The position numbers and the translations under genes were made by a program. From Pseudonocardia sp. (lineage in GTDB: Bacteria > Actinomycetota > Actinomycetes > Mycobacteriales > Pseudonocardiaceae): 64,000 bases of DNA. Below are positions 1-64,000 of this stretch, piece by piece (the first letter of the stretch is position 1; each line of letters begins with the position of its first letter). The stretch is from the NCBI GenBank assembly GCA_029263115.1, contig JAJCYC010000269.1, forward strand, positions 930 to 64,929, given 5' to 3'. The notes beneath the pieces are model-generated. The model was not told the origin of the DNA and ran no database searches. It was given only the letters and a program-made list of their open reading frames with translations.

Positions 1-825
1 GCTGAGCGAGTAGTTGGCGACCGTGGAGTTGGCCGCCACCGGGATCGAGCGGACCAGCCGGCGCAGCGCGTCACCGGCCTCGGCGTCGCCGCGCCAGCCG
101 CGGCGGGGTCGAACCGCCAGCCCGGCGCGGGACGCCCCCCAGAGCTGCAGGCCGGCGTGCATCGCGATCGCGCCGGTGCTGCCGAGGCCGAGCAGCACCA
201 TCATCCCGAGCGGCGCAGCGGACACCCCGAGCCCGGTGCCGTAGATCCGGGTGGCCACGACGACGGTGGCGATGATCCCGACGCTCTCCAGTGCGGGCGC
301 GGCGGCGGCCAGCCCGAAACGGCCCCGGGCCTGTTGAGCGGCGATCCCCAGCGACGCCGCGGCGAACAGCGGCACCTGTGGCGCCACGAACAGGATCAGT
401 ACCAGGGTCAGCAGCCAGGCCCGGCCGCGTTCGGCATCGGGCACCCCGGCGACCAGGGTCCAGGCCAGCGCGGGGGAGGCGACGGCCAGCGCCGCCCCAC
501 CGGTGGCGGCCACCCTGAACAGCCGGCCGCTGATCCGCCCCAGTAATTGCGCCGCGCGGCCCTCGCCGCTCTCCCGGGCCCGGACCAGCAGTGGGACCAG
601 CACCATGGCCAGCACCGGCCCGGCGACGATGGTGAACACGTTGCCCGGCAGCACGTACCCGGCCTGGAATACGTTGGCGAGATAGGTGGGTCCCATCAGC
701 GCCCCGACCACCAGCACCCGCAGCAGCCCGGTGGCCCGGCTCACCAGGGTCCATCCGGCCACGACCAGGGAACGCCGCGCGGTGACCTGCTCCCTGGACC
801 CGGCCTCGCGCACCTGATTGGTCAC
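1..825 (-). CDS. MurJ/MviN-like MOP-superfamily flippase, N-terminal part (3' end runs off the window)
   Basis: Absent from the ORF track because there is no stop in the window. Own minus-strand translation from GTG (825-823): VTNQVREAGSREQVTARRSLVVAGWTLVSRATGLLRVLVVGALMGPTYLANVFQAGYVLPGNVFTIVAGPVLAMVLVPLLV... It has high GC3 and several hydrophobic helices, and the N-terminal pattern is typical of MurJ. Confidence 0.65.
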   Translation of the reverse strand, partial: MTNQVREAGSREQVTARRSLVVAGWTLVSRATGLLRVLVVGALMGPTYLANVFQAGYVLPGNVFTIVAGPVLAMVLVPLLVRARESGEGRAAQLLGRISGRLFRVAATGGAALAVASPALAWTLVAGVPDAERGRAWLLTLVLILFVAPQVPLFAAASLGIAAQQARGRFGLAAAAPALESVGIIATVVVATRIYGTGLGVSAAPLGMMVLLGLGSTGAIAMHAGLQLWGASRAGLAVRPRRGWRGDAEAGDALRRLVRSIPVAANSTVANYSLS

Positions 826-1100
826 CCAGTGTCCTCTCGCCGCCCGTGCGAGTCGGACGCTATGCCCGATCGGGTAAGCGGTTTGGCCGCAAGGAGTTAG
901 CGGAAGGCCAACGCAGCCTGTGTGCATGCTGTGAGTCGGGGCGACCTGCACGAACGGGTGGTGTCCTTCGTCACGCGGTGCTATGGCTGAATCCGTGGGA
1001 TCTGTGGCGTTGTGGCCATCGTGGATGATCCATACGCTGAGCACCGCCGTGACATCAAGCCACCGCGTCACCACACCGCCGTGACCATCGAGGAGCCCCG

Positions 1101-1211
1101 TTGAGCACGAAGAACGTCGCGATCTACCTCTGGCCCGGGATGACCATGCTCGACTCGCTCGGACCGCACCAGGTACTCGGCCTGATGCCGGAGTTCGTCA
1201 CCAACCGCTAG
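1101..1211 (+). pseudogene. DJ-1/PfpI-family N-terminal fragment (36 codons, truncated)
   Basis: TTG at 1101 follows GAGGAG at 1090-1095. Translation LSTKNVAIYLWPGMTMLDSLGPHQVLGLMPEFVTNR* looks like the first strand and helix of DJ-1/PfpI proteins, then stops. Confidence 0.4.
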
Positions 1212-1229
1212 GTCACACGCCAGCGCGAC

Positions 1230-1376
1230 CTAGCAGCCCCCGGCCAGTGCGTAGCCCTCCACCGCTGCGGCCGTGTCGCGGGTCAGCGTGCCGTTGAGCG
1301 CGTTGCGGGCTCCGGGACGGTTCATCGTGATCACCAGGATCCCGTACTGGCGCTCGGTCCGCGGCTCGCCACCCAT
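1230..1376 (-). pseudogene. Enoyl-CoA hydratase (crotonase) remnant with internal deletion
   Basis: The tail of ORF 1230..2642(-) reads MGGEPRTERQYGILVITMNRPGARNALNGTLTRDTAAAVEGYALAGGC*. The ITxNRPxxRNAL crotonase N-terminal motif is joined directly to a GYALAGG-like oxyanion segment. The product is 48 aa, against about 260 aa for an intact enzyme. Confidence 0.45.
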
Positions 1377-1436
1377 ATCCTGCCCCTTGCCGATGTTCGG
1401 AGGTGACCGGCGCTTCCGATCTCCGGTGGCACGATA

Positions 1437-1472
1437 TCCATGGAACGGTGGGCATCCATGGAACGGTGGGCG
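1437..1472 (+). repeat. Perfect-but-one 18-bp tandem duplication (tccatggaacggtgggcr x2)
   Basis: Read directly: 1437-1454 and 1455-1472 differ only at the last base. It lies just upstream of the acyl-CoA dehydrogenase start. Confidence 0.9.
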
Positions 1473-1499
1473 CGGTGCGCGCCGAAGGGGGATGACCGA

Positions 1500-2699
1500 G
1501 TGGTCACCGACGGACGGGCCGAGCTGCGGTCGGTCGTACGGGCGCTGGTCGAGCGGGAGTCGCCCGAGGAGGCGGTGCGGGCGACCATGGACAGCGTGCT
1601 GGGCTACGCCCCCGAGCTGTGGTCCTCGATCGCCGAGCTGGGGCTGCCCGGGCTCGCCGTCCCCGAACGGTTCGGCGGCCGGGGAGCCGGCTGGGCCGAG
1701 CAGGGTGCGGTGTTCACCGAGCTGGGCCGGTCGCTGATGTGCGCGCCGTACCTGGCCACCGTGGGCCTGGCGGTGCCCACGCTGTTGGCCAGCGGCGACG
1801 AGGACGCGGCCGGACGCTGGCTGCCGGGTGTTGCGGCCGGGCGGCTGATCGCCACTGCGGCGCTCAGCGGACCGTTCCGCCGGACCGCGGCTGACGTGCC
1901 GGTGCGTGCGCGGCGCCGCGACGGTGGGTGGCGGCTGTACGGCGTGGAGCCGCACGTGCTGGACGGCGCGGTCGCCGAGCTGCTGCTGGTGCTGGCGGTC
2001 ACCGGACCGGCCGCGGACGGCGTCGGTGCGCCCGCCGAGCGGGACGCCGCGGCCGACGGCTCCGCGGCGGAGGACGGATCGGCAGCGGAGGGCGGGGTCG
2101 GCCTGTTCGCGGTGTCCGACTGGGCTGCGGGGGTCACCGCGACCGCGCCGCGCACCTCCGACCGCACCCGCCGGCTGGCCCGGATCGAGCTGGACGGGGC
2201 GGAGGCCACCCTGGTCGGGGCGCCCGGGCAGGGCCTGCGGACCGCGGCGCTGGCCCGGCCGGCCGCGGTGGCGGCGTTGGCCTGCGAGCAGGTGGGCGGC
2301 GCGGACCGGGTACTGGAGCTGGCGGCCGAGCACGCCCGCACCGTGCAGCGCTTCGGGGTACCCGTCGGGTCGTTCCCGGAGGTCAAGAACCGGTGCGCGG
2401 ACATGCTGGTGGCGGTGGAGTCGGCCCGGTCGGCGGCCTGGGCGGCGCTGCGGTCGTTGGACGGGCTGGAGGTTCGCGCCGACCTGCTGGCCACGATCGC
2501 CGGCGCGGTGTGCGCGGAGTCCTACGCGAGCTGCGCGGCGGACGGCGTGCAGCTGCTCGGCGACACCGCCGAGCACGTCGTGCAGCTGCACCTGCGGCGT
2601 TCCCGGAGCGGGAGCGTGCTGTTCGGCACGCCCCGCGAGCACCGGGCGCTGGCCGCCGAGCTGATTCCCGAGCTCACCGACGACCTGGTCACCGCATGA
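1500..2699 (+). CDS. Acyl-CoA dehydrogenase family protein
   Basis: ORF 1440..2699. Translation ...RAELRSVVRALVERESPEEAVRATMDSVLGYAPELWSSIAELGLPGLAVPERFGGRGAGWAEQGAVFTELGRSL... is typical of ACAD N- and middle domains. The start is uncertain (ATG 1440 inside the tandem repeat, or in-frame GTG 1500). Confidence 0.8.
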   Translation: MVTDGRAELRSVVRALVERESPEEAVRATMDSVLGYAPELWSSIAELGLPGLAVPERFGGRGAGWAEQGAVFTELGRSLMCAPYLATVGLAVPTLLASGDEDAAGRWLPGVAAGRLIATAALSGPFRRTAADVPVRARRRDGGWRLYGVEPHVLDGAVAELLLVLAVTGPAADGVGAPAERDAAADGSAAEDGSAAEGGVGLFAVSDWAAGVTATAPRTSDRTRRLARIELDGAEATLVGAPGQGLRTAALARPAAVAALACEQVGGADRVLELAAEHARTVQRFGVPVGSFPEVKNRCADMLVAVESARSAAWAALRSLDGLEVRADLLATIAGAVCAESYASCAADGVQLLGDTAEHVVQLHLRRSRSGSVLFGTPREHRALAAELIPELTDDLVTA

Positions 2700-3109
2700 C
2701 CGGGCCGGAGCGCGACGGGGCCCCGGCCGGTTGCCGCGGTCCCGAGGGCATGTTCCGCGCGCTGGACGAGGTGTCGGCGGCCGCCGGGGCCCGTGGCCGG
2801 CTGGACGAGACCCTGCGCGACCGGCTCACCCAGCTGTGGATGCGGGTGTGGCTGCTGCGCGTCACCCGGGAGCGGGCGATCGAGGAGGGCGACGAACCGG
2901 ACGCGCCGTCGTTCTCGGTGCTCTCGGTGCTCAGCGAGCAGATCCACGCAGGAATCGCCGACCTGGGCCCGGAGGCGCTCGGACCGGACGCGGCGTGGTC
3001 GGAGGACGACGAGCCGCTGGTCCGCCGGATGCTCGACGCGCACGCCCCGGGCGGCTCCGTCGACCTGCGCGCCGTCCTCGCCGAGCGGGTGCTCGGCTTA
3101 CCTCTCTGA
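2696..3109 (+). CDS. Small acyl-CoA dehydrogenase C-terminal-domain-like protein
   Basis: ATG at 2696 overlaps the upstream stop (ATGA). Translation MTGPERDG...RLDETLRDRLTQLWMRVWLLRVTRERAIEEG...VLSEQIHAGIADLGPEALG...RAVLAERVLGLPL resembles an ACAD C-terminal helical bundle. High GC3. Confidence 0.55.
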   Translation: MTGPERDGAPAGCRGPEGMFRALDEVSAAAGARGRLDETLRDRLTQLWMRVWLLRVTRERAIEEGDEPDAPSFSVLSVLSEQIHAGIADLGPEALGPDAAWSEDDEPLVRRMLDAHAPGGSVDLRAVLAERVLGLPL

Positions 3110-3216
3110 CCGGTCCCGGTCGTTCAGACCCGGGCCGCGCGAGCCCGGGCGCGTTCGAGGTAGCGGGTTCGGCGATTCCGCCCACCGGGCGGGCCGACCT
3201 GCCTACCCTGCCCCCT

Positions 3217-3583
3217 ATGACCGAGCCCCGCCACCTCCACAGTGACGTCGTGATCAACATGAAGGCTCCGTGGTGGCTCGTGATCCCGGGGATTCTGCTG
3301 TCCGGGGCGATCGGGGTGATCGGGCTGCACGCCTCCGTCACCGGGGCACTGACCTACGACACCACCTCCAGTCGGTGCGCGGCTGCTCATGGTCCCGGCG
3401 GAGGCCGAGTTCGAGGCCCGGCACCCCGAGATGGCCCGCTTCCGCCGCGACGACCGGCGCTACCAGGTCCCGATCGGCCCGCGACCGTCGAGCAGGGAGC
3501 TACTCCGGGCCGCGCTGCAGCGGCACGCCGGCGGGCTCGACCACGGCGTCATCGACGAGCCGCACCGGTCGAGCTACGTCTGA
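3217..3583 (+). pseudogene. Small membrane protein apparently split by a frameshift
   Basis: The frame from ATG 3217 (MTEPRHLHSDVVINMKAPWWLVIPGILLSGAIGVIGLHASVTGALTYDTT) has high GC3 only to about 3365. From 3353 the next frame has high GC3 (..LLMVPAEAEFEARHPEMARFRRDDRRYQVPIGPRPSSRELLRAALQRHAGGLDHGVIDEPHRSSYV*, stop at 3583). Confidence 0.3.
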
Positions 3584-3659
3584 TCCGGCTCCGGCCGGGC
3601 CAGCGGCAGCGAGTCGAGACCGAAGGAGTTGGCCGGGGCCGGGAGGACGGGCCCCTGGT

Positions 3660-3831
3660 TCACGCCTTGAGTACCACCTTCAGCGCGTTGTGCCGGCCGG
3701 CGTCGGCGAACACCTCGTAGGCCTCCACGTCCTCGAGGTGCAGGGTGGCCGGCGCGCCGTGCACGCCGATGTTCGCCACCACGCCGCCCGAGCGGACCAA
3801 CGCCCGGACCGTGATAGATCAGCGCCTTCAT
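3660..3831 (-). pseudogene. Zinc-type alcohol dehydrogenase remnant (N- and C-terminal ends only)
   Basis: It starts MKALIYHGPG (Zn-ADH N-terminus). After a frame change it reads VVANIGVHGAPATLHLEDVEAYEVFADAGRHNALKVVLKA* (Zn-ADH C-terminus). About 170 bp remain of a gene normally about 1 kb. Confidence 0.6.
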
Positions 3832-4209
3832 GGTGTCTCCCCGAACCTCGCGGGTTCGCAGACCTGCCCGTCACCCGCGAGTCGTCGATCGGTCGGCTGT
3901 GACGCGGGTTACTCTGCTCGGGTCGGGGAGGCGGGCCCGTCTCAGTGCGCGAATCGGGCGCGGGGCGCGGGGGTGATTCACATCATAGGCCCGAGCAACG
4001 GTTGGCGACTCGGGTGAGGTGGCATCGTGGGTCGACGGGCTGAGGCCCGAGTCTGGCCGCGGGGCTGCGGCCAGGGAGGATTTGGTGCGATCGACTCGAG
4101 CGGCCCCGGGGGGAGGGGAAGTTCGCGCCGATCGCTGCGACAGAATGAGCGTTAACAACTTGGCTGTCAAGACTCCCCCCGCCGAGCGGAGGATGGGGAG
4201 GCCGAACCG

Positions 4210-4707
4210 ATGTCCGACACCGCACCGAAACCCGATCTTGAGCGCTGCCGCGACGTCGCCCGGGAGCTACGTCGGGTCATGCGGGGTATCGACATGTGCC
4301 GACACACGGTCGCCGATCGTTTCCAGCTGACCGTGTCCGAGATGATCACCCTCACCGAGCTGCATGTCTACGGTCCGCTCCGGGCCGGTGACCTGGCCGA
4401 ACGGGTGGGCCTCACCACCGGCAGCGTCACCGCGCTGCTCGACCGCCTGCAGGCCCGGGGTCTGTTGGCGCGCAGCCGCCCGCCGTCCGACCGGCGGGTC
4501 GTGTGGGTCGCGGCGACCCCGGCCGGGATGCGTATCGCCGACGGCCTGGCCGAGCTGCTGGCGGAGACCATCGGGCAGGTCGTCCGGCGGGAGGGGATGC
4601 CACCGGCCGATCAGCTCACCCGCTGCTTCGGCGAGCTGGGCACCGCGCTGCACGAGCTGGCCGCCTCGCCGGCCGCGTTCGGCCCCGCGGGTGGGGAACA
4701 GGGCTAG
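4210..4707 (+). CDS. MarR-family transcriptional regulator
   Basis: 165 aa. The winged-helix segment LTVSEMITLTELHVYGPLRAGDLAERVGLTTGSVTALLDRLQARGLLARSRPPSDRRVVWV is typical of MarR. Confidence 0.85.
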   Translation: MSDTAPKPDLERCRDVARELRRVMRGIDMCRHTVADRFQLTVSEMITLTELHVYGPLRAGDLAERVGLTTGSVTALLDRLQARGLLARSRPPSDRRVVWVAATPAGMRIADGLAELLAETIGQVVRREGMPPADQLTRCFGELGTALHELAASPAAFGPAGGEQG

Positions 4708-4820
4708 CGCCGGATCACCGATCGGCCACGGATGCGGACGTGACGGCCGGTAGCCGCTAATGTGCGGTGCCGATCAGCGTGAGCCCATCATGATGACCCG
4801 ACTGAGCGAGGGAGGTTCCC

Positions 4821-5003
4821 GTGGCCGGGAAGTCCGAGGTGTACCAGGACCGCGCCGGGAAGTTCCGGTTCCGGCTCAAGGCCAGCAACGGCCAGGTGGT
4901 GGCGACCGGTGAGGCCTACGAGTCCAAGACGGCCGCGCTGAAGGGCTGCGAGTCGGTGCAGCGCGCCGCCGACGGCGCCAAGATCGAGGAAGTGGCTGGC
5001 TGA
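4821..5003 (+). CDS. YegP/DUF1508-family small protein
   Basis: 60 aa: MAGKSEVYQDRAGKFRFRLKASNGQVVATGEAYESKTAALKGCESVQRAA. The FRFRLKA.NG..i..sE.Y..k pattern matches YegP repeats. GAGGGAGG RBS upstream. Confidence 0.75.
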   Translation: MAGKSEVYQDRAGKFRFRLKASNGQVVATGEAYESKTAALKGCESVQRAADGAKIEEVAG

Positions 5004-5062
5004 CCACCGCCCGCCCCGCCCGCGACGACGCGGTAACCGACACGCTCGGTGAGCTCTACCGG

Positions 5063-5677
5063 GTGATCCACCGCCGACGCGACGTGCGGGGCGAGTTCAC
5101 CGGCGAGCCGATCGCGCCCGAGGTGCTGGACCGGGTGCTGGGTGCCGCGCACGCCGCCCCCAGCGTCGGGTTGACCCAGCCGTGGGACTTCGTGCTGGTC
5201 TCCCGCCGAGACGTCCGCCAGCGGTTCCGGGACCACGTCGAAGGTGAGCGGGCCGAGTTCGCCGGCACCCTCGACGGCGAGCGGGCCGAGCGGTTCTCCG
5301 GGATCCGGGTCGAGGGGGTGCTGCAGGCCAGCCTCGGCGTGGTGGTCACCTACGACGCCACCCGCGGCGCGCCGGACGTGCTCGGTCGGCACACCATCGC
5401 GGACGCCGGGCTGTACTCGGTGTGCCTGGCGATCCAGAACCTCTGGTTGGCGGCCACCGCGGAGGGCCTGGGGCTGGGCTGGGTGTCGTTCTACCGTGAG
5501 GAGTTCCTCACCGATCTGCTGGGCATCCCGGACGGGGTGCGCCCGGTGGCCTGGTTGTGCCTCGGCCCGGTCAGCCACCTGGAGCAGGTGCCCGACCTGG
5601 AGCGGCACGGCTGGCGTCGACGCCGGCCGCTGGAGCAGGCGGTGCACCACGAGCGCTGGGGATCGGACACGACCTGA
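5063..5677 (+). CDS. bluB: 5,6-dimethylbenzimidazole synthase (BluB, nitroreductase fold)
   Basis: RRRDVRGEFTGEPIAPEVLDRVLGAAHAAPSVGLTQPWDFVLV...AGLYSVCLAIQNLWLAATAEGLGLGWVS...PDLERHGW is BluB-like. The true start may be upstream of GTG 5063, since the frame is open to about 5000 with no ATG or GTG. Confidence 0.75.
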   Translation: MIHRRRDVRGEFTGEPIAPEVLDRVLGAAHAAPSVGLTQPWDFVLVSRRDVRQRFRDHVEGERAEFAGTLDGERAERFSGIRVEGVLQASLGVVVTYDATRGAPDVLGRHTIADAGLYSVCLAIQNLWLAATAEGLGLGWVSFYREEFLTDLLGIPDGVRPVAWLCLGPVSHLEQVPDLERHGWRRRRPLEQAVHHERWGSDTT

Positions 5678-5680
5678 GGC

Positions 5681-6832
5681 TCAGGGTGTGGTCGTCGCGC
5701 GCAGGGTGAGCAGGGTGATCTCCGGCGGGGCGCCGACCCGGACCGGGGGACCCCAGAAGCCGACGCCGCGGGTGACGTACAGCCAGGTGCGTCCGACCCG
5801 GGTCAGCCCGGACATCACCGGCTGGTCGAGCAGCACCACGTGGCCCAGCGGCAGGAACTGCCCGCCGTGGGTGTGCCCGGAGATCTGCAGGTCCACATCG
5901 CGGCGCGACACCTGCTCGATCATCACCGGCTGGTGGGCCAGCAGCACCACCGGCCGCGACGGGTCCCGGCCGGCGAGCGCCGTGTCCAGATCCGCGCCGT
6001 GGCCGGGGGTGCCGTAGCCGGCCGCGATCCGGTCGTCGATCCCGGCCAGGTCGAACGTCGGCGCACCCGCACCGGCGCCGAGCCGCCCCACCGTCACCCG
6101 CTCGTTGCGCAGCACCCGCACCCCGACCGTCGGCAGGAACTCGACCCACTCCCGGGCCCCGGAGAAGTACTCGTGGTTGCCGGTGACGAAGTAGGTCGGT
6201 GAGTTGAGCCCGCCGAGCAGCGTGGCGATCGGTCCGAGCTCCTCGACCGACCCGTCCACCAGGTCGCCGACGATCGCCACCAGGTCCGGCCGCTCGGCGT
6301 TGACCCGGGCCACCACATCGGCCAGGAACGGGCGGCGGTTGAACGTGCCCAGGTGGATGTCGGACAGCGCGGCGATGGTCACCCCGTCCAGGGTCGGGTC
6401 CAGCCGGTCCAGGGCGACCTCGCGCCGCTCCAGCCGGATCGAGCGGGCCTCGACCACCCCGTAGCCGACGGTGCCGGCGGCCAGCAGTCCGGCCGCTCCG
6501 CCGATCAGCCGGGCGAGCAGCATCCGCCGCCCGGGATCCGCCCGCCGGCCCATCAGCGCCCGGGGCAGCTCGGCGACCAGCAGCACCAGCGCGAGGTACA
6601 GCGCGAGCACCAGCCAGAGGTACCCGACCCAGGCCAGCACGGTGGCCGGCGTCCCGGTCGGGTCGAGCACCCGGCGGGTGCCGAACGCGGCCAGCGTGGC
6701 CGCGGCCAGCGCCACCACCAGCAGCGCCCCCCACCGGCGGCGGCCCGAGGGCAGGGTGTCGTGCACCAGCCGTCGGTAGAGGTAGAGGTGCAGCAGGAGC
6801 ACCACGGTGATCACCATCAGCAGGAAGCCCAC
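5681..6832 (-). CDS. Membrane-anchored metallophosphoesterase (YkuE-like)
   Basis: 383 aa. N-terminal TM helices, then the motifs LSDIHLG, DLVAIVGDLVDG, VTGNHEYF and ISGHTHGGQ. Confidence 0.85.
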   Translation of the reverse strand: MGFLLMVITVVLLLHLYLYRRLVHDTLPSGRRRWGALLVVALAAATLAAFGTRRVLDPTGTPATVLAWVGYLWLVLALYLALVLLVAELPRALMGRRADPGRRMLLARLIGGAAGLLAAGTVGYGVVEARSIRLERREVALDRLDPTLDGVTIAALSDIHLGTFNRRPFLADVVARVNAERPDLVAIVGDLVDGSVEELGPIATLLGGLNSPTYFVTGNHEYFSGAREWVEFLPTVGVRVLRNERVTVGRLGAGAGAPTFDLAGIDDRIAAGYGTPGHGADLDTALAGRDPSRPVVLLAHQPVMIEQVSRRDVDLQISGHTHGGQFLPLGHVVLLDQPVMSGLTRVGRTWLYVTRGVGFWGPPVRVGAPPEITLLTLRATTTP

Positions 6833-7085
6833 GGACCAATCCTGCCCGCTGCCGCCGACCGGCCGTCGACGCCCGCTCGAGCGCCCGACGCTGTGCCCGG
6901 AATCACCGTTGTGGGTGGTGGGAGATCACGACTCATCAGTAACACCCCGGCCCCTGACGTCGACCAACCAGTCAGAAGATGTCCGACTCTCCCAGTGTCC
7001 AGGAGTGGATCGTGTACCCAGCCAGGAACGTTCCGGCGGCCCACCGGGCCCGCAGGGCGCAGCCGCGTCGAGAGTCGGTGTAGTC

Positions 7086-10000
7086 ATGTCGCTGCCGCTC
7101 TACTACTACGTGCTCGGCACGCCGCTGGGCATCCTCGGCCTGTTCCGCTGGGGTTGCTGGCTGATCCGCCGCATCCCGGCCGTGCTCTACCGGCCGGTCA
7201 CCGGCGACCACCGGCTGCCGATGACCATCGTCGTGCCCACCTACCAGGAGGACCCGCGGATCTTCGCCACCGCGATCGAGTCGTGGCTGGCGAACGGGGT
7301 CGAAGAGGTCATCCTGGTGATCGACGCCTCCGACGCCGTGTGCCAGGAGGTGGCCAGCCGCTACCCGGTGCGGGTGCTGATCACCGATGTGCCCGGCAAG
7401 CGCGACGCGCTGCGCATGGGGTGGAACGCCGCGCGCACCGAGCTGGTCGCGCTGGTCGACTCGGACACGATCTGGGCGCCCGACGTGGCGGCCGAGGTGT
7501 GCAAGCCGTTCGCCGACCCCCGCATCGGCGGTGTCGGCACTCGGCAGAACGTCTACGGCTCCAAGGGCTTCCTGACCCGGATCACCGACATGTTCCTGGA
7601 CCACCGCTACTTCGACGAGAACGCCAGCCAGAGCCTGCTCGGCCAGGCGGTCTCCTGCCTCTCGGGGCGCACCGCAATCTACCGTCGCGCGCTGCTGATG
7701 GAGATCGAGCACGAGTTCATGAACGAGACGTTCTGGGGCGTGCCGTGCCTGTCCGGTGACGACAAGCGGCTCACCACGCTGATCCTGGAGCGCGGGCACA
7801 AGACCTACATGCAGCGCACCGCCCAGGTGTGGTCGACCTTCCCCACCACCTGGAACATCTTCTTCAAGCAGCGGCTGCGCTGGGCCCGCAACACCTGGCG
7901 GTCCGACCTGCGCGCGCTGTCCAAGCCGTGGGTCTGGAAGCACAAGTTCCTCGCCTACACCATGATGGACAAGGGGATCAGCAGCTTCACCCTGCTGGTC
8001 GGACCGGCATTCATGATCTACTCGATCGCGGTCCAGAACTGGGTGTTCTGCGGCATCCTCGCCCTGTGGTGGCAGATCAGCCGGTCGGCGAAGCTCCTGC
8101 CGCACCTGCGCCGCCGCCCGTCGTCGTTCTTCCTGGTGCCGGGATACGTGATGGTGTCCTGGGTGATGGCGCTGATCAAGCTGTACGCCCTGCTCAGCAT
8201 CCGCAAGCAGCGTTGGCTGACCCGCGAGGTGGCCGTCGAGGGTGGCGCCGTGGTGCGTACCAGCCGGCCGGCAGAGCTCGGCGCGGGCGCCCCGCCGGAG
8301 TCGGTGACCGTGGAACTGGCCACCGGCGTGGCCGACAGCGCTGAACTGGTGTGCGTGGGCCCGGCGGCCGCCGAGCGGACGAGCAAGGGCACGGTCGGCG
8401 GCCTGCGGACCACGCTGGTGCTGCTGGTCGTGCTGGCACTGGTGGCGGCCTTCGCCTACCTCGTGCAGCCGGGGCGGACCCTGGTGGCCGCGCCGAAGTT
8501 GGTGTCATCCTTCTCGCTGGCTCCCGCATTGCAGCCCGACGACGGTGGTTCGGACTCCGGTTCCGGTGGTGGTTCGGACGGTGGTTCGGACTCCGGCTCC
8601 GGCGGTGGTTCGGACACCGGCTCCGGCGGTGGCTCCGACGACCCGACCACGTCGCCGCGCCCCACTACGCCGAAGCCGACCAAGGACGCGGCGGCCGAGG
8701 CGCTGAAGAAGCAGCAGAAGGCCGAGGCGAAGGCTCAGGAGCAGGCGGCCAAGCGGGCCCAGGAGGCGGCTCGCGAGCGGGCCGAGGCAGCCGCCGAGGC
8801 CGCAGCCGACCGGGCCCGGGCCCAGGCCCGCTCGGCGAAGGCCTGGGAGTCGCGTGGTCGTCCGGCCCGGATGATCGTGGTGCGCGACTTCGCCGTCGAG
8901 TCGGTGCAGGGCGGCCGTCTCGTGCAGCAGTCGGCCCGTCCGGGCGGCGCGCTGAACCTGGCCGTCATGGACCGGCTGGTGCCGGCCGACTGGCTGGTGA
9001 TGACCGGCGACCAGGCACGGCTGAACTCCGTGGTCACCATGACCCCGGGCAACACCCTGGACATCGGTGGGGTGAAGACCCTGCAGCTGACCGGTGGCCC
9101 GGCGCTGGCCGACGCCTCGTCGATCTACACCGGCAGCGGCCGGATCACCGCACGCGGCGTCACCGTCACCTCGGTGGACCCGGCGACCAACGAGCCGATG
9201 GCCGCAGGCGCCGGCCGGCCGTTCATCGTGGTCGCCCGCGGCGGTGGCATGGACGTCACCGACGCCACCTTCAGTGACCTCGGCACCGCGGTCACCGACC
9301 CGGAGAGCCGCAGCGGCGTGCAGTACAACGAGGGCGCCGGCGGCGTCCTGGAGCGCGCCACCTTCGTCCGCAACACCATCGGTCTGCGGCTGGCCCGCTC
9401 GCAGGGCGTGCGCCTGGACGGCATCACGGTCAAGGAGTCGGTCACCGACGGCCTCGAGCTCGACGGCGACCAGGGCACCACCCTGGCCGGCATCCTGGCC
9501 GAGAACAACGGGGCCAACGGCGTCCTGGTCAAGGGCGAGACCGCCGACCGGGTGCTCTCCGGGATCACCAGCTCCGGCAACGGCGAGTACGGCCTGTCGG
9601 TGGTTGGGCAGCAGAACCCGAAGATCCTCGGTGTGGCCACCGCGGCGGACAAGAACGGTGGTCTCCGGATCAACCGCTCGACCAACGCCCTGGTCGCCGA
9701 CTTCACCGCGACCGACCAGCCGATCGGTGTGTTCACCCACGTCGGCAGCACCGGCCTGGTGTTCGAGCGGGTGCGCATCGAGGGCGGCCGCCGGGGCATG
9801 GTCTTCGAGAAGTCCACCACCGGTGTCCTGGTCAAGGAGAGTTCGGTCGTCGGCGCCCGCTCGATCGGGGTGTCCATCGGTGGCAAGGAGATCACCCTCG
9901 ACCGGCTCACGGTCGACGGTGCCCGGACCGGGGTGCGCATCCAGCGGGGCGCGGACGGGATCCACACCACCGGGCTGACCGTCACCGGTGGCGAGGACGG

Positions 10001-10511
10001 CTTCGTGGCCAACCGGGGCAGCAACCGGGTGGTGCTGCGCGACTTCGTCGCCGAGGGCATCGGCAACGACGCGGTGCGTACCGCGAGCCCGGACGCCCAG
10101 ATCTCCAACGGCCGGATCACCGGCGCCGACACCGGGGTGACCGCCAGCGCGGCGGCCACCGTCGCCGACCTGGCGATCAACCAGGTCGAGACCGGTCTCC
10201 GTTCGCGGGCCGGCGCGACCACGGTCGCCGACCGGGTGTCCATCGCTGCTCTCAGCCTGGGCGTGGACGCGATACCCGGCTCCGTGGTGCAGCTCGGTGA
10301 GTCCCGCTCGCACGCCCTGCAGGCGATTCGCGGGGACGTGCGGTTGGTCGGCTTCAACGACTTGAGCCTGCCGCCGCTGAACGTGCTGGGCGCGATCGGC
10401 GTCCCGCTCGTACTGTTGGCCTTCCTGCTCGAGGTGTTCCACTCGTTCCGCCAGCGTCGGTTCGGCCGTGGCGGCCGCCGGCATCCGCCCACGCTTCAGG
10501 TAGGTGCATGA
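7086..10511 (+). CDS. Processive family-2 glycosyltransferase (hyaluronan-synthase/NodC-like) fused to an extracytoplasmic right-handed beta-helix domain with a C-terminal TM anchor
   Basis: In ORF 6807..10511; likely start ATG 7086 (MSLPLYYYVLG..., TM helix). GT2 motifs: VVPTYQED, LVDSDTIW, SGDDKRLT, QRLRWARN. Several TM helices follow, then a (GGSDSGS)n linker, a Pro/Thr stretch, a K/A/E-rich helix, about 550 aa of PbH1-type repeats (NNGANGVLV, GNGEYGLSV, KNGGLRI...) and a final TM helix LGAIGVPLVLLAFLLEVF. Confidence 0.85.
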   Translation: MSLPLYYYVLGTPLGILGLFRWGCWLIRRIPAVLYRPVTGDHRLPMTIVVPTYQEDPRIFATAIESWLANGVEEVILVIDASDAVCQEVASRYPVRVLITDVPGKRDALRMGWNAARTELVALVDSDTIWAPDVAAEVCKPFADPRIGGVGTRQNVYGSKGFLTRITDMFLDHRYFDENASQSLLGQAVSCLSGRTAIYRRALLMEIEHEFMNETFWGVPCLSGDDKRLTTLILERGHKTYMQRTAQVWSTFPTTWNIFFKQRLRWARNTWRSDLRALSKPWVWKHKFLAYTMMDKGISSFTLLVGPAFMIYSIAVQNWVFCGILALWWQISRSAKLLPHLRRRPSSFFLVPGYVMVSWVMALIKLYALLSIRKQRWLTREVAVEGGAVVRTSRPAELGAGAPPESVTVELATGVADSAELVCVGPAAAERTSKGTVGGLRTTLVLLVVLALVAAFAYLVQPGRTLVAAPKLVSSFSLAPALQPDDGGSDSGSGGGSDGGSDSGSGGGSDTGSGGGSDDPTTSPRPTTPKPTKDAAAEALKKQQKAEAKAQEQAAKRAQEAARERAEAAAEAAADRARAQARSAKAWESRGRPARMIVVRDFAVESVQGGRLVQQSARPGGALNLAVMDRLVPADWLVMTGDQARLNSVVTMTPGNTLDIGGVKTLQLTGGPALADASSIYTGSGRITARGVTVTSVDPATNEPMAAGAGRPFIVVARGGGMDVTDATFSDLGTAVTDPESRSGVQYNEGAGGVLERATFVRNTIGLRLARSQGVRLDGITVKESVTDGLELDGDQGTTLAGILAENNGANGVLVKGETADRVLSGITSSGNGEYGLSVVGQQNPKILGVATAADKNGGLRINRSTNALVADFTATDQPIGVFTHVGSTGLVFERVRIEGGRRGMVFEKSTTGVLVKESSVVGARSIGVSIGGKEITLDRLTVDGARTGVRIQRGADGIHTTGLTVTGGEDGFVANRGSNRVVLRDFVAEGIGNDAVRTASPDAQISNGRITGADTGVTASAAATVADLAINQVETGLRSRAGATTVADRVSIAALSLGVDAIPGSVVQLGESRSHALQAIRGDVRLVGFNDLSLPPLNVLGAIGVPLVLLAFLLEVFHSFRQRRFGRGGRRHPPTLQVGA
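8538..8642 (+). repeat. Coding tandem repeat (Gly/Ser/Asp linker)
   Basis: ggtggttcggac(tcc/acc)ggytccggyggt units encode DDGGSDSGSGGGSDGGSDSGSGGGSDTGSGGGSDD. Confidence 0.85.
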
Positions 10512-12013
10512 TGCGCGCTCCGTTCCGCAGGCTCGCGGTGCTGGCCGTCCCCGCAGTGCTCGCCTTCGGGCTGCTGGCCGCCGGGTGCGCCAAGCCGGAC
10601 GTGCCGTTCACCGCCCGCGAGGTCGCGGCGGCCGGCACCATCGATCCGGCCGGGCCGTGCATCCGGGCCGGCGCGGGCGTGGCCGGCGCCGCCGGTCTCC
10701 AGGTGGCCCCGGCTCCCCAGACCGCACCGGCCGATCCGGCCGCGCAGCCGGCACCGGCCGATCCGGCGGCGCAGCCGGCACCGGCCGATCCGGCCGCCGG
10801 CGCGGTCGAGCAGCCGGCACCGGCGGTGGCGTCGGCGCCTGCCGCACAGCCGGCGCCGGTGCCCCCGTCCACCCCGGCGGTGGCCCGGTTCGCGGCCGGG
10901 GTGATCACCCTCAGCGGTGGCGAGCGGGTCACGCTGGCCGAGCTGGCCCGCGCGGTGCGCAACCCCGAGGCGTTGCGCGAGCTGGCGCCCGGCGAGTGGT
11001 TCCTCGGCGCCGACCTGGTGGTCCTGCCGGGCGCGTCGGTCCGGATCGCCGGGCCCGAGGCCCGCTGGCTGAAGCTGCGCAGCGAGCCCACCCGGTTCGT
11101 CTCGATCAAGATGCTGGGCGGCGGGCTGGACGTCAGCGGCACCTGCGTCACCTCGTGGGACCCCGGCGCGCAGCGCACCGACGTCGACTACAACGACGGC
11201 CGGGCGTTCCTGCTGGCCCGCGACGGCGGCGCGATGACCGTCGACCGGTCCGAGGTCCGCTACCTGGGCAACGCCACCGTCGAGTCCTACGGCCTGTCCT
11301 GGCGGGTGTCCGGCACCCGCGGCGCGCTCACCAACAGCGACGTGTCACACCTGTACTTCGGGCTCTACTCCCACCAGAACGACGGGCTGGTGGTCCGGGA
11401 CAACGAGATCCACGGCAACGTGCTGTACGGCATCGATCCGCACACCGAATCGCGCAACATGATCATCGAGCGCAACGTGGTGCACGACAACGGCAAGCAC
11501 GGGATCATCCTCGCCGAGGACTGTGTGGACAGCGTCATCCGCGACAACATCGTCTACCGCAACGGCCACCACGGGATCGTGCTCTACCAGGGCTCCGACC
11601 GGAACACGGTGGAGAACAACGAGTCGTTCCTGAACACCGTGCAGGGCATCAACGTCAACGAGTCGGCCGACAACATCGTCCGGGGCAACAAGGTCTACCG
11701 GAACAAGGAGTCCGGGATCGGCGTCGGCCAGACGTCGCACCGCAACCTGGTCGACCTCAACCAGATCCGGGACAACAAGCAGGACGGCGTGCGGCTGGTC
11801 AGCGAGGCCGAGCAGAACACCGTGCGCGGCAACACCATCGCCGGCAACGCCCGCTACGGGATCTACATCGACGGCGACGGCGGGTTCGAAGTCACCGACA
11901 ACCTGATCTACGGCAGCCGGATCGGGGTGATGCTCAAGGGCACCGAGCGCCAGCCCGACGGCGACAACTCGATGCGCGACAACCTCGAGGCGGACGTCAA
12001 GGTCCAGTCCTGA
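10508..12013 (+). CDS. Lipoprotein with right-handed beta-helix, AlgE/AlgG-type (mannuronan) C5-epimerase-like
   Basis: The ATG overlaps the upstream stop (ATGA). Signal peptide plus lipobox LLAAGC. Core YGIDPHTESRNMIIERNVVHDNGKHGIILAEDC followed by repeated N-x-V-x-x-N turns. As I recall, this closely resembles the YGFDPHE...AHDNGLDG active-site region of alginate epimerases. Confidence 0.75.
   Translation: MMRAPFRRLAVLAVPAVLAFGLLAAGCAKPDVPFTAREVAAAGTIDPAGPCIRAGAGVAGAAGLQVAPAPQTAPADPAAQPAPADPAAQPAPADPAAGAVEQPAPAVASAPAAQPAPVPPSTPAVARFAAGVITLSGGERVTLAELARAVRNPEALRELAPGEWFLGADLVVLPGASVRIAGPEARWLKLRSEPTRFVSIKMLGGGLDVSGTCVTSWDPGAQRTDVDYNDGRAFLLARDGGAMTVDRSEVRYLGNATVESYGLSWRVSGTRGALTNSDVSHLYFGLYSHQNDGLVVRDNEIHGNVLYGIDPHTESRNMIIERNVVHDNGKHGIILAEDCVDSVIRDNIVYRNGHHGIVLYQGSDRNTVENNESFLNTVQGINVNESADNIVRGNKVYRNKESGIGVGQTSHRNLVDLNQIRDNKQDGVRLVSEAEQNTVRGNTIAGNARYGIYIDGDGGFEVTDNLIYGSRIGVMLKGTERQPDGDNSMRDNLEADVKVQS
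10724..10797 (+). repeat. 27-bp coding tandem repeat (APADPAAQP x about 3)
   Basis: gcaccggccgatccggc(c/g)gcgcagccg is repeated at 10724, 10751 and 10778 (the last copy is partial). Confidence 0.85.
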
Positions 12014-12060
12014 CCAGTCCAGGCCCCGCTCCCGCTGGTGGGCGGGGGGCTGCGGCCGGG

Positions 12061-13308
12061 CTACTCGGTGAGCGGGTTGAGCGGCGCGGCCGGCGCGGGC
12101 GGGTCGCCCAGCAGCGGCAGTCGCAACGCGGATCCGGCCGTGTACCGGTCCCACGGCACCAGCCAGTCGGAGATGTCGCCGTCGCCCCGGGTGAGCGGCT
12201 TGGCGGAGCCCACGATGTTCACCGGGTCGCCGATCTGCACCCAGTCGTAGAATGCCCGCCCGTTGGCCGGGGAAAGGTTCACACAGCCGTGCGAGACGTT
12301 GCGGCGGCCCTGGTCGCGCACGGTCGCGCCGTTGACATGCACGAACTCCCCGTTCGCGGAGATGCGCACGGCCAGCGGCAGGACCTGGTCGTAGAAGCCG
12401 GGCTCGCCCTCCCGGGGCCCGCCCCAGCTGGCCGAGCGCATCCGCTTGGTCGCGTGCTTCTCGAAGGCCACGTGCACGCCGCTCTGCGTGGGGTACTGCG
12501 CCCGGCCGAAGGACGCCGGCATGGTGCGGACCGGCTTGCCGTCACTGAACAGGGTCAAGGTGTGCCGGTTGACGTCGCCGACCGCCTCCTGGCGCCGGCC
12601 CACGGTGAACGCCGAGACCTCGTCCGCCGCGCCGAACGTGCCGGCACCGGCGTCCAGCCCGCGCAGCGTCGAGCGCACGGTCACCGTCGTACCGGGCGCC
12701 CAGAACTCCTTGGGTCGCCAGTTGACCTGGTCGTCGGCCACCCAGTTGAACGATCCCTCGGTGGGTGCGGTCGGCACGACCGCGAGCCGGCGCTCCACCG
12801 CCGCCTTGTCGCGTACCGGGTGGTTGAAGTAGATCGAGATCGGCATCGCCACGCCGACCGTCTGGCCGTTGCCGGGGCGGACGGCGTCCACCTCGAGCGT
12901 GCGGGCCGGCTTCACCGTGCGGAAGACGCTGCTCAGCGCCGGGATCGGCCGGCCCTCGGAGCCCATGCCGGTGGCGGTGACGGTGTAGAGGGTGTTGTAG
13001 GACAGCGCCCGGGAGGTCCAGCGGGTGCGGTCCGCGCTGAGCGTGCCAGGCAGTGGCCGCCCGCCGCCGGTGACCGTCACCGTGGTCAGCGTGCCGCCGA
13101 CCGCGCTGACGACCAGCGGCGCGGCCACCCCGATCGCCTCGGCCCCGGCGGGCACCGACGCCCGCAGCAGTGGCACCGGCGCGCGCTGGGTGACGCCGTA
13201 GCGGCCGGCCCCGGCCTCGGCCGTCGCGCAGCCGGCGACCGTGGCCGAGGTCATGGTGACCAGGACCGCGCTGGCCAGCACGCAGCGCAGGGCCCTCGTA
13301 TCGCGCAC
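12061..13308 (-). CDS. L,D-transpeptidase lipoprotein (YkuD domain, LdtMt2-like)
   Basis: 415 aa. Lipobox TVAGC, Ig-like N-terminal domains, and the catalytic motif SHGCVNLSPANGRAFYDWV. Confidence 0.9.
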   Translation of the reverse strand: MRDTRALRCVLASAVLVTMTSATVAGCATAEAGAGRYGVTQRAPVPLLRASVPAGAEAIGVAAPLVVSAVGGTLTTVTVTGGGRPLPGTLSADRTRWTSRALSYNTLYTVTATGMGSEGRPIPALSSVFRTVKPARTLEVDAVRPGNGQTVGVAMPISIYFNHPVRDKAAVERRLAVVPTAPTEGSFNWVADDQVNWRPKEFWAPGTTVTVRSTLRGLDAGAGTFGAADEVSAFTVGRRQEAVGDVNRHTLTLFSDGKPVRTMPASFGRAQYPTQSGVHVAFEKHATKRMRSASWGGPREGEPGFYDQVLPLAVRISANGEFVHVNGATVRDQGRRNVSHGCVNLSPANGRAFYDWVQIGDPVNIVGSAKPLTRGDGDISDWLVPWDRYTAGSALRLPLLGDPPAPAAPLNPLTE

Positions 13309-13484
13309 GGTGCGTTCCCCCTCGTACTCTCGATCACAAGATCGAGCTACTGAACCTTCGCAGGATGACGAGCAATCGTCACTCTTAGGCCACAGAAAGT
13401 ATCTCGATCGGGCAGCAATCGGGTGAACCGACGCGCCACGGGGGTTCTCAGGCCACTCTAAGCCGCCAGGTTCACACTGGCGTC

Positions 13485-14174
13485 ATGCGGATCCTCGTGG
13501 TCGACGACGACCGGGCGGTGCGGGAGTCCTTGCGCCGTTCGCTGGCGTTCAACGGCTACCAGGTGGAGCTGGCCCACGACGGACAGGCCGCGATGGCGGT
13601 GATCGACTCGGCCCGACCGGACGCGATGGTGCTCGACGTGATGATGCCCCGGCTGGACGGGCTGGAGGTGTGCCGGCGGTTGCGCGGGGCCGGCGACGAC
13701 CTGCCGATCCTGGTGCTCACCGCCCGGGACGCGGTGTCCGACCGGGTGGCCGGGCTGGACGCAGGCGCGGACGACTACCTGCCCAAGCCGTTCGCCCTGG
13801 AGGAGCTGCTGGCCCGGCTGCGGGCCCTGCTGCGTCGGCGGGTGCCCCCCGGTGGCGTCGAGCGGCCGAACGAGACGCTGCGATTCGCCGACCTGTCGCT
13901 GGACCCGGACACCCGCGACGTGCTGCGGGCCGACCGCCGGATCACCCTCACCCGGACGGAGTTCTCCCTCCTGGAGCTGCTGCTGGCCAATCCCCGCCGG
14001 GTGCTCAGTCGGGGCCGCATCCTCGAGGACGTGTGGGGCTACGACTTCCCGACCACCGGCAACGCGCTGGAGGTCTACATCGGCTACCTGCGCCGCAAGA
14101 CCGAGGAGGCCGGCGAGGCCCGGTTGATCCACACCGTGCGCGGAGTCGGCTACGTCCTACGCGAGGGCCAGTGA
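13485..14174 (+). CDS. mprA: OmpR-family response regulator MprA
   Basis: [36 protein letters not shown]...; receiver plus winged-helix domains. Synteny mprA-mprB-pepD. Confidence 0.85.
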
Positions 14175-14190
14175 GCCACCCGCCACCCAC

Positions 14191-14251
14191 GCGGTCGAAT
14201 GAGCGGGCCCGTTGGCCCCCGGTGGCGCCCCGGGCGGTCGAATGAGCGGGC
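14191..14251 (+). repeat. Diverged 43-bp tandem duplication carrying the mprB start (18-nt identical cores)
   Basis: gcggtcgaatgagcgggc occurs at 14191-14208 and at 14234-14251. Each copy contains an ATG, and only the second ATG (14242) is in the kinase frame. Confidence 0.85.
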
Positions 14252-15687
14252 TTGTGCCGCGGGTGGGCCGGCCCCCCCGCCAGTTGTCGCTGCGGATGCG
14301 GATCGCGTTGTTGGCCGCGGTGATGGTGGGGTTGGCGGCGGCGGGGGTGTCGGCGGCCGCGTTCTACGTGGTGCGCGGCGCGCTGTACGCCGACCTCGAC
14401 GACCAGCTGCGCCAGCGGGCCGCCACCGTGGTGGCCAGCGGCGTCGGACAGCGGCCGCAGACCCTGCCGGACGCGGCGCTCTACGGCTCCGACATCCGGG
14501 TCGAGCTGGTGGACGCCCAGGGCGGCGGGTTCCTGATCCGCAACATGCCGCCGCCCCCGGTGGGCCGCGAGGAGCTGGCGGTGGCGGCCTCGCAGGCGGT
14601 CACCTCGCTGCGCACCGTGCACGACATGCGGGTGCTCGCGGTGCCGGCCGGCGGTGGCAGCAACCTGGCGCTGATCCTGGCCCAGCCGATGCACCCGGTG
14701 CGGCACACGCTGGCCGGGTTGTCGGCGGTGCTGCTGCTGGTCGGCGGGGCCGGGGTGGTGCTGGCCGCGGTGGCCGGCGCCACGGTGGCCGGCGCGGGGC
14801 TGCGCCCGGTGCAGCGGCTGACCGCGGCCACCGAGCGGGTGGCCAGCACCGGCGACCTGACCCCGATCCCGGTCAGCGGCAGCGACGAGCTGGCCCGCCT
14901 CACGCACAGCTTCAACGCGATGCTCGGCGCGGTCGCGGCCTCCCAGGAGCAGCAGCGCCGGCTGGTCGCCGACGCCGGCCACGAGCTGCGCACCCCGCTG
15001 ACGTCGCTGCGCACCAACGTCGAGCTGCTGGTCGCGGCCGGCGACGGCGCCGCGGCCGGCGTCGGGGCGTCAGCGCGGGACGGTGCCGAGGTGGAGGACG
15101 GGGCCCGGTCGGGCGGCTCGCTGTCCGAGACCGACCGCAAGGAGATCTACGACGACGTGCGGGCCCAGATCGAGGAGCTGACCACGCTGGTCGGCGACCT
15201 CGTCGAGCTGGCCAGGGCGGACGCCCCGGAGACCGGGCACGAGCCGGTGGAGTTGACCGAGGTGGTGGAGCGCGCGCTGCAACGCGCCCGCCGCCGGGTC
15301 GCCGACGTGCGCTTCGAGACCGCGTTACGACCGTGGGTGGTGTCCGGGGACTCCACCGCGCTGGAGCGGGCGGTGCTCAACCTGCTGGACAACGCGGCAA
15401 AGTGGAGCCCGCCGGGTGGCCTGGTCCGGATCGACCTGACCCTGGACGGTCCGGGCTGGTCGGTGCTGCGGGTGCTCGACGAGGGACCCGGCATCGCCGA
15501 GACCGACCTGCCGCTGGTGTTCGACCGGTTCTACCGGGCCACCGAGGACCGGTGCCGGCCGGGATCCGGTCTCGGGTTGGCGATCGTCAAGCAGGTCGCC
15601 GAGCGGCACGGCGGCACGGTACGTGCCGGGCGCGGACCCTCCGGCGGTGCGCTGCTGGCACTGCGCCTGCCCGGCGGCCCCGGATGA
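14242..15687 (+). CDS. mprB: Sensor histidine kinase MprB
   Basis: Frame of ORF 14212..15687. TM, HAMP, H-box ADAGHELRTPLTSL, N/G boxes LLDNAAKWSP and DEGPGI...GSGLGLAIV. The start is taken at ATG 14242 (MSGLVPRVGRPPRQLSLRMRIALLAAV). Confidence 0.85.
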   Translation: MSGLVPRVGRPPRQLSLRMRIALLAAVMVGLAAAGVSAAAFYVVRGALYADLDDQLRQRAATVVASGVGQRPQTLPDAALYGSDIRVELVDAQGGGFLIRNMPPPPVGREELAVAASQAVTSLRTVHDMRVLAVPAGGGSNLALILAQPMHPVRHTLAGLSAVLLLVGGAGVVLAAVAGATVAGAGLRPVQRLTAATERVASTGDLTPIPVSGSDELARLTHSFNAMLGAVAASQEQQRRLVADAGHELRTPLTSLRTNVELLVAAGDGAAAGVGASARDGAEVEDGARSGGSLSETDRKEIYDDVRAQIEELTTLVGDLVELARADAPETGHEPVELTEVVERALQRARRRVADVRFETALRPWVVSGDSTALERAVLNLLDNAAKWSPPGGLVRIDLTLDGPGWSVLRVLDEGPGIAETDLPLVFDRFYRATEDRCRPGSGLGLAIVKQVAERHGGTVRAGRGPSGGALLALRLPGGPG

Positions 15688-15770
15688 CCGATCGCCCGAC
15701 CGCGTGAGCATTTGTGCGGGCCGCGCCCTACGCTGGGGGCTTCCCCGATTCGTTGAACCACGGTGAGGGT

Positions 15771-17546
15771 ATGGCCCACGACGAGACGCAGCCGAACACG
15801 GACGCCGAGCACGATTCCCTGGATCCCCGGGGCCGGGCCGGCACGCCGTCGAGGGGCAACCCCGGGATCGACCCGGCATTCGCGCCGGCCGGACGACCCG
15901 CGTCGGCCCCGTCGCCCTGGGCCCGATCGACCCCGGCCGCCGGACAGCCCGGCGCGCCCGTGAGCCCCGGTGACCGGTCCGTTTCCGACCCGGCGACGCC
16001 GCGGCCCGACGAGCGCTCCACATCCGGCTACCCGCCCGCGCCGGCCGGCCGGTCCGGCGGCCCGGGCGTGGCTTCCCCCCAGGAGCAGTCCCCCGGTGAG
16101 GAAGCGCCCACCGGCGCGGGCGCCGCGGCTGCGTCGCCCGCTCCGGCAGCGGGTCACGCCGGTGCCGGCGACCAACCGGCCGGGGCGCCCTACCCGGGTA
16201 CGCCGACCTACCCCGGCTCCTCCGGCCTTCCCGGCGCGCCGACCTACCCGGGTGCCTCGCCGTACGCGGCACCGTCCTACCCCGGTTCGTCGTCGTACCC
16301 CGGTGCACCTTCCTACCCGGGTGCGCCGTCCTACCCCGGGTCGCCGTCGTACCCCGGGTCGCCGTCCACTCCGCCGGGCGGGCAACCCACGGCCACGCTC
16401 ACCGGCCAGCAACCGGCCGCCGCGTCCGGGCCGGAGAAGCCCCGGAGTCCGCGGTCGATGCTGCTCGTGGTGGTGGCCGCGCTGCTCGCGGCGTTGCTCG
16501 GTGGTGGCATCGGTGGCGTGCTCGGCTACCAGTTGGCCGGTGGGCGCAGCCTGGGCAGCGTGCTCGGCAGCCCGCTGCCCGGTCTCGACTCGGCGTCCGC
16601 GCCGCAGACCGAGGTGGAGCGGGTCGCCCGCGACGTCCTGCCCAGCGTCGTGCAGTTGCGGGTGCGCTCGGGCGAGCGTTCGGGCGCCGGCTCGGGCATG
16701 GTGCTCAGCCCGGACGGCCTGATGCTGACCAACAACCACGTGATCGAGGCCGCGGCCGGCGGCGCCGGGCAGATCACCGCGCTGTTCCAGGACGGTAGGT
16801 CGGCGCCGGTGCAGATCATCGGACGCGACCCGAGCTCCGACCTTGCGGTGGTCAAGGCGCAGGACGTCACCGGCCTGGCGCCGATCACGCTCGGCAACTC
16901 CGACGCGGTCCGAGTGGGGCAGAACGTGGTGGCGATCGGCTCACCGCTGGGCCTGGGCGGCACGGTGACCACGGGCATCGTCAGCGCCCTGAACCGGGCG
17001 GTCTCCGTCGGCGGCGGGCGTGACCCCAACACCGGGGCGGTGCTCAATGCGATCCAGACCGACGCGGCGATCAACCCCGGCAACTCCGGCGGGCCGCTGG
17101 TGGACATCGAGGGCCGGCTGATCGGCATCAACAGCGCCATCGCCACCGTCGGCGGCGGCGCCGGGGACGAGGCGGGCTCGGTCGGGCTCGGTTTCGCCAT
17201 CCCGATCAACCAGGCCAAGCGGATCGCCGAGGAGCTGGAACGGGCCGGTCAGGCGACCAAGCCGATCCTCGGCGTCATGGTGATCACCTCCTCCCGGCTC
17301 GCCCCGCTCACCGAGCCGCCCGGTGCCCGGCTGACCGACGTGACCCCGGAGAGCCCCGCGGCGAAGGCCGGGCTCAAGGCGGGCGACGTCGTGGTGCGGG
17401 TCAACGACCGGACCGTCACCTACGGCGACGAGCTGGTGGCGGCGATCCGGTCACTGGCCCCGGGCCAGACGGTCACCCTGCAGCTCGCCGACGGGCGGGC
17501 GCTGTCCGCGGTGCTCGACGGTCAACCGGTGCCGGCCACGAAGTGA
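15771..17546 (+). CDS. pepD: HtrA/PepD-type trypsin-like serine protease with PDZ domain and long Pro/Tyr-rich N-terminal region
   Basis: In ORF 15714..17546; start ATG 15771. TM helix, GSGMVLSPDGLMLTNNHV, GNSGGPLVD and a C-terminal PDZ (KAGLKAGDVVVRVNDR). It lies downstream of mprAB, as in mycobacteria. Confidence 0.85.
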   Translation: MAHDETQPNTDAEHDSLDPRGRAGTPSRGNPGIDPAFAPAGRPASAPSPWARSTPAAGQPGAPVSPGDRSVSDPATPRPDERSTSGYPPAPAGRSGGPGVASPQEQSPGEEAPTGAGAAAASPAPAAGHAGAGDQPAGAPYPGTPTYPGSSGLPGAPTYPGASPYAAPSYPGSSSYPGAPSYPGAPSYPGSPSYPGSPSTPPGGQPTATLTGQQPAAASGPEKPRSPRSMLLVVVAALLAALLGGGIGGVLGYQLAGGRSLGSVLGSPLPGLDSASAPQTEVERVARDVLPSVVQLRVRSGERSGAGSGMVLSPDGLMLTNNHVIEAAAGGAGQITALFQDGRSAPVQIIGRDPSSDLAVVKAQDVTGLAPITLGNSDAVRVGQNVVAIGSPLGLGGTVTTGIVSALNRAVSVGGGRDPNTGAVLNAIQTDAAINPGNSGGPLVDIEGRLIGINSAIATVGGGAGDEAGSVGLGFAIPINQAKRIAEELERAGQATKPILGVMVITSSRLAPLTEPPGARLTDVTPESPAAKAGLKAGDVVVRVNDRTVTYGDELVAAIRSLAPGQTVTLQLADGRALSAVLDGQPVPATK

Positions 17547-17808
17547 GCCGACCGGTCACGGGATCCCGGGGATCACCGTTGGCGAACGGTGCCAGATCTC
17601 GCAGGTGACAAACCTGGTGGAGCGGGTACCGTGGGTCCTCCAGTCAGTACCGATCGGGCAGGCGGAGGTTCGCGTCGGGGCCCGGTCGGCGTCAGCCGCC
17701 GCGCCGGCGTAGGTCCCCCCTCCCAACGCGGGGCGGTGCCGTTGAGTGGGCTGTGCCGGTTCCAGGGGGCGGCGCGGGCCGTTGGGACGGCGCCGGTCGC
17801 GGCGGAGG

Positions 17809-18555
17809 TCAGGCCTGGGGACGCAGCTCGGCGAACACCCGGCGTCGACGGCTGAGCCGGCTCAGGCTGAGCTGATGCAGGGCGAGCTGATGCAGGACGA
17901 GCCCGGCGGCGGCGGCCACCTCGGTGATCGCGCCGGCTCCCACCATCGCCCAGGGGAACCACCGCCCGCACGACCCGCCCGGCCCGACCAGCCGCGCCGG
18001 CCCGCGCCACAGACCGGGCTCGCCGGTCGACAGCTCGACCAGGACCGAGCCGCCCGACCCGATCAGCCGGCGGCTCCGGTTCAGCAGGGCGACCGGGTCG
18101 CCGCCGATGCCCAGGTTGCCGTCGGCCAGCAGCACGTGGTGCCAGCGGCCCTCCCCGGGCAGCTCGCCGAACACGTCGCGGCGCAGCACCAGCGCGCCCC
18201 GGGAGCGGCACTGCCGGATCGCCCGGGCGGAGGTGTCCACCCCCAGCGCCGGCACCCCCCGCTCGGTCAACGCGGCCACCAGCCGGCCCGGCCCGCAGCC
18301 CAGGTCGAGGGTCGGGCCGCCGCAGCCGTCGAGCAGCCAACGGTCGGATCGGGCGGCGTCCGCCCGCCAGCGCCGGCTGTCCAGCCGGGTGGCAGACGCG
18401 CCGTGCCGGTCCAACCGGCGGGCTCGTCCGGCCAGCCCGATGTCGAACGGGTCGTCCAGGTCGACCGGTGCCTCAAGGTCGGGGTCCCCGGGGACCGCGA
18501 ACCCGGAGAACTCGTCTCCGGACATGAGGTTCGACGGCCCTGCGGGGCTCAGCAC
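17809..18555 (-). CDS. Class I SAM-dependent methyltransferase
   Basis: 248 aa with motif I TLDLGCGPGRL. It overlaps the upstream gene's stop by 7 nt. Alternative start ATG 18525. Confidence 0.75.
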   Translation of the reverse strand: MLSPAGPSNLMSGDEFSGFAVPGDPDLEAPVDLDDPFDIGLAGRARRLDRHGASATRLDSRRWRADAARSDRWLLDGCGGPTLDLGCGPGRLVAALTERGVPALGVDTSARAIRQCRSRGALVLRRDVFGELPGEGRWHHVLLADGNLGIGGDPVALLNRSRRLIGSGGSVLVELSTGEPGLWRGPARLVGPGGSCGRWFPWAMVGAGAITEVAAAAGLVLHQLALHQLSLSRLSRRRRVFAELRPQA

Positions 18556-19322
18556 CGCTCACCCACCGGCACGCCGAGCAGCGCGCGGACCCGTTCGGCG
18601 AACCGACCGTGCGGTGCGCCGGCGGCGACCGCGTGGGCGTCCGCCGCGGTGTCGACGTCCCGGTGGGTGGCTGCGGTGTGCACCCGCAGGCCGGCGGCGA
18701 GCAGCGCCCGGCGGGTCAGCTCGCCGGTGTCCGGGCGCGAGGTGGGCACCCCGGCGATCAGCCCGGCGAGCCGGGGGTCGCGCAGACCCAGCGCCCACCA
18801 CCCGCCGTCCGAGGCCGGGCCGAGCACCGCGTCCGTGCCCGGCACCGTGCCGGTACCGCGCCGGAAGGCTGGTCCCGCGGGCTCGAGCAGCGGGGCCAGT
18901 GCCGCGGCCAGCGCCGGCGCGTCCAGCTGCGGGGTGTCCATCCCGATCTGCAGCACCACCGCGCCCGGAGCCCGGCGGGCCACCTCGGCGTGCGCCGACG
19001 CGATGCGCCGCCCGAGGCCCTCGCCGCGCTGGGCGAACACCTCGACCCCGGCCAGGGCACGGCGTAGCTCGGGGGCGCGCGCGGCGTCGGCCAGCTCGCC
19101 GGTCCAGGCCACCATCACCCGGGTGCCGGGCAGCGCGTCCCGGCCGAGCGTGGCGGCCGCGTCCAGGGTGTCCAGCAGCGAGGCGGCGGCGATCTCGGCG
19201 GCCTCGTCCGGTGTGGCCGGGGGGCACAACCGGGTCTTCGCCAGTCCGGCGACCGGCGCCTTGGCCAGCACCAGCAGCACCGGCGGACCCGGTTCGGCAC
19301 CCGGTCGCGGGCCGGGGTTCAC
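18549..19322 (-). CDS. DUF2064 / TIGR04282-like (CofC-like fold) glycosyltransferase-associated protein
   Basis: In ORF 18549..19631. The GTG start at 19322 overlaps the GT2 stop (GTGA). PVLLVLAKAPVAGLAKTRLCPPATPDEAAEIAAASLLDTL...DGGWWALGL is typical of DUF2064. Confidence 0.7.
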   Translation of the reverse strand: MNPGPRPGAEPGPPVLLVLAKAPVAGLAKTRLCPPATPDEAAEIAAASLLDTLDAAATLGRDALPGTRVMVAWTGELADAARAPELRRALAGVEVFAQRGEGLGRRIASAHAEVARRAPGAVVLQIGMDTPQLDAPALAAALAPLLEPAGPAFRRGTGTVPGTDAVLGPASDGGWWALGLRDPRLAGLIAGVPTSRPDTGELTRRALLAAGLRVHTAATHRDVDTAADAHAVAAGAPHGRFAERVRALLGVPVGERC

Positions 19323-19990
19323 CGCGAGCCCACCAGGACCGCGGACATGTCGCGGACCGCCCGGGCGGTGCCCCGGACCGACCCGGACACCTTGGAGCGC
19401 CCGCCGGTCCGGGGCCGGTACTCGACCTCGATCTCGTGCAGCCGCCAGCCCGCGGCGCCGGCCCGTACCAGCAGCTCCAGCGGATAGCCGAAGGCCCGGT
19501 CGGTCACCCCCAGGTCGAGCAGCCCGGTGCGGCGCGCGGCGCGTACCGGGGCGATGTCGCGCACCGGGATCCCGCGCCGGCGCAGCAGCACCGCGATCAA
19601 CGCGTTGCCCAGCCGGGCGTGCCACGGCCATGCGCCGCGCCCGACCGGCACCCGCCGGCCCACCGCCATCTCGGCCCGGCCGTCGGCCACCGCGGCGACC
19701 AGCTCGGGCAGCACCTCGGGGGGCAGCGACCCGTCGGCGTCGATGACGCAGACGAACTCGGCGGTGGCGGCGAGCAGGCCGGCGTGCACCGCGGCGCCGT
19801 AGCCGCGTCGGGGCTCACGCACCACGAGCGCGCCCAGCGCCTCGGCGACCGCCACCGTGTCGTCGGTGCTGCCGTTGTCGACCACGATCGGCCGGTAGCC
19901 GGCGGGCAGCCGACCGAGCACGCCGGGCAGTGCCTCCGCCTCGTCGAGGCAGGGCAGCACCACGTCCGCAGCCGGGGGAGCGGGGATCAC
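19319..19990 (-). CDS. Family-2 glycosyltransferase (polyprenyl-phosphate sugar synthase-like)
   Basis: 223 aa: VVLPCLDEAEALPGVL...IVVDNGSTDDT...VIDADGS...RSKVSG; Dpm1/GtrB-like. Confidence 0.8.
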   Translation of the reverse strand: MIPAPPAADVVLPCLDEAEALPGVLGRLPAGYRPIVVDNGSTDDTVAVAEALGALVVREPRRGYGAAVHAGLLAATAEFVCVIDADGSLPPEVLPELVAAVADGRAEMAVGRRVPVGRGAWPWHARLGNALIAVLLRRRGIPVRDIAPVRAARRTGLLDLGVTDRAFGYPLELLVRAGAAGWRLHEIEVEYRPRTGGRSKVSGSVRGTARAVRDMSAVLVGSR

Positions 19991-20127
19991 GGTGCGGAAC
20001 CTTACGGGTGCGCCTCGTGGTGGTCTGCTTACGGACCGATGACATCACCCCTACGGGGCGTCATGTTCGGGACTGACCCCGCCCGGGCGGCCTAGCCTCC
20101 GCGAATGGGAAAGCGGGAGGAGTCGAC

Positions 20128-20862
20128 GTGACGGATGCCCACGACGACGTCGCGGCGAGGGGGCACGTGCTGGTGGTGGACGACGACCGCACGGTGTGCG
20201 AGGTGGTGAGCCGGTACCTGACCCGGGCGGGCTACCGGGTCAGCGTGTGCGGCGACGGGGAGCAGGGTCTGCGGTTGGCCCGGGAGCGCCGACCCGACCT
20301 GATGGTGCTGGACCTGATGCTGCCCGGGCGATCGGGACTCGACGTGTGCACCGAGCTGCGGGCGGGCCCGTCGGACCTCGCCCAGGTGCCGATCATCATG
20401 CTCACCGCGCTGGGAGAGGAGGAGAACCGGGTGGCCGGGCTGGAGCTGGGCGCCGACGACTACGTGACCAAGCCGTTCAGCCCGCGCGAGCTGGTACTGC
20501 GGATCGGGCTGGTGCTGCGCCGCTCCCGCGACGCGTCCGGCACGCCGAACTCCCGGCCCGCGGTGCGCGACGGCGATCTCACGGTCGACATGGCCGCCCG
20601 CCGGGCCACCCTGGCCGACCGGGAGCTGGCGTTGACCGTCCGCGAGTTCGACCTGCTGGCCTTCCTGATCAACCACCCCGGCCAGGCATTCGGTCGCCCC
20701 GAGCTGTTGGAACGGGTGTGGGGCTGGAGCTTCGGCGACTCGTCGACGGTGACCGTGCACGTGCGGCGGTTACGGGAGAAGGTGGAGGCCGACCCCACCG
20801 AGCCGAAGCGGATCTGCACGGTCTGGGGAGTGGGCTACCGCTACGACCGGATCGCGCCGTGA
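20128..20862 (+). CDS. OmpR-family response regulator
   Basis: [26 protein letters not shown]...[18 protein letters not shown]...[18 protein letters not shown] plus a winged-helix C-terminus. Confidence 0.9.
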
Positions 20863-21887
20863 TGGCCATGTGGTCGGAGCTGGGTCGGGTCTGGGGCCTG
20901 GCGCTCGCGTTCACCATGCCCGTGGCGCTGGGCGGGGCGTTGCTGCTGCACCGGATGCGCCGGCGGTCGATCACCGCGGCGGTGACCGTACTGGTGCTGA
21001 TCCCGATGGCGGCCGCACTGGTCGGGGTGCTCGGGGTGAGCGGCTTCATGCTCGATCCCCAGCTGTCGCGCACGCTGGCGGTGTGCCTGGTGGTGGCGTG
21101 TGTGTGCGTGCCGGCCGCGCTGCTGCTGGGCCGGGGCCTGGCCCGGGACAGCGTGTGGGAGCGGGAGGCGCGCAGCCGGGAGCGGGCCGCCGAGTCGGCC
21201 CGCCGCGAGCTGGTCACCTGGATGAGCCACGACCTGCGCACCCCGCTGGCCGGCATCCGGGCGATGGCCGAGGCGCTGGCCGACGGGGTGATCGAGGACC
21301 GGGCCACCGCCGAGGAGTACGCCCGGCGGATCGGTCGGGAGACCGAGCGGCTGGCCGGCATGGTGGAGGACCTGTTCCAGCTGTCCCGGATCACCTCCGG
21401 GGCACTGTGCCTGACGCTGTCCGCGGTGCCGCTGGGCGAGGTGGTGTCCGAGGCGGTGGCCGCCGAGTCCGCGCACGCCGCCGCCGCCGGGGTCCGGCTG
21501 ACCGCCGCCGACGACGTGGTGTGGCCGGTGGTGCTGGGCAGCGACCCGGAACTGGCCCGGGTGGTGCGCAACCTCGTCTCGAACGCGGTGCGGCACACCC
21601 CGCCGGACGGCACCGTGATGCTGGCCGCCGGCACCGACGACGGGCGGGCCTGGCTGCGGGTCCAGGACGGCTGCGGCGGCATCCCCGAACCCGACCTGGA
21701 CCGGGTCTTCGAGGTGGCGTTCCGGGGCAGCGTGGCCCGCTCGCCGCAGGCTTCCGGGGAGGCCGGCGCGGGGCTCGGCCTGGCGATCGCCCGAGGCCTG
21801 GTGGAGGCGCACGACGGCGAGATCGACGCCTACAACCACCCGCCCGGCTGCCGCTTCGAGGTCCGTCTGCCCCTGGCCCGTGAATGA
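20859..21887 (+). CDS. Sensor histidine kinase
   Basis: In the frame of ORF 20196..21887. GTGATG overlaps the regulator's stop. Three or four TM helices, H-box [14 protein letters not shown] box [12 protein letters not shown] boxes QDGCGGI and [14 protein letters not shown]. Confidence 0.85.
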
Positions 21888-22011
21888 GAGCTAGCGTCCC
21901 GGCGCGACCACTCACCCACGACGTTCGAGCCCGGTAAGGCCGGCTTACCGGGGGCTTACGGGACCCACCGGTGGCCGGGTGCGGGGTGATCACCGGGCTA
22001 ATGTCGCGGTC

Positions 22012-23445
22012 ATGTCAGCACGACACGGGACCGCGACGCCCACCGCGCCGGATACCGGGACCTCCGATCGGAGCGGGGAGCCGGACTACGGGTTCCCCGC
22101 TCCGCTGTGGCGCGCGCTGGAGCGGGCCCGTCCGCCCGGCCTCGGGCGCACCCGAGCCTGGCGCAGCCCGATCCGGGGACCGTGGCTGACCTCGGTCTTC
22201 GGTGCGGTGCTGCTGGTCGGGTTGCCGATCGTGACCGTCACCGGGTTCCTGGACTACGCGGCGTACGGCCCCCAGTTCGGCCAGGCGTTCCCGGCGGACG
22301 TGGGCTGGCTGCGGCCGCCACCGTTCGACTGGCCGACCCGGCCGGCCTGGCTGTTCCAGCTCACCCAGGGCCTGCACGTGGTGCTCGGGCTGGTCCTGGT
22401 GCCGGTGGTGCTGGCCAAGCTGTGGTCGGTGGTGCCCAAGCTGTTCGCCTGGCCGCCGGCGCGCTCGGCGGCCCAGGCGCTCGAGCGGCTGTCCCTGCTG
22501 GCCATGGTCGGCGGCATCCTGTTCGAGATCGTCACCGGGGTGCTCAACATCCAGTACGACTACGTGTTCGGCTTCGACTTCTACGCCGCGCACTACTGGG
22601 GCGCGTGGGTGTTCGTCGCCGGGTTCGTGGCGCACACCGTGCTGAAGCTGCCGGTCATGCTGCGCTCGCTGCGGTCCCGGTCGCTGGGCGCGGAGCTGCG
22701 CACCCCGTTGGCCGACACCCGGCCCGAGCCCGCCGACCCGGCCGACCCGGACACCCTGGTGGCGCTCGACCCGGGCCCGCCGACGGTGTCCCGGCGCGGC
22801 GCGCTGACGCTGGTCGGCGGTGGCTCGCTGCTGGTGGCCGGGTTGACCGCCGGGCAGACCGTCGAGGCACTGCGCCCGGCGGCGTTGCTGCTGCCGCGCG
22901 GGCGGGACTACGGCGACGGGCCGAACGACTTCCAGGTCAACCGCACCGCGGCGGCGGCCGGCATCACCCCGGAGCTGGCCGGGCCGACCTGGCGGCTACG
23001 GCTGACCGGCGTGGACGGCTCGACCCCGGACGCCGGGCCACCCGCCGTAGGGGTGGCGCTCGACGCCGGGGTGGGGGCGCCGATGGTGTTCGACGCCGCC
23101 GCGCTGGCCACGCTGCCCCAGCACACCGCGCGGCTGCCGCTGGCCTGCGTCGAGGGCTGGTCGACCACGCAGACCTGGACCGGGGTGCGGCTGCGTGACC
23201 TCGCGGCACTGGTCGGGGTCCCGGAGCCGACCTCGGCGCTGGTCCGCTCGATCGAACGGGAGGGCGCGTTCAACCGGGCGGTGCTGACCCGCGGCCAGGT
23301 GCTCGACCCGGACTCGCTGCTGGCGCTGGTGGTCAACGGGGCGCGGTTGAGCCTGGCGCACGGCGCGCCGGCCCGGGTGATCGCGCCGGCGGTGCCCGGG
23401 GTGCACTGCACCAAGTGGGTCGGCTCGATCGAGTTCCGGAGGTGA
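22012..23445 (+). CDS. Fusion of a cytochrome-b-like membrane domain to a molybdopterin-dependent (sulfite-oxidase/MsrP-like) oxidoreductase domain
   Basis: In ORF 21979..23445. The N-terminal half has 4-5 TM helices with conserved His residues. The C-terminal half reads DFQVNRTA...WRLRLTG...LPLACVEGWSTTQTWTGVRLRDL...ALVVNGARLSLAHGAPARVIAPAVPGVHCTKWV. Confidence 0.75.
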   Translation: MSARHGTATPTAPDTGTSDRSGEPDYGFPAPLWRALERARPPGLGRTRAWRSPIRGPWLTSVFGAVLLVGLPIVTVTGFLDYAAYGPQFGQAFPADVGWLRPPPFDWPTRPAWLFQLTQGLHVVLGLVLVPVVLAKLWSVVPKLFAWPPARSAAQALERLSLLAMVGGILFEIVTGVLNIQYDYVFGFDFYAAHYWGAWVFVAGFVAHTVLKLPVMLRSLRSRSLGAELRTPLADTRPEPADPADPDTLVALDPGPPTVSRRGALTLVGGGSLLVAGLTAGQTVEALRPAALLLPRGRDYGDGPNDFQVNRTAAAAGITPELAGPTWRLRLTGVDGSTPDAGPPAVGVALDAGVGAPMVFDAAALATLPQHTARLPLACVEGWSTTQTWTGVRLRDLAALVGVPEPTSALVRSIEREGAFNRAVLTRGQVLDPDSLLALVVNGARLSLAHGAPARVIAPAVPGVHCTKWVGSIEFRR

Positions 23446-23527
23446 AGGGTGAGTGAGCATCGCAGCGAGCGTCAGCGAGTGAGGAGCGGAGCGAACCCGG
23501 AACCGACCGTCGATCCGGAGGTGAAGG
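23435..23527 (+). repeat. 79-bp-spaced direct repeat (tccggaggtgaagg x2) at a gene junction
   Basis: Copy 1 (23435-23448) contains the oxidoreductase stop codon. Copy 2 (23514-23527) supplies the GGAGG RBS for the next gene. Confidence 0.8.
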
Positions 23528-23531
23528 TTAA

Positions 23532-24023
23532 GTGATCACCCGGTTGTACGGGGCGCACCCGCTGCACCTGATGCTGGTGCTCGGCTGCCTGGCCGGCGCC
23601 GGGTACGCCGCGCTGCAGGTCGGGGTGAACCCGCTGTGGTGGCTGATGCTGATCTGGTTCTCGGCTGCGGTGCTGCTGCACGACCTGGTGCTGTTCCCGG
23701 TGTACGCGGCGTCGGACCGGGTGCTGGTCGGCGTGCTGGGCCGGATGGTCAACTACGTTCGGGTGCCGCTGATGGGTTGCGCGTTGACCTTCGCCCTGTT
23801 CTTCCCCGGGATCGTCCGCCAGGGCGACGCGGTGGTGCTGGGCAACACCGGGCTCGACCAGGAGCCCTACCTGGCCCGCTGGCTGATGCTGTGCGCGGCG
23901 ATGTTCGCGGTGTCCGGGGTGGTGCTGGTGCTGACCGGCGCGGCCCGGGCGATCCGCTCCCGGCGCGCCGCACGGCACCCGCGCCGGACCGCGCCCGCGC
24001 CGGACGGCGCCCGCGCCGGCTAG
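23532..24023 (+). CDS. Hypothetical integral membrane protein
   Basis: 163 aa with 4 predicted TM helices, GTG start, high GC3. No family recognised. Confidence 0.6.
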   Translation: MITRLYGAHPLHLMLVLGCLAGAGYAALQVGVNPLWWLMLIWFSAAVLLHDLVLFPVYAASDRVLVGVLGRMVNYVRVPLMGCALTFALFFPGIVRQGDAVVLGNTGLDQEPYLARWLMLCAAMFAVSGVVLVLTGAARAIRSRRAARHPRRTAPAPDGARAG

Positions 24024-24041
24024 CACTCATGCCGGGTACGG

Positions 24042-25109
24042 TCAGCCGCGGACGGCGGCCGGTTCGCGCAGGGTGTCGGTGGCAAAGGCGGCGACCCCGT
24101 CGGCGAACCCGGTGGCGGCGTGGAAACCGAGCAGCTCCCGGGCCCGCTCCGGCGAGGCGACCACGTGCCGGACGTCCCCGGACCGCGCCCCGCCGACCAC
24201 CACCGGCGCCGGGCCGCCCATCGTCGCGGCCAGAGTGGTGGCCAGCTCGCCGACGGTGCGCGGCTCACCGGAACACACGTTCAGCGCCACCAGACGCCCG
24301 GGCTCCGGCTCTGCGGCCAGGGCCAGCGCGTTGGCCGCCGCGACGTCGGTGACGTGCACGAAGTCCCGCCGCTGCGCGCCGTCCTCCATCACTCTCGGCG
24401 CCTCGCCGCGGGCCAGCGCCGATCGGAAGATCGAGGCCACCCCGGCGTACGGGGTGTCTCGCGGCATCCGGGGGCCGTACACGTTGTGGTAGCGCAGCGA
24501 CCAGGCACCGCCGCCGGTCTGCCGGGCCCAGGCCGCCACCAGGTGCTCCTGGGCCAGCTTGGTGGCCGCATAGGTGCTGCGCGGGTCGAGCGGGGCGTCC
24601 TCGCCGACCAGCCCGGAGCGCAGCGGCGCGCCGCAGATCGGGCAGGGCGGCTCGAACCGGCCGGCGGCGAGGTCGTCGTCCCGGCGGGCACCGGCGCGGA
24701 CCACCCCGTGCTCGGGGCAGTCGTAGCGGCCCTCGCCGTAGACCACCATCGAGCCGGCCAGCACCAGCCGGTGCACCCCGGCCGAGTGCATCGCGGCCAG
24801 CAGCACAGCGGTCCCGTAGTCGTTGTGGCTGGCGTACTCCGGGGCGTCGGACGGGTCGACCCCGTGCCCGACCATGGCGGCCTGGTGGCACACCGCGTCC
24901 ACCCCCGGCAGCAGCCGGCCGAGCAGCTCGGCGTCGCGCACGTCGCCGACCACCAGCTCGTGCCGGCCGGTCCACTCCGGTGGCTCCGACCCGCCGTGCG
25001 CCTGCGGCAGCAGTGCGTCCAGCACCAGCGGTCGATGCCCCTGCTCGGCCAACAGGTCGGCCACGTGGGAGCCGATGAACCCGGCTCCGCCGGTCACGAG
25101 GATGCGCAC
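24042..25109 (-). CDS. NAD-dependent epimerase/dehydratase (SDR) with CxxH...CxxC insert
   Basis: The C-terminal 355 aa of ORF 24042..26135; GTG start at 25109. VRILVTGGAGFIGSHV, STYAATKLAQE (YxxxK), and the insert YDCPEHG...PPCPICG. Confidence 0.85.
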   Translation of the reverse strand: MRILVTGGAGFIGSHVADLLAEQGHRPLVLDALLPQAHGGSEPPEWTGRHELVVGDVRDAELLGRLLPGVDAVCHQAAMVGHGVDPSDAPEYASHNDYGTAVLLAAMHSAGVHRLVLAGSMVVYGEGRYDCPEHGVVRAGARRDDDLAAGRFEPPCPICGAPLRSGLVGEDAPLDPRSTYAATKLAQEHLVAAWARQTGGGAWSLRYHNVYGPRMPRDTPYAGVASIFRSALARGEAPRVMEDGAQRRDFVHVTDVAAANALALAAEPEPGRLVALNVCSGEPRTVGELATTLAATMGGPAPVVVGGARSGDVRHVVASPERARELLGFHAATGFADGVAAFATDTLREPAAVRG

Positions 25110-25178
25110 GCCGGCACAGTAGTGCGGCCACCACGGCGCGGGGCCGACCCGCTCCCGCCGACCCACTACGGTAATCAC

Positions 25179-25679
25179 ATGGATATGGCGCCAACCCGGA
25201 TCGGGCGCGCTCTGGTGGTCATCGTCGACGACCGGGCGGGGCACACCGAGCACGAGGACACGAGCGGTCCGCTGGTCACCGAACTGCTGGAGGAGGGTGG
25301 CTTCGTGGTCGACGCGGTGGTCACCGTGCCCGGCGAGGCGGTGGCGATCCGCAACGCGCTGAACACGGCGGTGATCGGCGGGGTCGACCTGGTGGTCACC
25401 GTCGGCGGCACCGGGGTCTCCCCGCGCGACGTCACCTCCGACGCGACGGCCGGCGTGCTGGACCGGTCGATCCCCGGCATCGCCGAGGCGATCCGGGCGT
25501 CCGGGCTGGCCGCGGGCGCGGTCGACGCCGGACTGTCGCGCGGGCTGGTCGGAGTCTCGGGCAGCACCCTGGTGGTCAACCTGGCCCCGTCCCGGGCGGC
25601 GATCCGCGACGGCATGGCGACGCTGACGCCCCTGGCCCCGCACGTGATCGAGGAGCTGTCCGGCCTGGACGAGGCCTGA
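25179..25679 (+). CDS. moaB: Molybdenum cofactor biosynthesis protein MoaB/Mog family
   Basis: In the frame of ORF 24120..25679. MDMAPTRIGRALVVIVDDRAG...DLVVTVGGTGVSPRDVTSDAT...PGIAEAIR...STLVVNLAPS. Confidence 0.85.
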   Translation: MDMAPTRIGRALVVIVDDRAGHTEHEDTSGPLVTELLEEGGFVVDAVVTVPGEAVAIRNALNTAVIGGVDLVVTVGGTGVSPRDVTSDATAGVLDRSIPGIAEAIRASGLAAGAVDAGLSRGLVGVSGSTLVVNLAPSRAAIRDGMATLTPLAPHVIEELSGLDEA

Positions 25680-25682
25680 GTC

Positions 25683-25880
25683 GTGTCCGGGCCGGAGCCC
25701 GACGCCGACCACGGACCGGCCCCCGCCGGACCGGCCGGATCGGCGCGCAGGCTCGCGGAGATCTTCGGTGATGTGCTGCCGGAGTCGACCGGTGACGACC
25801 TGGACCCGGAGCAGGTGGACGGCCCGGCCGCTGACCGCTGGTACGCCGAGAACCGCCCGCCGCACCACGACCGCGACTGA
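25683..25880 (+). CDS. Small acidic conserved hypothetical protein
   Basis: 65 aa with high GC3, 3 nt after the moaB stop. It ends ...DRWYAENRPPHHDRD. Confidence 0.5.
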   Translation: MSGPEPDADHGPAPAGPAGSARRLAEIFGDVLPESTGDDLDPEQVDGPAADRWYAENRPPHHDRD

Positions 25881-26201
25881 GCCCGGATCCACCTGCGCCG
25901 TGAGGCGCTGCTGTTCGAGTGGAGGTGAGAGACCTTCGTCGCTGTCCTGTGCAGACGGTTCACCACTGCGCAAGGCCAGTGGCGGCCGCTGTCGGCGGAC
26001 GGGATCGAGTTGTTCAACATCGAGGCGGTCCCCGTGACCCGCTACCGATGGCGCGGCGACACCATCCACGACCCCGTGGGCCCAGCCCGCATAACGGCAG
26101 CGTCCGTGGCGAGCCCGGTGCGTCGAGAGGTGCACGCCGGGTTCGGTGAGCGGCCTGGGAAACGGACCGGGAGCAATCCCGGCACCGCGCCCCAGGCCGA
26201 C
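25881..26201 (+). mobile_element. 5'-truncated group II intron remnant (maturase C-terminal fragment, domain V, downstream hairpin)
   Basis: Frame-0 translation HLRREALLFEWR*ETFVAVLCRRFTTAQGQWRPLSADGIELFNIEAVPVTRYRWRGDTIHDPV resembles the extreme C-terminus of actinobacterial group II intron RT/maturases. A canonical domain V follows about 35 nt later. The 3' boundary is approximate. Confidence 0.7.
26111..26144 (+). ncRNA. Group II intron domain V
   Basis: GAGCCCGGUGCGUC-GAGA-GGUGCACGCCGGGUUC is 34 nt. It has the AGC catalytic triad at positions 2-4, a GNRA (GAGA) loop, a 2-nt bulge (CG) in the 3' strand, and the same 14+4+16 layout as Ll.LtrB domain V as I recall it. Confidence 0.8.
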
Positions 26202-26289
26202 TCAACCGCCCGGATGACACACGACGCGACCACGCCATCGCCGGCCCGATGGATTTCGCGCACGCGCCGGCGATGGGTTGGTTCGCCGC

Positions 26290-26600
26290 GTGCTCACCTA
26301 CCGTGCCACCTGTAGGTGAGCACGCTCGCCAACCGGTGACATCGATGCTCGTCTGAGGGAGTTCAGACGGGAGCCGGAGTATGAGGTTGTCGAGGTCGGT
26401 GGGGCCGCCGTCCACCCAATGGATCACGTGGTGCGTGGAGCACCAGCTCGGAGTTTTCGCGCCGCGGCCAAGCTGGTGGTGGCCGACCCGGCCGCCGGTC
26501 GGCCCACAACCTGACGATGCACGGTTGACACCGAATGTCGTCGGTGCGTGCTGGTCCGTGGCGAGGTAACGCCTGCTTGATTTCGACGTAACACCACGGA
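26290..26600 (-). pseudogene. Degenerate DUF222-type HNH endonuclease (REP13E12-like) remnant
   Basis: The minus-strand frame reads ...PSWCSTHHVIHWVDGGPTDLDNLILRLPSELPQTSIDVTGWRA. The HHVIHW.DGGPTDLDNL core is present, but the following CxxHH...H segment is lost and the upstream part is scrambled. Boundaries are approximate. Confidence 0.55.
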
Positions 26601-26777
26601 CATCGTCGAGGCGTCTGCTTGTCGGATGGCTGGTGTGTCGGTTCGCGCGTCCGATGCGCCGACCCCGGCGGTGCCAGGACAGCCGCACGCACCGTCCGGC
26701 CGACGGCGGGCTCGAGGGGTCTCCGTCCGCGGCGTGCGATGGTCCGGGCGCGGGCCCGCGCCGGCCGGGTGGCGGTG

Positions 26778-28067
26778 ATGACCCAGAACGCGGCGACGAC
26801 CCAGAACGCGGCGACGACCCAGGTGGTGGTGCTCGGCGGCGGGATCGCCGGCCTGACCAGCGCGCTCGCGCTGGCCCGGCGCGGGGCGTCGGTGGAGGTC
26901 CTGGAGCACGACCGCTCGCCCGCGCCGTTCGGTCGCCGGGGAGCGGCCGGGTGGTTGCGCCCCGGGGTGCCGCAGGCACCGCACGCCCACGTGTTCGGCG
27001 CGGACTGTCGGCGGCTGCTGGCCGCCGAGCTGCCCGACGTGCTGTCGGTGCTGCTGGCGGCCGGAGCGCGGGAGATCCCGCTGCCCGGATCCGGTCCGGC
27101 GCTGGCGATGCGCCGCCCACTGTTCGACTGGGTGTTGCGCCGGGTAGCCGAACGTGAGCCCGGTGTGCGGGTGCACGACGGCACGCCGGCCACCGGCCTG
27201 CGCATCGAGGGTTCGCGGCTGACCGGCGTGCGGGTACCCGGCGGGGTGCTGGCCGCGATGGTCGCCGTGGACGCCACCGGTGCCGACAGCCCGGTCGCCG
27301 GGTGGCTGGCCAACGCCGAGCGCCCTTCCCGGTCGGGCCCCAAGCAACCGCGCCCGCCGGGCGACGATGATCCGCGCACGCCGGACCGCGCCACCGCCTA
27401 CCTGAGCCGCTGCTACGCACTGCGCTGGCCGGGCGACCCGGGCGAGCTGAACCTGGGCGCGGCGGCGGGAGGGCAGCTCGACGGGTACAGCTGCCGTGCG
27501 GTGCCCGGCGACAACCAGACCGTGACGGTGACCTTCGGGGTGCCGGTCGGGGCCCTTGCCGTCGGGGTCGGGGCCGTCGGGGTCGGGGGGCTGGCCGGGC
27601 TGCGGGAGCCGGCCTGGTTCCAGGTCGCCGCCGAAATGGTGCCGGCTGTCGCGGACTGGGTCGATCCGCGCTCGGCCGACCCGCTGACCGGCGTCCGCGT
27701 ACTGGACGGCTGGCCCACGCGGTCCCGGGCGGCTGCCGGGCCGGAGCCGGCGGAGGATCCGACCGACCGGCCGGCCGGTCTGGTGTCGGTCGGTGACGCC
27801 ACCGCCGGCCGTTGCCCGGCTCCGGAGAGCGGATACGGCGTGGCCCGGGCGCTCGCCCAGGCGTTGGCCTGCGCGGCCGCCCTGGATGGTGACCGGCGGA
27901 CAGCGAGCCCCGCCGATCGCGTCACGGCCCCGCGTCGCGATCCGGCCGGGAGCCTGGCTCCGGACGGTGTGCCGGGGCCGCTCGCGCGGCTCGAGGGCCC
28001 AGGCGCCGGGGAACTCGCCGAACGGATGGCACGGCGCCGCGCGTCGGTGCTCGTCGGCCGAGGATGA
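26778..28067 (+). CDS. FAD-dependent oxidoreductase/monooxygenase-like protein
   Basis: In ORF 26619..28067; ATG at 26778. Dinucleotide-binding motif VVVLGGGIAGLTSALALARRGASVEVLE and a late GD motif LVSVGDA. No specific family recognised. Confidence 0.6.
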   Translation: MTQNAATTQNAATTQVVVLGGGIAGLTSALALARRGASVEVLEHDRSPAPFGRRGAAGWLRPGVPQAPHAHVFGADCRRLLAAELPDVLSVLLAAGAREIPLPGSGPALAMRRPLFDWVLRRVAEREPGVRVHDGTPATGLRIEGSRLTGVRVPGGVLAAMVAVDATGADSPVAGWLANAERPSRSGPKQPRPPGDDDPRTPDRATAYLSRCYALRWPGDPGELNLGAAAGGQLDGYSCRAVPGDNQTVTVTFGVPVGALAVGVGAVGVGGLAGLREPAWFQVAAEMVPAVADWVDPRSADPLTGVRVLDGWPTRSRAAAGPEPAEDPTDRPAGLVSVGDATAGRCPAPESGYGVARALAQALACAAALDGDRRTASPADRVTAPRRDPAGSLAPDGVPGPLARLEGPGAGELAERMARRRASVLVGRG

Positions 28068-28138
28068 CCTGGTCGGTGACCGGCGCACCGCGACGGCACC
28101 GCCGGCCCGGGCCGGTCGCTCGAGTTGCGGCGCCGGAG

Positions 28139-28609
28139 CTACCGGTTCGCGTCCGGTGCCCGGGTCCCGGGGCCGGCGTTCGCGTCGGGCACCTGGGTCC
28201 CCCGGCCGACGTTTGCGTCCCCGGCCTGCGCACGTAGCAGGTCCCGGATCTCGGCGAGCAGCTCGATGTCGGTGGATTCGGCCGGCCCGGCCTCCTCGCC
28301 GCGCTTGCGCCGATCCTGGATGGTCTTCAGCGGCAGCACGATCACGAAGTAGACGACCAGCGCGACCAGCACGAAGTTGATCGTCGCGCTGATCAGCGCG
28401 GAGAAGTCCAGGTAGGTGCTCTCCTTCCCGTCGACCACGCTCACCCCGAGGCCCGTACTCGTGGGTGGTGTGACGGCGTTCAGCAGCGGCTTGATGATCT
28501 TGTCGGTGAACGCGCCGACCACCGACGTGAACGCCGCTCCGATGATCACCGCGACGGCCAGTTCGACCACGTTTCCGCGCAGGAGGAAGTCCTTGAATCC
28601 CTTGAGCAT
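28139..28609 (-). CDS. mscL: Large-conductance mechanosensitive channel MscL with repeat-containing C-terminal tail
   Basis: MLKGFKDFLLRGNVVELAVAVIIGAAFTSVV...INFVLVALVVYFVIVLP is canonical MscL. Confidence 0.95.
   Translation of the reverse strand: MLKGFKDFLLRGNVVELAVAVIIGAAFTSVVGAFTDKIIKPLLNAVTPPTSTGLGVSVVDGKESTYLDFSALISATINFVLVALVVYFVIVLPLKTIQDRRKRGEEAGPAESTDIELLAEIRDLLRAQAGDANVGRGTQVPDANAGPGTRAPDANR
28145..28231 (-). repeat. 33-bp coding tandem repeat (about 2.6 copies) in the mscL 3' end
   Basis: gttcgcgtc(c/g)gg...cc(g)gcc units begin at 28145, 28178 and 28211. They encode DANVGRGTQVP / DANAGPGTRAP / DANR. Confidence 0.8.
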
Positions 28610-29265
28610 CAGCGGAGCGTAACGGTCACCTCCCCTGAGAGGGTGGCCGCAGCGAGTCGGGCAGCTGTCGGGCGAGGTACCGCGACCAGCACCAGTCGTC
28701 CCTGGACGCCAGGTTTGTCATCGGCGGGCAGCACGGTGAGCACGGTGGCGCCGGCGGCCAGCAGCGTCGGCTGGTCGGATCGCTCGCCGAGCGTGACGAC
28801 GTCCACCAGCCGGCCCGGACCGAGCAGCCCGGCCACTCCCGCGTCGGCGAGCCGGATGGGCACGCTGGACGCGTCCGCCACCCCGGTGGCGCGGCGAGCC
28901 AGCTCGGGACCCGCCAGCCGGGGCCCGGTCAGGGCCTCGCCCGTGTTCGCGGCGCCCGCCAGCACCTGACCCTCGGCCTGGCCGATCTCGGTGATCGCAC
29001 CGGCCGGAATCAGCGCCGCCGGCCAGAGGCGGGCCTGCACATCGGCGGCCGACAGGGTGGTGCCGGGAGCGAGATCACGGGTGGCCACCAGGACCGGGCT
29101 CCCGTGGGTGGCGCTGAACCGGCCGTGCACCGCGAGCAGCACAGCGGCCAGCGCGAGCGCACCGGCCAGCCAGCACCGTGCCGCTCCCAGGTGACGCCAG
29201 CCGGGGCCGCGCAGCATCGCGGCGTAGCGCTCCGGAAGCGTCGGGGAGAGCTGGTGGTCGGTCAC
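28609..29265 (-). CDS. SAF-domain protein (CpaB/RcpC-like)
   Basis: In ORF 28609..29619; GTG start at 29265. TM helix, then VLVATRDLAPGTTLSAADV...VPIRLADAG...VDVV. The stop overlaps the mscL start by 1 nt. Confidence 0.7.
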   Translation of the reverse strand: MTDHQLSPTLPERYAAMLRGPGWRHLGAARCWLAGALALAAVLLAVHGRFSATHGSPVLVATRDLAPGTTLSAADVQARLWPAALIPAGAITEIGQAEGQVLAGAANTGEALTGPRLAGPELARRATGVADASSVPIRLADAGVAGLLGPGRLVDVVTLGERSDQPTLLAAGATVLTVLPADDKPGVQGRLVLVAVPRPTAARLAAATLSGEVTVTLR

Positions 29266-29353
29266 CTCGCCGACGGTAGGACGGACTCCGGTCGGCGCCC
29301 ACCCGCTCGGCCCGGGCTGTGGACATCCTGGGCGGATGTGGACAACTCCCGGT

Positions 29354-29713
29354 TCAGGAAGCCTTGGCGGCGGCGCCGGTGCTCGACCCGGTGGATGATG
29401 ACCCCGAGGACGAACCCGAGGAACCGGAATCGGAACCGGAGCCGGAGGAGGTGCTGGAGGAGTCGCCGGACTTCGACCCGGAGGTCGAGTCGGACTTCTC
29501 CGAGGAGCCGCTCGGCGCGGCGTCCACCCGGCTGCCGGTGCGGCTGTCGGTGCGGTAGAAGCCGCTGCCCTTGAACACGATGCCGACCGAGGAGAAGACC
29601 TTGCGCAGCCGGCCGGCACACTCCGGGCAGTCGGTCAGGTTGGCATCGGTGAACGCCTGGACGGCCTCGAACCGGTGCTCGCAGGCCGTGCACGCGTACT
29701 GGTAGGTCGGCAC
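29354..29713 (-). CDS. FmdB-family zinc-ribbon protein with Ser/Gly-rich tail
   Basis: MPTYQYACTACEHRFEAVQAFTDANLTDCPECAGRLRKVFSSVGIVFKGSGFY. Confidence 0.9.
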   Translation of the reverse strand: MPTYQYACTACEHRFEAVQAFTDANLTDCPECAGRLRKVFSSVGIVFKGSGFYRTDSRTGSRVDAAPSGSSEKSDSTSGSKSGDSSSTSSGSGSDSGSSGSSSGSSSTGSSTGAAAKAS

Positions 29714-29787
29714 CGCATACCTCCGCAGGGCTCACTCTCGAAATCTGGCACTCACACCGCTTGAGTGCCAGTCTAGTGCAGTGCCGG

Positions 29788-30411
29788 CTAAAACGTCCGG
29801 GGGCCGGCCGACGGGGTCAGCGCGCCGGTCATCGGGACGTCGTGCGGTTCGGTGGGCAGCGCGTCCACCAGTTCCTCGTCGCGCACCACGGCCAGGAGCA
29901 CGGCCCCGGTGCGGGCGTAGGCCAGGGCGCGGTCGTACCAGCCGGCGCCCCGGCCCAGCCGGGTCCCGTTCCGGTCCACCGCGAGCGCGGGCACCAGCAC
30001 CAGCACGGCCTCGGCGCATGCCGACGGCCCGACGGCCGGACCGGACGGCTGGCGCATGCCGAACGGTCCGTCCACCAGCGATTCGGTGCCCTCGAACACG
30101 GCCCAGTCCGGGGTGTCCGTGCCGCGGGCGCCCGGCGCGAACCGTGGCAGCAGCACCCGCCGGCCGCTGGCGCGCAGTGCCTCCGGCATAGCGGGTGACC
30201 CGGGCTCGTGGCCGATCGGGAGGTAGGCGCACACCGTGTCCGTGCTCCCCCGGGGCAGCAGCGCGCGGACCGCCGCGAGCCGACACGCCGCCACCGCTCC
30301 GTCGGCCAGTCGGCGGGCCTCAGCGTCGCGCGCGGCCTCGGGCACCGCCCGCCGTCGGGCCAGCAGCAGTTCCCGCCAGCCGGCCTTGTCCAGCGTTGCC
30401 CCGTCGGTCAT
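29788..30411 (-). CDS. 5-formyltetrahydrofolate cyclo-ligase
   Basis: 207 aa: KAGWRELLLARRRAV...VCAYLPIGHEPG...LVPALAVDRNGTRLGRGAGWYDR. Syntenic with Rv0992c. Confidence 0.8.
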   Translation of the reverse strand: MTDGATLDKAGWRELLLARRRAVPEAARDAEARRLADGAVAACRLAAVRALLPRGSTDTVCAYLPIGHEPGSPAMPEALRASGRRVLLPRFAPGARGTDTPDWAVFEGTESLVDGPFGMRQPSGPAVGPSACAEAVLVLVPALAVDRNGTRLGRGAGWYDRALAYARTGAVLLAVVRDEELVDALPTEPHDVPMTGALTPSAGPRTF

Positions 30412-30556
30412 CCGCAGCCCTCCCCGCCAATGAGCACGCCCGCCGGCCCCGCGCGGCCGCCGATACCACCCACAATGGTCCGTCCGCGGCGGTCAGCGGC
30501 CATTGACGGTGGCGTGAGTGCCCGGTGACCGGCGGTCACGGCTAGGCTCGCCGCTC

Positions 30557-31486
30557 ATGACGGCTTCTCGACCGTTCCGCACCGCGATCGTGCCGGCGGC
30601 CGGGCTCGGCACCCGGTTCCTGCCCACCACCAAGACCGTGCCGAAGGAATTGTTGCCGGTGGTCGACACCCCCGGTATCGAGATGGTCGCCGCCGAGGCG
30701 GCCGAGGCCGGCGCCGACCGGCTGCTCATCGTCACCTCGCCGGGCAAGGACGCGGTCGCCGCGCACTTCGCCCCACAGCCCGAGCTGGAGCGCACGCTCG
30801 CCGCCCGGGGCAAGCAGGCGCTGGCGGCCAAGGTCCGGCGGGCGGCCGAGCTGATCGCCGTGGCCACGGTCACCCAGGACGAACCCAAGGGCCTCGGGCA
30901 CGCGGTGGGCTGCGCCGCCGACGCGCTGGGCGCCGACGAGGACGCGGTGGCGGTGCTGTTGCCCGACGACATCGTGCTCCCGCAGGCCGGTGAGCCCGGG
31001 GTGCTCAGCCGGATGGCGGCGGTGCGGGCGCGCTACGGAGGCAGCGTGCTGTGCGCGTTCGACGTGCCGCGCGCCGAGATCAGCGCCTACGGCGTGTTCG
31101 ATGTGGAGGACACGGACGACCCCGACGTCAAACGGGTGCGCGACATGGTGGAGAAGCCGTCCGCCGAGGATGCCCCGTCCACGTTCGCCACCGCCGGCCG
31201 CTACCTGCTCGACCGGGCGATCTTCGATGCGCTGAAGCGGATCACCCCGGGCGCCGGCGGCGAGCTGCAGCTGACCGACGCGGTGGCGATGCTGATCCAC
31301 GAGGGCCATCCGGTGCACGTGGTGGTGCACCGGGGCGGGCGGCACGACCTGGGCAACCCGGCCGGTTACGTCCGGGCCTTCGTCGACTTCGCGCTCAAGC
31401 ACCCCGAGTACGGACCCGACCTGCGCGGCTGGCTGACCCGGCGACTGGCCGAGGACGCCCCCGACCGGGCGGCCCGCGGGGGCTGA
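30557..31486 (+). CDS. galU: UTP--glucose-1-phosphate uridylyltransferase
   Basis: In ORF 30518..31486; ATG at 30557. AIVPAAGLGTRFLPTTKTVPKELLPVVD...EPKGLGHAV...VEKP. Confidence 0.9.
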   Translation: MTASRPFRTAIVPAAGLGTRFLPTTKTVPKELLPVVDTPGIEMVAAEAAEAGADRLLIVTSPGKDAVAAHFAPQPELERTLAARGKQALAAKVRRAAELIAVATVTQDEPKGLGHAVGCAADALGADEDAVAVLLPDDIVLPQAGEPGVLSRMAAVRARYGGSVLCAFDVPRAEISAYGVFDVEDTDDPDVKRVRDMVEKPSAEDAPSTFATAGRYLLDRAIFDALKRITPGAGGELQLTDAVAMLIHEGHPVHVVVHRGGRHDLGNPAGYVRAFVDFALKHPEYGPDLRGWLTRRLAEDAPDRAARGG

Positions 31487-31493
31487 CAACGCG

Positions 31494-32720
31494 GTGAGGT
31501 CGGTCGATGAGCAGCTCGCGAGGGTGTTGGACACGGCGGTTCGGCCGGCACCCATCAGGGTCGCGATCTCCGAGGCGCAGGGCCTGCTGTGCGCGGAGGA
31601 GGTGCTGGCCCAGCGTGCCCTGCCGGGCTTCGACCAGGCCGCCGTCGACGGCTACGCGGTACGCAGCGTCGACCTGCACGGCGCCGGACCGGACCACCCG
31701 GTGTCCCTGCCGGTGGTCGGCGAGGTCGCCGCCGGGTCCCGCCAGCCGCACCGGTTGCAGCCCGGTCAGGCGGTGCGCCTGGTCACCGGTGCGCCGCTGC
31801 CCACGCTGGCCGACGCCGTGGTGCCGATCGCGGACACCGACGCGCACCCCGCCCAGGTCGCGGTCTACCGCGCGGTGCCCTCGGCGGCCTACGTCCGGCG
31901 GATCGGGGAGGACGTGGCGCCCGGTGACGTCGCGGTCCGGCGCGGCTCGGTGATCGCCGCGGCCCAGGTGGGACTGCTCGCGGCGGTCGGGCGGGGCCGG
32001 GTGCTGGTGCACCCTCGACCCCGGGTGGCGGTGCTGTCGGTGGGCGACGAGCTGGTGGACGTGGCCCGCGATCCCGGGGCCGGTGAGGTGTACGACGTGA
32101 ACTCCTACGCGCTGGCCGCCGCCGCCCGGGACGCCGGTGCCGAGGCGCTGCGGGTCGGGCTGGTGTCCCGCGAACCGGGCCGGCTGCGCGAGACGGTGGC
32201 CGACCACCTGGCCAGCTGCGACCTCATGGTGCTGTCCGGGGGCATCGGCGGGGAGGCCGGTGAGCAGGTGCTCGACGCGCTCGGCCAGCTCGGCGAGTTG
32301 GACGGCACCCGGATCGGCATCCACCCCGGCTCGGTGCAGGCGTTCGGCCGGCTCGGCCCGGACAAGGTGCCGACGTTCGTGCTGCCGTCCAACCCGGTCA
32401 GCGCGCTGGTGCTGTTCGAGGTGCTGGTCCGGCCGCTGATCCGGACGGTGCTGGGCCGGGCCGACCCCAAACGCCGGCGGGTGTCCGCGCGGCTGCTCTC
32501 CCCGCTGACCTCGGTGCCGGGGCGGCGGGGTTACCTGCGCGGCCGCCTGCTGCGCGAGGAGGCCACCGGTGACTACCTGGTGCAGCCGCTGGGCACCTCG
32601 GGCACCCAGCTGCTGTCTGCGTTGGCCGAGGCGAACTGCCTGATCGAGCTGGCCGAGTCGACGACCGACGTCACCGTCGGCGAGCAGGTTACCGTGGCGT
32701 TCCTGGCGCCCCGCACCTGA
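31494..32720 (+). CDS. moeA: MoeA-family molybdopterin molybdotransferase / gephyrin-like protein (Glp-type locus)
   Basis: 408 aa: FDQAAVDGYAV...PGQAVRLVTGAPLP...DLMVLSGGIG...PSNPVSALV. Position galU-moeA-rimJ as in Rv0993-0995. Confidence 0.85.
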   Translation: MRSVDEQLARVLDTAVRPAPIRVAISEAQGLLCAEEVLAQRALPGFDQAAVDGYAVRSVDLHGAGPDHPVSLPVVGEVAAGSRQPHRLQPGQAVRLVTGAPLPTLADAVVPIADTDAHPAQVAVYRAVPSAAYVRRIGEDVAPGDVAVRRGSVIAAAQVGLLAAVGRGRVLVHPRPRVAVLSVGDELVDVARDPGAGEVYDVNSYALAAAARDAGAEALRVGLVSREPGRLRETVADHLASCDLMVLSGGIGGEAGEQVLDALGQLGELDGTRIGIHPGSVQAFGRLGPDKVPTFVLPSNPVSALVLFEVLVRPLIRTVLGRADPKRRRVSARLLSPLTSVPGRRGYLRGRLLREEATGDYLVQPLGTSGTQLLSALAEANCLIELAESTTDVTVGEQVTVAFLAPRT

Positions 32721-32746
32721 GCGACGCCGGCGACCAGGCAGACACC

Positions 32747-33409
32747 GTGGCACACCTCTCAGATTCCACGCGGCTGGGCCGCCATCCCGGCTGGCCGGTC
32801 GAGCTCGGACCGCTGCGCACCCGGGCCGGCCTGGTCGAGGTCCGCCCGATCCGGCTGCGTGACGGTGCCGCCTGGGCCGCGATCCGGGCCCGCGACGAGC
32901 GGCACCTGGCCCCGTGGGAGCCGGATTCACCCGGACTGTGGGCGCACCGCAACACCGTCGCCGAGTGGCCGGCCCGGTGGAGCGCGCTACGCGCGGTCGG
33001 CCGGCGCGGGCAGGCGCTGCCGCTCGCGGTCACCGTGGACGGCGCCTTCGCCGGGCAGGTGATGGTCGGAAACGTGGTGCGCGACCCGCTGTGGTCGGCG
33101 TACGTGGGGTACTGGTTGGGCAGCCACGTCACCGGCGGTGGCGCCACCACCGCGGCCGTGGCGATGGTGCTGGACCACTGCTTCGGACCGGTCCGGTTGC
33201 ACCGCATCGAGGCGACCGTTCGTCCGGAGAACACTGCGAGCCGCCGGGTGCTGGTCAAGCTCGGATTCCGTGAGGAGGGCCTCTTCCGGCGCTACCTGAA
33301 CGTGGAGGGCTCCTGGCGGGACCACCTCTGCTACGCGCTGACCACCGAGGACCTGCCGGAGAGTCTGGTGGTGCGGCTGCTGAACGCCGGTCTGGCCGAG
33401 CGACCCTGA
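32747..33409 (+). CDS. rimJ: GNAT N-acetyltransferase, RimJ/RimL-like
   Basis: 220 aa: VEVRPIRLRDGAAW...GYWLGSHVTGGGATTAAVAMVLDHCF...LHRIEATVRPENTASRRVLVKLGFREEG. Confidence 0.8.
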   Translation: MAHLSDSTRLGRHPGWPVELGPLRTRAGLVEVRPIRLRDGAAWAAIRARDERHLAPWEPDSPGLWAHRNTVAEWPARWSALRAVGRRGQALPLAVTVDGAFAGQVMVGNVVRDPLWSAYVGYWLGSHVTGGGATTAAVAMVLDHCFGPVRLHRIEATVRPENTASRRVLVKLGFREEGLFRRYLNVEGSWRDHLCYALTTEDLPESLVVRLLNAGLAERP

Positions 33410-33511
33410 GACGGCGCAGGCGAGGCATGGACCCTGATCCGGCGCGCCGCCGAGGCCGGGGCTTCCCCGCTGGTTACCGTGTGCGCGCCGGTACGACTCG
33501 GGGGAGGCGGC

Positions 33512-34441
33512 TTGCCCAGCTCCTTGCTGTTCGCGGGGCTGGTCGCCACCTGGTTGGCGGTGGCGGTCCCGATGGCCGCCCGTCGCCGCCAGCCGATGAC
33601 GCGGCCCAGCGACGCCGCGTTGTCCTCCCGGGTGCTGGCCCGACCGGTCCGCGGACCACGGCGCGAGGAGGTGAGCGGCACGATGAGCGAGCAGGTCGAC
33701 GCGGCGCGCCGCTACCGCCCCGGGCGTGGTGGGTACGACCCGGAGGCTGCGGCGCTGGCCGCCCAGGCCCGCTACACCTTCCGTCAGCGCGCGGTGCTGG
33801 TGCTGGTGCTGACCGCGGCGACCACCGCCCTGGTCGCCGTGGTGCTGGTGGTGCCCGAGGCCTGGTGGGTGCACGGCGCCGCCGATCTGCTGCTGGTCGG
33901 CTACCTGGTCAACCTGCGTCGCCAGGTGCGCAGCGAGCAGGCGATCCGGGCCCGCCGCGCCGCCCGGTTGGCCGGCTCCCGTCCGGCCGCGGCCGCCGCC
34001 CGGCGACGCGCCCAGAGCGGGGCAGGCGGGGCCCCGGCGGCCGCCCCGTCCGGCCGGGTGCTGCGCCGCTCGGGTCGACGCGGTCGGGCCGCCGCCGGGC
34101 CGCACGTCGCCGCGGGTGTCGATGAGCCGACCGGGCAACCGGACGCCGGATCGGACGAGGGCCTCGACTCGGGGCCCACCGGGTCGCCGGACGGCGGGGC
34201 CCCGGAGGACGGGCCCGGCGCGGTCCGGGCCGACCACGGTGCCGACCTCGGGGACGCGCTGGTATCCGGCCGGCCCGGTGCCGAGGCCGCCGAGCCGCCG
34301 GCGCTGCCGCCGCTGGCCCCGGTGCCGCTGCCACCCCACCCGGCCGGCACGGTGGCCCTGGAGCTGGACGCCGAGGACCCCGAGCTGCACGAGCTGGACC
34401 CCGGTCAGGGCTGGAGACACCGTCGCGCGGCCGGCCAGTGA
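33512..34441 (+). CDS. Conserved actinobacterial membrane protein, SepX/GlpR-like (Rv0996 position)
   Basis: In ORF 33479..34441. TTG at 33512 lies 5 nt after GGGGGAGG. N-terminal TM LLFAGLVATWLAVAVPMAARRR, two further TM helices, then a long disordered Ala/Arg/Gly/Pro tail. Confidence 0.6.
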   Translation: MPSSLLFAGLVATWLAVAVPMAARRRQPMTRPSDAALSSRVLARPVRGPRREEVSGTMSEQVDAARRYRPGRGGYDPEAAALAAQARYTFRQRAVLVLVLTAATTALVAVVLVVPEAWWVHGAADLLLVGYLVNLRRQVRSEQAIRARRAARLAGSRPAAAAARRRAQSGAGGAPAAAPSGRVLRRSGRRGRAAAGPHVAAGVDEPTGQPDAGSDEGLDSGPTGSPDGGAPEDGPGAVRADHGADLGDALVSGRPGAEAAEPPALPPLAPVPLPPHPAGTVALELDAEDPELHELDPGQGWRHRRAAGQ

Positions 34442-34477
34442 CCGGCTGCTAGGCTGGTCGAGCCCGTTCGGGCACCG

Positions 34478-34550
34478 GGGGCTGTGGCGCAGTTGGTAGC
34501 GCGACTCGTTCGCATCGAGTAGGTCAGGGGTTCGATTCCCCTCAGCTCCA
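34478..34550 (+). tRNA. tRNA-Ala (anticodon CGC)
   Basis: Folded by hand into a 73-nt cloverleaf: acceptor GGGGCTG/CAGCTCC with G3:U70, D-arm GCGC/GCGC, anticodon stem ACTCG/CGAGT with loop TTCGCAT, T-arm AGGGG-TTCGATT-CCCCT, discriminator A. CCA is not encoded. Confidence 0.9.
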
Positions 34551-34763
34551 CCCAGTTAGTCATGTGGCGAGCCGGGTCTGTGGACCCTGTTCGTGCTGTT
34601 CGCGGGACCTGTGACCTTTTGGCGCCGTGGTGGTCGCTGCGGTGTCGTGTGTCGCTGCAGTGGCGGTGTGGGGCCAGTGGCGGGTGGAGTTTCGAGGCCG
34701 CCGCGCCCAAGTGCGTCTACCTGGCGATCGAGCCTGTGCGCCTCGGCTGCGGGCCCGTCCGCG

Positions 34764-35381
34764 TCAGCTGCGGAAGTCGGCGGGCCGCTCGCGGGGCGCG
34801 GCCGCGCCGTCCAGCAGTCCGGTGGGCAGGTCGGGCAGGTCGGGCAGGTCGGGCACCGCCTTGAGCGGGACGGTGACCATCACGACGGCCGCGCAGCGGG
34901 GCCGCCTCACCCGCCGCCACCGCAGCGGCCCCGGTCTCCTCGACCGGCGCGGACACCGTCTGCGGTCCCCGCGAGTTGGCCACCGCCACCTCGTGGCCCA
35001 GGGCGGTCGGTCGACGGGATGCCACGGCGAGTCCGGAATCAGCAGCTCCGGGTCTCCGGTCCAGAGCTGTCCCCGGTGCACCATCGCGGTCGCGGCGGTG
35101 AAGGCGTCCGGGTGGGCCATGGCGTGCCTGGCCTTGACATCCGCGGCCTGCCGGACGACCCGCTTGGTCGGCAGCTCGACGTCCACCGCGCGCACCAGGT
35201 CGCGGACGGGGGCGTTCGCTTCGTCGGGCCCTCGACGGCGCCGCAGGACGTACATCACCTCGCCGAGGTTGATCCAGCTCATCACCGGCCGGTCCGCGAG
35301 CGCCCGCTCCACCCGTTCCGCGCCGGGTTGCTCATTCCCGAGCAGGCACAACACCGCCCACGAATCGAGGACCACCGTCAC
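34764..35381 (-). CDS. PIN-domain (VapC-like) protein with aberrant about 75-aa C-terminal extension
   Basis: The GTG start at 35381 overlaps the upstream stop (GTGA); alternative ATG 35396. VVLDSWAVLCLLGNEQPGAE...SWINLGEVMYVL...HPDAFTAATAMVHRGQLWTGDPELL carries the four acidic PIN positions. Downstream of about 34990 the best-GC3 frame changes twice before the stop at 34764. Confidence 0.65.
   Translation of the reverse strand: MTVVLDSWAVLCLLGNEQPGAERVERALADRPVMSWINLGEVMYVLRRRRGPDEANAPVRDLVRAVDVELPTKRVVRQAADVKARHAMAHPDAFTAATAMVHRGQLWTGDPELLIPDSPWHPVDRPPWATRWRWPTRGDRRRCPRRSRRPGPLRWRRVRRPRCAAVVMVTVPLKAVPDLPDLPDLPTGLLDGAAAPRERPADFRS
34824..34855 (-). repeat. 9-bp tandem repeat x3.5 (gggcaggtc), encoding PDLPDLPDLP
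   Basis: Read directly at 34824-34855, inside the C-terminal extension of the PIN ORF. Confidence 0.9.
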
Positions 35382-36919
35382 GGCGACGAACCGCATCCCC
35401 GGGTACGGGCGACATCGCGGGTCAACTCGCGGGCGGCGGCCCGGGAGGCGTTCCAGTCGCGCCAGCCGTCCGGTCGGTCCAGGTCGGCGGCGATCGGGCC
35501 CAGCACGCAGCCGCGGATCGGCTCGGGTAGCCGGGCCAGGGTCGGCACCGCGTCGGCGGACAACCCGGCCAGGTAACGCTGGTCGATCTTTCCGGTGGCC
35601 GCCCAGCGCTCGATGTTCCGCTCGGCGATGAACCGGTCCGGGTTCAGCGCGCCCAGCGCCAGCACCCCGGCCAGACCGCTGACCGCCACCACGCGCGGCA
35701 GCCACCCCGCACGCAGCCGCCGACCGGCCGCGATCAGCATCAGGTACACCAGCCCGAGCCACAGCTCGACCGCGAACACCTGCACCCGCAACACGGTGAA
35801 CCCGTAGGCCTGCTGGTAGGCCCACATCCGGCTCAGCGCCGAGCACACGATCAGCAGCGTCAGCCCGGCCAGCATGCCGAGCAGCCCACGCAGCCACGCC
35901 CGGTCGGCGACGCCGGCCACCGACGCGTAGCGGGCCGCCGCGATGAGCACCGGCAGGGTCAGCACGGTCACCTGCAGCAGCTGCCAGAACCCGCCCCGGG
36001 CGTACTCGGCGTAGGTCAGCCCGGTGGTGCGCAGCACGTGGTCGGCGCCGCCGAACAACGCGGCCACCTGGACCCCGACGAACGTCGCGAACAACGCCAC
36101 CAGCAGCCCGACCGGCAGCGCCCACTCGATCCGCCGCAGACCCCGCTGGGCGGGGCGCTCCGGGTCCGGCCGGGGCGGTGCCGCCCGCAGGTAGACCGCC
36201 GCGACGGTGCCGGCGGCGAACAGCGGGAACAGGGTGAACCAGCGGGTCAGGTCCGGTACATCGAAACGTGGAACCAGGTCGGTCAGCAGCCGGGCGAACG
36301 CCACGTCCGCGCCGGCCAGCAACGAGGCGAACAGCGCGACCAGCACCGCCGAGACGGCCAGCGCGGCGAACGTGCGCAGCAGCCCGGAGCCCACGGCGCG
36401 GGGTCCACGCAACCTCCGCGCGGCCCAGGGCAGGGCACCGAGGGCCAGGCAGGGCACCGCGACCGCGCCCACCAGCAGCCCCCGAACCGTGCGTCCACCG
36501 GCGACCGCGACCGACCCGGCCAGCGCGGCGCCCAGCACGCACCAGGGGAACAGCCACTCGGCGGCCCGCACGGTGCCCAGGGCGAGCAGGCCCAGCGCCA
36601 GCCCCGTCCACAGCACCGTCATCCCGCGACCGCGGCCTTCCGGGCCGGCGGTGTCCGTGGACGCCACCGTGCGGCCGGCCAGCACGGTCAGCCCCACCAG
36701 CGCCGCCCCCACCAGCAGCCATCCGATGCCCGGGAACGGCCCGGGCAACGCGAGGGCGGCGACCACTCCGGCAGCCGCCGCGGCGGCGGGTACCGCCGGC
36801 CGGGGCGGGCCGGCCGGACGCGGCCACACCGGTGTCCGGGGCGGTAGCAGGGGAGGTTGCGGTGCCGCTGCGGCTTCGGGGGAGGCGACCGCGGACGTCG
36901 AAGGGGTCGGCGCGGTCAT
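35378..36919 (-). CDS. Polytopic membrane protein, DUF4153/DUF4173-like
   Basis: In ORF 35378..36964. ATG at 36919 overlaps the kinase stop (ATGA). About 12 TM helices; the C-terminus ...NIERWAATGKIDQRYLAGLSADAVPTLARLPEP...WRDWNASR is, as I recall, typical of this family. Confidence 0.65.
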   Translation of the reverse strand: MTAPTPSTSAVASPEAAAAPQPPLLPPRTPVWPRPAGPPRPAVPAAAAAAGVVAALALPGPFPGIGWLLVGAALVGLTVLAGRTVASTDTAGPEGRGRGMTVLWTGLALGLLALGTVRAAEWLFPWCVLGAALAGSVAVAGGRTVRGLLVGAVAVPCLALGALPWAARRLRGPRAVGSGLLRTFAALAVSAVLVALFASLLAGADVAFARLLTDLVPRFDVPDLTRWFTLFPLFAAGTVAAVYLRAAPPRPDPERPAQRGLRRIEWALPVGLLVALFATFVGVQVAALFGGADHVLRTTGLTYAEYARGGFWQLLQVTVLTLPVLIAAARYASVAGVADRAWLRGLLGMLAGLTLLIVCSALSRMWAYQQAYGFTVLRVQVFAVELWLGLVYLMLIAAGRRLRAGWLPRVVAVSGLAGVLALGALNPDRFIAERNIERWAATGKIDQRYLAGLSADAVPTLARLPEPIRGCVLGPIAADLDRPDGWRDWNASRAAARELTRDVARTRGCGSSP

Positions 36920-37968
36920 CGGTCGCTCCCGGGGGTCGAGGGCAGGGACACCCGCACGACGCACCCGGCGGGTCCGGTCGGGTTCGGTGGCGGGTCGGTG
37001 ACGGTGATCTGCCCGCCGTGCAGTTCCACCACCCAGCGGGCGATCGCCAGGCCGAGCCCGGTGCCGCCGTCGCCGGCCCGCTCACCGCGGGTGAACCGCC
37101 GGAACACCTGGTCGCGCAGCTCCGGCGGGATGCCCGGGCCGTCGTCGCGCACCTCGATCACCTGCCGGTCGCCGTCCAACCGGACCAGCAACTCGATCGT
37201 CCCGTCGGCCGGGCCGTGCCGGACGGCGTTGTCCAGCAGGTTGACCAGCACCTGGCGCAGCCGGGCCCGGTCGGCGCACAGGGTCAGGCCCTGCGGGACT
37301 ACCCGCACCCGGAACCGGGCGGCCGTGTCGACGGGTCCGCGGCCGACCGACGGGGCGACCGAGGCGACCGCCTCGTCCAGCAGCGTCCGGGCCGGGAACT
37401 CCGCCCGGCGAAGGGTGTGCACCCCGGCATCCACCCGGGACAGCTCGAGGAAGTCGGTGACCAGCCTGGCCAGCCGCTCGCTGTGTGCCAGCGCGACCGG
37501 CAGCACGTCGGCCGGCGGGTCGCCGACGCCGTCCACCGCGTTCTCCAGCACCGCGCACAGTGCGGCGATCGGGGTCCGCAACTCGTGCGAGACACCCGCG
37601 ATCAGCTCGCGCCGTCGCTGGTCCGCGGTGGCCAGCTCGGCGGCCATCTGGTTGAACGCCCCGGCCAGCTGGCCGACCTCGTCGCGGGTGGTGGCCCGCA
37701 CCCGCCGGGTGTAGTCGCCACGGGCCATCGCCCGTGCCGCCGCGGTCATCTCGCGCAGCGGGCTGGTCATGCCGTGCGCCAGCACCTGTGCGCTGAGCAG
37801 CACCAGCGCGACGGTGACCGTCGTGTCCAGGTAGGGGGGCAGCCACCGGTACTGCCACCACAGGTAGGCCACGCCCACCGCGCCCGAGCCGAGCAGCACG
37901 ATGCTCAGCTTGAGCTTGATCGACCGCACCGGGTCCAGCGGGCGGGGCAACAGCTCCAGGAGTCTCAC
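36916..37968 (-). CDS. Sensor histidine kinase
   Basis: The C-terminal 350 aa of ORF 36916..39414. GTG at 37968 overlaps the regulator's stop (GTGA). Two TM helices, HAMP, H-box [48 protein letters not shown]. Confidence 0.85.
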   Translation of the reverse strand: MRLLELLPRPLDPVRSIKLKLSIVLLGSGAVGVAYLWWQYRWLPPYLDTTVTVALVLLSAQVLAHGMTSPLREMTAAARAMARGDYTRRVRATTRDEVGQLAGAFNQMAAELATADQRRRELIAGVSHELRTPIAALCAVLENAVDGVGDPPADVLPVALAHSERLARLVTDFLELSRVDAGVHTLRRAEFPARTLLDEAVASVAPSVGRGPVDTAARFRVRVVPQGLTLCADRARLRQVLVNLLDNAVRHGPADGTIELLVRLDGDRQVIEVRDDGPGIPPELRDQVFRRFTRGERAGDGGTGLGLAIARWVVELHGGQITVTDPPPNPTGPAGCVVRVSLPSTPGSDR

Positions 37969-38675
37969 CGGCCCGCCTCGCCCGCCGGGACCTCCAGGGC
38001 GTACCCGACGCCGTGCACGGTGCGGATCAGGTCGGTGCCCAGCTTGCGGCGCAGGCCCTTGACGTGGCTGTCCACGGTGCGGGTGGCGGCCCCTCCGTGC
38101 CAGCCCCACACCTCGCCGAGCAGCCGCTCCCGGGCCTGCACCGCGCGCGGGCGAGCGGCCAGGTAGACCAGCAGGTCGAACTCGGTCGGGGTGAGGTGCA
38201 CCTCCGTCCCGGCCCGCCGCACCCGCCGGGTCACCAGGTCCACCTGCACCTCGCCGAGGGTGACCGACTCCGCCGGGTCGGGCTCCGGGTGCAGCTCCCG
38301 CGCCCGGTCCACCCGGCGCAGCAGTGCATGCACCCGGGCGGCCAGCTCGCGCGGGGAGAACGGCTTGGTCAGGTAGTCGTCCGCGCCGACCCCCAGCCCG
38401 ACCAGCACGTCGGTCTCGTCGTCGCGGGCGGTCACCATCAGCACCGGGACCGGGCGGCGGGCCTGGATCCGGCGGCACACCTCGATGCCGTCGATGCCGG
38501 GCAGCATCACGTCCAGCACCACCAGGTCGGGTTCGGTCGCCTCCGCCCGGGCCACCGCGCCGGGCCCGTCGTGCGCCACGTCGACCAGGTAACCCTCGGC
38601 GCGCAGCCGCGCCGCCACCGCGTCGGCGATGCTCACCTCGTCCTCCACCACCAACACCCGCCGCGTGCCGCCCAT
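37965..38675 (-). CDS. OmpR-family response regulator
   Basis: In ORF 37965..38876; ATG at 38675. RVLVVEDEVSIADAVAARLRAEGYLV...DLVVLDVMLPGIDGIEVC...[18 protein letters not shown] plus a winged helix. Confidence 0.9.
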   Translation of the reverse strand: MGGTRRVLVVEDEVSIADAVAARLRAEGYLVDVAHDGPGAVARAEATEPDLVVLDVMLPGIDGIEVCRRIQARRPVPVLMVTARDDETDVLVGLGVGADDYLTKPFSPRELAARVHALLRRVDRARELHPEPDPAESVTLGEVQVDLVTRRVRRAGTEVHLTPTEFDLLVYLAARPRAVQARERLLGEVWGWHGGAATRTVDSHVKGLRRKLGTDLIRTVHGVGYALEVPAGEAGR

Positions 38676-38742
38676 AGGCTGTGACTGTAGGACCGCCGTG
38701 CGCAGGCGCGGGGGCGATGATGTGAAGGATTCGTGCAGGCCG

Positions 38743-39543
38743 ATGCGCCGCCCGGTGATGGTCGTGCTGGTGGTGCTGGTGGTCCTGGCGGGGGTGCTGG
38801 CGCTGTACCGGCTGACCCCGGTCGGCCGGCCACCGGCGGGTTGTACGGTCGCGCACGGGGCCGGCGAGGAGATCACCGCCTACCCGTTGACGGTCGAGCA
38901 GACCGACAACGCCGCCACCATCGCCGGGGTCGGCCGGCGCCTGGGCATGCCCGACCACGCGGTGAGCGTCGCGCTGGCCACCGCGCTGCAGGAGTCCGGG
39001 CTGCGCCACCTCAACTACGGCGACCGGGACTCGCTGGGCATTTTCCAGCAACGGCCCAGCCAGGGCTGGGGTCGCCCGGAGCAGCTGACCGACCCGGTGT
39101 ATGCCGCCACCGCGTTCTACCGGCGATTGCGCGAACAGCGGGACTGGCACCGGTTGGAGGTCACCGACGCCGCGCAACTGGTCCAGCGCTCGGCGTACCC
39201 GCTGGCCTACGCCCGGTGGGAGCCGCAGGCCAGGGCCGCCGCGGCCGCGCTGACCGGGGCGGCGGATGCCACCCTGACCTGCCACGACCTGGAGCTCACG
39301 GGCCCGGCCACCGGCGTGGTCACCCTGGCCGAGCGGGAGCTGGGCACCGCCGTGCTCAGCGGCGCGCACCCGGCCGAGCGCGGGCGGGCCTACGCGCACT
39401 GGCTGGTCGGGCACGCCGACCGGCTGGCGCTCGACCAGGTCGTCTGGGACGGCCGGAGGTGGACGCCCGACACCGGCGAGTGGCGTCCCACCGGTCCGCC
39501 GGACGGCCGGCTCAGCCTCCGGGTGGCGCCACCGCCGACCTGA
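38743..39543 (+). CDS. Membrane-anchored secreted protein, possibly SLT/lytic-transglycosylase-like
   Basis: In ORF 38629..39543; ATG at 38743. Signal anchor VMVVLVVLVVLAGVLALY. ATALQESGLRHLNYGDRDSLGIFQQRPSQGWG resembles the E-S ... G-[LI]-x-Q motifs of SLT domains. The family assignment is tentative. Confidence 0.5.
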   Translation: MRRPVMVVLVVLVVLAGVLALYRLTPVGRPPAGCTVAHGAGEEITAYPLTVEQTDNAATIAGVGRRLGMPDHAVSVALATALQESGLRHLNYGDRDSLGIFQQRPSQGWGRPEQLTDPVYAATAFYRRLREQRDWHRLEVTDAAQLVQRSAYPLAYARWEPQARAAAAALTGAADATLTCHDLELTGPATGVVTLAERELGTAVLSGAHPAERGRAYAHWLVGHADRLALDQVVWDGRRWTPDTGEWRPTGPPDGRLSLRVAPPPT

Positions 39544-40090
39544 CGCCGCTCGGCCCCCGCCGCCCTGCAGCGGGTGCTGCCCGGGCAGGTCGGCGGTCCC
39601 GCCCGGCGGCTGGTTCGGCGCGGCGGATGCCGCCCGGCGCGGTGGGTGCCGCCCGGCGGCTGGGATCAGCGCAGGGCGTGCCGCCCGGGCGGGTCGGTCG
39701 GGCCCGCCGGACCTGCCTTGCCGGACCGGGCGGGCGGGTCGTTGTCGCGCCGGGCGCCGGTACCACCCAGCCCAGCCGGTCGGCCAGCGGCACCGACATC
39801 GCCGACGACCAGTCGGACCACTCCGGCTCCGGCTCCGGCCGCTCCCGCGCCCGCTCAGGTCGCTCCCGGACCCCTTCGGGCCGCGCGGCGTTCGGCTCCG
39901 GGGCGCCGTGCGGCGGCCCGGGCCGGTGAGACGGTGACACCCGCCGGGAGGGTTCGTCCCAGTTCGGCCGCGGCGCCGGGGGTTCGAACGCGGGCGTCAG
40001 CGACGTCAGTGCCGGATCCGAGTCCGGCCGCGTCGGCGTCAGGTCGGTGGGCGCGCGGACCCCGGGTTCGGTGTGCGACAGCTCGATCAC
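39512..40090 (-). CDS. Hypothetical Pro-rich, probably disordered protein (weak call)
   Basis: 192-aa ORF. GC3 is high only in the first about 110 codons (..EWSDWSSAMSVPLADRLGWVVP..). The 3' end overlaps the convergent gene by 32 nt. No family recognised. Confidence 0.25.
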   Translation of the reverse strand: MIELSHTEPGVRAPTDLTPTRPDSDPALTSLTPAFEPPAPRPNWDEPSRRVSPSHRPGPPHGAPEPNAARPEGVRERPERARERPEPEPEWSDWSSAMSVPLADRLGWVVPAPGATTTRPPGPARQVRRARPTRPGGTPCADPSRRAAPTAPGGIRRAEPAAGRDRRPARAAPAAGRRGPSGVRSAVAPPGG

Positions 40091-40446
40091 CCTTTCCGCG
40101 CGGGCCGTGGCCGCGACGGTCTCGTCGGTCCGGTGCGGCGAACCCGCTCACCGGGAACAGTGCGTCGGTCCGCGGCAACCGTCGGCGGCCGCTGAGAAGG
40201 ACATCTCCCGGCCGGGGCGGTGCGTTTCACCGATCGGGGTCGGCCACTCGTTCGGCGCAGCCGACCCGGGCCGGCGGCCGATCCGGGCCGGCGGGGGTTG
40301 GTCGGCACCCGACCGGGACCCGCGCCGCCCGACGTCGCACCCTGGCCGGGGTGGCCGCGTTGCCGGCCGCCACCCGCGCCCGGCCGGCCGCCGACGGGGT
40401 GCTCGCCGCGCTGTTCCGGGTGCTCACCGAGCCGGGAGAGGCGCGC

Positions 40447-40995
40447 TCAGCGGCCGAGTTCCCGCAACGACCACCGACCCGGCTCACCGACCAGGACGGT
40501 GCGGCTGAGCGCCGAGACGTCGATCCGCCACAGCGAGCGGGGCCCGGCCTCGATCGCGTGCACCACCGCCGCCCTGATCACCGCCGCGTCCGCGACGGCG
40601 AGCAGCGCACGCACCGTGCCGTCCTGGTCGTCCAGCCACCCGCCGACCCGGACGCCCAACGCGGCCAGGCTCTCCCCACCGTGCGGGGTGGCCGCCGGAT
40701 CGGCCAGCCAGGCCCGGACCGCCTCCGGCTCGGCGGCGAGCGTCTCGTCCAGGGTCCGACCACGCCAGCGTCCGTAGTCGCAGCCGCGCAGCCGCTCGTC
40801 CTCGACCGCCTCGACGCCCAGGCCGGCGGCGGTCTGCCGGCAGGCCGCCGAGGGCGCACGCACCGCCCGGCCGGCCCGGGGGGCGGTCACCGAGGCGGCC
40901 TCGGCGACCCCGGCGGGCGTCAGCGGCTCGTCCGCGGCGAAGGCCGCCCGGCGCAGCGCCTCGGTCTCGCTGTGGCAGATCAGTATCACGCGCAT
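40447..40995 (-). CDS. Histidine phosphatase family protein (phosphoglycerate-mutase-like, CobC-like)
   Basis: The C-terminal 182 aa of ORF 40447..41997; ATG at 40995. MRVILICHSET...DERLRGCDYGRWRGRTLDE...PHGGESL. Confidence 0.7.
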   Translation of the reverse strand: MRVILICHSETEALRRAAFAADEPLTPAGVAEAASVTAPRAGRAVRAPSAACRQTAAGLGVEAVEDERLRGCDYGRWRGRTLDETLAAEPEAVRAWLADPAATPHGGESLAALGVRVGGWLDDQDGTVRALLAVADAAVIRAAVVHAIEAGPRSLWRIDVSALSRTVLVGEPGRWSLRELGR

Positions 40996-41124
40996 CGCCG
41001 GTCGACCTCCCGTTGTGAGCCTGTGCTCAACCCACATCTGAACACCTGCGAAGGTATTGCCTCGTCCGGGGGCGGGAACGTACCGTCGGGGTGACCGTCG
41101 CTCGCCCCAGAGGAGGACCCCAGC

Positions 41125-41328
41125 ATGAGTTCGCCCGCGATCTCCGGCGCCCGTCCAGTGCAGGTGTCCGAGGTGCTGCCCTGGCTGCTGGGCACCCTGC
41201 TGTTCGCCCTGGCGCTGTACTACGTGGTGGGCATCGATGAGGGCGCCTCGGCCTTGCTGGGCAACACCGGGATGGTGCACGAACTGGTGCACGACGCCCG
41301 CCACCTGCTCGGATTCCCCTGCCACTGA
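41125..41328 (+). CDS. cbtB: CbtB, putative cobalt transporter small subunit
   Basis: 67 aa with one TM helix. The C-terminal signature MVHELVHDARHLLGFPCH is characteristic of CbtB. Confidence 0.8.
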   Translation: MSSPAISGARPVQVSEVLPWLLGTLLFALALYYVVGIDEGASALLGNTGMVHELVHDARHLLGFPCH

Positions 41329-41341
41329 GCGGGACGCCGAC

Positions 41342-42196
41342 ATGGTGCGGTCGTTGATGCTGCGTGGTCTCGCGGTGGGCGCGCTCGCCGGGCTGGTCAC
41401 GTTCTGTTTCGCCTGGGTGTTCGGTGAGCCGGTGATCGAGGCGGCCATCGAGTACGAGGGCGCCCGCGGCGCGGCCCAGGAGGCGTTGAACAACGCCGCC
41501 GGGCTGCCCGTCGAGCCTGCCGGGGACGACCTGGTCAGCCGGGGTGTGCAGGGCACCTTCGGGATCGGACTGGGCCTGGTGCTGTTCGGCATGGCGATGG
41601 GCGCGCTGCTCGCTGTGGGTTTCAGCCTCGCCTGGGGGCGGGTCACCGGCCTGCGCCCTCGGGTGCTGGCGCTCCTGCTGGCGGTGGCCGGTTTCGTCAC
41701 CCTGTACCTGGTGCCGTTCCTGAAGTATCCGGTGACCCCGCCGGCGGTCGGGCACGAAGACACCATCGGCGCGCGCACCGGGCTGTACCTGGTGATGGTG
41801 GTCGCCTCGGTGCTGGCCGCCGCGACGGCCCTGTGGCTGGGCCGCGCGCTGGCCGCGCGGATCGGTGGGTGGAACGCCACGCTCGCCGGCCTGGGTGGGT
41901 TCGTGGTGCTGGTCGGGCTCGTGATGGCGGTCCTGCCGGCGCTCGGCGAACTCGCGGTGAACGTCGCGCAGTACGGCCCGCAGCGCACCGAGACCACCGG
42001 ACCGCTGCGGGATCCGTCCGGCGTGATCGTCTTCCCCGGCTTCGACCCGGACCTGCTCTACGACTTCCGGCTGTACTCGGTGGCGTCGGTGGCGCTGTTG
42101 TGGACCGTGCTCGGGTTGGGCTACGGGGCCGCCACCGAGCGGCTGCTGTCCCGGGCCGGGCAGGTGCCGCCCGCCCGGGCGTCCGCCCAGGCCTGA
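41342..42196 (+). CDS. cbtA: CbtA, putative cobalt transporter membrane subunit
   Basis: In ORF 41237..42196; ATG at 41342. MVRSLMLRGLAVGALAGLVTFCFAWVFGEPVIEAAIEYE..., 5 TM helices. It lies immediately after cbtB. Confidence 0.7.
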   Translation: MVRSLMLRGLAVGALAGLVTFCFAWVFGEPVIEAAIEYEGARGAAQEALNNAAGLPVEPAGDDLVSRGVQGTFGIGLGLVLFGMAMGALLAVGFSLAWGRVTGLRPRVLALLLAVAGFVTLYLVPFLKYPVTPPAVGHEDTIGARTGLYLVMVVASVLAAATALWLGRALAARIGGWNATLAGLGGFVVLVGLVMAVLPALGELAVNVAQYGPQRTETTGPLRDPSGVIVFPGFDPDLLYDFRLYSVASVALLWTVLGLGYGAATERLLSRAGQVPPARASAQA

Positions 42197-42210
42197 CCGG
42201 TTCTCGACCG

Positions 42211-42678
42211 TCAGCCGGGGAGGCCGTTGGTGGCGTTCAGCGCTGAGGCGCTGTCCGCCGGGTCGTCCACCTGGCCGACCAGCGCCCGGATCGAGTCGTC
42301 GGCTAGTTGGTAGTGGATGGTGCGCCCGTCCCGGCGGGTGGTGACCACCCCGTGCGCGCGCAGCAGCCGCAGTGCCTGCGACACGGTGCTGTCCTTCACC
42401 CCGGTGGCGGCCGCCAGGTCGGATACGCAGATCTCCCCGGTGTGGTGGATGCACAGCAGCAGGGCCAACCGGGTCTGGTCGGCCAGCAGGGTGAACCGGG
42501 TGACCCAGGCGTGCAGGGCGTCCGGGGCCGGCAGGTGGGCGCGTGCTTCGCACACCCGTTCGCCGTCGACGACGAGGTGTGGGTCATCCGGGTCGAGAAG
42601 GTGCACCACACCATTGTGGCCTCTGTCTCCGGCATGCGTACTTTCCGGTGCCGCCGGGTATCCGGTCCAGGTCAACAA
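42211..42678 (-). CDS. ArsR/SmtB-family metalloregulator
   Basis: FTLLADQTRLALLLCIHHTGEICVSDLAAATGVKDSTVSQALRLLRAHGVVTTRRDGRTIHYQLAD. The start is uncertain (possibly the internal GTG near 42609). Confidence 0.8.
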   Translation of the reverse strand: MLTWTGYPAAPESTHAGDRGHNGVVHLLDPDDPHLVVDGERVCEARAHLPAPDALHAWVTRFTLLADQTRLALLLCIHHTGEICVSDLAAATGVKDSTVSQALRLLRAHGVVTTRRDGRTIHYQLADDSIRALVGQVDDPADSASALNATNGLPG

Positions 42679-42719
42679 GCCGGCGCACGAGGTGCCGGCC
42701 TACTTGGAGGAGAAGTCCG

Positions 42720-42917
42720 ATGAGCTTGATCGACAAGGCCAAGAACAAGCTGGACGAGGCCAAGGGCAAGGCCAAGGAAGGCACCGGCAAGGCGACGGAC
42801 GACAAGGAACTCGAGTACGAGGGCAAGTCCGACCAGGGTGGCGCCCACGTCAAGCAGGCCGGCGAGAACGTGAAGGACGCCGCCGGCAACGTCAAGGACG
42901 CCTTCAAGAAGAACTGA
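42720..42917 (+). CDS. CsbD-family stress protein
   Basis: ATG at 42720 lies 8 nt after GGAGGAG. MSLIDKAKNKLDEAKGKAKEGTGKATDDKELEYEGKSDQGGAHVKQAGENVKDAAGNVKDAFKKN. Confidence 0.9.
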   Translation: MSLIDKAKNKLDEAKGKAKEGTGKATDDKELEYEGKSDQGGAHVKQAGENVKDAAGNVKDAFKKN

Positions 42918-42935
42918 CCCACCCCGTTCCCATCA

Positions 42936-42973
42936 CACGGCGCGCCGGCTCCCATCGGGGTCGGTGCGCCGTG
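42936..42973 (+). terminator. GC-rich hairpin downstream of csbD (candidate intrinsic terminator, no U-tract)
   Basis: cacggcgc (42936-42943) pairs with gcgccgtg (42966-42973). The inner gccg/cggt pairing extends the stem. Confidence 0.35.
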
Positions 42974-43125
42974 CTGTGTGGGGCCACTGGACCGGCCCGA
43001 TCGGGACCGCCGCGTCATCGCCGACCGGGACATCCCCTGGAGCTGACGGTTGGCGCGCGGCCACCTGAGCCGCCCGGTCACCGGGACCACTACCGCGACG
43101 GTCGGCGGGGGAGGATGATCGACCC

Positions 43126-44949
43126 ATGTCGAGCGTGCCGTGGTCCAGGGGCCACCGGCCGGGCTGGCCGGCCGGCGAGCACCGTCGGCACACCGGCTTC
43201 ACCCCCGCCGGCCGGGTGCGCTGGCTCAACCCGGCGGTGCTCGCCCGGACCGCCGTGCAGGTGGCGCTGTCCCGCACGTTCGGTCAGTTCGCCGACCGGC
43301 GCGAGCTGCAGAAGACCGAGCGGGCGAACCCGCTGGACCTCACCGCCGCCCGGCACGACACCGCCGGCCACGACGGGACGAGCCCGGGGGACGAGGACTT
43401 CTGGCTGGACTTCGTCGCCGACCTTGGCGACGGGTTCGATGCCACCGCCACGGTGGCCAGCCAGCTCGCCGCGGACGAGTTGACGCTCGCCGGACCGGAC
43501 GGCGAGATCCTGACCAGGGCGGGCTCGCTGCTGGTGATGGGCGGCGACCAGGTGTATCCGGCGGCGTCCGCGACCGCGTACAACGACCGGCTGGTCGGGC
43601 CCTACCGGGCGATGCTGCCCTGGGCCGAGCGGCCGCGCTGGCTGGTGGCGCTGCCCGGCAACCACGACTGGTACGACGGGTTGGTCAGCTTTCTGCGGGC
43701 GTTCTGCCAGCAGCGTTGGATCGGTGGTTGGAAGACGGTGCAGTCGCGCAGCTACTTCGCGGTGCGGCTGCCCGGCGGCTGGTGGCTGTGGGGGGTCGAC
43801 ACCCAGCTCGCCGACGAGATCGACAAGCCGCAGCTGGACTACTTCCGGGCGATCGCGCAGCAGGTCGGACCGGACGAGGCGATCATCCTGTGCTGGGCGA
43901 ACCCGTGCTGGGTGGACTCCGGCCCGGCCGACCCGGAGGCCTACGCGGCGTTCGAGTTCTTCGAGCGCACCGTGGTGCCCGACCGGGCCATGGTGCGGGT
44001 GGTGCTGACCGGCGACCTGCACCACTACGCCCGCTACGCCGGGCCCAACGGCGAGCAGAAGATCACTGCGGGCGGTGGTGGCGCCTACCTGGCGGCCACC
44101 CACCACCTCCCCGATCAGCTGTTGCTGCCCCCCGAGGACTCCCGCGACCTGGCCAAACGCTCCCCGGTGGAGTACCGGCTGCGCGCCACCTACCCCAGCC
44201 CGGAGGAGTCCCGGCGCCGCCGGTACGGGGTGTGGCGAGGCATCTTCGGCAACCGCACGCTGTGCGCGATCCCGGCGCTGCTCTACGGGCTGCTCGGCTT
44301 CGTGATCGGCCAGGCGTTCCCCGGTTTCGGCGGCGCCGACCCATGGCGGGTGGACGCCGAGCAGCTGGTGCTCGCGGTGCTGATCCTGGCCGGCACCTAC
44401 TACGGGCTGTCCGCGTTCACCGGGCTGAAGAAACGCCCCCGGGCGGCCAGTCGGCGGCTGCTGGGCGCAGTGCACACCCTCGCCCACCTGGTCACGGTGC
44501 TCGTCGTGGCGGCCGGGCTGCGGCTGGCCTGCGTGGGGCTGGGCTTCCCGCCGCAGTGGACGGCGATCACCCTGCTCGGCGGGTGCGCGGTGGCCGGCGC
44601 GGTGGCCAGGCTGCTGGTGCTGGCCGCGCATCTGCTGGTCGCCGACCGGGTCGGGGTGAACACCAACGAGCTGTTCGCCGCGCAGGCGATCCCCGACCAC
44701 AAGTGCTTCGTGCGGCTGCGGATCGCGTCGGACGGTGAGCTGACGATCTACCCGGTGCGGATCGACCGCACGGTGCGCTGGGAGTTCGCCCTCGACGGAG
44801 GCACGGCCGGCGACCGGCGATGGTACCGCCCGGTGGGTGGTGTCGAGCCGGCGGCCGCGCTGATCGAGCCGCCGATCGTGGTGCCCAGGCGCGCGCCGGG
44901 GCAGACTGGACCGGCCAGCCAGCCACCACTGCAGGAGGCCCGGACATGA
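43126..44949 (+). CDS. Calcineurin-like metallophosphoesterase with C-terminal multi-TM domain
   Basis: 607 aa: LDFVADLGDGFD, VMGGDQVYP, LPGNHDWYDG, LTGDLHHY, then 4-5 TM helices and a soluble tail. Confidence 0.75.
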   Translation: MSSVPWSRGHRPGWPAGEHRRHTGFTPAGRVRWLNPAVLARTAVQVALSRTFGQFADRRELQKTERANPLDLTAARHDTAGHDGTSPGDEDFWLDFVADLGDGFDATATVASQLAADELTLAGPDGEILTRAGSLLVMGGDQVYPAASATAYNDRLVGPYRAMLPWAERPRWLVALPGNHDWYDGLVSFLRAFCQQRWIGGWKTVQSRSYFAVRLPGGWWLWGVDTQLADEIDKPQLDYFRAIAQQVGPDEAIILCWANPCWVDSGPADPEAYAAFEFFERTVVPDRAMVRVVLTGDLHHYARYAGPNGEQKITAGGGGAYLAATHHLPDQLLLPPEDSRDLAKRSPVEYRLRATYPSPEESRRRRYGVWRGIFGNRTLCAIPALLYGLLGFVIGQAFPGFGGADPWRVDAEQLVLAVLILAGTYYGLSAFTGLKKRPRAASRRLLGAVHTLAHLVTVLVVAAGLRLACVGLGFPPQWTAITLLGGCAVAGAVARLLVLAAHLLVADRVGVNTNELFAAQAIPDHKCFVRLRIASDGELTIYPVRIDRTVRWEFALDGGTAGDRRWYRPVGGVEPAAALIEPPIVVPRRAPGQTGPASQPPLQEART

Positions 44950-45057
44950 CCGCCACCGTCACCCCCGCCGAGCGCGAACAGCTCACCGACGACCGGGAGA
45001 AGATCAAGCAGGAGTTCCTGGTGCCGGCCGACCGGCCCGGCCAGTTCGGCCCGCGGC

Positions 45058-45462
45058 GTGCACCACACCGCGCTGATCAGCTCGGACGTGCGCCGCACCT
45101 GCGCCTTCTACCAGGACCTGCTGGGTTTCCCGCTGGTCGAGATGTTCGAGAACCGCGACCTGCCCGGCTCCACGCACTTCTTCTTCGACCTCGGCCACGG
45201 CAACACGATCGCCTTCTTCGACCTGCCCGGCGTCGACCCCGGCCCGTACGCCGAGGTGCTGGGTGGGCTGCACCACCTGGCGATCTCGATCACGCCGGAG
45301 AACTGGCGGGCCGCCCGGATGCGGCTGGACGCGGCCGGGGTGGAGTACCTGCTGGAAAGCGGCAGCTCGATCTACTTCCGGGACCCCGACGGCGCCCGGC
45401 TGGAGCTGATCCACGACCCGCTGGGCGAGATGTACGGCCATAAGATCGAGCTGGGCGACTGA
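45058..45462 (+). CDS. VOC/glyoxalase-family protein (core domain; N-terminal extension is in another frame)
   Basis: VHHTALISSDVRRTCAFYQDLLGFPLVEMFENRDLPGSTHFFFDLGHGNTIAFFDLPG...LHHLAISI...IYFRDPDGARLELI. Confidence 0.8.
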   Translation: MHHTALISSDVRRTCAFYQDLLGFPLVEMFENRDLPGSTHFFFDLGHGNTIAFFDLPGVDPGPYAEVLGGLHHLAISITPENWRAARMRLDAAGVEYLLESGSSIYFRDPDGARLELIHDPLGEMYGHKIELGD

Positions 45463-45474
45463 AGTGCTGGGCGA

Positions 45475-47094
45475 CTAGCGCCAGGACGGCAGCCACATCT
45501 GCGCGTCCCAGTGCGCGGCGGTGATGGTGTCCCCGACCATGATCGGCCACAGCCAGGCGAAGTTGGCCACCGCCGCCCCGAGGTACAGCGAGACCAGCAC
45601 CAGGCCGATGCGCCGTCGGTCGGGCGTGGCGCCGGCGCGGCCGAGGAGTTCACCCAGCGCCAGGGTCAGTCCCAGCACCAGGAACGGGGCCAGCGGCGTG
45701 GCGTAAAAGTAGTACATCTGCCGGTCGAGGTTGGTGAACCACGGCAGGTACCCCGCGCCGTAGCCGACCAGCACCGCGGCGTAGCGCCAGTCAAACCCGG
45801 CGAGCACCCGCCACAGCGACCAACCCAGCGCCACCGGGCTGAGCCACCACAGGGCCGGGGTGCCGACCAGCATGGTGACCGTCACGCAGTCCGCCTCGCC
45901 GCAGGCGCCCACCTCGTCGGAGTAGTAGTAGAGCATCGGGCGCAGGCCCAGCGGCCATGACCAGGGCTTCGACTCCCACGGGTGCGGCTCGCTGCGTGAG
46001 GTGGCCAGGCCCTCGTGGAACCCGAGCACGTGCCCGCTGTAGTACCAGAGCGCGCGCAGCGGGTCGGGCAGGAACGACCAGAGACCGCCCTCGCCGACCG
46101 CCTGACCGACCACGTGCCGGTCGGTGCCGGTCTCGCTGCCGAACCACGCCCACCAGCTCGCCAGGTAGGCCAGCACGGGCACCGCGGCCAGTGCCCAGAG
46201 CGCCGGGACCACGTCCCGGATCCAGGTGCCCGCCCACGGCCTGGCCACCCCGGCGCTCCGGCGCAGCGACAGGTCCCAGAACACCGCGAGCAGCCCGAAC
46301 GCGGCCAGCCAGTACACCCCGGACCACTTGACCGCGCAGGCCGCCCCGATGGCCACGCCGGCCCCGAACCGCCACCAGCGCACGCCCCAGCGGGGTCCGA
46401 ACGGCGACTCGCCGACCCGGTCCTGCGCCACCACCACGGCCATCCGCATCCGCACGTCGTCGCGGTCGACCAGCAGGCAGCTGAACGCGGCCAGCACGAA
46501 CATGGTGAGGAAGATGTCCAGCATCCCCATCCGGGAGGACACGAAGCTGACCCCGTCGGCCAGCACCAGCACCCCGGCCACCGTGCCGAGCAGCGTCGAG
46601 CGGGTCATCCGGCGGGCGATGCGCACGATCAGCAGCACGCAGAGCGTGCCGGCGACGGCCGCGCTGAACCGCCAGCCGAACCCGTCGTAGCCGAACATCT
46701 GCTCGCCGACCGCGATCAGCTGCTTGGCCAGCGGCGGGTGCACCACCAGTTCGTACCCGGGGTTGTCCTCGACGCCGCCGTTGCGCACCATCTGCCAGGC
46801 CTGCGGCACGTAGTGCTTCTCGTCGAAGACCGGTGTTCCCCCGTCGGTGGGGTGGCCGAGCCGGTAGAACCGCAGCGCGCCACCGACCAGGGCCAGCGCG
46901 AGCGCCACCAGCCAGCCGCGCAGCCGGTCGGTCGGCAGCGGCGGGTCCGGGGTGTAGCGGTGCCGGGCCGGTGGACCGGATCGGGGCCGGCGGCCGATCG
47001 GCAGGAGTCCCGCGCGCGCCGAACGCCCCGAGGCAGCGGCGGTCCCCGGTGCGGGGTCCGCCGGAGTCCAGGGTGCCAGTCTGGTGCCCGCCAT
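45475..47094 (-). CDS. pmt: Dolichyl-phosphate-mannose--protein mannosyltransferase (GT39)
   Basis: 539 aa: RFYRLGHPTDGGTPVFDEKHYVPQAWQM...VVHPPLAKQLIAVGE...; polytopic. Rv1002c position next to rsmI. Confidence 0.9.
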   Translation of the reverse strand: MAGTRLAPWTPADPAPGTAAASGRSARAGLLPIGRRPRSGPPARHRYTPDPPLPTDRLRGWLVALALALVGGALRFYRLGHPTDGGTPVFDEKHYVPQAWQMVRNGGVEDNPGYELVVHPPLAKQLIAVGEQMFGYDGFGWRFSAAVAGTLCVLLIVRIARRMTRSTLLGTVAGVLVLADGVSFVSSRMGMLDIFLTMFVLAAFSCLLVDRDDVRMRMAVVVAQDRVGESPFGPRWGVRWWRFGAGVAIGAACAVKWSGVYWLAAFGLLAVFWDLSLRRSAGVARPWAGTWIRDVVPALWALAAVPVLAYLASWWAWFGSETGTDRHVVGQAVGEGGLWSFLPDPLRALWYYSGHVLGFHEGLATSRSEPHPWESKPWSWPLGLRPMLYYYSDEVGACGEADCVTVTMLVGTPALWWLSPVALGWSLWRVLAGFDWRYAAVLVGYGAGYLPWFTNLDRQMYYFYATPLAPFLVLGLTLALGELLGRAGATPDRRRIGLVLVSLYLGAAVANFAWLWPIMVGDTITAAHWDAQMWLPSWR

Positions 47095-47423
47095 GACCGC
47101 CGATCGTAGGCGTGCGCCGCCCGTTCGCTCAGCCAGATCGCCGGGCCAGGCAGGAGCCGCTCGCGAGAGTAACGCTGATCCGGTTGTCGGCGCCGATGAT
47201 CCGACTGGAGTTACTTTCGTATGTCCAGACGTCGATCAGGTGGCGGTCGTGGATCTGACTGGCGGGTACTGCGGTCGGCGGCCCGCGGGCGTGCGGCCGG
47301 GTCGGCCCGCGCGACCGTGGCGGACTCGGGTCGTGTGGCGGTCGGCGACGCCGATGGCGGCCGTGGAGGTAACCACAGACAGGCTCACGATCTACGAAAT
47401 CGGACTAACGTTACTCTAGTGGA

Positions 47424-48389
47424 GTGTCGACGGGTCGGATGGCGGGCGTCGAACTGGCGTGCGGGGGCGGGATGGGCGGTCGAGGCAGTCAGGAGACCGG
47501 GCGGGTGGCCGTCCGGCCGGCTCCGTTCCGCGGTACCGAGGCGCTCGCCGCGGGTCGGCTCACCCGTGCCCGGTTGTACGGGCCGCGCTACCGGCGGCTG
47601 TACCCGGACGTGTACCTGCCCGCCGGGTCGGAGCCCGACCTGGCCACGCTGTCCCGTGCGGCGTTCCTGCTGGTCGCCGACCGCGGTGGGGTGCTTGCCG
47701 GATACTCGGCGGCGATCCTGCTCGGTGCCGACTGCGCGCCGCCGGGCGCGCCGGCCGAGGTCCTGGTGTCCATGAACGCCCGGCCGCACCCCGGCCTCCG
47801 GATCCACCGCGGCCGGGTCGGTGGCGCCGATCTGGCCATGGTCGACGGCATCCGGGTGACCTCGCCGGCGCGCACCGCCTGGGACCTCGCCCGCAGGCTG
47901 CCGGTGGTGGACGCGGTCGTCGCGCTGGACGCGCTGGCCAGGGTCGGTGGGTTCGCTCCGGCCGATCTGCTGGCCCGGGCGTCGGCCGAGCCGCGCTGCC
48001 GCGGGGTCCGGCGGCTGGTCGAGGTGGTGGCGCAGGCCGATCCGCGGGCGGAGTCGCCGCCGGAGACCCGGCTGCGGCTGCTGCTGCGCGGGGGAGGGTT
48101 GCCGGTACCGGAGGTGCAGTACCAGGTGCGCGACGAGTACGGGTTCGTGCTGGCCCGGGTCGACCTCGCCTATCCCGCGATCCGGCTGGCCATCGAGTAC
48201 GACGGCGCCGGACACCTCGACCCGCGTCGCACGCTCCGTGACCGCCGGCGTGACCTGGAGTTGGCCGACCTGGGGTGGGACACCATGCGCCTGGGTGCGG
48301 ACGATCTCGACACCCCGCCGGAGACCGTACGGCGGGTGTCCCGACGCCTGGAGCAACGCTCGGCACTCATGCAGCCGGTACGAGGGTGA
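47424..48389 (+). CDS. DUF559-type endonuclease-domain protein (Vsr/restriction-endonuclease-like fold)
   Basis: FRGTEALAAGRLTRARLYGPRYRRLYPDVY...RAESPPETRLRLLLRGGGLPVPEVQYQV...VDLAYPAIRLAIEYDGAGH. The start is probably downstream of 47424. Confidence 0.7.
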   Translation: MSTGRMAGVELACGGGMGGRGSQETGRVAVRPAPFRGTEALAAGRLTRARLYGPRYRRLYPDVYLPAGSEPDLATLSRAAFLLVADRGGVLAGYSAAILLGADCAPPGAPAEVLVSMNARPHPGLRIHRGRVGGADLAMVDGIRVTSPARTAWDLARRLPVVDAVVALDALARVGGFAPADLLARASAEPRCRGVRRLVEVVAQADPRAESPPETRLRLLLRGGGLPVPEVQYQVRDEYGFVLARVDLAYPAIRLAIEYDGAGHLDPRRTLRDRRRDLELADLGWDTMRLGADDLDTPPETVRRVSRRLEQRSALMQPVRG

Positions 48390-48414
48390 CCGTCGGCCAG
48401 CCGACTACGCTGCC

Positions 48415-49263
48415 ATGGTGTCCACAGCCGAGGAGCCCGGCCTGCTGCTGTTGGCCGCGACCCCGCTCGGCGACCCGGGGGATGCCTCGGCCCGGCTGGT
48501 CGCCGCCCTCGGCGACGTGGACGTGGTGGCCGCCGAGGACACCCGCCGGGTGCGCACCCTGGCGACCGCGCTGGGGGTGCGGATCACCGGGCGGGTGGTC
48601 AGCCACTACGACGCCGTCGAGGCCCGCCGGGCGCCGGCGCTGCTGGACGCGGTGCGCGGCGGGCAGACCGTGCTGGTGGTCACCGACGCGGGCATGCCGT
48701 CGGTGTCCGATCCGGGGTTCCGGCTGGTCAGCGAGTGTGTCGCGGCCGGGTTGCCGGTGAGCTGCCTGCCCGGGCCGTCGGCGGTGACCACCGCGCTGGC
48801 CCTGTCCGGTCTGCCGTGCGACCGGTTCTGTTTCGACGGGTTCGCGCCGCGCCGGCCCGGTGAGCGGCGGCGGTGGTTGGCCTCGCTGGCCGACGAGGCA
48901 CGCACCACCGTGTTCTTCGAGTCACCGCGCCGGCTCGCCGTCACCCTGGCCGACGCGGTCACCGAGCTGGGCGGGCAGCGCCAGATCGCGGTGTGCCGTG
49001 AGCTGACCAAGACCTACGAGCAGGTGCTGCGCGGCTCGCTGGCCGAACTCGCCGGGTGGGCGGCGGCCGACGAGGTGCGCGGCGAGATCACCGTGGTGCT
49101 GGCCGGCGGGTCGGCGGCGCCGGCCGCGCTGGACGAGCTGGTCGCGCGGGTACACCAGCGGGTGGAGGCCGGTGAGCGGCTCAAGGACGCCGTGCACGCG
49201 GTGGCCGCAGGTGGGAGCGTGCCGAAGCGTGAGTTGTATGCGGCTTCGCTCGCACGTGGGTGA
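48415..49263 (+). CDS. rsmI: 16S rRNA (cytidine1402-2'-O)-methyltransferase
   Basis: In ORF 47947..49263; ATG at 48415. LLLLAATPLGDPGDASARLVAALGDVDVVAAEDTRR...VTDAGMPSVSDPGFRLV...FESPRRL...CRELTKTYEQV. Confidence 0.9.
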   Translation: MVSTAEEPGLLLLAATPLGDPGDASARLVAALGDVDVVAAEDTRRVRTLATALGVRITGRVVSHYDAVEARRAPALLDAVRGGQTVLVVTDAGMPSVSDPGFRLVSECVAAGLPVSCLPGPSAVTTALALSGLPCDRFCFDGFAPRRPGERRRWLASLADEARTTVFFESPRRLAVTLADAVTELGGQRQIAVCRELTKTYEQVLRGSLAELAGWAAADEVRGEITVVLAGGSAAPAALDELVARVHQRVEAGERLKDAVHAVAAGGSVPKRELYAASLARG

Positions 49264-49272
49264 GAACCAGGC

Positions 49273-50307
<1,035 letters not shown>

Positions 50308-50354
50308 GTCGGGTACAACCCGCCGGGGGCACGGGATCTTCCCGCACCGGGGCG

Positions 50355-51545
50355 TCAGTCGGCCGCGGCCGGATTCGCCGTCCGGCCGGCGAACGGGCGC
50401 CAGCGGGCGACCGGTTCCACCACCCGCGCCGCGATCGGCCCCGCCACCGCCATCAGCAGCACGTACGCGGTGGCCAGCGCCGCCAGTTGTCCGGGTACCG
50501 CGCCCGAGGCCACCGCGAGGCCGGCGATCACGATGGAGAACTCGCCGCGGGCGACCAGTGCCGCGCCGGCCCGGGCCCGCCCCAACCGACCGATGTCCTG
50601 CCGGCGCGCGGCCCACCAGCCGGTGGCCAGCTTGGTCAGCGTGGTGGACACCGCGAGCACCAGCGCCCAGCCCAGCACCGGCGGGATGGTAGCCGGGTCG
50701 GTGTTGAGCCCGAACGCGACGAAGAAGACCGCCGCGAACAGGTCGCGCAGCGGCTCCAGCAGCCGGGTGGCGTTGTGCGCGGTGGAGCCGGAGATGGCGA
50801 TGCCGAGCAGGAACGCGCCGACCGCCGCCGAGACCTGCAGCGCCGCCGCGAAGCCGGCCACCAGCAGGGCCAGGCCGAGCACCTTGAGCAGGAACACCTC
50901 GCGGTCGGGGCTGTCCACCAGCGCCGAGACGTACCGGCCCCAGCGCAGCGCGACCAGCAGCACCACGCTGATCACCGCCAGCGAGACGCCGACCGTGGTC
51001 AGCCCGCCGAGCAGCGACACCCCGGCCAGGATTGTGGTCAGAATGGGCAGGTAGAGCGCCATCACCAGGTCCTCGAACACCAGGATGGACAACACCACCG
51101 GGGTCTCCCGGTTGCCCAGCCGGCCCAGGTCGGTGAGCACCTTGGCGATGATCCCGGAGGAGGAGATGTAGGTGACACCGCCCATCACCACGGCACCCAC
51201 CACGCCCCAGCCCACGTACAGCGCCACCGCGACGCCGGGCGCGGCGTTGAGCACGACGTCCAGCACCCCGGCCATCCAGGACCGCTTCAGCCCACTGACC
51301 AGCTCGGACGCCGAGTACTCCAGCCCGAGCAGTAGGAGCAGCAGCACCACCCCGACCTCGGAGGCGATCGGGGAGAACCCCTCGATCCCGTCCAGCTCGA
51401 CCAGCCCGCCGTTGCCGAAGGCCAGCCCGCCGAGCAGGTAGAGCGGGATCGGCGACATGCCGATCCGCTGCGCCACCCGGCCCAGCAGACCCAGGGTGAA
51501 GAAGACCGCGCCCAGTTGGATGAGCTCGAGCGCGACGTGGTTCAT
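50355..51545 (-). CDS. Cation:proton antiporter (CPA2, Kef/KhtU-like)
   Basis: 396 aa, polytopic. [44 protein letters not shown]. Confidence 0.85.
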
Positions 51546-51562
51546 GCGGCCATCAGCACCGC

Positions 51563-52045
51563 TCAGCCGCGGGTGAGGATCTCGGCGGCCTCGGCCAGTC
51601 CGTCCCGGGTGCCGACGGCGACCAGCAGGTCGCCGGCCGCGAGGGTGAAGTCCGGGCCGGGGGAGGGGTGCACCTGCCCGGCGCGCATCACCGCGACCAG
51701 CGACACCCCGGTCCGGGTGCGCATGGCGGTGTCGCCCAGCGGGCGGCCGTCGAACGGCGAGTCCTGCTTGATCGGCAACTGCTTGGTGCGGATGCCGGGC
51801 AGATCCTTGTGCTCCTCAGCGAGCTGGGCGACCAGTTGCGGGGCACCGAGCAGGTTGGCCAGCGCCCCGGCCTCGTCGTAGTTCAACTCGATCTCGGCCA
51901 GGCAGGCGTCGGGGTCGTCGCGCTTGGACACGATCAGCTCGAGTTTGCCGTCCCGGTGGCTGATCACCCCGATCCGCCGTCCGTTGCGCAGCGCGAAGTC
52001 CTTCCGGACCCCGATCCCGGGAAGTGGGGTGACCTCGACGTTCAC
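51563..52045 (-). CDS. TrkA-C/KhtT-like antiporter regulatory subunit
   Basis: 160 aa: TPLPGIGVRKDF...GRRIGVISHRDGKLELIV... plus the RCK_C segment GRPLGDTAMRTRTGVSLVAVMRAG. Confidence 0.8.
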   Translation of the reverse strand: MNVEVTPLPGIGVRKDFALRNGRRIGVISHRDGKLELIVSKRDDPDACLAEIELNYDEAGALANLLGAPQLVAQLAEEHKDLPGIRTKQLPIKQDSPFDGRPLGDTAMRTRTGVSLVAVMRAGQVHPSPGPDFTLAAGDLLVAVGTRDGLAEAAEILTRG

Positions 52046-52120
52046 CCCTCCACGATAGCTGGCGAGGATGCGGACGGGTCAGCGAGATCGATCGGTCGCG
52101 GCTCGCGGATCACCGGGGAC

Positions 52121-52350
52121 TCAGCCCGCCGGGTCGGACCTCCACAGCGTGCTCACCGGCACCGCCCAGACCCGATCGCCGAGCGGCAGCGGGTGCCGAC
52201 CGGTGTGCACCACGAGCCCGACGGTGAACCGCTCCCGGGCCAGCGTCCGGGCGTGCCGCTCGGTGGGGGTTGCGGTCAACTTGACCTCGATTCCGGCGAA
52301 CCGTCCGGACCTCCGATCGGACACGATCAGATCGATCTCGGCGCCATGGC
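52121..52350 (-). pseudogene. C-terminal fragment of a DUF4143-type AAA ATPase
   Basis: HGAEIDLIVSDRRSGRFAGIEVKLTATPTERHARTLARERFTVGLVVHTGRHPLPLGDRVWAVPVSTLW matches the last about 75 aa of DUF4143 proteins. An in-frame TAG at 52412-52414 and the absence of any N-terminal ATPase domain show it is truncated. Confidence 0.55.
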
Positions 52351-52575
52351 GAGGAGCAGGCCGGACCCTGCCCGCTGGAACAGGCCCAGGAACTCTCGGA
52401 CCAAGGTCATCCTAGTGAGCAGAACGCCGACAACCTAGTGAGCAAGAGGCGGCTGTCCGAAACGGCCACCGGGGCAATCGCCGGCCGGAAACCGACCTGC
52501 GCAAACCCGCTGGCCGTGCGGGCCTAGGCTGGACGTCATGAGTTCTTCGCGAGACCTGCTCGCCAGGGTCGAGCC

Positions 52576-54372
52576 GTGAGCAGGGTGCTCAACGCGGTGG
52601 CCTGGCCCTACGCCAACGGTCCCCGGCACATCGGCCATGTCTCCGGCTTCGGGGTGCCCTCCGACGTCTTCTCCCGCTACCAGCGGATGGCCGGCAACCA
52701 GGTGCTGATGGTCTCGGGCACCGACGAGCACGGCACCCCGATCCAGGTCCAGGCCGACGCCGAGGGGATGACCCCGCGCCAGCTGGTGGACAAGTACAAC
52801 CGGGTGATCGTGGATGACCTGCAGGGCCTGGGGCTGTCCTACGACCTGTTCACCCGCACGACCACCCGCAACCACTACGCCGTGGTGCAGGACATGTTCC
52901 TGTCGCTGCACCGCAACGGCTACATCGTGCCGAAGACCACGCTCGCCGCGATCAGCCCGTCCACCGGGCGCACCCTGCCGGACCGCTACATCGAGGGCAC
53001 CTGCCCGATCTGCGGCTACGACGGCGCGCGCGGCGACCAGTGTGACAACTGCGGCAACCAGCTCGACCCGGCCGACCTGAGGAACCCGCGCTCGAAGATC
53101 AATGGTGAGACGCCGAAGTTCGTCGAGACCGAGCACCTGTTCCTCGATCTGACGGCGTTCACCGAGTCGCTGGGCAGCTGGCTGGCCGGGCGCACCGACT
53201 GGCGGCCGAACGTGCTGAAGTTCAGCCAGAACCTGCTGGCCGACCTCAAACCCCGGCCGATCACCCGCGATCTGGACTGGGGGGTGCCGGTGCCGCTGGA
53301 CGGCTGGCGCGACCAGCCGATGAAGCGGTTCTACGTCTGGTTCGACGCCTGCATGGGCTACCTCTCGGCATCTGTTGAATGGGCCCGGCGCAGCGGCGAT
53401 CCGGACGCCTGGCGCCAGTTCTGGTGCGACCCGGAGGCGCGGGGCTACTACTTCATGGGCAAGGACAACATCACCTTCCACACGGTGATCTGGCCGGCCA
53501 CCCTGCTCGGGCAGAACGGCGCGGGCGATCGGGGCGGCGAGCCGGGGGCGTTCGGCACGCTGAACCTGCCCGACGAGATCGTCTCCAGCGAGTTCCTGAC
53601 GATGAGCGGTTCGAAGTTCTCCACCAGCCGCGGCACCGTGATCTACGTCGGCAACTTCCTGAAGCAGTTCGGCCCGGACGCGTTGCGCTACTTCATCTCG
53701 GTGGCCGGCCCGGAGAATCAGGACACCGACTTCACCTGGGACGAGTTCGTCCGCCGGACCAACTTCGAGCTGGCCAACGAGTGGGGCAACCTGGTCAACC
53801 GGTCGATCTCGATGGCGCACAAGAACGTCGGATCGGTGCCCAAGGCGTTGACGCCGGCTGATGCCGATCATGAGTTGCTGGCGCTGTCCCGTGCCGCGTT
53901 CGACACGGTCGGTGGGCTACTGGAGCGCAACCGGTTCAAGCAGGCCATCGGCGAGGCGATGCGGGTGGCCGGGGCGGCGAACAAGTACCTGTCCGACCAG
54001 GAGCCGTGGAAGCGCAAGGACGACCCGGACCGCCGCGACACCATCCTGCACACCGCGCTGCAGGTGGTCTCGGACGTGAACACCCTGCTCACCCCGTTCC
54101 TGCCGCACGCCGCCCAGCAGGTGCACGGCGCGCTCGGCGGCGAGGGCGTGTGGGCCGCGCAGCCGGAGGTCCGGGAGGTCGACGAGGACTCCCCGGATGG
54201 CTCGGCCCCGGCCTACCCGGTGCTGATGGGCGACTATGCGAGGGAGGCTGCGGTCTGGGCGTCCAGCCCGATCGAGGTGGGCCGCCCGCTGGCCAAGCCG
54301 TCGCCGCTGTTCGCCAAGCTCGACCCGGAGCTCGGTGAGACCGGCCCGGAGTGGGCACCCGTTGTGCGCTAG
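52576..54372 (+). CDS. metG: Methionine--tRNA ligase
   Basis: 598 aa: [13 protein letters not shown] (HIGH), zinc knuckles CPICGY...CDNCG, KFSTSRG (KMSKS). Confidence 0.95.
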
Positions 54373-54432
54373 TGCGTCCGCGAGTGGCGAGTGCGGCCAT
54401 AGCCGCAGTCGCCACCCACGAGGCCGGAGGCC

Positions 54433-55293
54433 ATGAGCGAGCGCGCGCGCCGGGAACGCCCGCCGGCGCCCGAGCCGCTGCTCGCCCCGGTGCTGGACGC
54501 GCACACCCACCTGGACGCGGCCGCCGGGCGGACGGCCCAGGACGTGCGGGCGGCGATGGACCGGGCCGAGGCGGTCGGTGTGGTCGCTGCGGTGACCGTG
54601 GCCGACGACCTCGACGCCGCGCGCTGGACGGTGGAGGCGGCCGGGTGGGACCACCGGGTGGTGGCCGCCGTCGCGCTGCACCCGACCCGGGCGAACGTGC
54701 TGGACGACGCGGCCCGGGCCGAGATCGAGCGGCTGGCCGCCGCCGAGCGGGTGGTCGCGGTGGGCGAGACCGGTCTGGACTACCACTGGCCCGGCAAGCT
54801 GGAGGGCTGCGCCGAGCCGGCCGAGCAGCGCGCGGCGTTCGCCTGGCACATCGACCTGGCCAAGCGGTTGGGCAAGCCGTTGATGATCCACGACCGGGAC
54901 GCCCACGACGACGTGCTCGCAGTGCTTGCCGCCGAGGGTGCCCCGGAGACGGTGGTCTTCCACTGCTTCTCCGGCGACGCCGCGATGGCCGGGCGCTGCG
55001 CGGACGCCGGATACGTCATGTCGTTCGCCGGCCCGGTCACTTTCCGTAACTCCCGGGAGCTCCGGGAGGCCGCCGCGCTGGCGCCGGCCGAGCTGCTGCT
55101 GGTGGAGACCGACGCCCCGTACCTGACCCCGCACCCGCACCGGGGCCGGGCCAACGAACCGTACTGCCTGCCCTGGACGGTGCGCGGGCTCGCCGAGGTC
55201 CGGCAGGTCGATGAACGGCGACTCGCCGACACCGTCCGGGAGAACGCCGAGCGGGTCTTCCGGCTCGCCGAACTGATCTCGACGACTACCTAG
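54433..55293 (+). CDS. tatD: TatD-family metal-dependent hydrolase
   Basis: LDAHTHLD...AVGETGLDYHW...PLMIHDRDAHDDV...VFHCFSGD...LLVETDAPYLTPHPHRG. Confidence 0.9.
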   Translation: MSERARRERPPAPEPLLAPVLDAHTHLDAAAGRTAQDVRAAMDRAEAVGVVAAVTVADDLDAARWTVEAAGWDHRVVAAVALHPTRANVLDDAARAEIERLAAAERVVAVGETGLDYHWPGKLEGCAEPAEQRAAFAWHIDLAKRLGKPLMIHDRDAHDDVLAVLAAEGAPETVVFHCFSGDAAMAGRCADAGYVMSFAGPVTFRNSRELREAAALAPAELLLVETDAPYLTPHPHRGRANEPYCLPWTVRGLAEVRQVDERRLADTVRENAERVFRLAELISTTT

Positions 55294-55363
55294 CGTGGCG
55301 TAGCGGAGCGTAGTCGCACGGTTCGTCTCAGTAATCAAGCCGCTCGTCGCAACCACCGCCTGA

Positions 55364-56635
<1,272 letters not shown>

Positions 56636-56639
56636 GCAC

Positions 56640-57539
56640 GTGCTGCCCGGTCCGGCCGAGCCCGCGATGCTCGGTCCGGCTGAGGTACGCCGGCTGGCCG
56701 AGCGGCTCGACCTGCGTCCCACCAAGCGCCTCGGCCAGAACTTCGTGCACGACGCCAACACGGTGCGCCGGATCGCCCGGCTGGCCGCGCTGACCCCGGA
56801 CGACGTGGTGCTGGAGATCGGGCCCGGGCTGGGGTCGCTCACCCTGGCCCTGCTCGCCGACGCACCGGCCGCCCGGGTGCTCGCGGTGGAGATCGACCCC
56901 CGGCTGGCCGCGGCGCTGTCCGGGACGGTGGCCGAACGGTCCCCGGATGCCGCCGCCCGGCTCACCGTGCTCACCCTCGACGCGCTCGCGCTGCGCCCGG
57001 CCGACCTGCCCGAGGGGCTGCCGTGGCCGACGGTGCTGGTGGCGAACCTGCCCTACAACGTCGGGGTGCCGGTGCTGCTGACGGTCCTGGCGCGGTTGCC
57101 CTCGGTGTGTCGCGGCCTGGTCATGGTGCAGGCCGAGGTGGTCGACCGGTTGGCCGCGGCGCCCGGAAGCCGCGCCTACGGCGCGCCCAGCGCCAAGCTG
57201 GCCTGGTACGCCGAGGCCCGGCGGGCCGGCCCGGTGCCCCGGGCGGTGTTCTGGCCGGTGCCCGGGGTGGACTCCGCGTTGCTGGCGTTCAGCTGCCGGG
57301 ACCAGCCGGCCCCGGACGGCGCCGAGGTGGTCCGGGAAGAGGTGTTCGCACTGGTGGACGCGGCGTTCGCGCAGCGGCGCAAGGCCCTGCGGTCGGCGCT
57401 GGCCGGCCATTTCGGGTCCACGGGAGCCTGCGAGGAGGCACTGCTGGCCGCCGGGATCGACCCGATGACCAGGGCCGAGCAGCTTTCGGTGGCCGACTTC
57501 GCCCGGATCGCCCGCGGGCCCCACCAGGCACGCAACTAG
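56640..57539 (+). CDS. rsmA: 16S rRNA (adenine1518/1519-N6)-dimethyltransferase
   Basis: In ORF 56412..57539. Start at GTG 56640 or ATG 56667. RPTKRLGQNFVHDANTVRRI...VLEIGPGLGSLT...VANLPYNVGVP. Confidence 0.9.
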   Translation: MLPGPAEPAMLGPAEVRRLAERLDLRPTKRLGQNFVHDANTVRRIARLAALTPDDVVLEIGPGLGSLTLALLADAPAARVLAVEIDPRLAAALSGTVAERSPDAAARLTVLTLDALALRPADLPEGLPWPTVLVANLPYNVGVPVLLTVLARLPSVCRGLVMVQAEVVDRLAAAPGSRAYGAPSAKLAWYAEARRAGPVPRAVFWPVPGVDSALLAFSCRDQPAPDGAEVVREEVFALVDAAFAQRRKALRSALAGHFGSTGACEEALLAAGIDPMTRAEQLSVADFARIARGPHQARN

Positions 57540-57548
57540 GGTTGCGGG

Positions 57549-58550
57549 GTGCTCGCCGTCGTCCCACCACCGGTCACCGTCCGGGTTCCGGCCAAGGTGA
57601 ACCTGCACCTCGCCGTCGGCGACACCCGCCCGGACGGGTTCCACGACCTGATCACCGTGTTCCACGCGGTGAGCCTGTTCGACGAGGTGACCGTGGCGGC
57701 CACCGACCAGCCCGGGGTCGAGGTGTTCGGCGAGGGTGCCGGGGGCAGCGCCGTCGAGGTGCCGGCCGACGAGCGGAACCTGGCCTGGCGGGCGGTGCTC
57801 GCCCTGGCCCGGCACGTCGGACGGGAGCCGCTGGTGCGGGTGGTGCTGCGCAAGGCGATCCCGGTGGCCGGCGGGATGGCCGGCGGCAGCGCGGACGCGG
57901 CGGCCACTCTGGTGGGGCTGGCCGCGCTGTGGAAGCTGGACCTGCCGCGCGACCAGCTGGCACCGCTGGCCGCCGAGCTGGGTAGCGACGTCACCTTCGC
58001 GCTGCACGGTGGCACCGCGCTGGGCACCGGGCGGGGTGAGCGCCTGGTGCCGGTGCTGACCCGGCACAGCGTGCATTGGGTGATCGCGCTGCACCACCGG
58101 GGCCTGGCCACCCCGGCGGTGTTCGCCGAGCTGGACCGCCTTCGTGGGGTGTCCGGCTCGCCCACCACGCCGCCCCGCGCGGGGGCGGTCGAGCCGGTCC
58201 TGGAGGCGCTCTCCGGTGGTGACCCCCGGCAGTTGGCGCTGCTGCTGGGCAACGATCTGCAGGCCGCCGCGGTGAGCCTGGAGCCGACCCTGCGCCGCAC
58301 CCTGCGGGCCGGGGTGGAGGCGGGCGCGCTGGCCGGCATCGTCTCCGGCTCCGGGCCGAGCTGCGCGTTCCTGTGCTCCGACGAGGCGGCCGCGGTGGCG
58401 GTGGCCGCCGAGCTGGCCGGTGCCGGGGTCTGTCGCGGTGTGCGGGTGGCGAACGGGCCGGTGCCCGGTGCCCGGGTGGTGGAGGATCCGGAACCGGCGC
58501 CCAGCGGCGCGCCGCCGTCCGCCCCACCGCCCGCGCCGGGTTGGGCGTAG
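57549..58550 (+). CDS. ispE: 4-diphosphocytidyl-2-C-methyl-D-erythritol kinase
   Basis: [37 protein letters not shown]...[18 protein letters not shown]...[10 protein letters not shown]. Confidence 0.9.
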
Positions 58551-58556
58551 CCGCCG

Positions 58557-60476
58557 GTGGCCGAGCGCAAGGTGACGAACCTGGTCAACCTCGAGGCGGT
58601 GACCGCGACGGTGCCGGGTGACGGTTCCCGGGTGCTGCTGGACGCGGTGTCGCTGGGGGTGGCGGCCGGCGAGCGGGTCGGCGTGGTCGGGCTCAACGGC
58701 GGCGGCAAGACCACCCTGCTGGAGGTGCTCACCGGGGTCCGCACGCCGGACTCCGGGCGGGTCAGCTCGGTGCGCGGGCTGCGTACCGCGGTGGTCACCC
58801 AGCGCACCGAGCTGCCGCCCGGCGCCGGCGTACGGGAGGTGGTGCTGGCCGGTCTCGGGGTGTCGGTCGACGCCGGTGAGCACGAGTGGGCGGCCGACCC
58901 GAGGGTGCGTACGGTGCTGGGCGGTCTGGGCCTGCTCGCCGACGGCGGTGGCGTGCTGGAGCGCACGGTGGACGGGATGTCCGGCGGTGAGCGCCGCCGG
59001 GTGGCGCTGGCCGCCGCGCTGGTCGGCGAGCTCGACCTGCTGGTGCTGGACGAGCCGACCAACCACCTCGACCTGGAGGGCATCGCCTGGCTGGCGTCGC
59101 ACCTGGTGGCCCGACGCTGCGCGCTGGTGGTGGTGACCCACGACCGGTGGTTCCTGGACGTGGTGTGCACCCGAACCTGGGAGGTCGCGCAGGGGCGGGT
59201 GGAGTCCTACCTGGGCGGCTACGCGGACTGGGTGTACGCCCGTGCCGAGCGGTCCCGGCAGGCCGACGCGGCCGAGGAGCGGCGGCGCAACCTGGCCCGC
59301 AAGGAGCTGGCCTGGCTGCGCAGGGGCGCCCCGGCCCGCACGTCAAAGCCCAGGTTCCGGATCGAGGCCGCCGAGGCGCTGATCTCGGACGTGCCGGCAC
59401 CGCGCAACGACCCGGAGCTGCTGGCGTTCGCGTCGGCGCGGTTGGGCAAGACCGTGCTGGAGCTGGAGGACGCGGTGCTGCGGGTCCCCGGGACCCGGTC
59501 GGGGCCGGACGAGCCGGCCGGGCGCACCCTGCTCGACCGGGGCACCTGGCGGATCGGGCCGGGCGACCGGGTCGGCCTGGTCGGGGTGAACGGCTCGGGC
59601 AAGACCTCCCTGCTGCGCGCGCTGACCGGGCAGCGGGCGCTGGACGGCGGCCGGCTGGTCACCGGGAAGACCGTGCGGCTGGCGCACCTGACCCAGGAAC
59701 TACCGGTATCGACGCTCGACTCGGCAAGCTCGTCTTCGGGCGTGCCGGGGCACCTGCGGGTGTTGGAGGCCGTCGAGCAGGTGGCCCGCTACGTGACGGT
59801 CGGGAAGTACGAGCTGACCGCGTCCTCGATGCTGGAGCGGCTGGGCTTCCCGGCCGACCGGCAGTGGACGCCGGTGGCCGAGCTCTCCGGTGGCGAGCGG
59901 CGGCGGCTGCAGCTGACCCGGCTGCTGATGGACGAGCCCAACGTGCTGGTGCTCGACGAGCCGACCAACGACCTGGACATCGACACCCTGCAACGGCTGG
60001 AGGACCTGCTCGACGGCTGGCCGGGCACCATGCTGGTGGTCAGCCACGACCGGTACCTGATCGAGCGGGTGTGCGACACGGTCGTCGCGCTGTTCGGCGA
60101 CGGCCGGCTCACCCACCTGCCCGGTGGCATCGAGGAGTACCTCACCAGGCGGGCCGCGATGTCCGACCCCGGCGCGTCCGCGCGAGCGCGGGAACGGCCC
60201 GCAGCCGGGACCGGGCGGACCGAACGGGCCCCGCGCGCGGACGACGGGGCGAGCTCGGCGGCCGAACAGCGGGAAGCGCGCAAGCAGGCCAAACGCCTGG
60301 AGCGGCGGCTGGAGTTGCTCGTGGCCAGGGAGACCGAGCTGCACGACGCGCTGGTGGACGCGTCCACCGACGGCCCCCGGCTGCTGGCTCTGGACGCCGA
60401 GCTGCGCGACGTGCTCGCCGAGCGCGGCCGGGTCGAGGAAGAGTGGCTGCTGGCCGCCGAGCTGGCCGAGAGCTGA
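58557..60476 (+). CDS. ABC-F family ATPase (two ABC domains, no TM domain)
   Basis: Walker A GLNGGGKTT and GVNGSGKTS, signatures MSGGERRRV and LSGGERRRL, and a C-terminal coiled-coil tail. Confidence 0.9.
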   Translation: MAERKVTNLVNLEAVTATVPGDGSRVLLDAVSLGVAAGERVGVVGLNGGGKTTLLEVLTGVRTPDSGRVSSVRGLRTAVVTQRTELPPGAGVREVVLAGLGVSVDAGEHEWAADPRVRTVLGGLGLLADGGGVLERTVDGMSGGERRRVALAAALVGELDLLVLDEPTNHLDLEGIAWLASHLVARRCALVVVTHDRWFLDVVCTRTWEVAQGRVESYLGGYADWVYARAERSRQADAAEERRRNLARKELAWLRRGAPARTSKPRFRIEAAEALISDVPAPRNDPELLAFASARLGKTVLELEDAVLRVPGTRSGPDEPAGRTLLDRGTWRIGPGDRVGLVGVNGSGKTSLLRALTGQRALDGGRLVTGKTVRLAHLTQELPVSTLDSASSSSGVPGHLRVLEAVEQVARYVTVGKYELTASSMLERLGFPADRQWTPVAELSGGERRRLQLTRLLMDEPNVLVLDEPTNDLDIDTLQRLEDLLDGWPGTMLVVSHDRYLIERVCDTVVALFGDGRLTHLPGGIEEYLTRRAAMSDPGASARARERPAAGTGRTERAPRADDGASSAAEQREARKQAKRLERRLELLVARETELHDALVDASTDGPRLLALDAELRDVLAERGRVEEEWLLAAELAES

Positions 60477-60607
60477 CCGTCGCTCCCGGACCGCGGTCAG
60501 CTCCCGTAGCGCGGCGTTGACCGTGTCGACCTTGGTCGTGCTCCTCACCGGCTACTGATCGCTGGAACAGGTGTACCGGCCGGCCCGGACATGGCAGCCT
60601 GATCAGC

Positions 60608-61051
60608 ATGCTGCTGGAGATCCGCGGCCATCACCTGCCCGGCCGGCACTGGCATCTGGACGGCGAACCGTGCGACAACGTGCACGTCGGCGTCCAGGTC
60701 GGTCGAGAGCCGTATGGTCTGGTACGCGCCGACAGCGAGCGGGCGAGCTGGACGGTGCCGGTCGAGGTGCTGGAGCGCGACGGTGACATCGACTACCGGG
60801 GGCGCGCGGTACAGGGGCGGCGTGGCGCCCGCTTCGTGTACCTCACCTGGGGAAACGTCGGTGGTGACGGATCGTTCACCATGTTCCGCCGGGCGAAGCT
60901 GATGCTGGCCGTGCTACGGCCGCTGTTGTCGAAGGCCGGTTCGGACGGTCGGGTGGTGGCCGACGTGCACCTCACCGACGAGTGCGGCGGCCCCCGCTGC
61001 GCCCGGTTGGCCGCTCCGGCGCTGACCCTGGCAGTGGCCGGCCACGACTGA
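60608..61051 (+). CDS. Conserved hypothetical protein (possibly DUF5990-like)
   Basis: 147 aa with high GC3: MLLEIRGHHLPGR...VHVGVQVGREP...GRRGARFVYLTWGNVGGDGSFTMFRRAKLML. The family name is from memory only. Confidence 0.5.
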   Translation: MLLEIRGHHLPGRHWHLDGEPCDNVHVGVQVGREPYGLVRADSERASWTVPVEVLERDGDIDYRGRAVQGRRGARFVYLTWGNVGGDGSFTMFRRAKLMLAVLRPLLSKAGSDGRVVADVHLTDECGGPRCARLAAPALTLAVAGHD

Positions 61052-61071
61052 TCAGGTCGGGTCGGGCCCGG

Positions 61072-63282
61072 TCAGTCCTCGTCGTCGTCCTCGTCACCCT
61101 CGTCCTCGTCACCCTCGTCGTCGTCATCATCTCCGTCGTCCTCGTCGTCCTCGTCGTCCTCGTCGTCCCCGGAGCCCTTGGCCTCCACCTTGCCTCCGTC
61201 GGTGTACTCCGGGCCGGCTTTCGGCAGCGGGATGACCGGCAGGCTGCGGTGCAGCGGCGACATGGTGGCGAACCAGGTGGCGGCCGGGATGGTGGCACCG
61301 AACAGGTTGCCGCTGCCGCACAGCCGCGGCGGGTTGACGCAGACCGGGCGCGGCTGCACCCCGTCCGACCAGGTGATCACCGCGCCGGCCAGCTGCGGGG
61401 TTGCTCCGACGAACGCGCTGGACTTGCTGTCCTGGGTGGTGCCGGTCTTGCCGAGCATGGGCCGCTGCCAGCCGGCCGCGCCCGCCGGCTTGGTCGCCGT
61501 GCCCCCGGTGGTGTCGGTGCTCAGGCCGTCGACCAGTGCGTCGGCAAGCCCGGGTGACACCGCCTCCGCGCAGGGTTCCTCGGTGAGCGCCACCGGGGCG
61601 CCACGGGAGTCCTCCACGGCGGTGATCGGGGTCGGTGGGCACCACCGGCCCTTGCTCATCAGGGTGGCGGCCACGTTCGCCAGCTCCAGCGGGCTGGCCG
61701 GCACCGGACCGAGGGTGAACGACGCGCGCTGGTCCGACCTCACCGCCTCCCCGACGGTGCCACCCTGGGAGTCCGGCACCTTCAGGCTCTCGCGCATGCC
61801 CAGCGCCCAGGCCATGTCCACGATCGGCGTGATCGAGCCGATGTGGTCCTCCAGCGCGACGAACGCGGTGTTCGGCGAGGACGCGAGCGCCTGCTGCAGC
61901 GACATCTCGCCCTGGTAGTCGCCGGCGTTCTTCACCGTGTACGGCTCGCCGGCGTTGCGGAACACCCGCGAGGTGTACTTCTCCGGCACGTCCAGTTCGG
62001 TGTTGAGGTTGACCCCCTGGCGCAGCGCGGCGGCCGCGGTGAAGATCTTGTAGACCGAGCCGGCACCGTGCGGGGCCGGCGCCGAGGCGATCGGGTACGA
62101 GGTCTGCCCGGCGGCGGCGTTCGGGCCGAAGTCGCGGTTGGCGGCCAGCGCCACCACCGGATGCCGGTCGGCTCCCGGCGCGACGATCGCGATGGCGTTC
62201 GCGATGCCCTTGACGGCCGGAACCGGCACCTGCCGGGTGGCAGCCTGGTCGGCGACCCGGGAGGTGTCCAGGTCGAGGCTGGTGCGCACGATGTAGCCGC
62301 CGGTCTGCAGCTTGGTCAGCGGCACCCCGGTCGAGGCCAGGTAGTCCAGGGTGTAGGCGCAGAACAGGCCGGTGGCCGGCTCGGCCGCGGCGCAGCCGGA
62401 CCCCGTACGGGCCAGCGGGATGCGGATGCCGAGCGGAGCGGCGTTCGCGGCGTCCTGCTCGGCGGGGGTGATCATGCCGGACTCACGCATCAGGGCGAGC
62501 ACGACGCTGCGCCGCACCTGCGCCTCCCGGGGTTTCTTCACCGGGTCGAACGCCGTCGGCGACTTGATCATGCCGGCGAGCAGGGCCGCCTGCGGGACGG
62601 TCAGCGCTTCCGGCTCCACCCCGAAGTAGGTGTTGGCCGCGGTGCGGATGCCGTATGCCTTGTTGCCGAAGTACACCGCGTTCAGGTAGCGGGTGAGGAT
62701 CTCCTCCTTGGCGGTGCGCTGCTCCACGGTGAGCGCGAGCTGGACGTCCAGCAGCTTGCGGCCCACGTTGTCCGCGACCGCGGCGTCCTGCTGCTCCTCG
62801 GTGTCGGCCACCGCGTAGAGCCGGTGGTTCTTCACGTACTGCATGGTGATCGTGGAGGCGCCCTGCCCGGAGAGCGGATCGCCGGAGGAGACCGCGTTGT
62901 CCAGCATCGCCCGGCCCACGCCATACCAGTCCACGCCGCGGTGCTCGTAGAACCGGCGGTCCTCCACCGCCACCACGGCCTTGCGGATCGCGTCGCCGGT
63001 CTGCTCGGTGGTGGCGGTGAGCCGGTACTGCTTGTCGTAGATCCGGGCGAACGGCCGCCCCCGCGAGTCGAGCAGGGTGGAGGCCACCGGCAGCGTACGG
63101 TTGCTCTGGTCGACGGCCGGGGCGGTGTCCAGCAGCCCCTCGAAGCTCTGCCAGGCGCCACCGACCGGGATCAGCACGGCGCTGGCCGCCAGGACGCCGA
63201 CCAGCGCTGAGGCCCCGGCCAACCGGGCAATACGACCGATCATGGCAACCCATCCGGCGACCAGCCCACCTGGTCTCGTCAC
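61072..63282 (-). CDS. Class A penicillin-binding protein (GT51 transglycosylase plus transpeptidase) with poly-acidic C-terminal tail
   Basis: 736 aa: AVVAVEDRRFYEHRGVDW, GASTITMQYVKN, RKLLDVQLAL (GT51); SVYKIF (SxxK), SSPN (SxN), KTGTT (KTG). The tail is GDDEDDEDDEDDGDDDDDEGDEDEGDEDDDED. Confidence 0.9.
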   Translation of the reverse strand: MTRPGGLVAGWVAMIGRIARLAGASALVGVLAASAVLIPVGGAWQSFEGLLDTAPAVDQSNRTLPVASTLLDSRGRPFARIYDKQYRLTATTEQTGDAIRKAVVAVEDRRFYEHRGVDWYGVGRAMLDNAVSSGDPLSGQGASTITMQYVKNHRLYAVADTEEQQDAAVADNVGRKLLDVQLALTVEQRTAKEEILTRYLNAVYFGNKAYGIRTAANTYFGVEPEALTVPQAALLAGMIKSPTAFDPVKKPREAQVRRSVVLALMRESGMITPAEQDAANAAPLGIRIPLARTGSGCAAAEPATGLFCAYTLDYLASTGVPLTKLQTGGYIVRTSLDLDTSRVADQAATRQVPVPAVKGIANAIAIVAPGADRHPVVALAANRDFGPNAAAGQTSYPIASAPAPHGAGSVYKIFTAAAALRQGVNLNTELDVPEKYTSRVFRNAGEPYTVKNAGDYQGEMSLQQALASSPNTAFVALEDHIGSITPIVDMAWALGMRESLKVPDSQGGTVGEAVRSDQRASFTLGPVPASPLELANVAATLMSKGRWCPPTPITAVEDSRGAPVALTEEPCAEAVSPGLADALVDGLSTDTTGGTATKPAGAAGWQRPMLGKTGTTQDSKSSAFVGATPQLAGAVITWSDGVQPRPVCVNPPRLCGSGNLFGATIPAATWFATMSPLHRSLPVIPLPKAGPEYTDGGKVEAKGSGDDEDDEDDEDDGDDDDDEGDEDEGDEDDDED

Positions 63283-63303
63283 CGGACGATACCCGCCCGT
63301 CCG

Positions 63304-64000
63304 CTACCGCAGCTCGGTGAGCAGCAGTGCTTCGGCCAACACCGCCGTGGCGAACATGTCCAGCGAGAGGCTCTCGTCGATCCCGTGCCAGCGGCTCGCC
63401 GGGTCGCCGACCCCGGTGACCAGCACCGCGGCTCCCGGGAACGCCCGGGCGAACTCGGCGATGAACGGGATCGAGCCGCCGATGCCCATCTCCACCGCCG
63501 CGTTGCCGTAGGCCTGCCCGAACGTCCGCCGCGCCGCGTCGTACACCGCGCCGACCGCGTCCAGCTCGAACGGGGCGGCCGCCGCCCCCGGGGTCACCGT
63601 CACCCGGGCACCCCACGGCGTGTGCGCCCGCAGGTGCCCGGTCAGCTGGGCCTGCGCGCGGGACGGGTCGTCGCCCGGCGCCAGCCGCAGGCTCACCGCC
63701 GCCCGGGCGCGCGGCAGCAGCACGTTCGCCGCCCGGTCCACCGGCGGCGCGTCGATGCCCAGCACCGCGATGGCCGGGGAGTACCACAGTCGCTCGGGCA
63801 GCGTGCCCGCCCCGATCAGCTCCACCCCGTCGAGCACCCCGGCGTCGCAGCGGAACGTGGCCTCGTCGAAGTCGGGGGAGTCCGAGGACCGGACGACCAG
63901 ACCGGGCACCGCGACCCGGCCCTTGTCGTCGTGCAGCGTGGCCATCAGCCGGCACAGCGCGGTCAGCGCGTCGCCCAGCGGGCCCCCATACACCCCGGAG
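63304..64000 (-). CDS. M20-family peptidase/dipeptidase, C-terminal part (5' end off the window)
   Basis: The frame stays open to the window edge. ...GVYGGPLGDALTALCRLMATLHDDKGRVAVPGL...GIGGSIPFIAEF...GVGDPASRWHGIDESLSL is typical of the M20 dimerisation and C-terminal catalytic regions. Confidence 0.75.
   Translation of the reverse strand, partial: SGVYGGPLGDALTALCRLMATLHDDKGRVAVPGLVVRSSDSPDFDEATFRCDAGVLDGVELIGAGTLPERLWYSPAIAVLGIDAPPVDRAANVLLPRARAAVSLRLAPGDDPSRAQAQLTGHLRAHTPWGARVTVTPGAAAAPFELDAVGAVYDAARRTFGQAYGNAAVEMGIGGSIPFIAEFARAFPGAAVLVTGVGDPASRWHGIDESLSLDMFATAVLAEALLLTELR

What the first reader, a model, noticed from the sequence alone, without database searches (positions are those of the whole stretch)
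7086..12013. Candidate undescribed synthase-dependent polysaccharide system: HAS/NodC-like GT2 fused to a doubly anchored beta-helix, coupled to an AlgE/AlgG-type epimerase-like lipoprotein
Seen in the sequence: one 1141-aa protein has four parts.
- An N-terminal processive GT2 carries the class-I hyaluronan/chitin-synthase motif set (DSDT, GDDKRLT, QRLRW).
- Several TM helices follow.
- A Gly/Ser/Asp repeat plus a K/A/E-rich helix forms a linker.
- About 550 aa of parallel beta-helix repeats end in a final TM helix.
The beta-helix should therefore sit outside the membrane, tethered at both ends. Its stop overlaps (ATGA) the start of a lipoprotein whose core YGIDPHTESRNMIIERNVVHDNGKHGII resembles, as I recall, the catalytic region of alginate C5-epimerases.

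Inference: this is a two-gene module that polymerises, exports and modifies a polymer at the sugar C5 position, possibly a uronic-acid-containing, glycosaminoglycan-like one. I do not know of a characterised actinobacterial system with this fused architecture. Flanking envelope genes (L,D-transpeptidase, membrane metallophosphoesterase) fit a cell-surface role.
Basis: partly seen in the sequence, partly recalled or inferred. Interest (0 to 1): 0.72.

Follow-up and report, generated by a model that had tools for sequence, protein, structure and literature searches.

The report
Actinobacterial polyuronate synthase with epimerase-like partners
Two overlapping genes in a Pseudonocardia-like genome encode a hyaluronan-synthase-like membrane enzyme fused to a catalytically dead copy of an alginate-epimerase fold, plus a lipoprotein copy that keeps the catalytic residues; the pair belongs to a widespread, uncharacterised system that probably makes and modifies an acidic, alginate-like surface polysaccharide.

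Summary
Gene A (7086-10511, 1141 aa) is a HAS-like processive GT2 followed by a TM helix, linkers, a 500-aa beta-helix and a last TM helix. Its stop overlaps (ATGA) gene B (10508-12013), a lipoprotein whose closest sequence and fold relatives are AlgG and AlgE4.

New findings:
- The fused beta-helix is a paralogue of B (hhalign E 7e-17) that has lost the catalytic His and Tyr. It is still under strong purifying selection, so I read it as a pseudo-epimerase scaffold.
- B carries a fixed variant active site: DPHT, and Glu where AlgG has Arg345 and AlgE4 has Asp178.
- In 78 related genome loci the usual operon is a short nucleotide-sugar 6-dehydrogenase, then GT2, then the membrane beta-helix, then B. 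GT2 and beta-helix are separate genes in 71 loci. The window copy is a fused variant without the dehydrogenase.
- In Chloroflexota, CPR bacteria and Acidimicrobiia the GT2 is fused directly to an intact DPHD epimerase domain. PL7 alginate lyases join the cluster in three loci, which represent two gene clusters.

Most likely this is a synthase-dependent polyuronate system, possibly mannuronan or alginate-like. No experimental characterisation was found. The flanking envelope genes are not conserved partners.

The parts
7086..10511 (+). Gene A, 1141 aa. HAS-like GT2 synthase fused to a doubly membrane-anchored AlgG-fold beta-helix.
   Evidence: ORF and translation. Pfam. PDB and Foldseek hits to HAS. 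AF2 model. The orthologue L006 carries the same fused ORF, with dN/dS 0.18.
7098..7187 (+). N-terminal TM helix of A (aa 5-34).
   Evidence: AF2 model, helix 5-34. Conserved PLGIxGxWRWxxW in the alignment.
7221..7895 (+). Cytoplasmic GT-A catalytic domain (aa 46-270) with DSDT (125-128), CLSGRTAIYR (191-200), GDDKRLT (224-230) and QRLRW (262-266).
   Evidence: Pfam PF13641, 5.6e-33 over aa 46-269. Invariant columns in 75 homologues. Motif counts.
7851..8228 (+). Interface and TM helices forming the putative translocation channel (aa 256-370), and the conserved W377-x-T379-R380 loop.
   Evidence: Model helices 256-370. Aligns to CvHAS residues 175-450. WxTR is present in 116 of 120 homologues. 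Reading it as a HAS-like gating loop rests on my own knowledge.
8397..8462 (+). TM helix (aa 438-459) that carries the chain from the cytoplasm to the outside. In split loci it is the signal anchor of a separate gene.
   Evidence: Hydropathy 2.69. Model helix 438-459. L007 split gene begins MTRTNRAWSPRRLAAAVVLALAV.
8540..8640 (+). Gly/Ser/Asp repeat linker (12- and 36-nt tandem repeats), disordered.
   Evidence: TRF. pLDDT below 50 for aa 461-544.
8700..8852 (+). Single long Lys/Ala/Glu-rich helix (aa 539-589). Possibly a stalk or an oligomerisation helix.
   Evidence: Model helix 539-589. Function is inferred.
8868..10367 (+). Extracytoplasmic right-handed beta-helix (aa 595-1094). A paralogue of B and AlgG that lacks the catalytic His and Tyr (LDG-DQGT at 792-798 in place of LYGIDPHT). 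Invariant R711, D795, T798, R822, N832 and D855.
   Evidence: hhalign against the B family: probability 98.8%, E 7.3e-17. Foldseek to AlgG, 5e-11. No DPH motif in any of 71 relatives. Conservation. dN/dS 0.11.
10383..10460 (+). C-terminal TM helix (aa 1100-1125), followed by a basic cytoplasmic tail.
   Evidence: Hydropathy 2.49. Model. Conserved in 60 of 60 relatives.
10508..12013 (+). Gene B, 501 aa. Lipoprotein with an AlgG/AlgE-type beta-helix. Its start overlaps A's stop (ATGA).
   Evidence: An identical protein, P0121, exists in NCBI without a functional name. dN/dS 0.26 against L006.
10508..10588 (+). Signal peptide and lipobox of B (…FGLLAAGC, Cys27).
   Evidence: Sequence. Hydropathy 2.38. 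Model helix 8-25.
10724..10797 (+). 27-nt tandem repeat encoding PADPAAQPA copies in the disordered tether of B.
   Evidence: TRF: 2.7 copies, 95% match. pLDDT below 50 for aa 65-104.
11426..11518 (+). Catalytic turns of B: Y307-G-I-D310-P-H312-T313 … H331-G-I-I-L-A-E337.
   Evidence: Alignments to AlgG and AlgE4. Invariant in 52 to 120 homologues. Covariation table.

Best explanation
The two genes are a fused, dehydrogenase-less copy of a conserved actinobacterial operon for a synthase-dependent acidic polysaccharide (polyuronate).

Proposed mechanism, with the basis for each step:
1. The HAS-like GT2 part of A polymerises a nucleotide-activated uronic acid at the cytoplasmic face and threads the chain through its own TM channel. 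The fold and motifs are shown. The activity and the sugar are inferred. In most sister loci the uronic acid comes from the short 6-dehydrogenase encoded just upstream. Here it would have to come from a paralogous locus.
2. The beta-helix fused to the synthase is held over the exit by TM helices on both sides. It is a former epimerase domain that has lost its catalytic His and Tyr but stays strongly conserved. It most likely binds and guides the nascent chain, as a scaffold or pseudo-enzyme, much like the non-catalytic secretion role described for AlgG. Homology and loss of residues are shown. The role is inferred.
3. Lipoprotein B is tethered by a roughly 100-aa flexible linker. It keeps Tyr307, Asp310 and His312, and has Glu337 at the position of AlgE4 Asp178 and AlgG Arg345. 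It abstracts the C5 proton of uronate residues in the polymer and gives C5-epimerisation, or chain cleavage. A bound divalent cation, rather than an arginine, probably shields the carboxylate. This step is inferred from the AlgE4 and pectate-lyase precedent.

The leading candidate for the polymer is mannuronan or an alginate-like chain. A GlcA-containing polymer is the main alternative.
For: GT2 part.
- The HAS-class motifs are invariant in 75 homologues.
- Best PDB sequence and fold matches are hyaluronan synthases, followed by BcsA and chitin synthases.

Topology.
- TM helices lie at aa 438-459 and 1100-1125, followed by a basic tail.
- The anchors are conserved in relatives.

Beta-helix of A.
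- hhalign against the B family gives E 7.3e-17. Asp795 and Thr798 are retained, while His becomes Gly797 and Tyr becomes Asp793.
- None of 71 relatives has a DPH motif.
- dN/dS is 0.11.

Protein B.
- AlgG is the top hit by sequence and by fold.
- Y307/D310/H312/E337 align with AlgE4 Y149/D152/H154/D178. These are the AlgE catalytic residues (PMC7385640).
- AlgG uses Arg to shield the carboxylate, whereas AlgE4 and pectate lyases use Ca2+ (PMC4444821).
- The DPHT plus Glu combination is fixed in all 120 closest homologues. Across the wider set it covaries: DPHD with K/R in 70 of 80, DPHT/S with E in 169 of 174.

Uronate polymer.
- A short NDP-sugar 6-dehydrogenase lies directly upstream in 60 of 78 loci. 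It is also there in Acidimicrobiia, Chloroflexota and CPR loci.
- It matches the NDP-sugar dehydrogenase model at 1.2e-54, and UGDH and GMD structures.
- PL7 alginate lyase lies in the cluster in L001/L002 and L081.
- A Pel9A-like gene lies downstream in L083.

Wider family and literature.
- 78 of 106 long GT2-beta-helix fusions carry an intact YGxDPH motif.
- Brown-algal papers state that the alginate-specific genes have actinobacterial or CPR nearest relatives, and that algal GMDs are 315-320 aa (PMC8307928; PMC11468063; PMC4782291).
Against: - No dehydrogenase or lyase is present in the 64-kb window. This copy could be idle or could have changed function.
- The dehydrogenase cannot be assigned to GDP-mannose or UDP-glucose. 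Its best hits are archaeal UGDH enzymes.
- The GT2 is closest to UDP-sugar-using HAS. No Alg8 family was among its matches in any search.
- B scores far below the AlgG equivalog cut-off, 137 against 700 bits.
- B lacks the fourth residue of the DPHD motif that all known active epimerases carry as Asp or Glu, and it lacks Arg345.
- The beta-helix domains are net acidic (B mean -19.6, AlgG fragment +7). That is awkward for binding a polyanion unless cations mediate the contact.
- In two sampled sets of 10 distant GT2 relatives I found fungal proteins and no brown-algal ones.
- There is no experimental datum for any member.
Confidence: 0.6

Rival explanations
1. Same machinery, but the polymer contains glucuronic acid. 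It would be HA-like, cellubiuronic-like or a glucuronan, made from UDP-GlcA as in the streptococcal has operon or the pneumococcal type 3 locus. B would convert GlcA to IdoA or cleave the chain.
For: The GT2 is closest to hyaluronan synthases. The dehydrogenase scores best against the AglM and Pyrobaculum UGDH enzymes. JGI names homologues 'hyaluronan synthase' and 'UDPglucose 6-dehydrogenase'. Fungal GT2 homologues share 36-42% identity. To my knowledge, the PL7 family also includes glucuronan lyases.
Against: Every characterised enzyme of the AlgG/AlgE fold acts on mannuronan. Dehydrogenases this short, lacking the C-terminal domain, have been characterised biochemically only as brown-algal GDP-mannose dehydrogenases (PMC4782291; Tenhaken 2011, from memory). 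The phycological literature links actinobacterial homologues to alginate genes.
Confidence: 0.25
2. B is a lyase (depolymerase) that trims or releases chains, not an epimerase. The DPHT plus Glu active site would mark a switch from re-protonation to beta-elimination.
For: Epimerases and lyases share the first two catalytic steps, and AlgE7 performs both reactions in one site (PMC4444821). An 'alginate epimerase/lyase' (8jaz) is among B's fold matches. B lacks the acidic fourth residue of DPHD/E. Ca2+-dependent pectate lyases use acidic residues at the neutralising position.
Against: The clusters that carry a dedicated PL7 lyase split both ways: L081 also keeps a B-like gene, while L001/L002 has a PL7 lyase and no B-like gene. 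B retains Tyr307, which in AlgG holds the proton-donating water. The closest relatives by sequence and fold are pure epimerases.
Confidence: 0.3
3. The window copy is a diverged paralogue with a different, non-uronate role. Examples would be a neutral cell-wall glycan synthase with beta-helix binding proteins, linked to the neighbouring L,D-transpeptidase and the MprAB-like stress system.
For: The dehydrogenase is missing here and in the nearest orthologues L005 and L006. The synteny MPE-A-B-Ldt-RR-HK is shared with L006. B lacks the carboxylate-neutralising Arg.
Against: All GT2 motifs, and B's active site, are identical to those of paralogues that do sit next to a dehydrogenase. Pseudonocardia genomes usually carry 2-3 loci, so a dehydrogenase can act in trans. 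C5 proton abstraction by this fold requires a C6 carboxylate. The flanking genes are not conserved in the other 77 loci.
Confidence: 0.1

Closest known systems
Pseudomonas/Azotobacter alginate system (AlgD, Alg8/Alg44, AlgG, AlgL; secreted AlgE1-7)
   Same: It combines a nucleotide-sugar 6-dehydrogenase, a membrane GT2 synthase, a beta-helix C5-epimerase acting on the polymer and, in some loci, a lyase. B's nearest sequence and fold relative is AlgG, and B's catalytic residues map onto AlgE4 Y149/D152/H154/D178. AlgG also has a non-catalytic scaffold role, as I propose for A's beta-helix.
   Different: The synthase is HAS-like rather than Alg8-like. There is no Alg44 PilZ co-polymerase, and no AlgK/AlgE/AlgX/AlgIJF. 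The host has a single membrane. The dehydrogenase lacks the C-terminal domain. B has DPHT and Glu instead of DPHD and Arg, and no RTX R-modules. One epimerase paralogue is a TM-anchored pseudo-enzyme.
Class I hyaluronan synthases (Chlorella virus HAS, vertebrate HAS, streptococcal HasA with HasB) and the pneumococcal type 3 synthase Cps3S with Cps3D
   Same: These are the best structural and sequence matches to the GT2 part, sharing the GDD(K/R)xLT and Q(R/Q)xRW motifs. A single polypeptide polymerises and translocates. In Gram-positive bacteria it is paired with a 6-dehydrogenase gene (operon organisation from my own knowledge).
   Different: Identity is only about 20-22%. There is one N-terminal TM helix instead of two. 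An extracytoplasmic beta-helix is fused to the synthase or encoded next to it. An epimerase-like partner is present. The product is unknown.
Brown-algal alginate pathway (short GMD, unidentified GT2 mannuronan synthase, ManC5-E family)
   Same: Algal GMDs are 315-320 aa with GxGxVG and GGxCLPKDV motifs, like the 300-330 aa operon dehydrogenase (GSGVVG, GGVCLPKDT). The literature places the nearest bacterial ManC5-E relatives in Actinobacteria and the nearest GMD relative in a CPR bacterium. These are the same phyla that carry this operon.
   Different: No direct sequence comparison with algal proteins was possible here. Algal ManC5-Es all have DPHD, while B has DPHT. No algal homologue of the GT2 was seen among the 20 distant relatives whose names I looked up.
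GT2-epimerase fusion proteins of Chloroflexota, CPR (Roizman-, Daviesbacteria, WWE3) and Acidimicrobiia (uncharacterised database entries)
   Same: They have the same GT2 (40-60% identity), the same upstream short dehydrogenase and the same fold in the fused domain.
   Different: In those proteins the fused beta-helix keeps YGxDPHD plus K/R (68 of 106 long proteins) and often carries a LysM domain. In the window the fused domain is catalytically dead, and the intact copy is a separate lipoprotein.

Membership tests
Processive membrane-embedded GT2 synthases (HAS / chitin / cellulose synthase class) | GT-A domain with a DxD motif, a (G/T)(D/E)D catalytic motif and Q(Q/R)xRW. | tested here: met
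   DSDT at aa 125-128, GDDKRLT at 224-230, QRLRW at 262-266. These columns are invariant in 75 homologues.
Processive membrane-embedded GT2 synthases (HAS / chitin / cellulose synthase class) | Interface and TM helices after the GT domain that form a translocation channel, with overall fold similarity to solved synthases. | tested here: met
   AF2 model helices 256-370. Foldseek: CvHAS 1.6e-17 with TM-score (target) 0.60, XlHAS1, BcsA, Chs1.
Processive membrane-embedded GT2 synthases (HAS / chitin / cellulose synthase class) | Demonstrated processive polymerisation coupled to secretion. | not testable with these tools
   Needs in-vitro synthesis in proteoliposomes, or genetics.
NodC chitooligosaccharide synthase (TIGR04242 equivalog) | Score above the curated cut-off of 550 bits. 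| tested here: not met
   114.8 bits.
AlgG mannuronan C5-epimerase (NF038177 equivalog) | Score above the curated cut-off of 700 bits. | tested here: not met
   B scores 137 bits, E 7.5e-40, covering model positions 118-397 of 519.
AlgG mannuronan C5-epimerase (NF038177 equivalog) | Right-handed beta-helix fold with AlgG as the nearest structure. | tested here: met
   Foldseek 4nk6, E 3.1e-19, TM-score (target) 0.65.
AlgG mannuronan C5-epimerase (NF038177 equivalog) | Complete DPHD motif, preceded by the Tyr equivalent to Tyr314. | tested here: not met
   B has Y307-G-I-D-P-H-T. The final Asp is Thr in 118 of the 120 closest homologues. Tyr, Asp and His are present.
AlgG mannuronan C5-epimerase (NF038177 equivalog) | Arg345, which neutralises the substrate carboxylate. 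| tested here: not met
   Aligned to Glu337 in B. Role of the Arg from PMC4444821.
AlgE-type secreted epimerase A-module | Catalytic residues Tyr149, Asp152, His154 and Asp178. | tested here: met
   BLASTP aligns B Y307/D310/H312/E337 to these residues, with Glu in place of Asp. The AlgE4 sequence was recalled from memory, but its numbering reproduces the published residues (PMC7385640).
AlgE-type secreted epimerase A-module | Ca2+-binding RTX R-modules, type I secretion and Ca2+ dependence. | tested here: not met
   No RTX or R-module hit in Pfam. B is a lipoprotein. Ca2+ dependence cannot be tested here.
Canonical alginate biosynthesis operon (alg8/alg44/algK/algE/algX/algL/algIJF) | Alg8-type synthase with an Alg44 PilZ co-polymerase, plus outer-membrane export and acetylation genes. 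| tested here: not met
   None of these families was found in A, in B, or among the 24 window ORFs scanned against Pfam.
Nucleotide-sugar 6-dehydrogenase (sister loci only, not in the window) | Rossmann GxGxxG motif, central domain, catalytic Cys in GGxC(L/F)PKD, and a C-terminal NDP-sugar-binding domain. | tested here: inconclusive
   The L007 protein has GSGVVG and GGVCLPKDT. TIGR03026 scores 185.6 bits against a cut-off of 189.8, covering positions 2-298 of 413, so the C-terminal domain is absent. The short form matches the length of brown-algal GMD.
Bacterial lipoprotein | Signal peptide ending in a lipobox Cys. | tested here: met
   B residues 1-27 read MMRAPFRRLAVLAVPAVLAFGLLAAGC. Hydropathy. 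A loose lipobox-like pattern, which may over-call, matches 91 of 120 homologues. Lipidation itself was not tested.

The most novel reading that the evidence does not exclude
This operon family (short dehydrogenase, HAS-like GT2, AlgG-fold domains) may be a second, Alg8-independent route to mannuronan or alginate. It is spread through Actinomycetota, Chloroflexota and CPR bacteria. Its GT2 would be the prototype of the still unidentified mannuronan synthase of brown algae, whose GMD and ManC5-E genes the literature traces to these same phyla. The Pseudonocardia form would add a TM-anchored pseudo-epimerase and a new cation-dependent (DPHT plus Glu) epimerase active site.
Probability: 0.25. Interest if true: 0.85.

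Novelty: new variant of a known kind. Interest (0 to 1): 0.66.

Why it matters
Synthase-dependent acidic exopolysaccharides with polymer-level C5-epimerisation are known experimentally only from Pseudomonas and Azotobacter alginate, and from brown algae.

A distinct machinery in Gram-positive and CPR bacteria would widen the known range of alginate-like polymers. Its features are a HAS-like synthase, a truncated dehydrogenase, and epimerase domains fused to the synthase or tethered beside its exit. Such bacteria are plausible unknown producers of the 'alginate-like exopolymers' reported from soils and sludge.

It would also supply new epimerase or lyase active-site chemistry for tailoring alginates. 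It offers a clear case of an enzyme domain turning into a membrane-anchored scaffold. And it would make the actinobacterial origin of brown-algal alginate synthesis, including the missing mannuronan synthase, testable in culturable Streptomyces and Pseudonocardia.

Tried and rejected
- Dehydrogenase or PL7 lyase in the window. tblastn across all 64 kb found nothing. Pfam on 20 further window ORFs found only core genes: MarR, nitroreductase, RR/HK/HtrA, a GalU-like protein, MoeA and PMT.
- Functional link to the flanking L,D-transpeptidase or phosphoesterase. Rejected: they are syntenic only in L006.
- B as a NosD-like protein or a lyase by family assignment. Rejected as the primary classification. 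NosD scores 45.9 bits against a cut-off of 300, and the lyases among the fold matches have much weaker E-values than AlgG. Lyase chemistry is kept as a rival.
- 'The missing Arg345 means B is inactive'. Rejected. The position is Glu, matching AlgE4 Asp178, and it covaries with the Thr of DPHT in 169 of 174 sequences.
- The A fusion as a frameshift artefact. Rejected. Independent genome loci L005, L006, L010 and L030 have the same fused ORF.
- Direct test of the brown-algal link. The representative search of the GT2 domain returned 150 hits. Looking up names for 20 distant ones gave fungi (Spizellomyces, Gaertneriomyces, Physocladia, Podila, Rhizopogon, Sporobolomyces) and metagenomes, but no brown alga. 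This is inconclusive, because only the top 150 of 4731 hits are visible.
- The third homologue search, on the dehydrogenase, listed only close Pseudonocardia-type relatives, so it did not discriminate GDP-Man from UDP-Glc.
- Primary papers (Wolfram 2014, Rozeboom 2008, Tenhaken 2011) are not held in the library. I used reviews and later papers instead.
- My first regular expression for the Arg345-equivalent position was mis-anchored. It was corrected.

Full report
**1. Observation**

The window is about 72-78% G+C. The ORF 6807-10511 has its homologue-supported ATG at 7086 and encodes 1141 aa. The ORF 10508-12013 encodes 501 aa. Both show the third-position G+C expected of real genes (0.91-0.96). 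The junction reads GCATGATG, so A's stop codon (TGA, 10509-10511) overlaps B's start (ATG, 10508-10510).

- DSDT at aa 125-128, GDDKRLT at 224-230 and QRLRW at 262-266.
- Hydrophobic helices after the GT domain.
- A Gly/Ser/Asp repeat, and a Lys/Ala/Glu-rich segment.
- A long beta-helix, and a final hydrophobic helix followed by RQRRFGRGGRRH.

Database matches for A:
- Pfam finds GT2 families (PF13641, 5.6e-33) and Beta_helix/NosD.
- The best solved relatives by sequence are hyaluronan synthases (7sp7, 8e-18).
- An AlphaFold2 model built on 75 homologues (mean pLDDT 80.8) gives this layout: TM 5-34, GT domain 46-250, interface/TM helices 256-370, TM 438-459, a disordered linker, one 50-residue helix 539-589, beta-helix 595-1094, TM 1100-1125.
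- Foldseek ranks Chlorella virus and Xenopus HAS first (1.6e-17), followed by BcsA and chitin synthases. The best beta-helix match is AlgG (5e-11).

Protein B has a signal helix and a lipobox (LLAAGC). It has a disordered Pro/Ala linker that contains a 27-nt tandem repeat. Its beta-helix covers aa 125-500, modelled at pLDDT 87.6. Its nearest relatives are alginate C5-epimerases:
- NCBIfam AlgG model, 7.5e-40.
- PDB AlgG, 1.3e-23, and AlgE4, 1e-9.
- Foldseek AlgG, 3e-19, followed by AlgE4 and AlgE6.

**2. Wider context**

The fused architecture is not unique. A search of 5.8 billion proteins returned 285 relatives at E ≤ 1e-10 among the scored candidates. The 120 best are listed, and most of those carry both GT2 and Beta_helix/NosD domains. 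They come from Pseudonocardia, Acidimicrobiales, Chloroflexota and CPR phyla (Daviesbacteria, Roizmanbacteria, WWE3), and many also have a LysM domain.

The exhaustive representative search finds 289 clusters (at 50% identity) with E ≤ 1e-30 to the GT2 domain alone.

A scan of one genome per species found 372 relatives. The best 78 loci are Pseudonocardia (often 2-3 loci per genome), Streptomyces and Actinocrinis.

The nearest orthologue is L006 (Pseudonocardia sp. MAG SAW77). It has the same neighbours: phosphoesterase, A, B, L,D-transpeptidase, response regulator, histidine kinase. The window therefore very probably comes from a Pseudonocardia.

**3. The canonical operon**

I mapped the parts of A, together with B and candidate partner genes, onto all loci by tblastn. 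The usual gene order is a short nucleotide-sugar 6-dehydrogenase, then GT2, then a membrane beta-helix protein, then the B-like protein. Frequencies come:

| Feature | Present / testable loci |
|---|---|
| Dehydrogenase directly upstream | 60 / 78 |
| Membrane beta-helix downstream | 68 / 69 |
| B-like gene downstream | 50 / 63 |

- Four genomes carry two complete operons in tandem (L016, L021, L047, L054).
- GT2 and the membrane beta-helix are separate, usually 4-nt-overlapping ORFs in 71 loci.
- They are fused only in the window, in L005, L006, L010 and L030, and in L001/L002.
- In the split form the second gene starts with its own signal-anchor helix (L007).
- The window therefore holds a fused variant that lacks the dehydrogenase.
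- The fusion is not an assembly artefact, because independent genome loci share it.
- Neither a dehydrogenase nor a lyase occurs anywhere in the 64 kb.

**4. The dehydrogenase and the lyases**

The upstream protein is about 300-330 aa (for example L007). It matches the nucleotide-sugar dehydrogenase model over positions 2-298 of 413, so the C-terminal sugar-nucleotide domain is absent. It has GSGVVG and the catalytic-Cys motif GGVCLPKDT. Its best solved relatives are an archaeal UDP-glucose dehydrogenase (2.8e-41) and Pseudomonas GDP-mannose dehydrogenase AlgD (6.4e-36). Sequence alone does not decide the substrate.

The same short gene sits directly upstream of the GT2 fusion in Acidimicrobiia, Chloroflexota, Roizmanbacteria and Daviesbacteria.

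A PL7 'alginate lyase 2' follows the synthase in L001/L002. It opens the cluster in Actinocrinis L081 (PF08787, 2e-33). A Pel9A-like beta-helix gene follows in the Roizmanbacteria locus L083.

A 6-dehydrogenase, C5-epimerase-like domains and uronate lyases together point to a polyuronate product.

**5. The two beta-helices**

In the alignment of 75 fused proteins, the consensus of the C-terminal domain reads YGLDPHDDSN…NGxHGIIxSKR, which is itself AlgG-like. Of 106 long fusion proteins, 78 carry YGxDPH.

The window's fused domain does not carry it, and neither does the corresponding domain in any of 71 Pseudonocardia or Streptomyces loci. It is nevertheless homologous to B. Profile-profile comparison gives 98.8% probability and E 7.3e-17 over 313 columns. 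In that alignment, A's LDG-DQGT (aa 792-798) lies over B's LYGIDPHT:

| Position in B | Residue in A |
|---|---|
| Tyr307 | Asp793 |
| Asp310 | Asp795 (retained, invariant) |
| His312 | Gly797 |
| Thr313 | Thr798 (retained, invariant) |

According to the review PMC4444821, the His of the DPHD motif abstracts the C5 proton and the preceding Tyr holds the proton-donating water. A's beta-helix therefore cannot run the canonical reaction.

It is not decaying, however. Against L006, dN/dS is 0.11 for this domain, compared with 0.18 for GT2, 0.28 for the linkers and 0.26 for B. Residues R711, D795, R822, N832 and D855 are invariant. Both membrane anchors are conserved.

I conclude that it is a pseudo-epimerase kept for a non-catalytic role. 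The most plausible role is holding and guiding the emerging chain. This parallels the structural role reported for AlgG in Pseudomonas (my own knowledge).

**6. B's active site**

B keeps Tyr307, Asp310 and His312. It differs from AlgG in two places: DPHD becomes DPHT, and Arg345 aligns with Glu337.

A BLASTP alignment with the AlgE4 A-module places Y307/D310/H312/E337 on Y149/D152/H154/D178. I recalled the AlgE4 sequence from memory, but its numbering reproduces the published catalytic residues. Those four are the catalytic residues of the AlgE epimerases (PMC7385640).

The review states that AlgG and pectin lyases use an arginine to shield the carboxylate, whereas AlgE4 and pectate lyases probably use bound Ca2+. 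B therefore looks AlgG-like in overall sequence but AlgE-like at the neutralising position.

The variant is fixed. All 120 closest homologues have DPHT or DPHS together with HGI(I/V)LAE. Across free and fused forms the two positions covary:

| Motif | Residue at the Arg345-equivalent position |
|---|---|
| DPHD | K or R in 70 of 80; the rest Q or M followed by R |
| DPHT/S | E in 169 of 174 |

The two combinations never cross. These counts are not phylogenetically independent, but the pattern occurs in several architectures.

Streptomyces B-type proteins keep DPHD. The beta-helix domains are net acidic (B mean -19.6), which again suggests cation-mediated binding of a polyanion.

Whether the DPHT plus Glu site epimerises or cleaves cannot be decided in silico.

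**7. Mechanism proposed**

- The GT2 part uses a nucleotide-uronic acid in the cytoplasm and translocates the chain. The fold and motifs are shown. The activity is inferred.
- The chain emerges under the doubly anchored pseudo-epimerase. The topology is shown by conserved anchors, by the positive-inside tail and by the exported paralogue. The guiding role is inferred.
- Lipoprotein B is tethered by a flexible linker of about 100 residues and acts on the polymer at C5. This is inferred from conserved catalytic residues.
- In this locus the activated sugar must be supplied in trans.

I put 0.6 on this overall picture. Within it, I split roughly evenly between a mannuronan or alginate-like polymer and a GlcA-containing one.

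**8. Comparison with known systems, and novelty**

The logic matches alginate biosynthesis (AlgD, Alg8/44, AlgG, AlgL), but the parts differ:
- The synthase is HAS-class.
- There is no PilZ co-polymerase and no outer-membrane export or acetylation genes.
- The dehydrogenase is truncated.
- The epimerase domains are membrane-tethered.

It also resembles the Gram-positive pairs hasA/hasB and cps3S/cps3D (synthase plus dehydrogenase), but those lack epimerase-like partners.

The membership tests show that A is not NodC and B is not an AlgG equivalog.

Literature searches found no experimental work on this family. Phycological papers do touch on it:
- They state that the alginate-specific genes of brown algae (GMD, mannuronan synthase, ManC5-E) were acquired from an actinobacterium (PMC8307928).
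- They report that the closest bacterial ManC5-E homologues are actinobacterial, at about 30% identity, and that the best GMD hit is a Woesebacteria protein at 40% (PMC11468063).
- They note that algal GMDs are only 315-320 aa (PMC4782291).
- They note that the algal mannuronan synthase is an unidentified GT2 unlike Alg8.

The operon family described here fits those remarks, but I could not compare algal sequences directly. The 20 distant GT2 relatives whose names I looked up were fungal or metagenomic.

Automated annotation calls the proteins 'glycosyltransferase', 'hyaluronan synthase', 'right-handed parallel beta-helix repeat-containing protein' and, once, 'mannuronan 5-epimerase'.

I classify the finding as a new variant of a known kind: a synthase-dependent polyuronate system with polymer-level modification.

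**9. Verdict**

Its interpretation is largely right about the nature of the parts and the uronic-acid idea. It needs correction on several points: the unit (an operon that normally includes a dehydrogenase), the fusion (a minority state), the identity of the fused beta-helix (an inactivated paralogue of B), the non-canonical active site of B, and the relevance of the flanking genes.

Interest is 0.66.

Noticed in passing
window 13485-17546, 30518-32720, 45475-47094: The pair sits in a conserved actinobacterial core region. It contains an OmpR-type response regulator, a HAMP histidine kinase and an HtrA/PDZ protease (MprAB-PepD-like). Further on are a GalU-like nucleotidyltransferase, MoeA and a protein O-mannosyltransferase. 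The order recalls Mycobacterium Rv0981-Rv1002c (from my own knowledge).
   Followed up: partly
window 8540-8640 and 10724-10797: Both linkers are encoded by tandem DNA repeats: 12/36-nt Gly-Ser-Asp units in A, and 27-nt PADPAAQPA units in B. Protein lengths differ from the 93%-identical orthologue L006 (A 1141 against 1163 aa; B 501 against 522 aa), and the repeat-encoded linkers, which have the highest dN/dS (0.28), are the likely site of the difference; the indels were not located.
   Followed up: partly
L016, L021, L047, L054: Two complete dehydrogenase-GT2-betahelix-B operons lie head to tail in four Pseudonocardia genomes. Many genomes have 2-3 dispersed copies, so this is an expanding paralogous family.
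   Followed up: partly
B residues 313 and 337 (window 11444-11446 and 11516-11518) and homologues: There is strict covariation between the fourth residue of DPHx and the Arg345-equivalent position: D with K/R, and T/S with E. It occurs in both free and GT2-fused epimerase-like domains.
   Followed up: yes
P0438, P0451, P0466, P0484, P0494, P0500 (hits of window 7086-8285): Fungal GT2 proteins share 36-42% identity with the whole GT2 domain. They come from the chytrids Spizellomyces, Gaertneriomyces and Physocladia, from Podila, and from the basidiomycetes Rhizopogon and Sporobolomyces. They are unnamed 'glycosyltransferase family 2' proteins, possibly Cps1/HAS-like.
   Followed up: no
L083 9007-10119; L086 8805-12204: In CPR loci the GT2-epimerase fusion is followed by further beta-helix proteins. 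One is Pel9A-like (pectate-lyase-like) and the others are NosD/DUF1565-like.
   Followed up: no
L061, L062, L068, L058 (beta-helix ORFs running to about 14.2-14.4 kb, or 6.9 kb in L058): A subgroup of Pseudonocardia loci lacks both the dehydrogenase and B. In L061, L062 and L068 the stop-to-stop frame holding the membrane beta-helix runs well past the beta-helix match, to about 14.2-14.5 kb, so the protein appears to be considerably longer; in L058 the open frame is too long to be read as the gene. Identity to the window's domain is 32-35%. Their extra C-terminal region was not examined.
   Followed up: no
window 24042-26135 (-) and 24120-25679 (+): Two long overlapping ORFs on opposite strands both show high GC3. 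The minus-strand ORF carries an NAD-dependent epimerase/dehydratase domain only in its C-terminal half (aa 345-682), so the true gene start is uncertain.
   Followed up: no
window 19319-20044 (-) and 20128-20862 (+): A small soluble-type GT2 (PF00535) is divergent from a second OmpR-family response regulator. No link to the A/B pair is evident.
   Followed up: no

Follow-up and report, generated by a model that had tools for sequence, protein, structure and literature searches.

In VapBC type II toxin-antitoxin modules, the gene for the PIN-domain toxin VapC is normally preceded by that for its antitoxin VapB. According to a review of toxin-antitoxin systems, many annotated orphan toxin-antitoxin genes are remnants of degraded systems, and the orphans it describes are mainly antitoxins (PMC7354431). 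A different kind of arrangement, in which a histidine kinase without an extracytoplasmic sensing loop shares one operon with an accessory membrane protein, has been described for LiaFSR (PMC3543457), VraTSR (bioRxiv 10.1101/2025.01.23.634444), BceRS-AB (bioRxiv 10.1101/2020.02.28.969956) and GraXSR (PMC3128592).

The locus considered here lies in a window of 64,000 nucleotides from Pseudonocardia sp. and resembles both. An earlier note on this DNA had described four translationally coupled genes, for a response regulator, a histidine kinase, a DUF4153-like membrane protein and a PIN (VapC-like) protein with no antitoxin, and had left two alternatives: either a PIN RNase has been recruited as the output or partner of a membrane signalling module, or a decaying toxin survives without its antitoxin. 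We consider it likely that the four overlapping reading frames are a conserved operon of regulator, kinase and DUF4153 protein, now in one string with an unrelated vapC that was orphaned by rearrangement. The PIN gene is like that of VapBC modules with an AbrB/MazE-fold VapB in its four acidic residues, its start codon and its NTGA overlap; unlike them, it has no vapB, a membrane-protein gene stands upstream, and in place of its own end the frame reads on into a pseudogene for about 80 codons. It also resembles the orphan and degraded genes of the review in being part of a system left by decay of a canonical pair, but whereas the orphans described there are mainly antitoxins, here the toxin survives, in phase with a neighbouring operon and a pseudogene to which it has become fused.

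Results

All four domain assignments of the earlier note are backed by Pfam, and the overlaps it reported at 37965-37968 (GTGA), 36916-36919 (ATGA) and 35378-35381 (GTGA) are all present on the minus strand, which carries the four genes. The response regulator (236 aa, 37965..38675) combines a receiver (Response_reg, 1.8e-29) with a winged-helix domain (Trans_reg_C, 1.5e-22) and thus belongs to the OmpR family; no named NCBIfam equivalog reaches its cut-off for this protein, the best, MtrA and CseB, both falling below. The histidine kinase (350 aa, 36916..37968) has the HAMP-HisKA-HATPase_c core; before it, hydropathy, a crude method, places a pair of hydrophobic helices (residues 16-34 and 46-64). 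The 11-residue loop between them is too short for a sensor domain, which identifies the protein as a kinase of the intramembrane-sensing type. Its N-terminal motif RPLDPxRSIKLK and P44 are kept across 16 homologues.

The third gene (35378..36919) encodes a polytopic membrane protein of 513 aa that matches the DUF4153 profile (PF13687, 2.7e-95) over positions 2-373 of 373. A hydropathy plot shows 13 hydrophobic windows that overlap in part; we take them for about 10-12 transmembrane segments, in agreement with the roughly 12 proposed before. We found 844 relatives; the family alignment ends no more than about 4 residues short of the C-terminus, where C509 is nearly invariant. The AF2 model is all-helical (pLDDT 86.9, pTM 0.83), and for this confidently predicted fold the PDB offers no informative relative.

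This kinase gene lies directly upstream in 35 of 57 other DUF4153 loci. Among relatives this holds for 18 of 22 loci, 17 of those 18 also having the regulator; further loci within the genus have the kinase in 5 of 6 cases, and a phylum-wide sample has it in 12 of 29, in several actinobacterial families. With our own locus counted, the start codon sits in the identical 4-nt overlap in 23 of 28 loci for regulator and kinase and in 23 of 35 for kinase and DUF4153 gene, which is more than chance. On this comparative sequence evidence, the three genes are a conserved Actinomycetota operon linked by 4-nt start/stop overlaps, with an accessory membrane-protein gene conserved beside a kinase as in three-component systems.

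The fourth gene has a vapC core of 124 codons (35010..35381) that matches the PIN profile PF01850 over residues 3-112 (E 4e-12; 47.3 bits, where the cut-off is 23.6). It keeps the four acidic residues, as had been claimed: numbered from the GTG, the columns of D6, E41 and D110 are invariant and that of D92 is nearly so. The core is 55-72% identical to 10 aligned homologues, which share its start codon and end in ...D-L-R-x. In the window, homology stops after ...PWHPVD: the gene lacks its final 3-6 codons together with its stop, and so also the terminal R, 96% conserved in the family. The open frame instead runs to 205 aa, compared with 125-142 aa (median 129) in 119 homologues, in line with the overrun of roughly 75 codons noted earlier. 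A derived Y90H, together with A91P, flanks the catalytic D92. Of 54 columns conserved at >=90%, the protein departs from consensus at 4; the homologues have a median of 1 such departure, and 9 of 119 depart as often. The nearest solved relatives found by profile are weak matches (ribonuclease VapC 6nkl_A, E 0.076; VapC26 5x3t_B, E 0.69), and an AF2 model of a 210-aa form (pLDDT 50.3) was too poor for use.

That VapC is ordinarily preceded by VapB holds well for this family. An AbrB/MazE-type VapB lies directly upstream in 77 of 80 homologous PIN loci, and the same NTGA overlap joins 65 of 76 homologous vapBC pairs, which makes this a canonical and otherwise obligate VapBC family. In the window, the gene immediately before the toxin, which overlaps its start, is not a cognate antitoxin. 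A profile of 76 cognate VapB sequences (--max, six-frame genome), the kind of search that the earlier note had called for, gave no match near the PIN gene, and the 8 alternative-frame pieces of 35273-35830 that were scanned held no antitoxin-like Pfam family at E <= 1, consistent with the reported absence of an antitoxin frame. Elsewhere in the same genome, contig C65 encodes a distant AbrB/MazE-type antitoxin (VapB profile E 1.5e-4) that is 31% identical to the VapB of genome G012.

The PIN gene is rare among relatives. Protein search found it in 1 of 60 related genomes (G012) and a DNA search of 136 other genomes of the genus in about 5; it has vapB as its partner in G012, G061 and G107, at loci where no DUF4153, kinase or regulator gene was matched. 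Neither a PIN nor a VapB gene occurs in the fetched flanks of any of the 57 other DUF4153 loci, and none of the 80 PIN-family loci has a DUF4153 gene within 3 kb. Across orthologous loci the PIN gene of the four-gene neighbourhood, whose conservation was to be checked, is thus only sporadic, the outcome that the earlier note had named as weakening its finding, and it is foreign to the three genes upstream.

Both ends of the vapC core are abrupt. Homology to genome G027 ends at window position 35375, at GTGACGG (35375..35381, minus strand), a junction that contains the DUF4153 stop, the vapC start and the last bases common with the closest relative. The vapBC homologues have GTGACNG where vapB stops and vapC starts, and these 7 bases are common to both putative parent sequences, as judged from a relative at 90% and from vapBC homologues with 70-72% protein identity in VapC. 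At the other end, the tail and stop of the PIN frame are supplied by a decayed F420-type NADP oxidoreductase pseudogene (34764..35019, minus strand), recognizable as three collinear pieces against intact homologues of 220 aa: residues 16-55 at 35019-34900 in a frame other than that of PIN, residues 58-73 within 34898-34806 in the PIN frame, and the C-terminal residues 207-217 at 34805-34764. An intact homologue matches PF03807 at 2.8e-19; the window fragments alone match no Pfam family. The first 15 codons are missing, the frame changes near 34900, about 130 codons (residues 74-206) have no counterpart, and there are two extra 9-bp units. The latter belong to the (PDL)3 repeat seen before, three tandem CCCGACCTG units (34827..34853, minus strand; starts at 34853, 34844 and 34835); intact homologues have a single PDL, and a contig of another study has one unit fewer. 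G027 has the same oxidoreductase gene with a different internal deletion.

Beyond the pseudogene lies a plus-strand remnant of about 19 codons of an IS256/Mutator-family transposase (34673..34736). Over 44 nt it shares 91% identity with the 3' part of a 439-aa frame on contig C36, and tblastn aligns it to residues 384-402 of that frame, which matches Transposase_mut at 1.2e-123. The remnant is followed by a tRNA-Ala (CGC) gene (34478..34552, plus strand; ARAGORN; Rfam tRNA, 69 bits), the 3' end of which faces this region. The tRNA gene is 100% identical in G027, where other DNA, about 660 nt long and lacking any vapB or PIN signal, fills the corresponding interval. From these comparisons, the vapC site is a variable slot beside tRNA-Ala that holds an IS256-family remnant.

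The arrangement of DUF4153 gene, PIN gene and tail also occurs at about 99% identity in a population of another study (X3). Compared with the X3 and X4 strains, the PIN gene shows 4 nonsynonymous differences and 1 synonymous, the DUF4153 gene 1 and 5 (11 sites, Fisher p = 0.08), and codon 19 of the PIN gene is short of 1 nt in X3 (one contig, depth 3.75). Constraint on vapC thus appears relaxed.

Discussion

Of the two alternatives put forward before, our data favour the decaying toxin over the recruited RNase: the PIN gene is probably an orphaned vapC in decay and not a signalling output. A toxin gene that has lost both its antitoxin and its own end resembles a leftover of rearrangement, and the absence of vapB and of the 3' end in an otherwise obligate VapBC family, the variable slot with its insertion-sequence remnant and pseudogene, and the mostly nonsynonymous strain differences all fit this reading. 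An ordinary vapBC pair was probably rearranged such that vapB was lost and the GTG start of vapC was placed against the native stop of the DUF4153 gene at the 7-nt microhomology GTGACGG; the final 3-6 codons and the stop would then have been dropped on joining the decaying oxidoreductase pseudogene, which now provides the tail of about 80 codons. The apparent coupling overlap is then the inherited vapB-stop/vapC-start motif. The proposed coupling of all four genes stands for the first two overlaps, which recur across loci, and not for the third, which is real but carried over from vapBC. What speaks against decay is that the 124 codons are uninterrupted with all four acidic residues present, that the gene still has its native start and an overlap fit for coupling, that the arrangement persists in the X3 population, and that the excess of departures at conserved columns is modest. 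Most likely, we infer, the orphan vapC is weakened or without effective expression and on its way to becoming a pseudogene.

It is unlikely that the solitary VapC is active and has been co-opted as an RNase or growth-arrest output of the signalling operon. With its start locked to the DUF4153 stop, VapC would be made only once ribosomes finish DUF4153, that is, only upon translation of the two-component operon, and what keeps it in check might be not VapB but the tail of DUF4153, a non-cognate antitoxin, a low coupling efficiency or the like. The intact core with its acidic residues, the 4-nt overlap kept with the DUF4153 gene, the presence of the arrangement in at least two populations and the distant antitoxin on C65 are consistent with this idea. 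However, no other lineage shows the adjacency among the DUF4153 and PIN loci counted above; the overlap is inherited from vapBC; the DUF4153 tail is native to its family, including genomes that lack the PIN gene; and the antitoxin on C65 matches the cognate profile and the G012 VapB only at the values given above. The loss of the C-terminal LR in favour of pseudogene read-through, the excess of nonsynonymous strain differences and the possible frameshift allele likewise argue against it. In its full form, in which a still-active RNase serves as the RNA-cleaving or growth-arrest output of the membrane signalling system under restraint by a non-VapB factor, the proposal would be very improbable from what the sequences contain.

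A vapC fragment that is already dead, its open frame being a chance product of a 75% G+C genome, is doubtful to a similar degree as co-option in general. Long spurious reading frames are indeed common on both strands (e.g. frames of 773 and 832 aa), and the substitutions beside D92, the missing C-terminus and the mostly nonsynonymous strain differences would suit a dead gene. Yet the few departures at conserved columns point to a recent event and not to long-standing neutrality, although the data are compatible with a dead and a weakened gene alike. That the junctions between DUF4153 gene, PIN gene and oxidoreductase pseudogene are chimeric joins from metagenome-bin assembly could be imagined for a 377-contig assembly of likely biofilm metagenome origin but is barely credible, given that both 35381 and about 35010 are bridged by X2 contigs from a second sample of the same study (0 differences) and by X3 contigs at about 99% identity, whose origin in a different study argues that the junctions are not an assembly artefact.

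Setting the orphaned vapC aside, the more interesting item of the locus is the set of regulator, loop-less kinase and DUF4153 partner, for which we found no functional description in print; the literature searched contained no functional study of DUF4153 or DUF4173. With no more than two membrane helices and 11 residues in its outer loop, the kinase lacks a sensing domain. By analogy with LiaF, VraT and BceAB, which serve other loop-less kinases, the DUF4153 protein may act as the sensing or modulating partner of the kinase, to which gene order suggests it could bind. The set shares with LiaFSR, VraTSR, BceRS-AB and GraXSR, as these have been described, a kinase that lacks an extracytoplasmic sensor domain and an accessory membrane protein encoded in one operon with it. 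In contrast to LiaF, VraT and BceAB as reported, the partner would be a DUF4153 protein with about 10-12 transmembrane segments and no family relation to them, and the OmpR type of the regulator is a further difference from that group.

For annotators, the locus is a caution that a string of 4-nt overlaps can mimic a designed four-gene operon even when the last overlap is, as is likely here, the fossil of another operon, attached through a microhomology-mediated rearrangement. On this reading it is also a rare case of a toxin that outlives its antitoxin, with both breakpoints mapped to within about 10 bases, and a natural test of the tolerance for such genes. If DUF4153 is the real sensor, regulator, kinase and DUF4153 protein would form an undescribed three-component system that is open to simple genetics.

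Gene organization of the locus

The four genes at 34764-38675 all lie on the minus strand of a window with a G+C content of about 75%, within an assembly of 377 contigs whose completeness is estimated at 94.6%. They had been described in an earlier note as joined by three 4-nt start/stop overlaps, each of which we found in place on the minus strand: GTGA at 37965-37968 between the response regulator (RR) and the histidine kinase (HK), ATGA at 36916-36919 between the HK and the DUF4153 membrane protein, and GTGA at 35378-35381 between DUF4153 and the PIN (VapC-like) ORF. Pfam agrees with the domain identities claimed there for every product. The RR is OmpR-type (Response_reg, 1.8e-29; Trans_reg_C, 1.5e-22), the 350-aa HK comprises HAMP, HisKA and HATPase_c, the 513-aa DUF4153 protein matches at 2.7e-95, and the last ORF, 205 aa from its GTG, has a PIN-domain match at 4e-12. 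That ORF does retain all four acidic residues and does enclose three tandem 9-bp units, the reported (PDL)3 repeat. No NCBIfam equivalog names the RR or the HK, and the DUF4153 and PIN proteins have no NCBIfam matches; likewise, PADLOC returned nothing for PIN or DUF4153, and for the RR and HK generic receiver and ATPase similarities only. Scanning 34300-39200 for promoters and terminators gave no site of either kind, as expected at 75% G+C, while in an Rfam scan of 34300-35500 only tRNA scored above the gathering score.

Conservation and loss of the RR-HK-DUF4153 triad

RR, HK and DUF4153 form a conserved unit. When relatives were searched with the DUF4153 protein, 22 of 61 genomes, our own counted, gave a match, and among 22 other loci the HK lies directly upstream on the same strand in 18, with the RR also present in 17 of these. 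The four exceptions are a locus cut by a contig end (L018), a fragment from a bin that is 72% complete (L023), a locus with no kinase within 1.5 kb (L015), and a deletion in G027 (L024), the closest relative. Of six further DUF4153 loci found by a genus-wide DNA search, five have the HK. Of 201 genomes sampled evenly across the phylum, 53 have a PF13687 match above cut-off; the same HK stands upstream in 12 of the 29 best phylum-wide DUF4153 loci (RR too in 11), and among the 17 that lack it are the most distant DUF4153 proteins (about 27-31% identity). Phylum-wide, DUF4153 is mostly single-copy and falls into two groups, kinase-linked and unlinked. The start codon sits in the same 4-nt overlap at 23/28 RR/HK and 23/35 HK/DUF4153 junctions, counts that take in our own locus and in which some misses are artefacts of simple start-finding. 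The triad counts include genomes flagged as unpublished (L021 in G043, L140 in G208, L145 in G178), on which the conclusions do not depend.

At positions 1495-2135 of L024 (G027:C39:35351-38539), the first 147 codons of the RR (92.5% identical) abut the final 62 of DUF4153 (87% identical), a single deletion having taken the DNA-binding domain of the RR, the entire HK and most of DUF4153. At positions 380-1711 of L115 (G111:C122:1605-4803), the sixth of the loci from the genus-wide DNA search, the HK is missing and a full RR gene runs straight into DUF4153 residues 304-503; this is a second loss of the triad, independent of L024. The triad seems dispensable in some lineages. Divergent from the RR gene, the window has at 38740-39540 (plus strand) a gene for a membrane-anchored product without a Pfam family, also present in G027. 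A conserved divergent target gene upstream of the RR was considered and rejected, given that none of eight other loci has this neighbour.

The PIN gene belongs to a canonical VapBC system

Elsewhere the PIN family is an ordinary toxin family. The 119 homologues listed are 125-142 aa long (median 129), and ten that were aligned start at, or no more than 5 residues from, the window's GTG codon and end in ...D-L-R-x. An AbrB/MazE-type VapB is encoded directly upstream in 77 of 80 PIN-family loci fetched from named public genomes, one of them matching Pfam MazE_antitoxin at 4.5e-9. In the remaining three, a contig ends 80 nt upstream with a VapB-like tail still visible (L051), an AbrB-like motif is discernible by eye (L106), or a small ORF has a VapB-like tail without an AbrB match (L075). 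The vapB stop and vapC start share the same NTGA overlap in 65 of 76 pairs. One of the 80 loci contains an unrelated RR-HK pair. Within the genus the gene was found in 1 of 36 other sampled genomes by protein search and in about 5 of 136 by DNA search; in G012, G061 and G107 it has a vapB partner, and those loci contain no matches to DUF4153, HK or RR. Sequence search of solved structures with PIN gave nothing at E <=0.01, and a profile search gave weak VapC matches only. An AF2 model of a 210-aa form, built on an 11-sequence alignment, was very poor (mean pLDDT 50.3; residues 110-210 below 50).

The window's PIN gene belongs to a canonical VapBC system that is separate from the triad. It had been proposed, as one of two alternatives, that a PIN RNase was recruited as the output of the signalling module, a proposal left unsupported by these data: a PIN or VapB gene occurs in the 1.5-kb flanks of none of the 57 other DUF4153 loci, and DUF4153 lies within 3 kb of the PIN-family gene in 0/80 loci. 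Sporadic occurrence of PIN, named beforehand as a finding that would weaken the proposal, is what we observe. As for the check on neighbourhood conservation suggested there, RR-HK-DUF4153 does recur, but PIN is absent from the flanks of all 57.

The 5' junction and the loss of vapB

The earlier note had stressed the missing antitoxin, and two scans bear it out: an unfiltered search of the six-frame genome with a profile built from 76 cognate VapB sequences found no VapB near PIN, and no Pfam antitoxin family fits any of eight alternative-frame pieces of 35273-35830. How the gene was lost can be approached through G027, which has about 90% DNA identity to the window and has in common with it the tRNA-Ala, the oxidoreductase remnant, the final 62 DUF4153 codons and the first 147 codons of the RR. 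Its similarity extends past the stop of DUF4153 as far as window 35375, breaking off after GTGACGG, and other sequence follows. In vapBC homologues the vapB-stop/vapC-start reads GTGACNG. The DUF4153 C-terminus is native to its family to within about 4 residues, and C509 is nearly invariant. On the simplest reading, a single illegitimate recombination at this 7-nt microhomology would have fused the vapC start to the native stop of DUF4153 and, in the same step, deleted vapB.

The site is a variable slot adjoining a tRNA gene. G027 has about 660 nt in this slot, from the oxidoreductase gene to DUF4153 (L024 830-1495), partly of lower G+C (57-64%). This DNA has no counterpart in the window's genome and gives no signal for vapB or PIN; a 71-aa ORF within it is without a Pfam match. 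Directly after the G027 DUF4153 stop (L024 1405-1497, minus strand), a 20-nt unit, GTGACGGCGAGCCGTCAGTC, occurs twice, with starts 26 nt apart; it includes a short hairpin, GACGG...CCGTC, and the window retains just its first 7 bases.

A cognate antitoxin acting in trans was also considered. The assembly has a single AbrB/MazE-type antitoxin, on contig C65 (L026, G000:C65:6479-8431; G000:C65:7603-8212), which scores E 1.5e-4 against the cognate VapB profile and adjoins a PIN match of its own that holds two TAG stops. C65 is thus the mirror of the window, its antitoxin apparently outlasting the toxin.

The 3' junction and the decayed oxidoreductase gene

VapC homology stops after ...PWHPVD, at about 35010, and hence the last 3-6 vapC codons and the stop are missing. 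Beyond this point the PIN ORF reads through the decayed gene of a 220-aa F420-type NADP oxidoreductase. The window's fragments have no Pfam matches by themselves, and their identity rests on intact homologues, one of which matches PF03807 at 2.8e-19. The remnant consists of three collinear pieces: residues 16-55 at 35019-34900, in a frame other than that of PIN; residues 58-73 within 34898-34806, in the PIN frame and including the PDL motif; and the last 11 codons with the stop at 34805-34764. The G027 gene has a different internal deletion, keeping its start and residues 136-218, and the oxidoreductase gene is therefore decaying independently in the two lineages.

The PDL motif, single in intact homologues, is tripled in the window. 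Copy number of the underlying 9-bp unit (34823-34853) varies by population, a contig from another study (run X3) having two where the window has three, as expected of slippage in non-functional sequence. Between the oxidoreductase remnant and tRNA-Ala, 19 codons are left of an IS256/Mutator-family transposase gene; window 34673-34736 (plus strand) contains a 44-nt piece from the 3' part of such a gene. Many genomes of the genus contain this piece at 87-93% identity, often more than once, and contig C36 has an intact copy of 439 aa (L124, G000:C36, 459-1775).

An assembly artefact is rejected, since contigs from two other runs bridge both junctions, with 0 differences in a second sample of the same study (X2, records 13 and 15) and at about 99% identity in a different study (X3, records 19 and 20). 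In X3 a 1-nt deletion falls at 35325, in PIN codon 19, on a single contig of depth 3.75. A 162-nt contig from soil in another study (X4, record 28) matches the PIN codons to 35009, at the PIN/oxidoreductase junction, and then diverges; it may carry a different, perhaps parental, vapC 3' flank.

Selection on the orphan toxin gene

Compared with the X3 and X4 strains, PIN has five differing sites, four of them nonsynonymous (H102R, H90Y, P58A and P52A, window to variant), whereas DUF4153 has six, five of them synonymous (Fisher p = 0.08 for the contrast). At position 90 the window's H is the derived state, since Y is found in the other strains and in 93% of homologues. Further changes in the window are A91P, adjoining the catalytic D92, and A95T. 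Of 54 columns conserved at >=90%, the window protein departs at 4, compared with a homologue median of 1, and 9 of 119 homologues depart equally often. Against a loss of selection, the core ORF is unbroken and has its four acidic residues. On balance, the evidence leans toward vapC no longer being under selection. The gene has the marks of a PIN domain but lacks the defining feature of a VapBC system, the cognate antitoxin. Toxin-antitoxin (TA) genes left orphaned or degraded are well known (PMC7354431), and the window's vapC is another such case, with breakpoints mapped unusually closely.

How the triad may work

The two hydrophobic helices of the HK (residues 16-34 and 46-64) are separated by a loop of 11 residues, and both the juxtamembrane motif RPLDPxRSIKLK and the loop proline are kept in 16 homologues. 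An HK of such build is without an extracytoplasmic sensor. In LiaFSR (PMC3543457), VraTSR (bioRxiv 10.1101/2025.01.23.634444), BceRS-AB (bioRxiv 10.1101/2020.02.28.969956) and GraXSR (PMC3128592), the operon also encodes an accessory protein that provides or modulates the signal, and the loop-less kinase of the triad is likewise encoded with a putative membrane accessory protein. By analogy with these systems, DUF4153 would be an accessory signalling partner of the HK, a partnership predicted from gene order alone.

The AF2 model of DUF4153 (window 35381-36919) is confident and all-helical (pLDDT 86.9, pTM 0.83). Foldseek against the PDB was uninformative (best E 0.1, TM-scores <=0.26), and VIA-align in its wide mode returned generic helix-bundle matches only, over residues 257-403 with Z <=10.6, which does not imply a novel fold. 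DUF4153 and DUF4173 were taken out of the Cache clan as unrelated (PMC4822843), and in the literature searched we found no functional study of either family. What deserves follow-up in this locus is the triad, which would be a new case among kinase-plus-accessory-protein systems: a solid lead, if so far only a correlative one.
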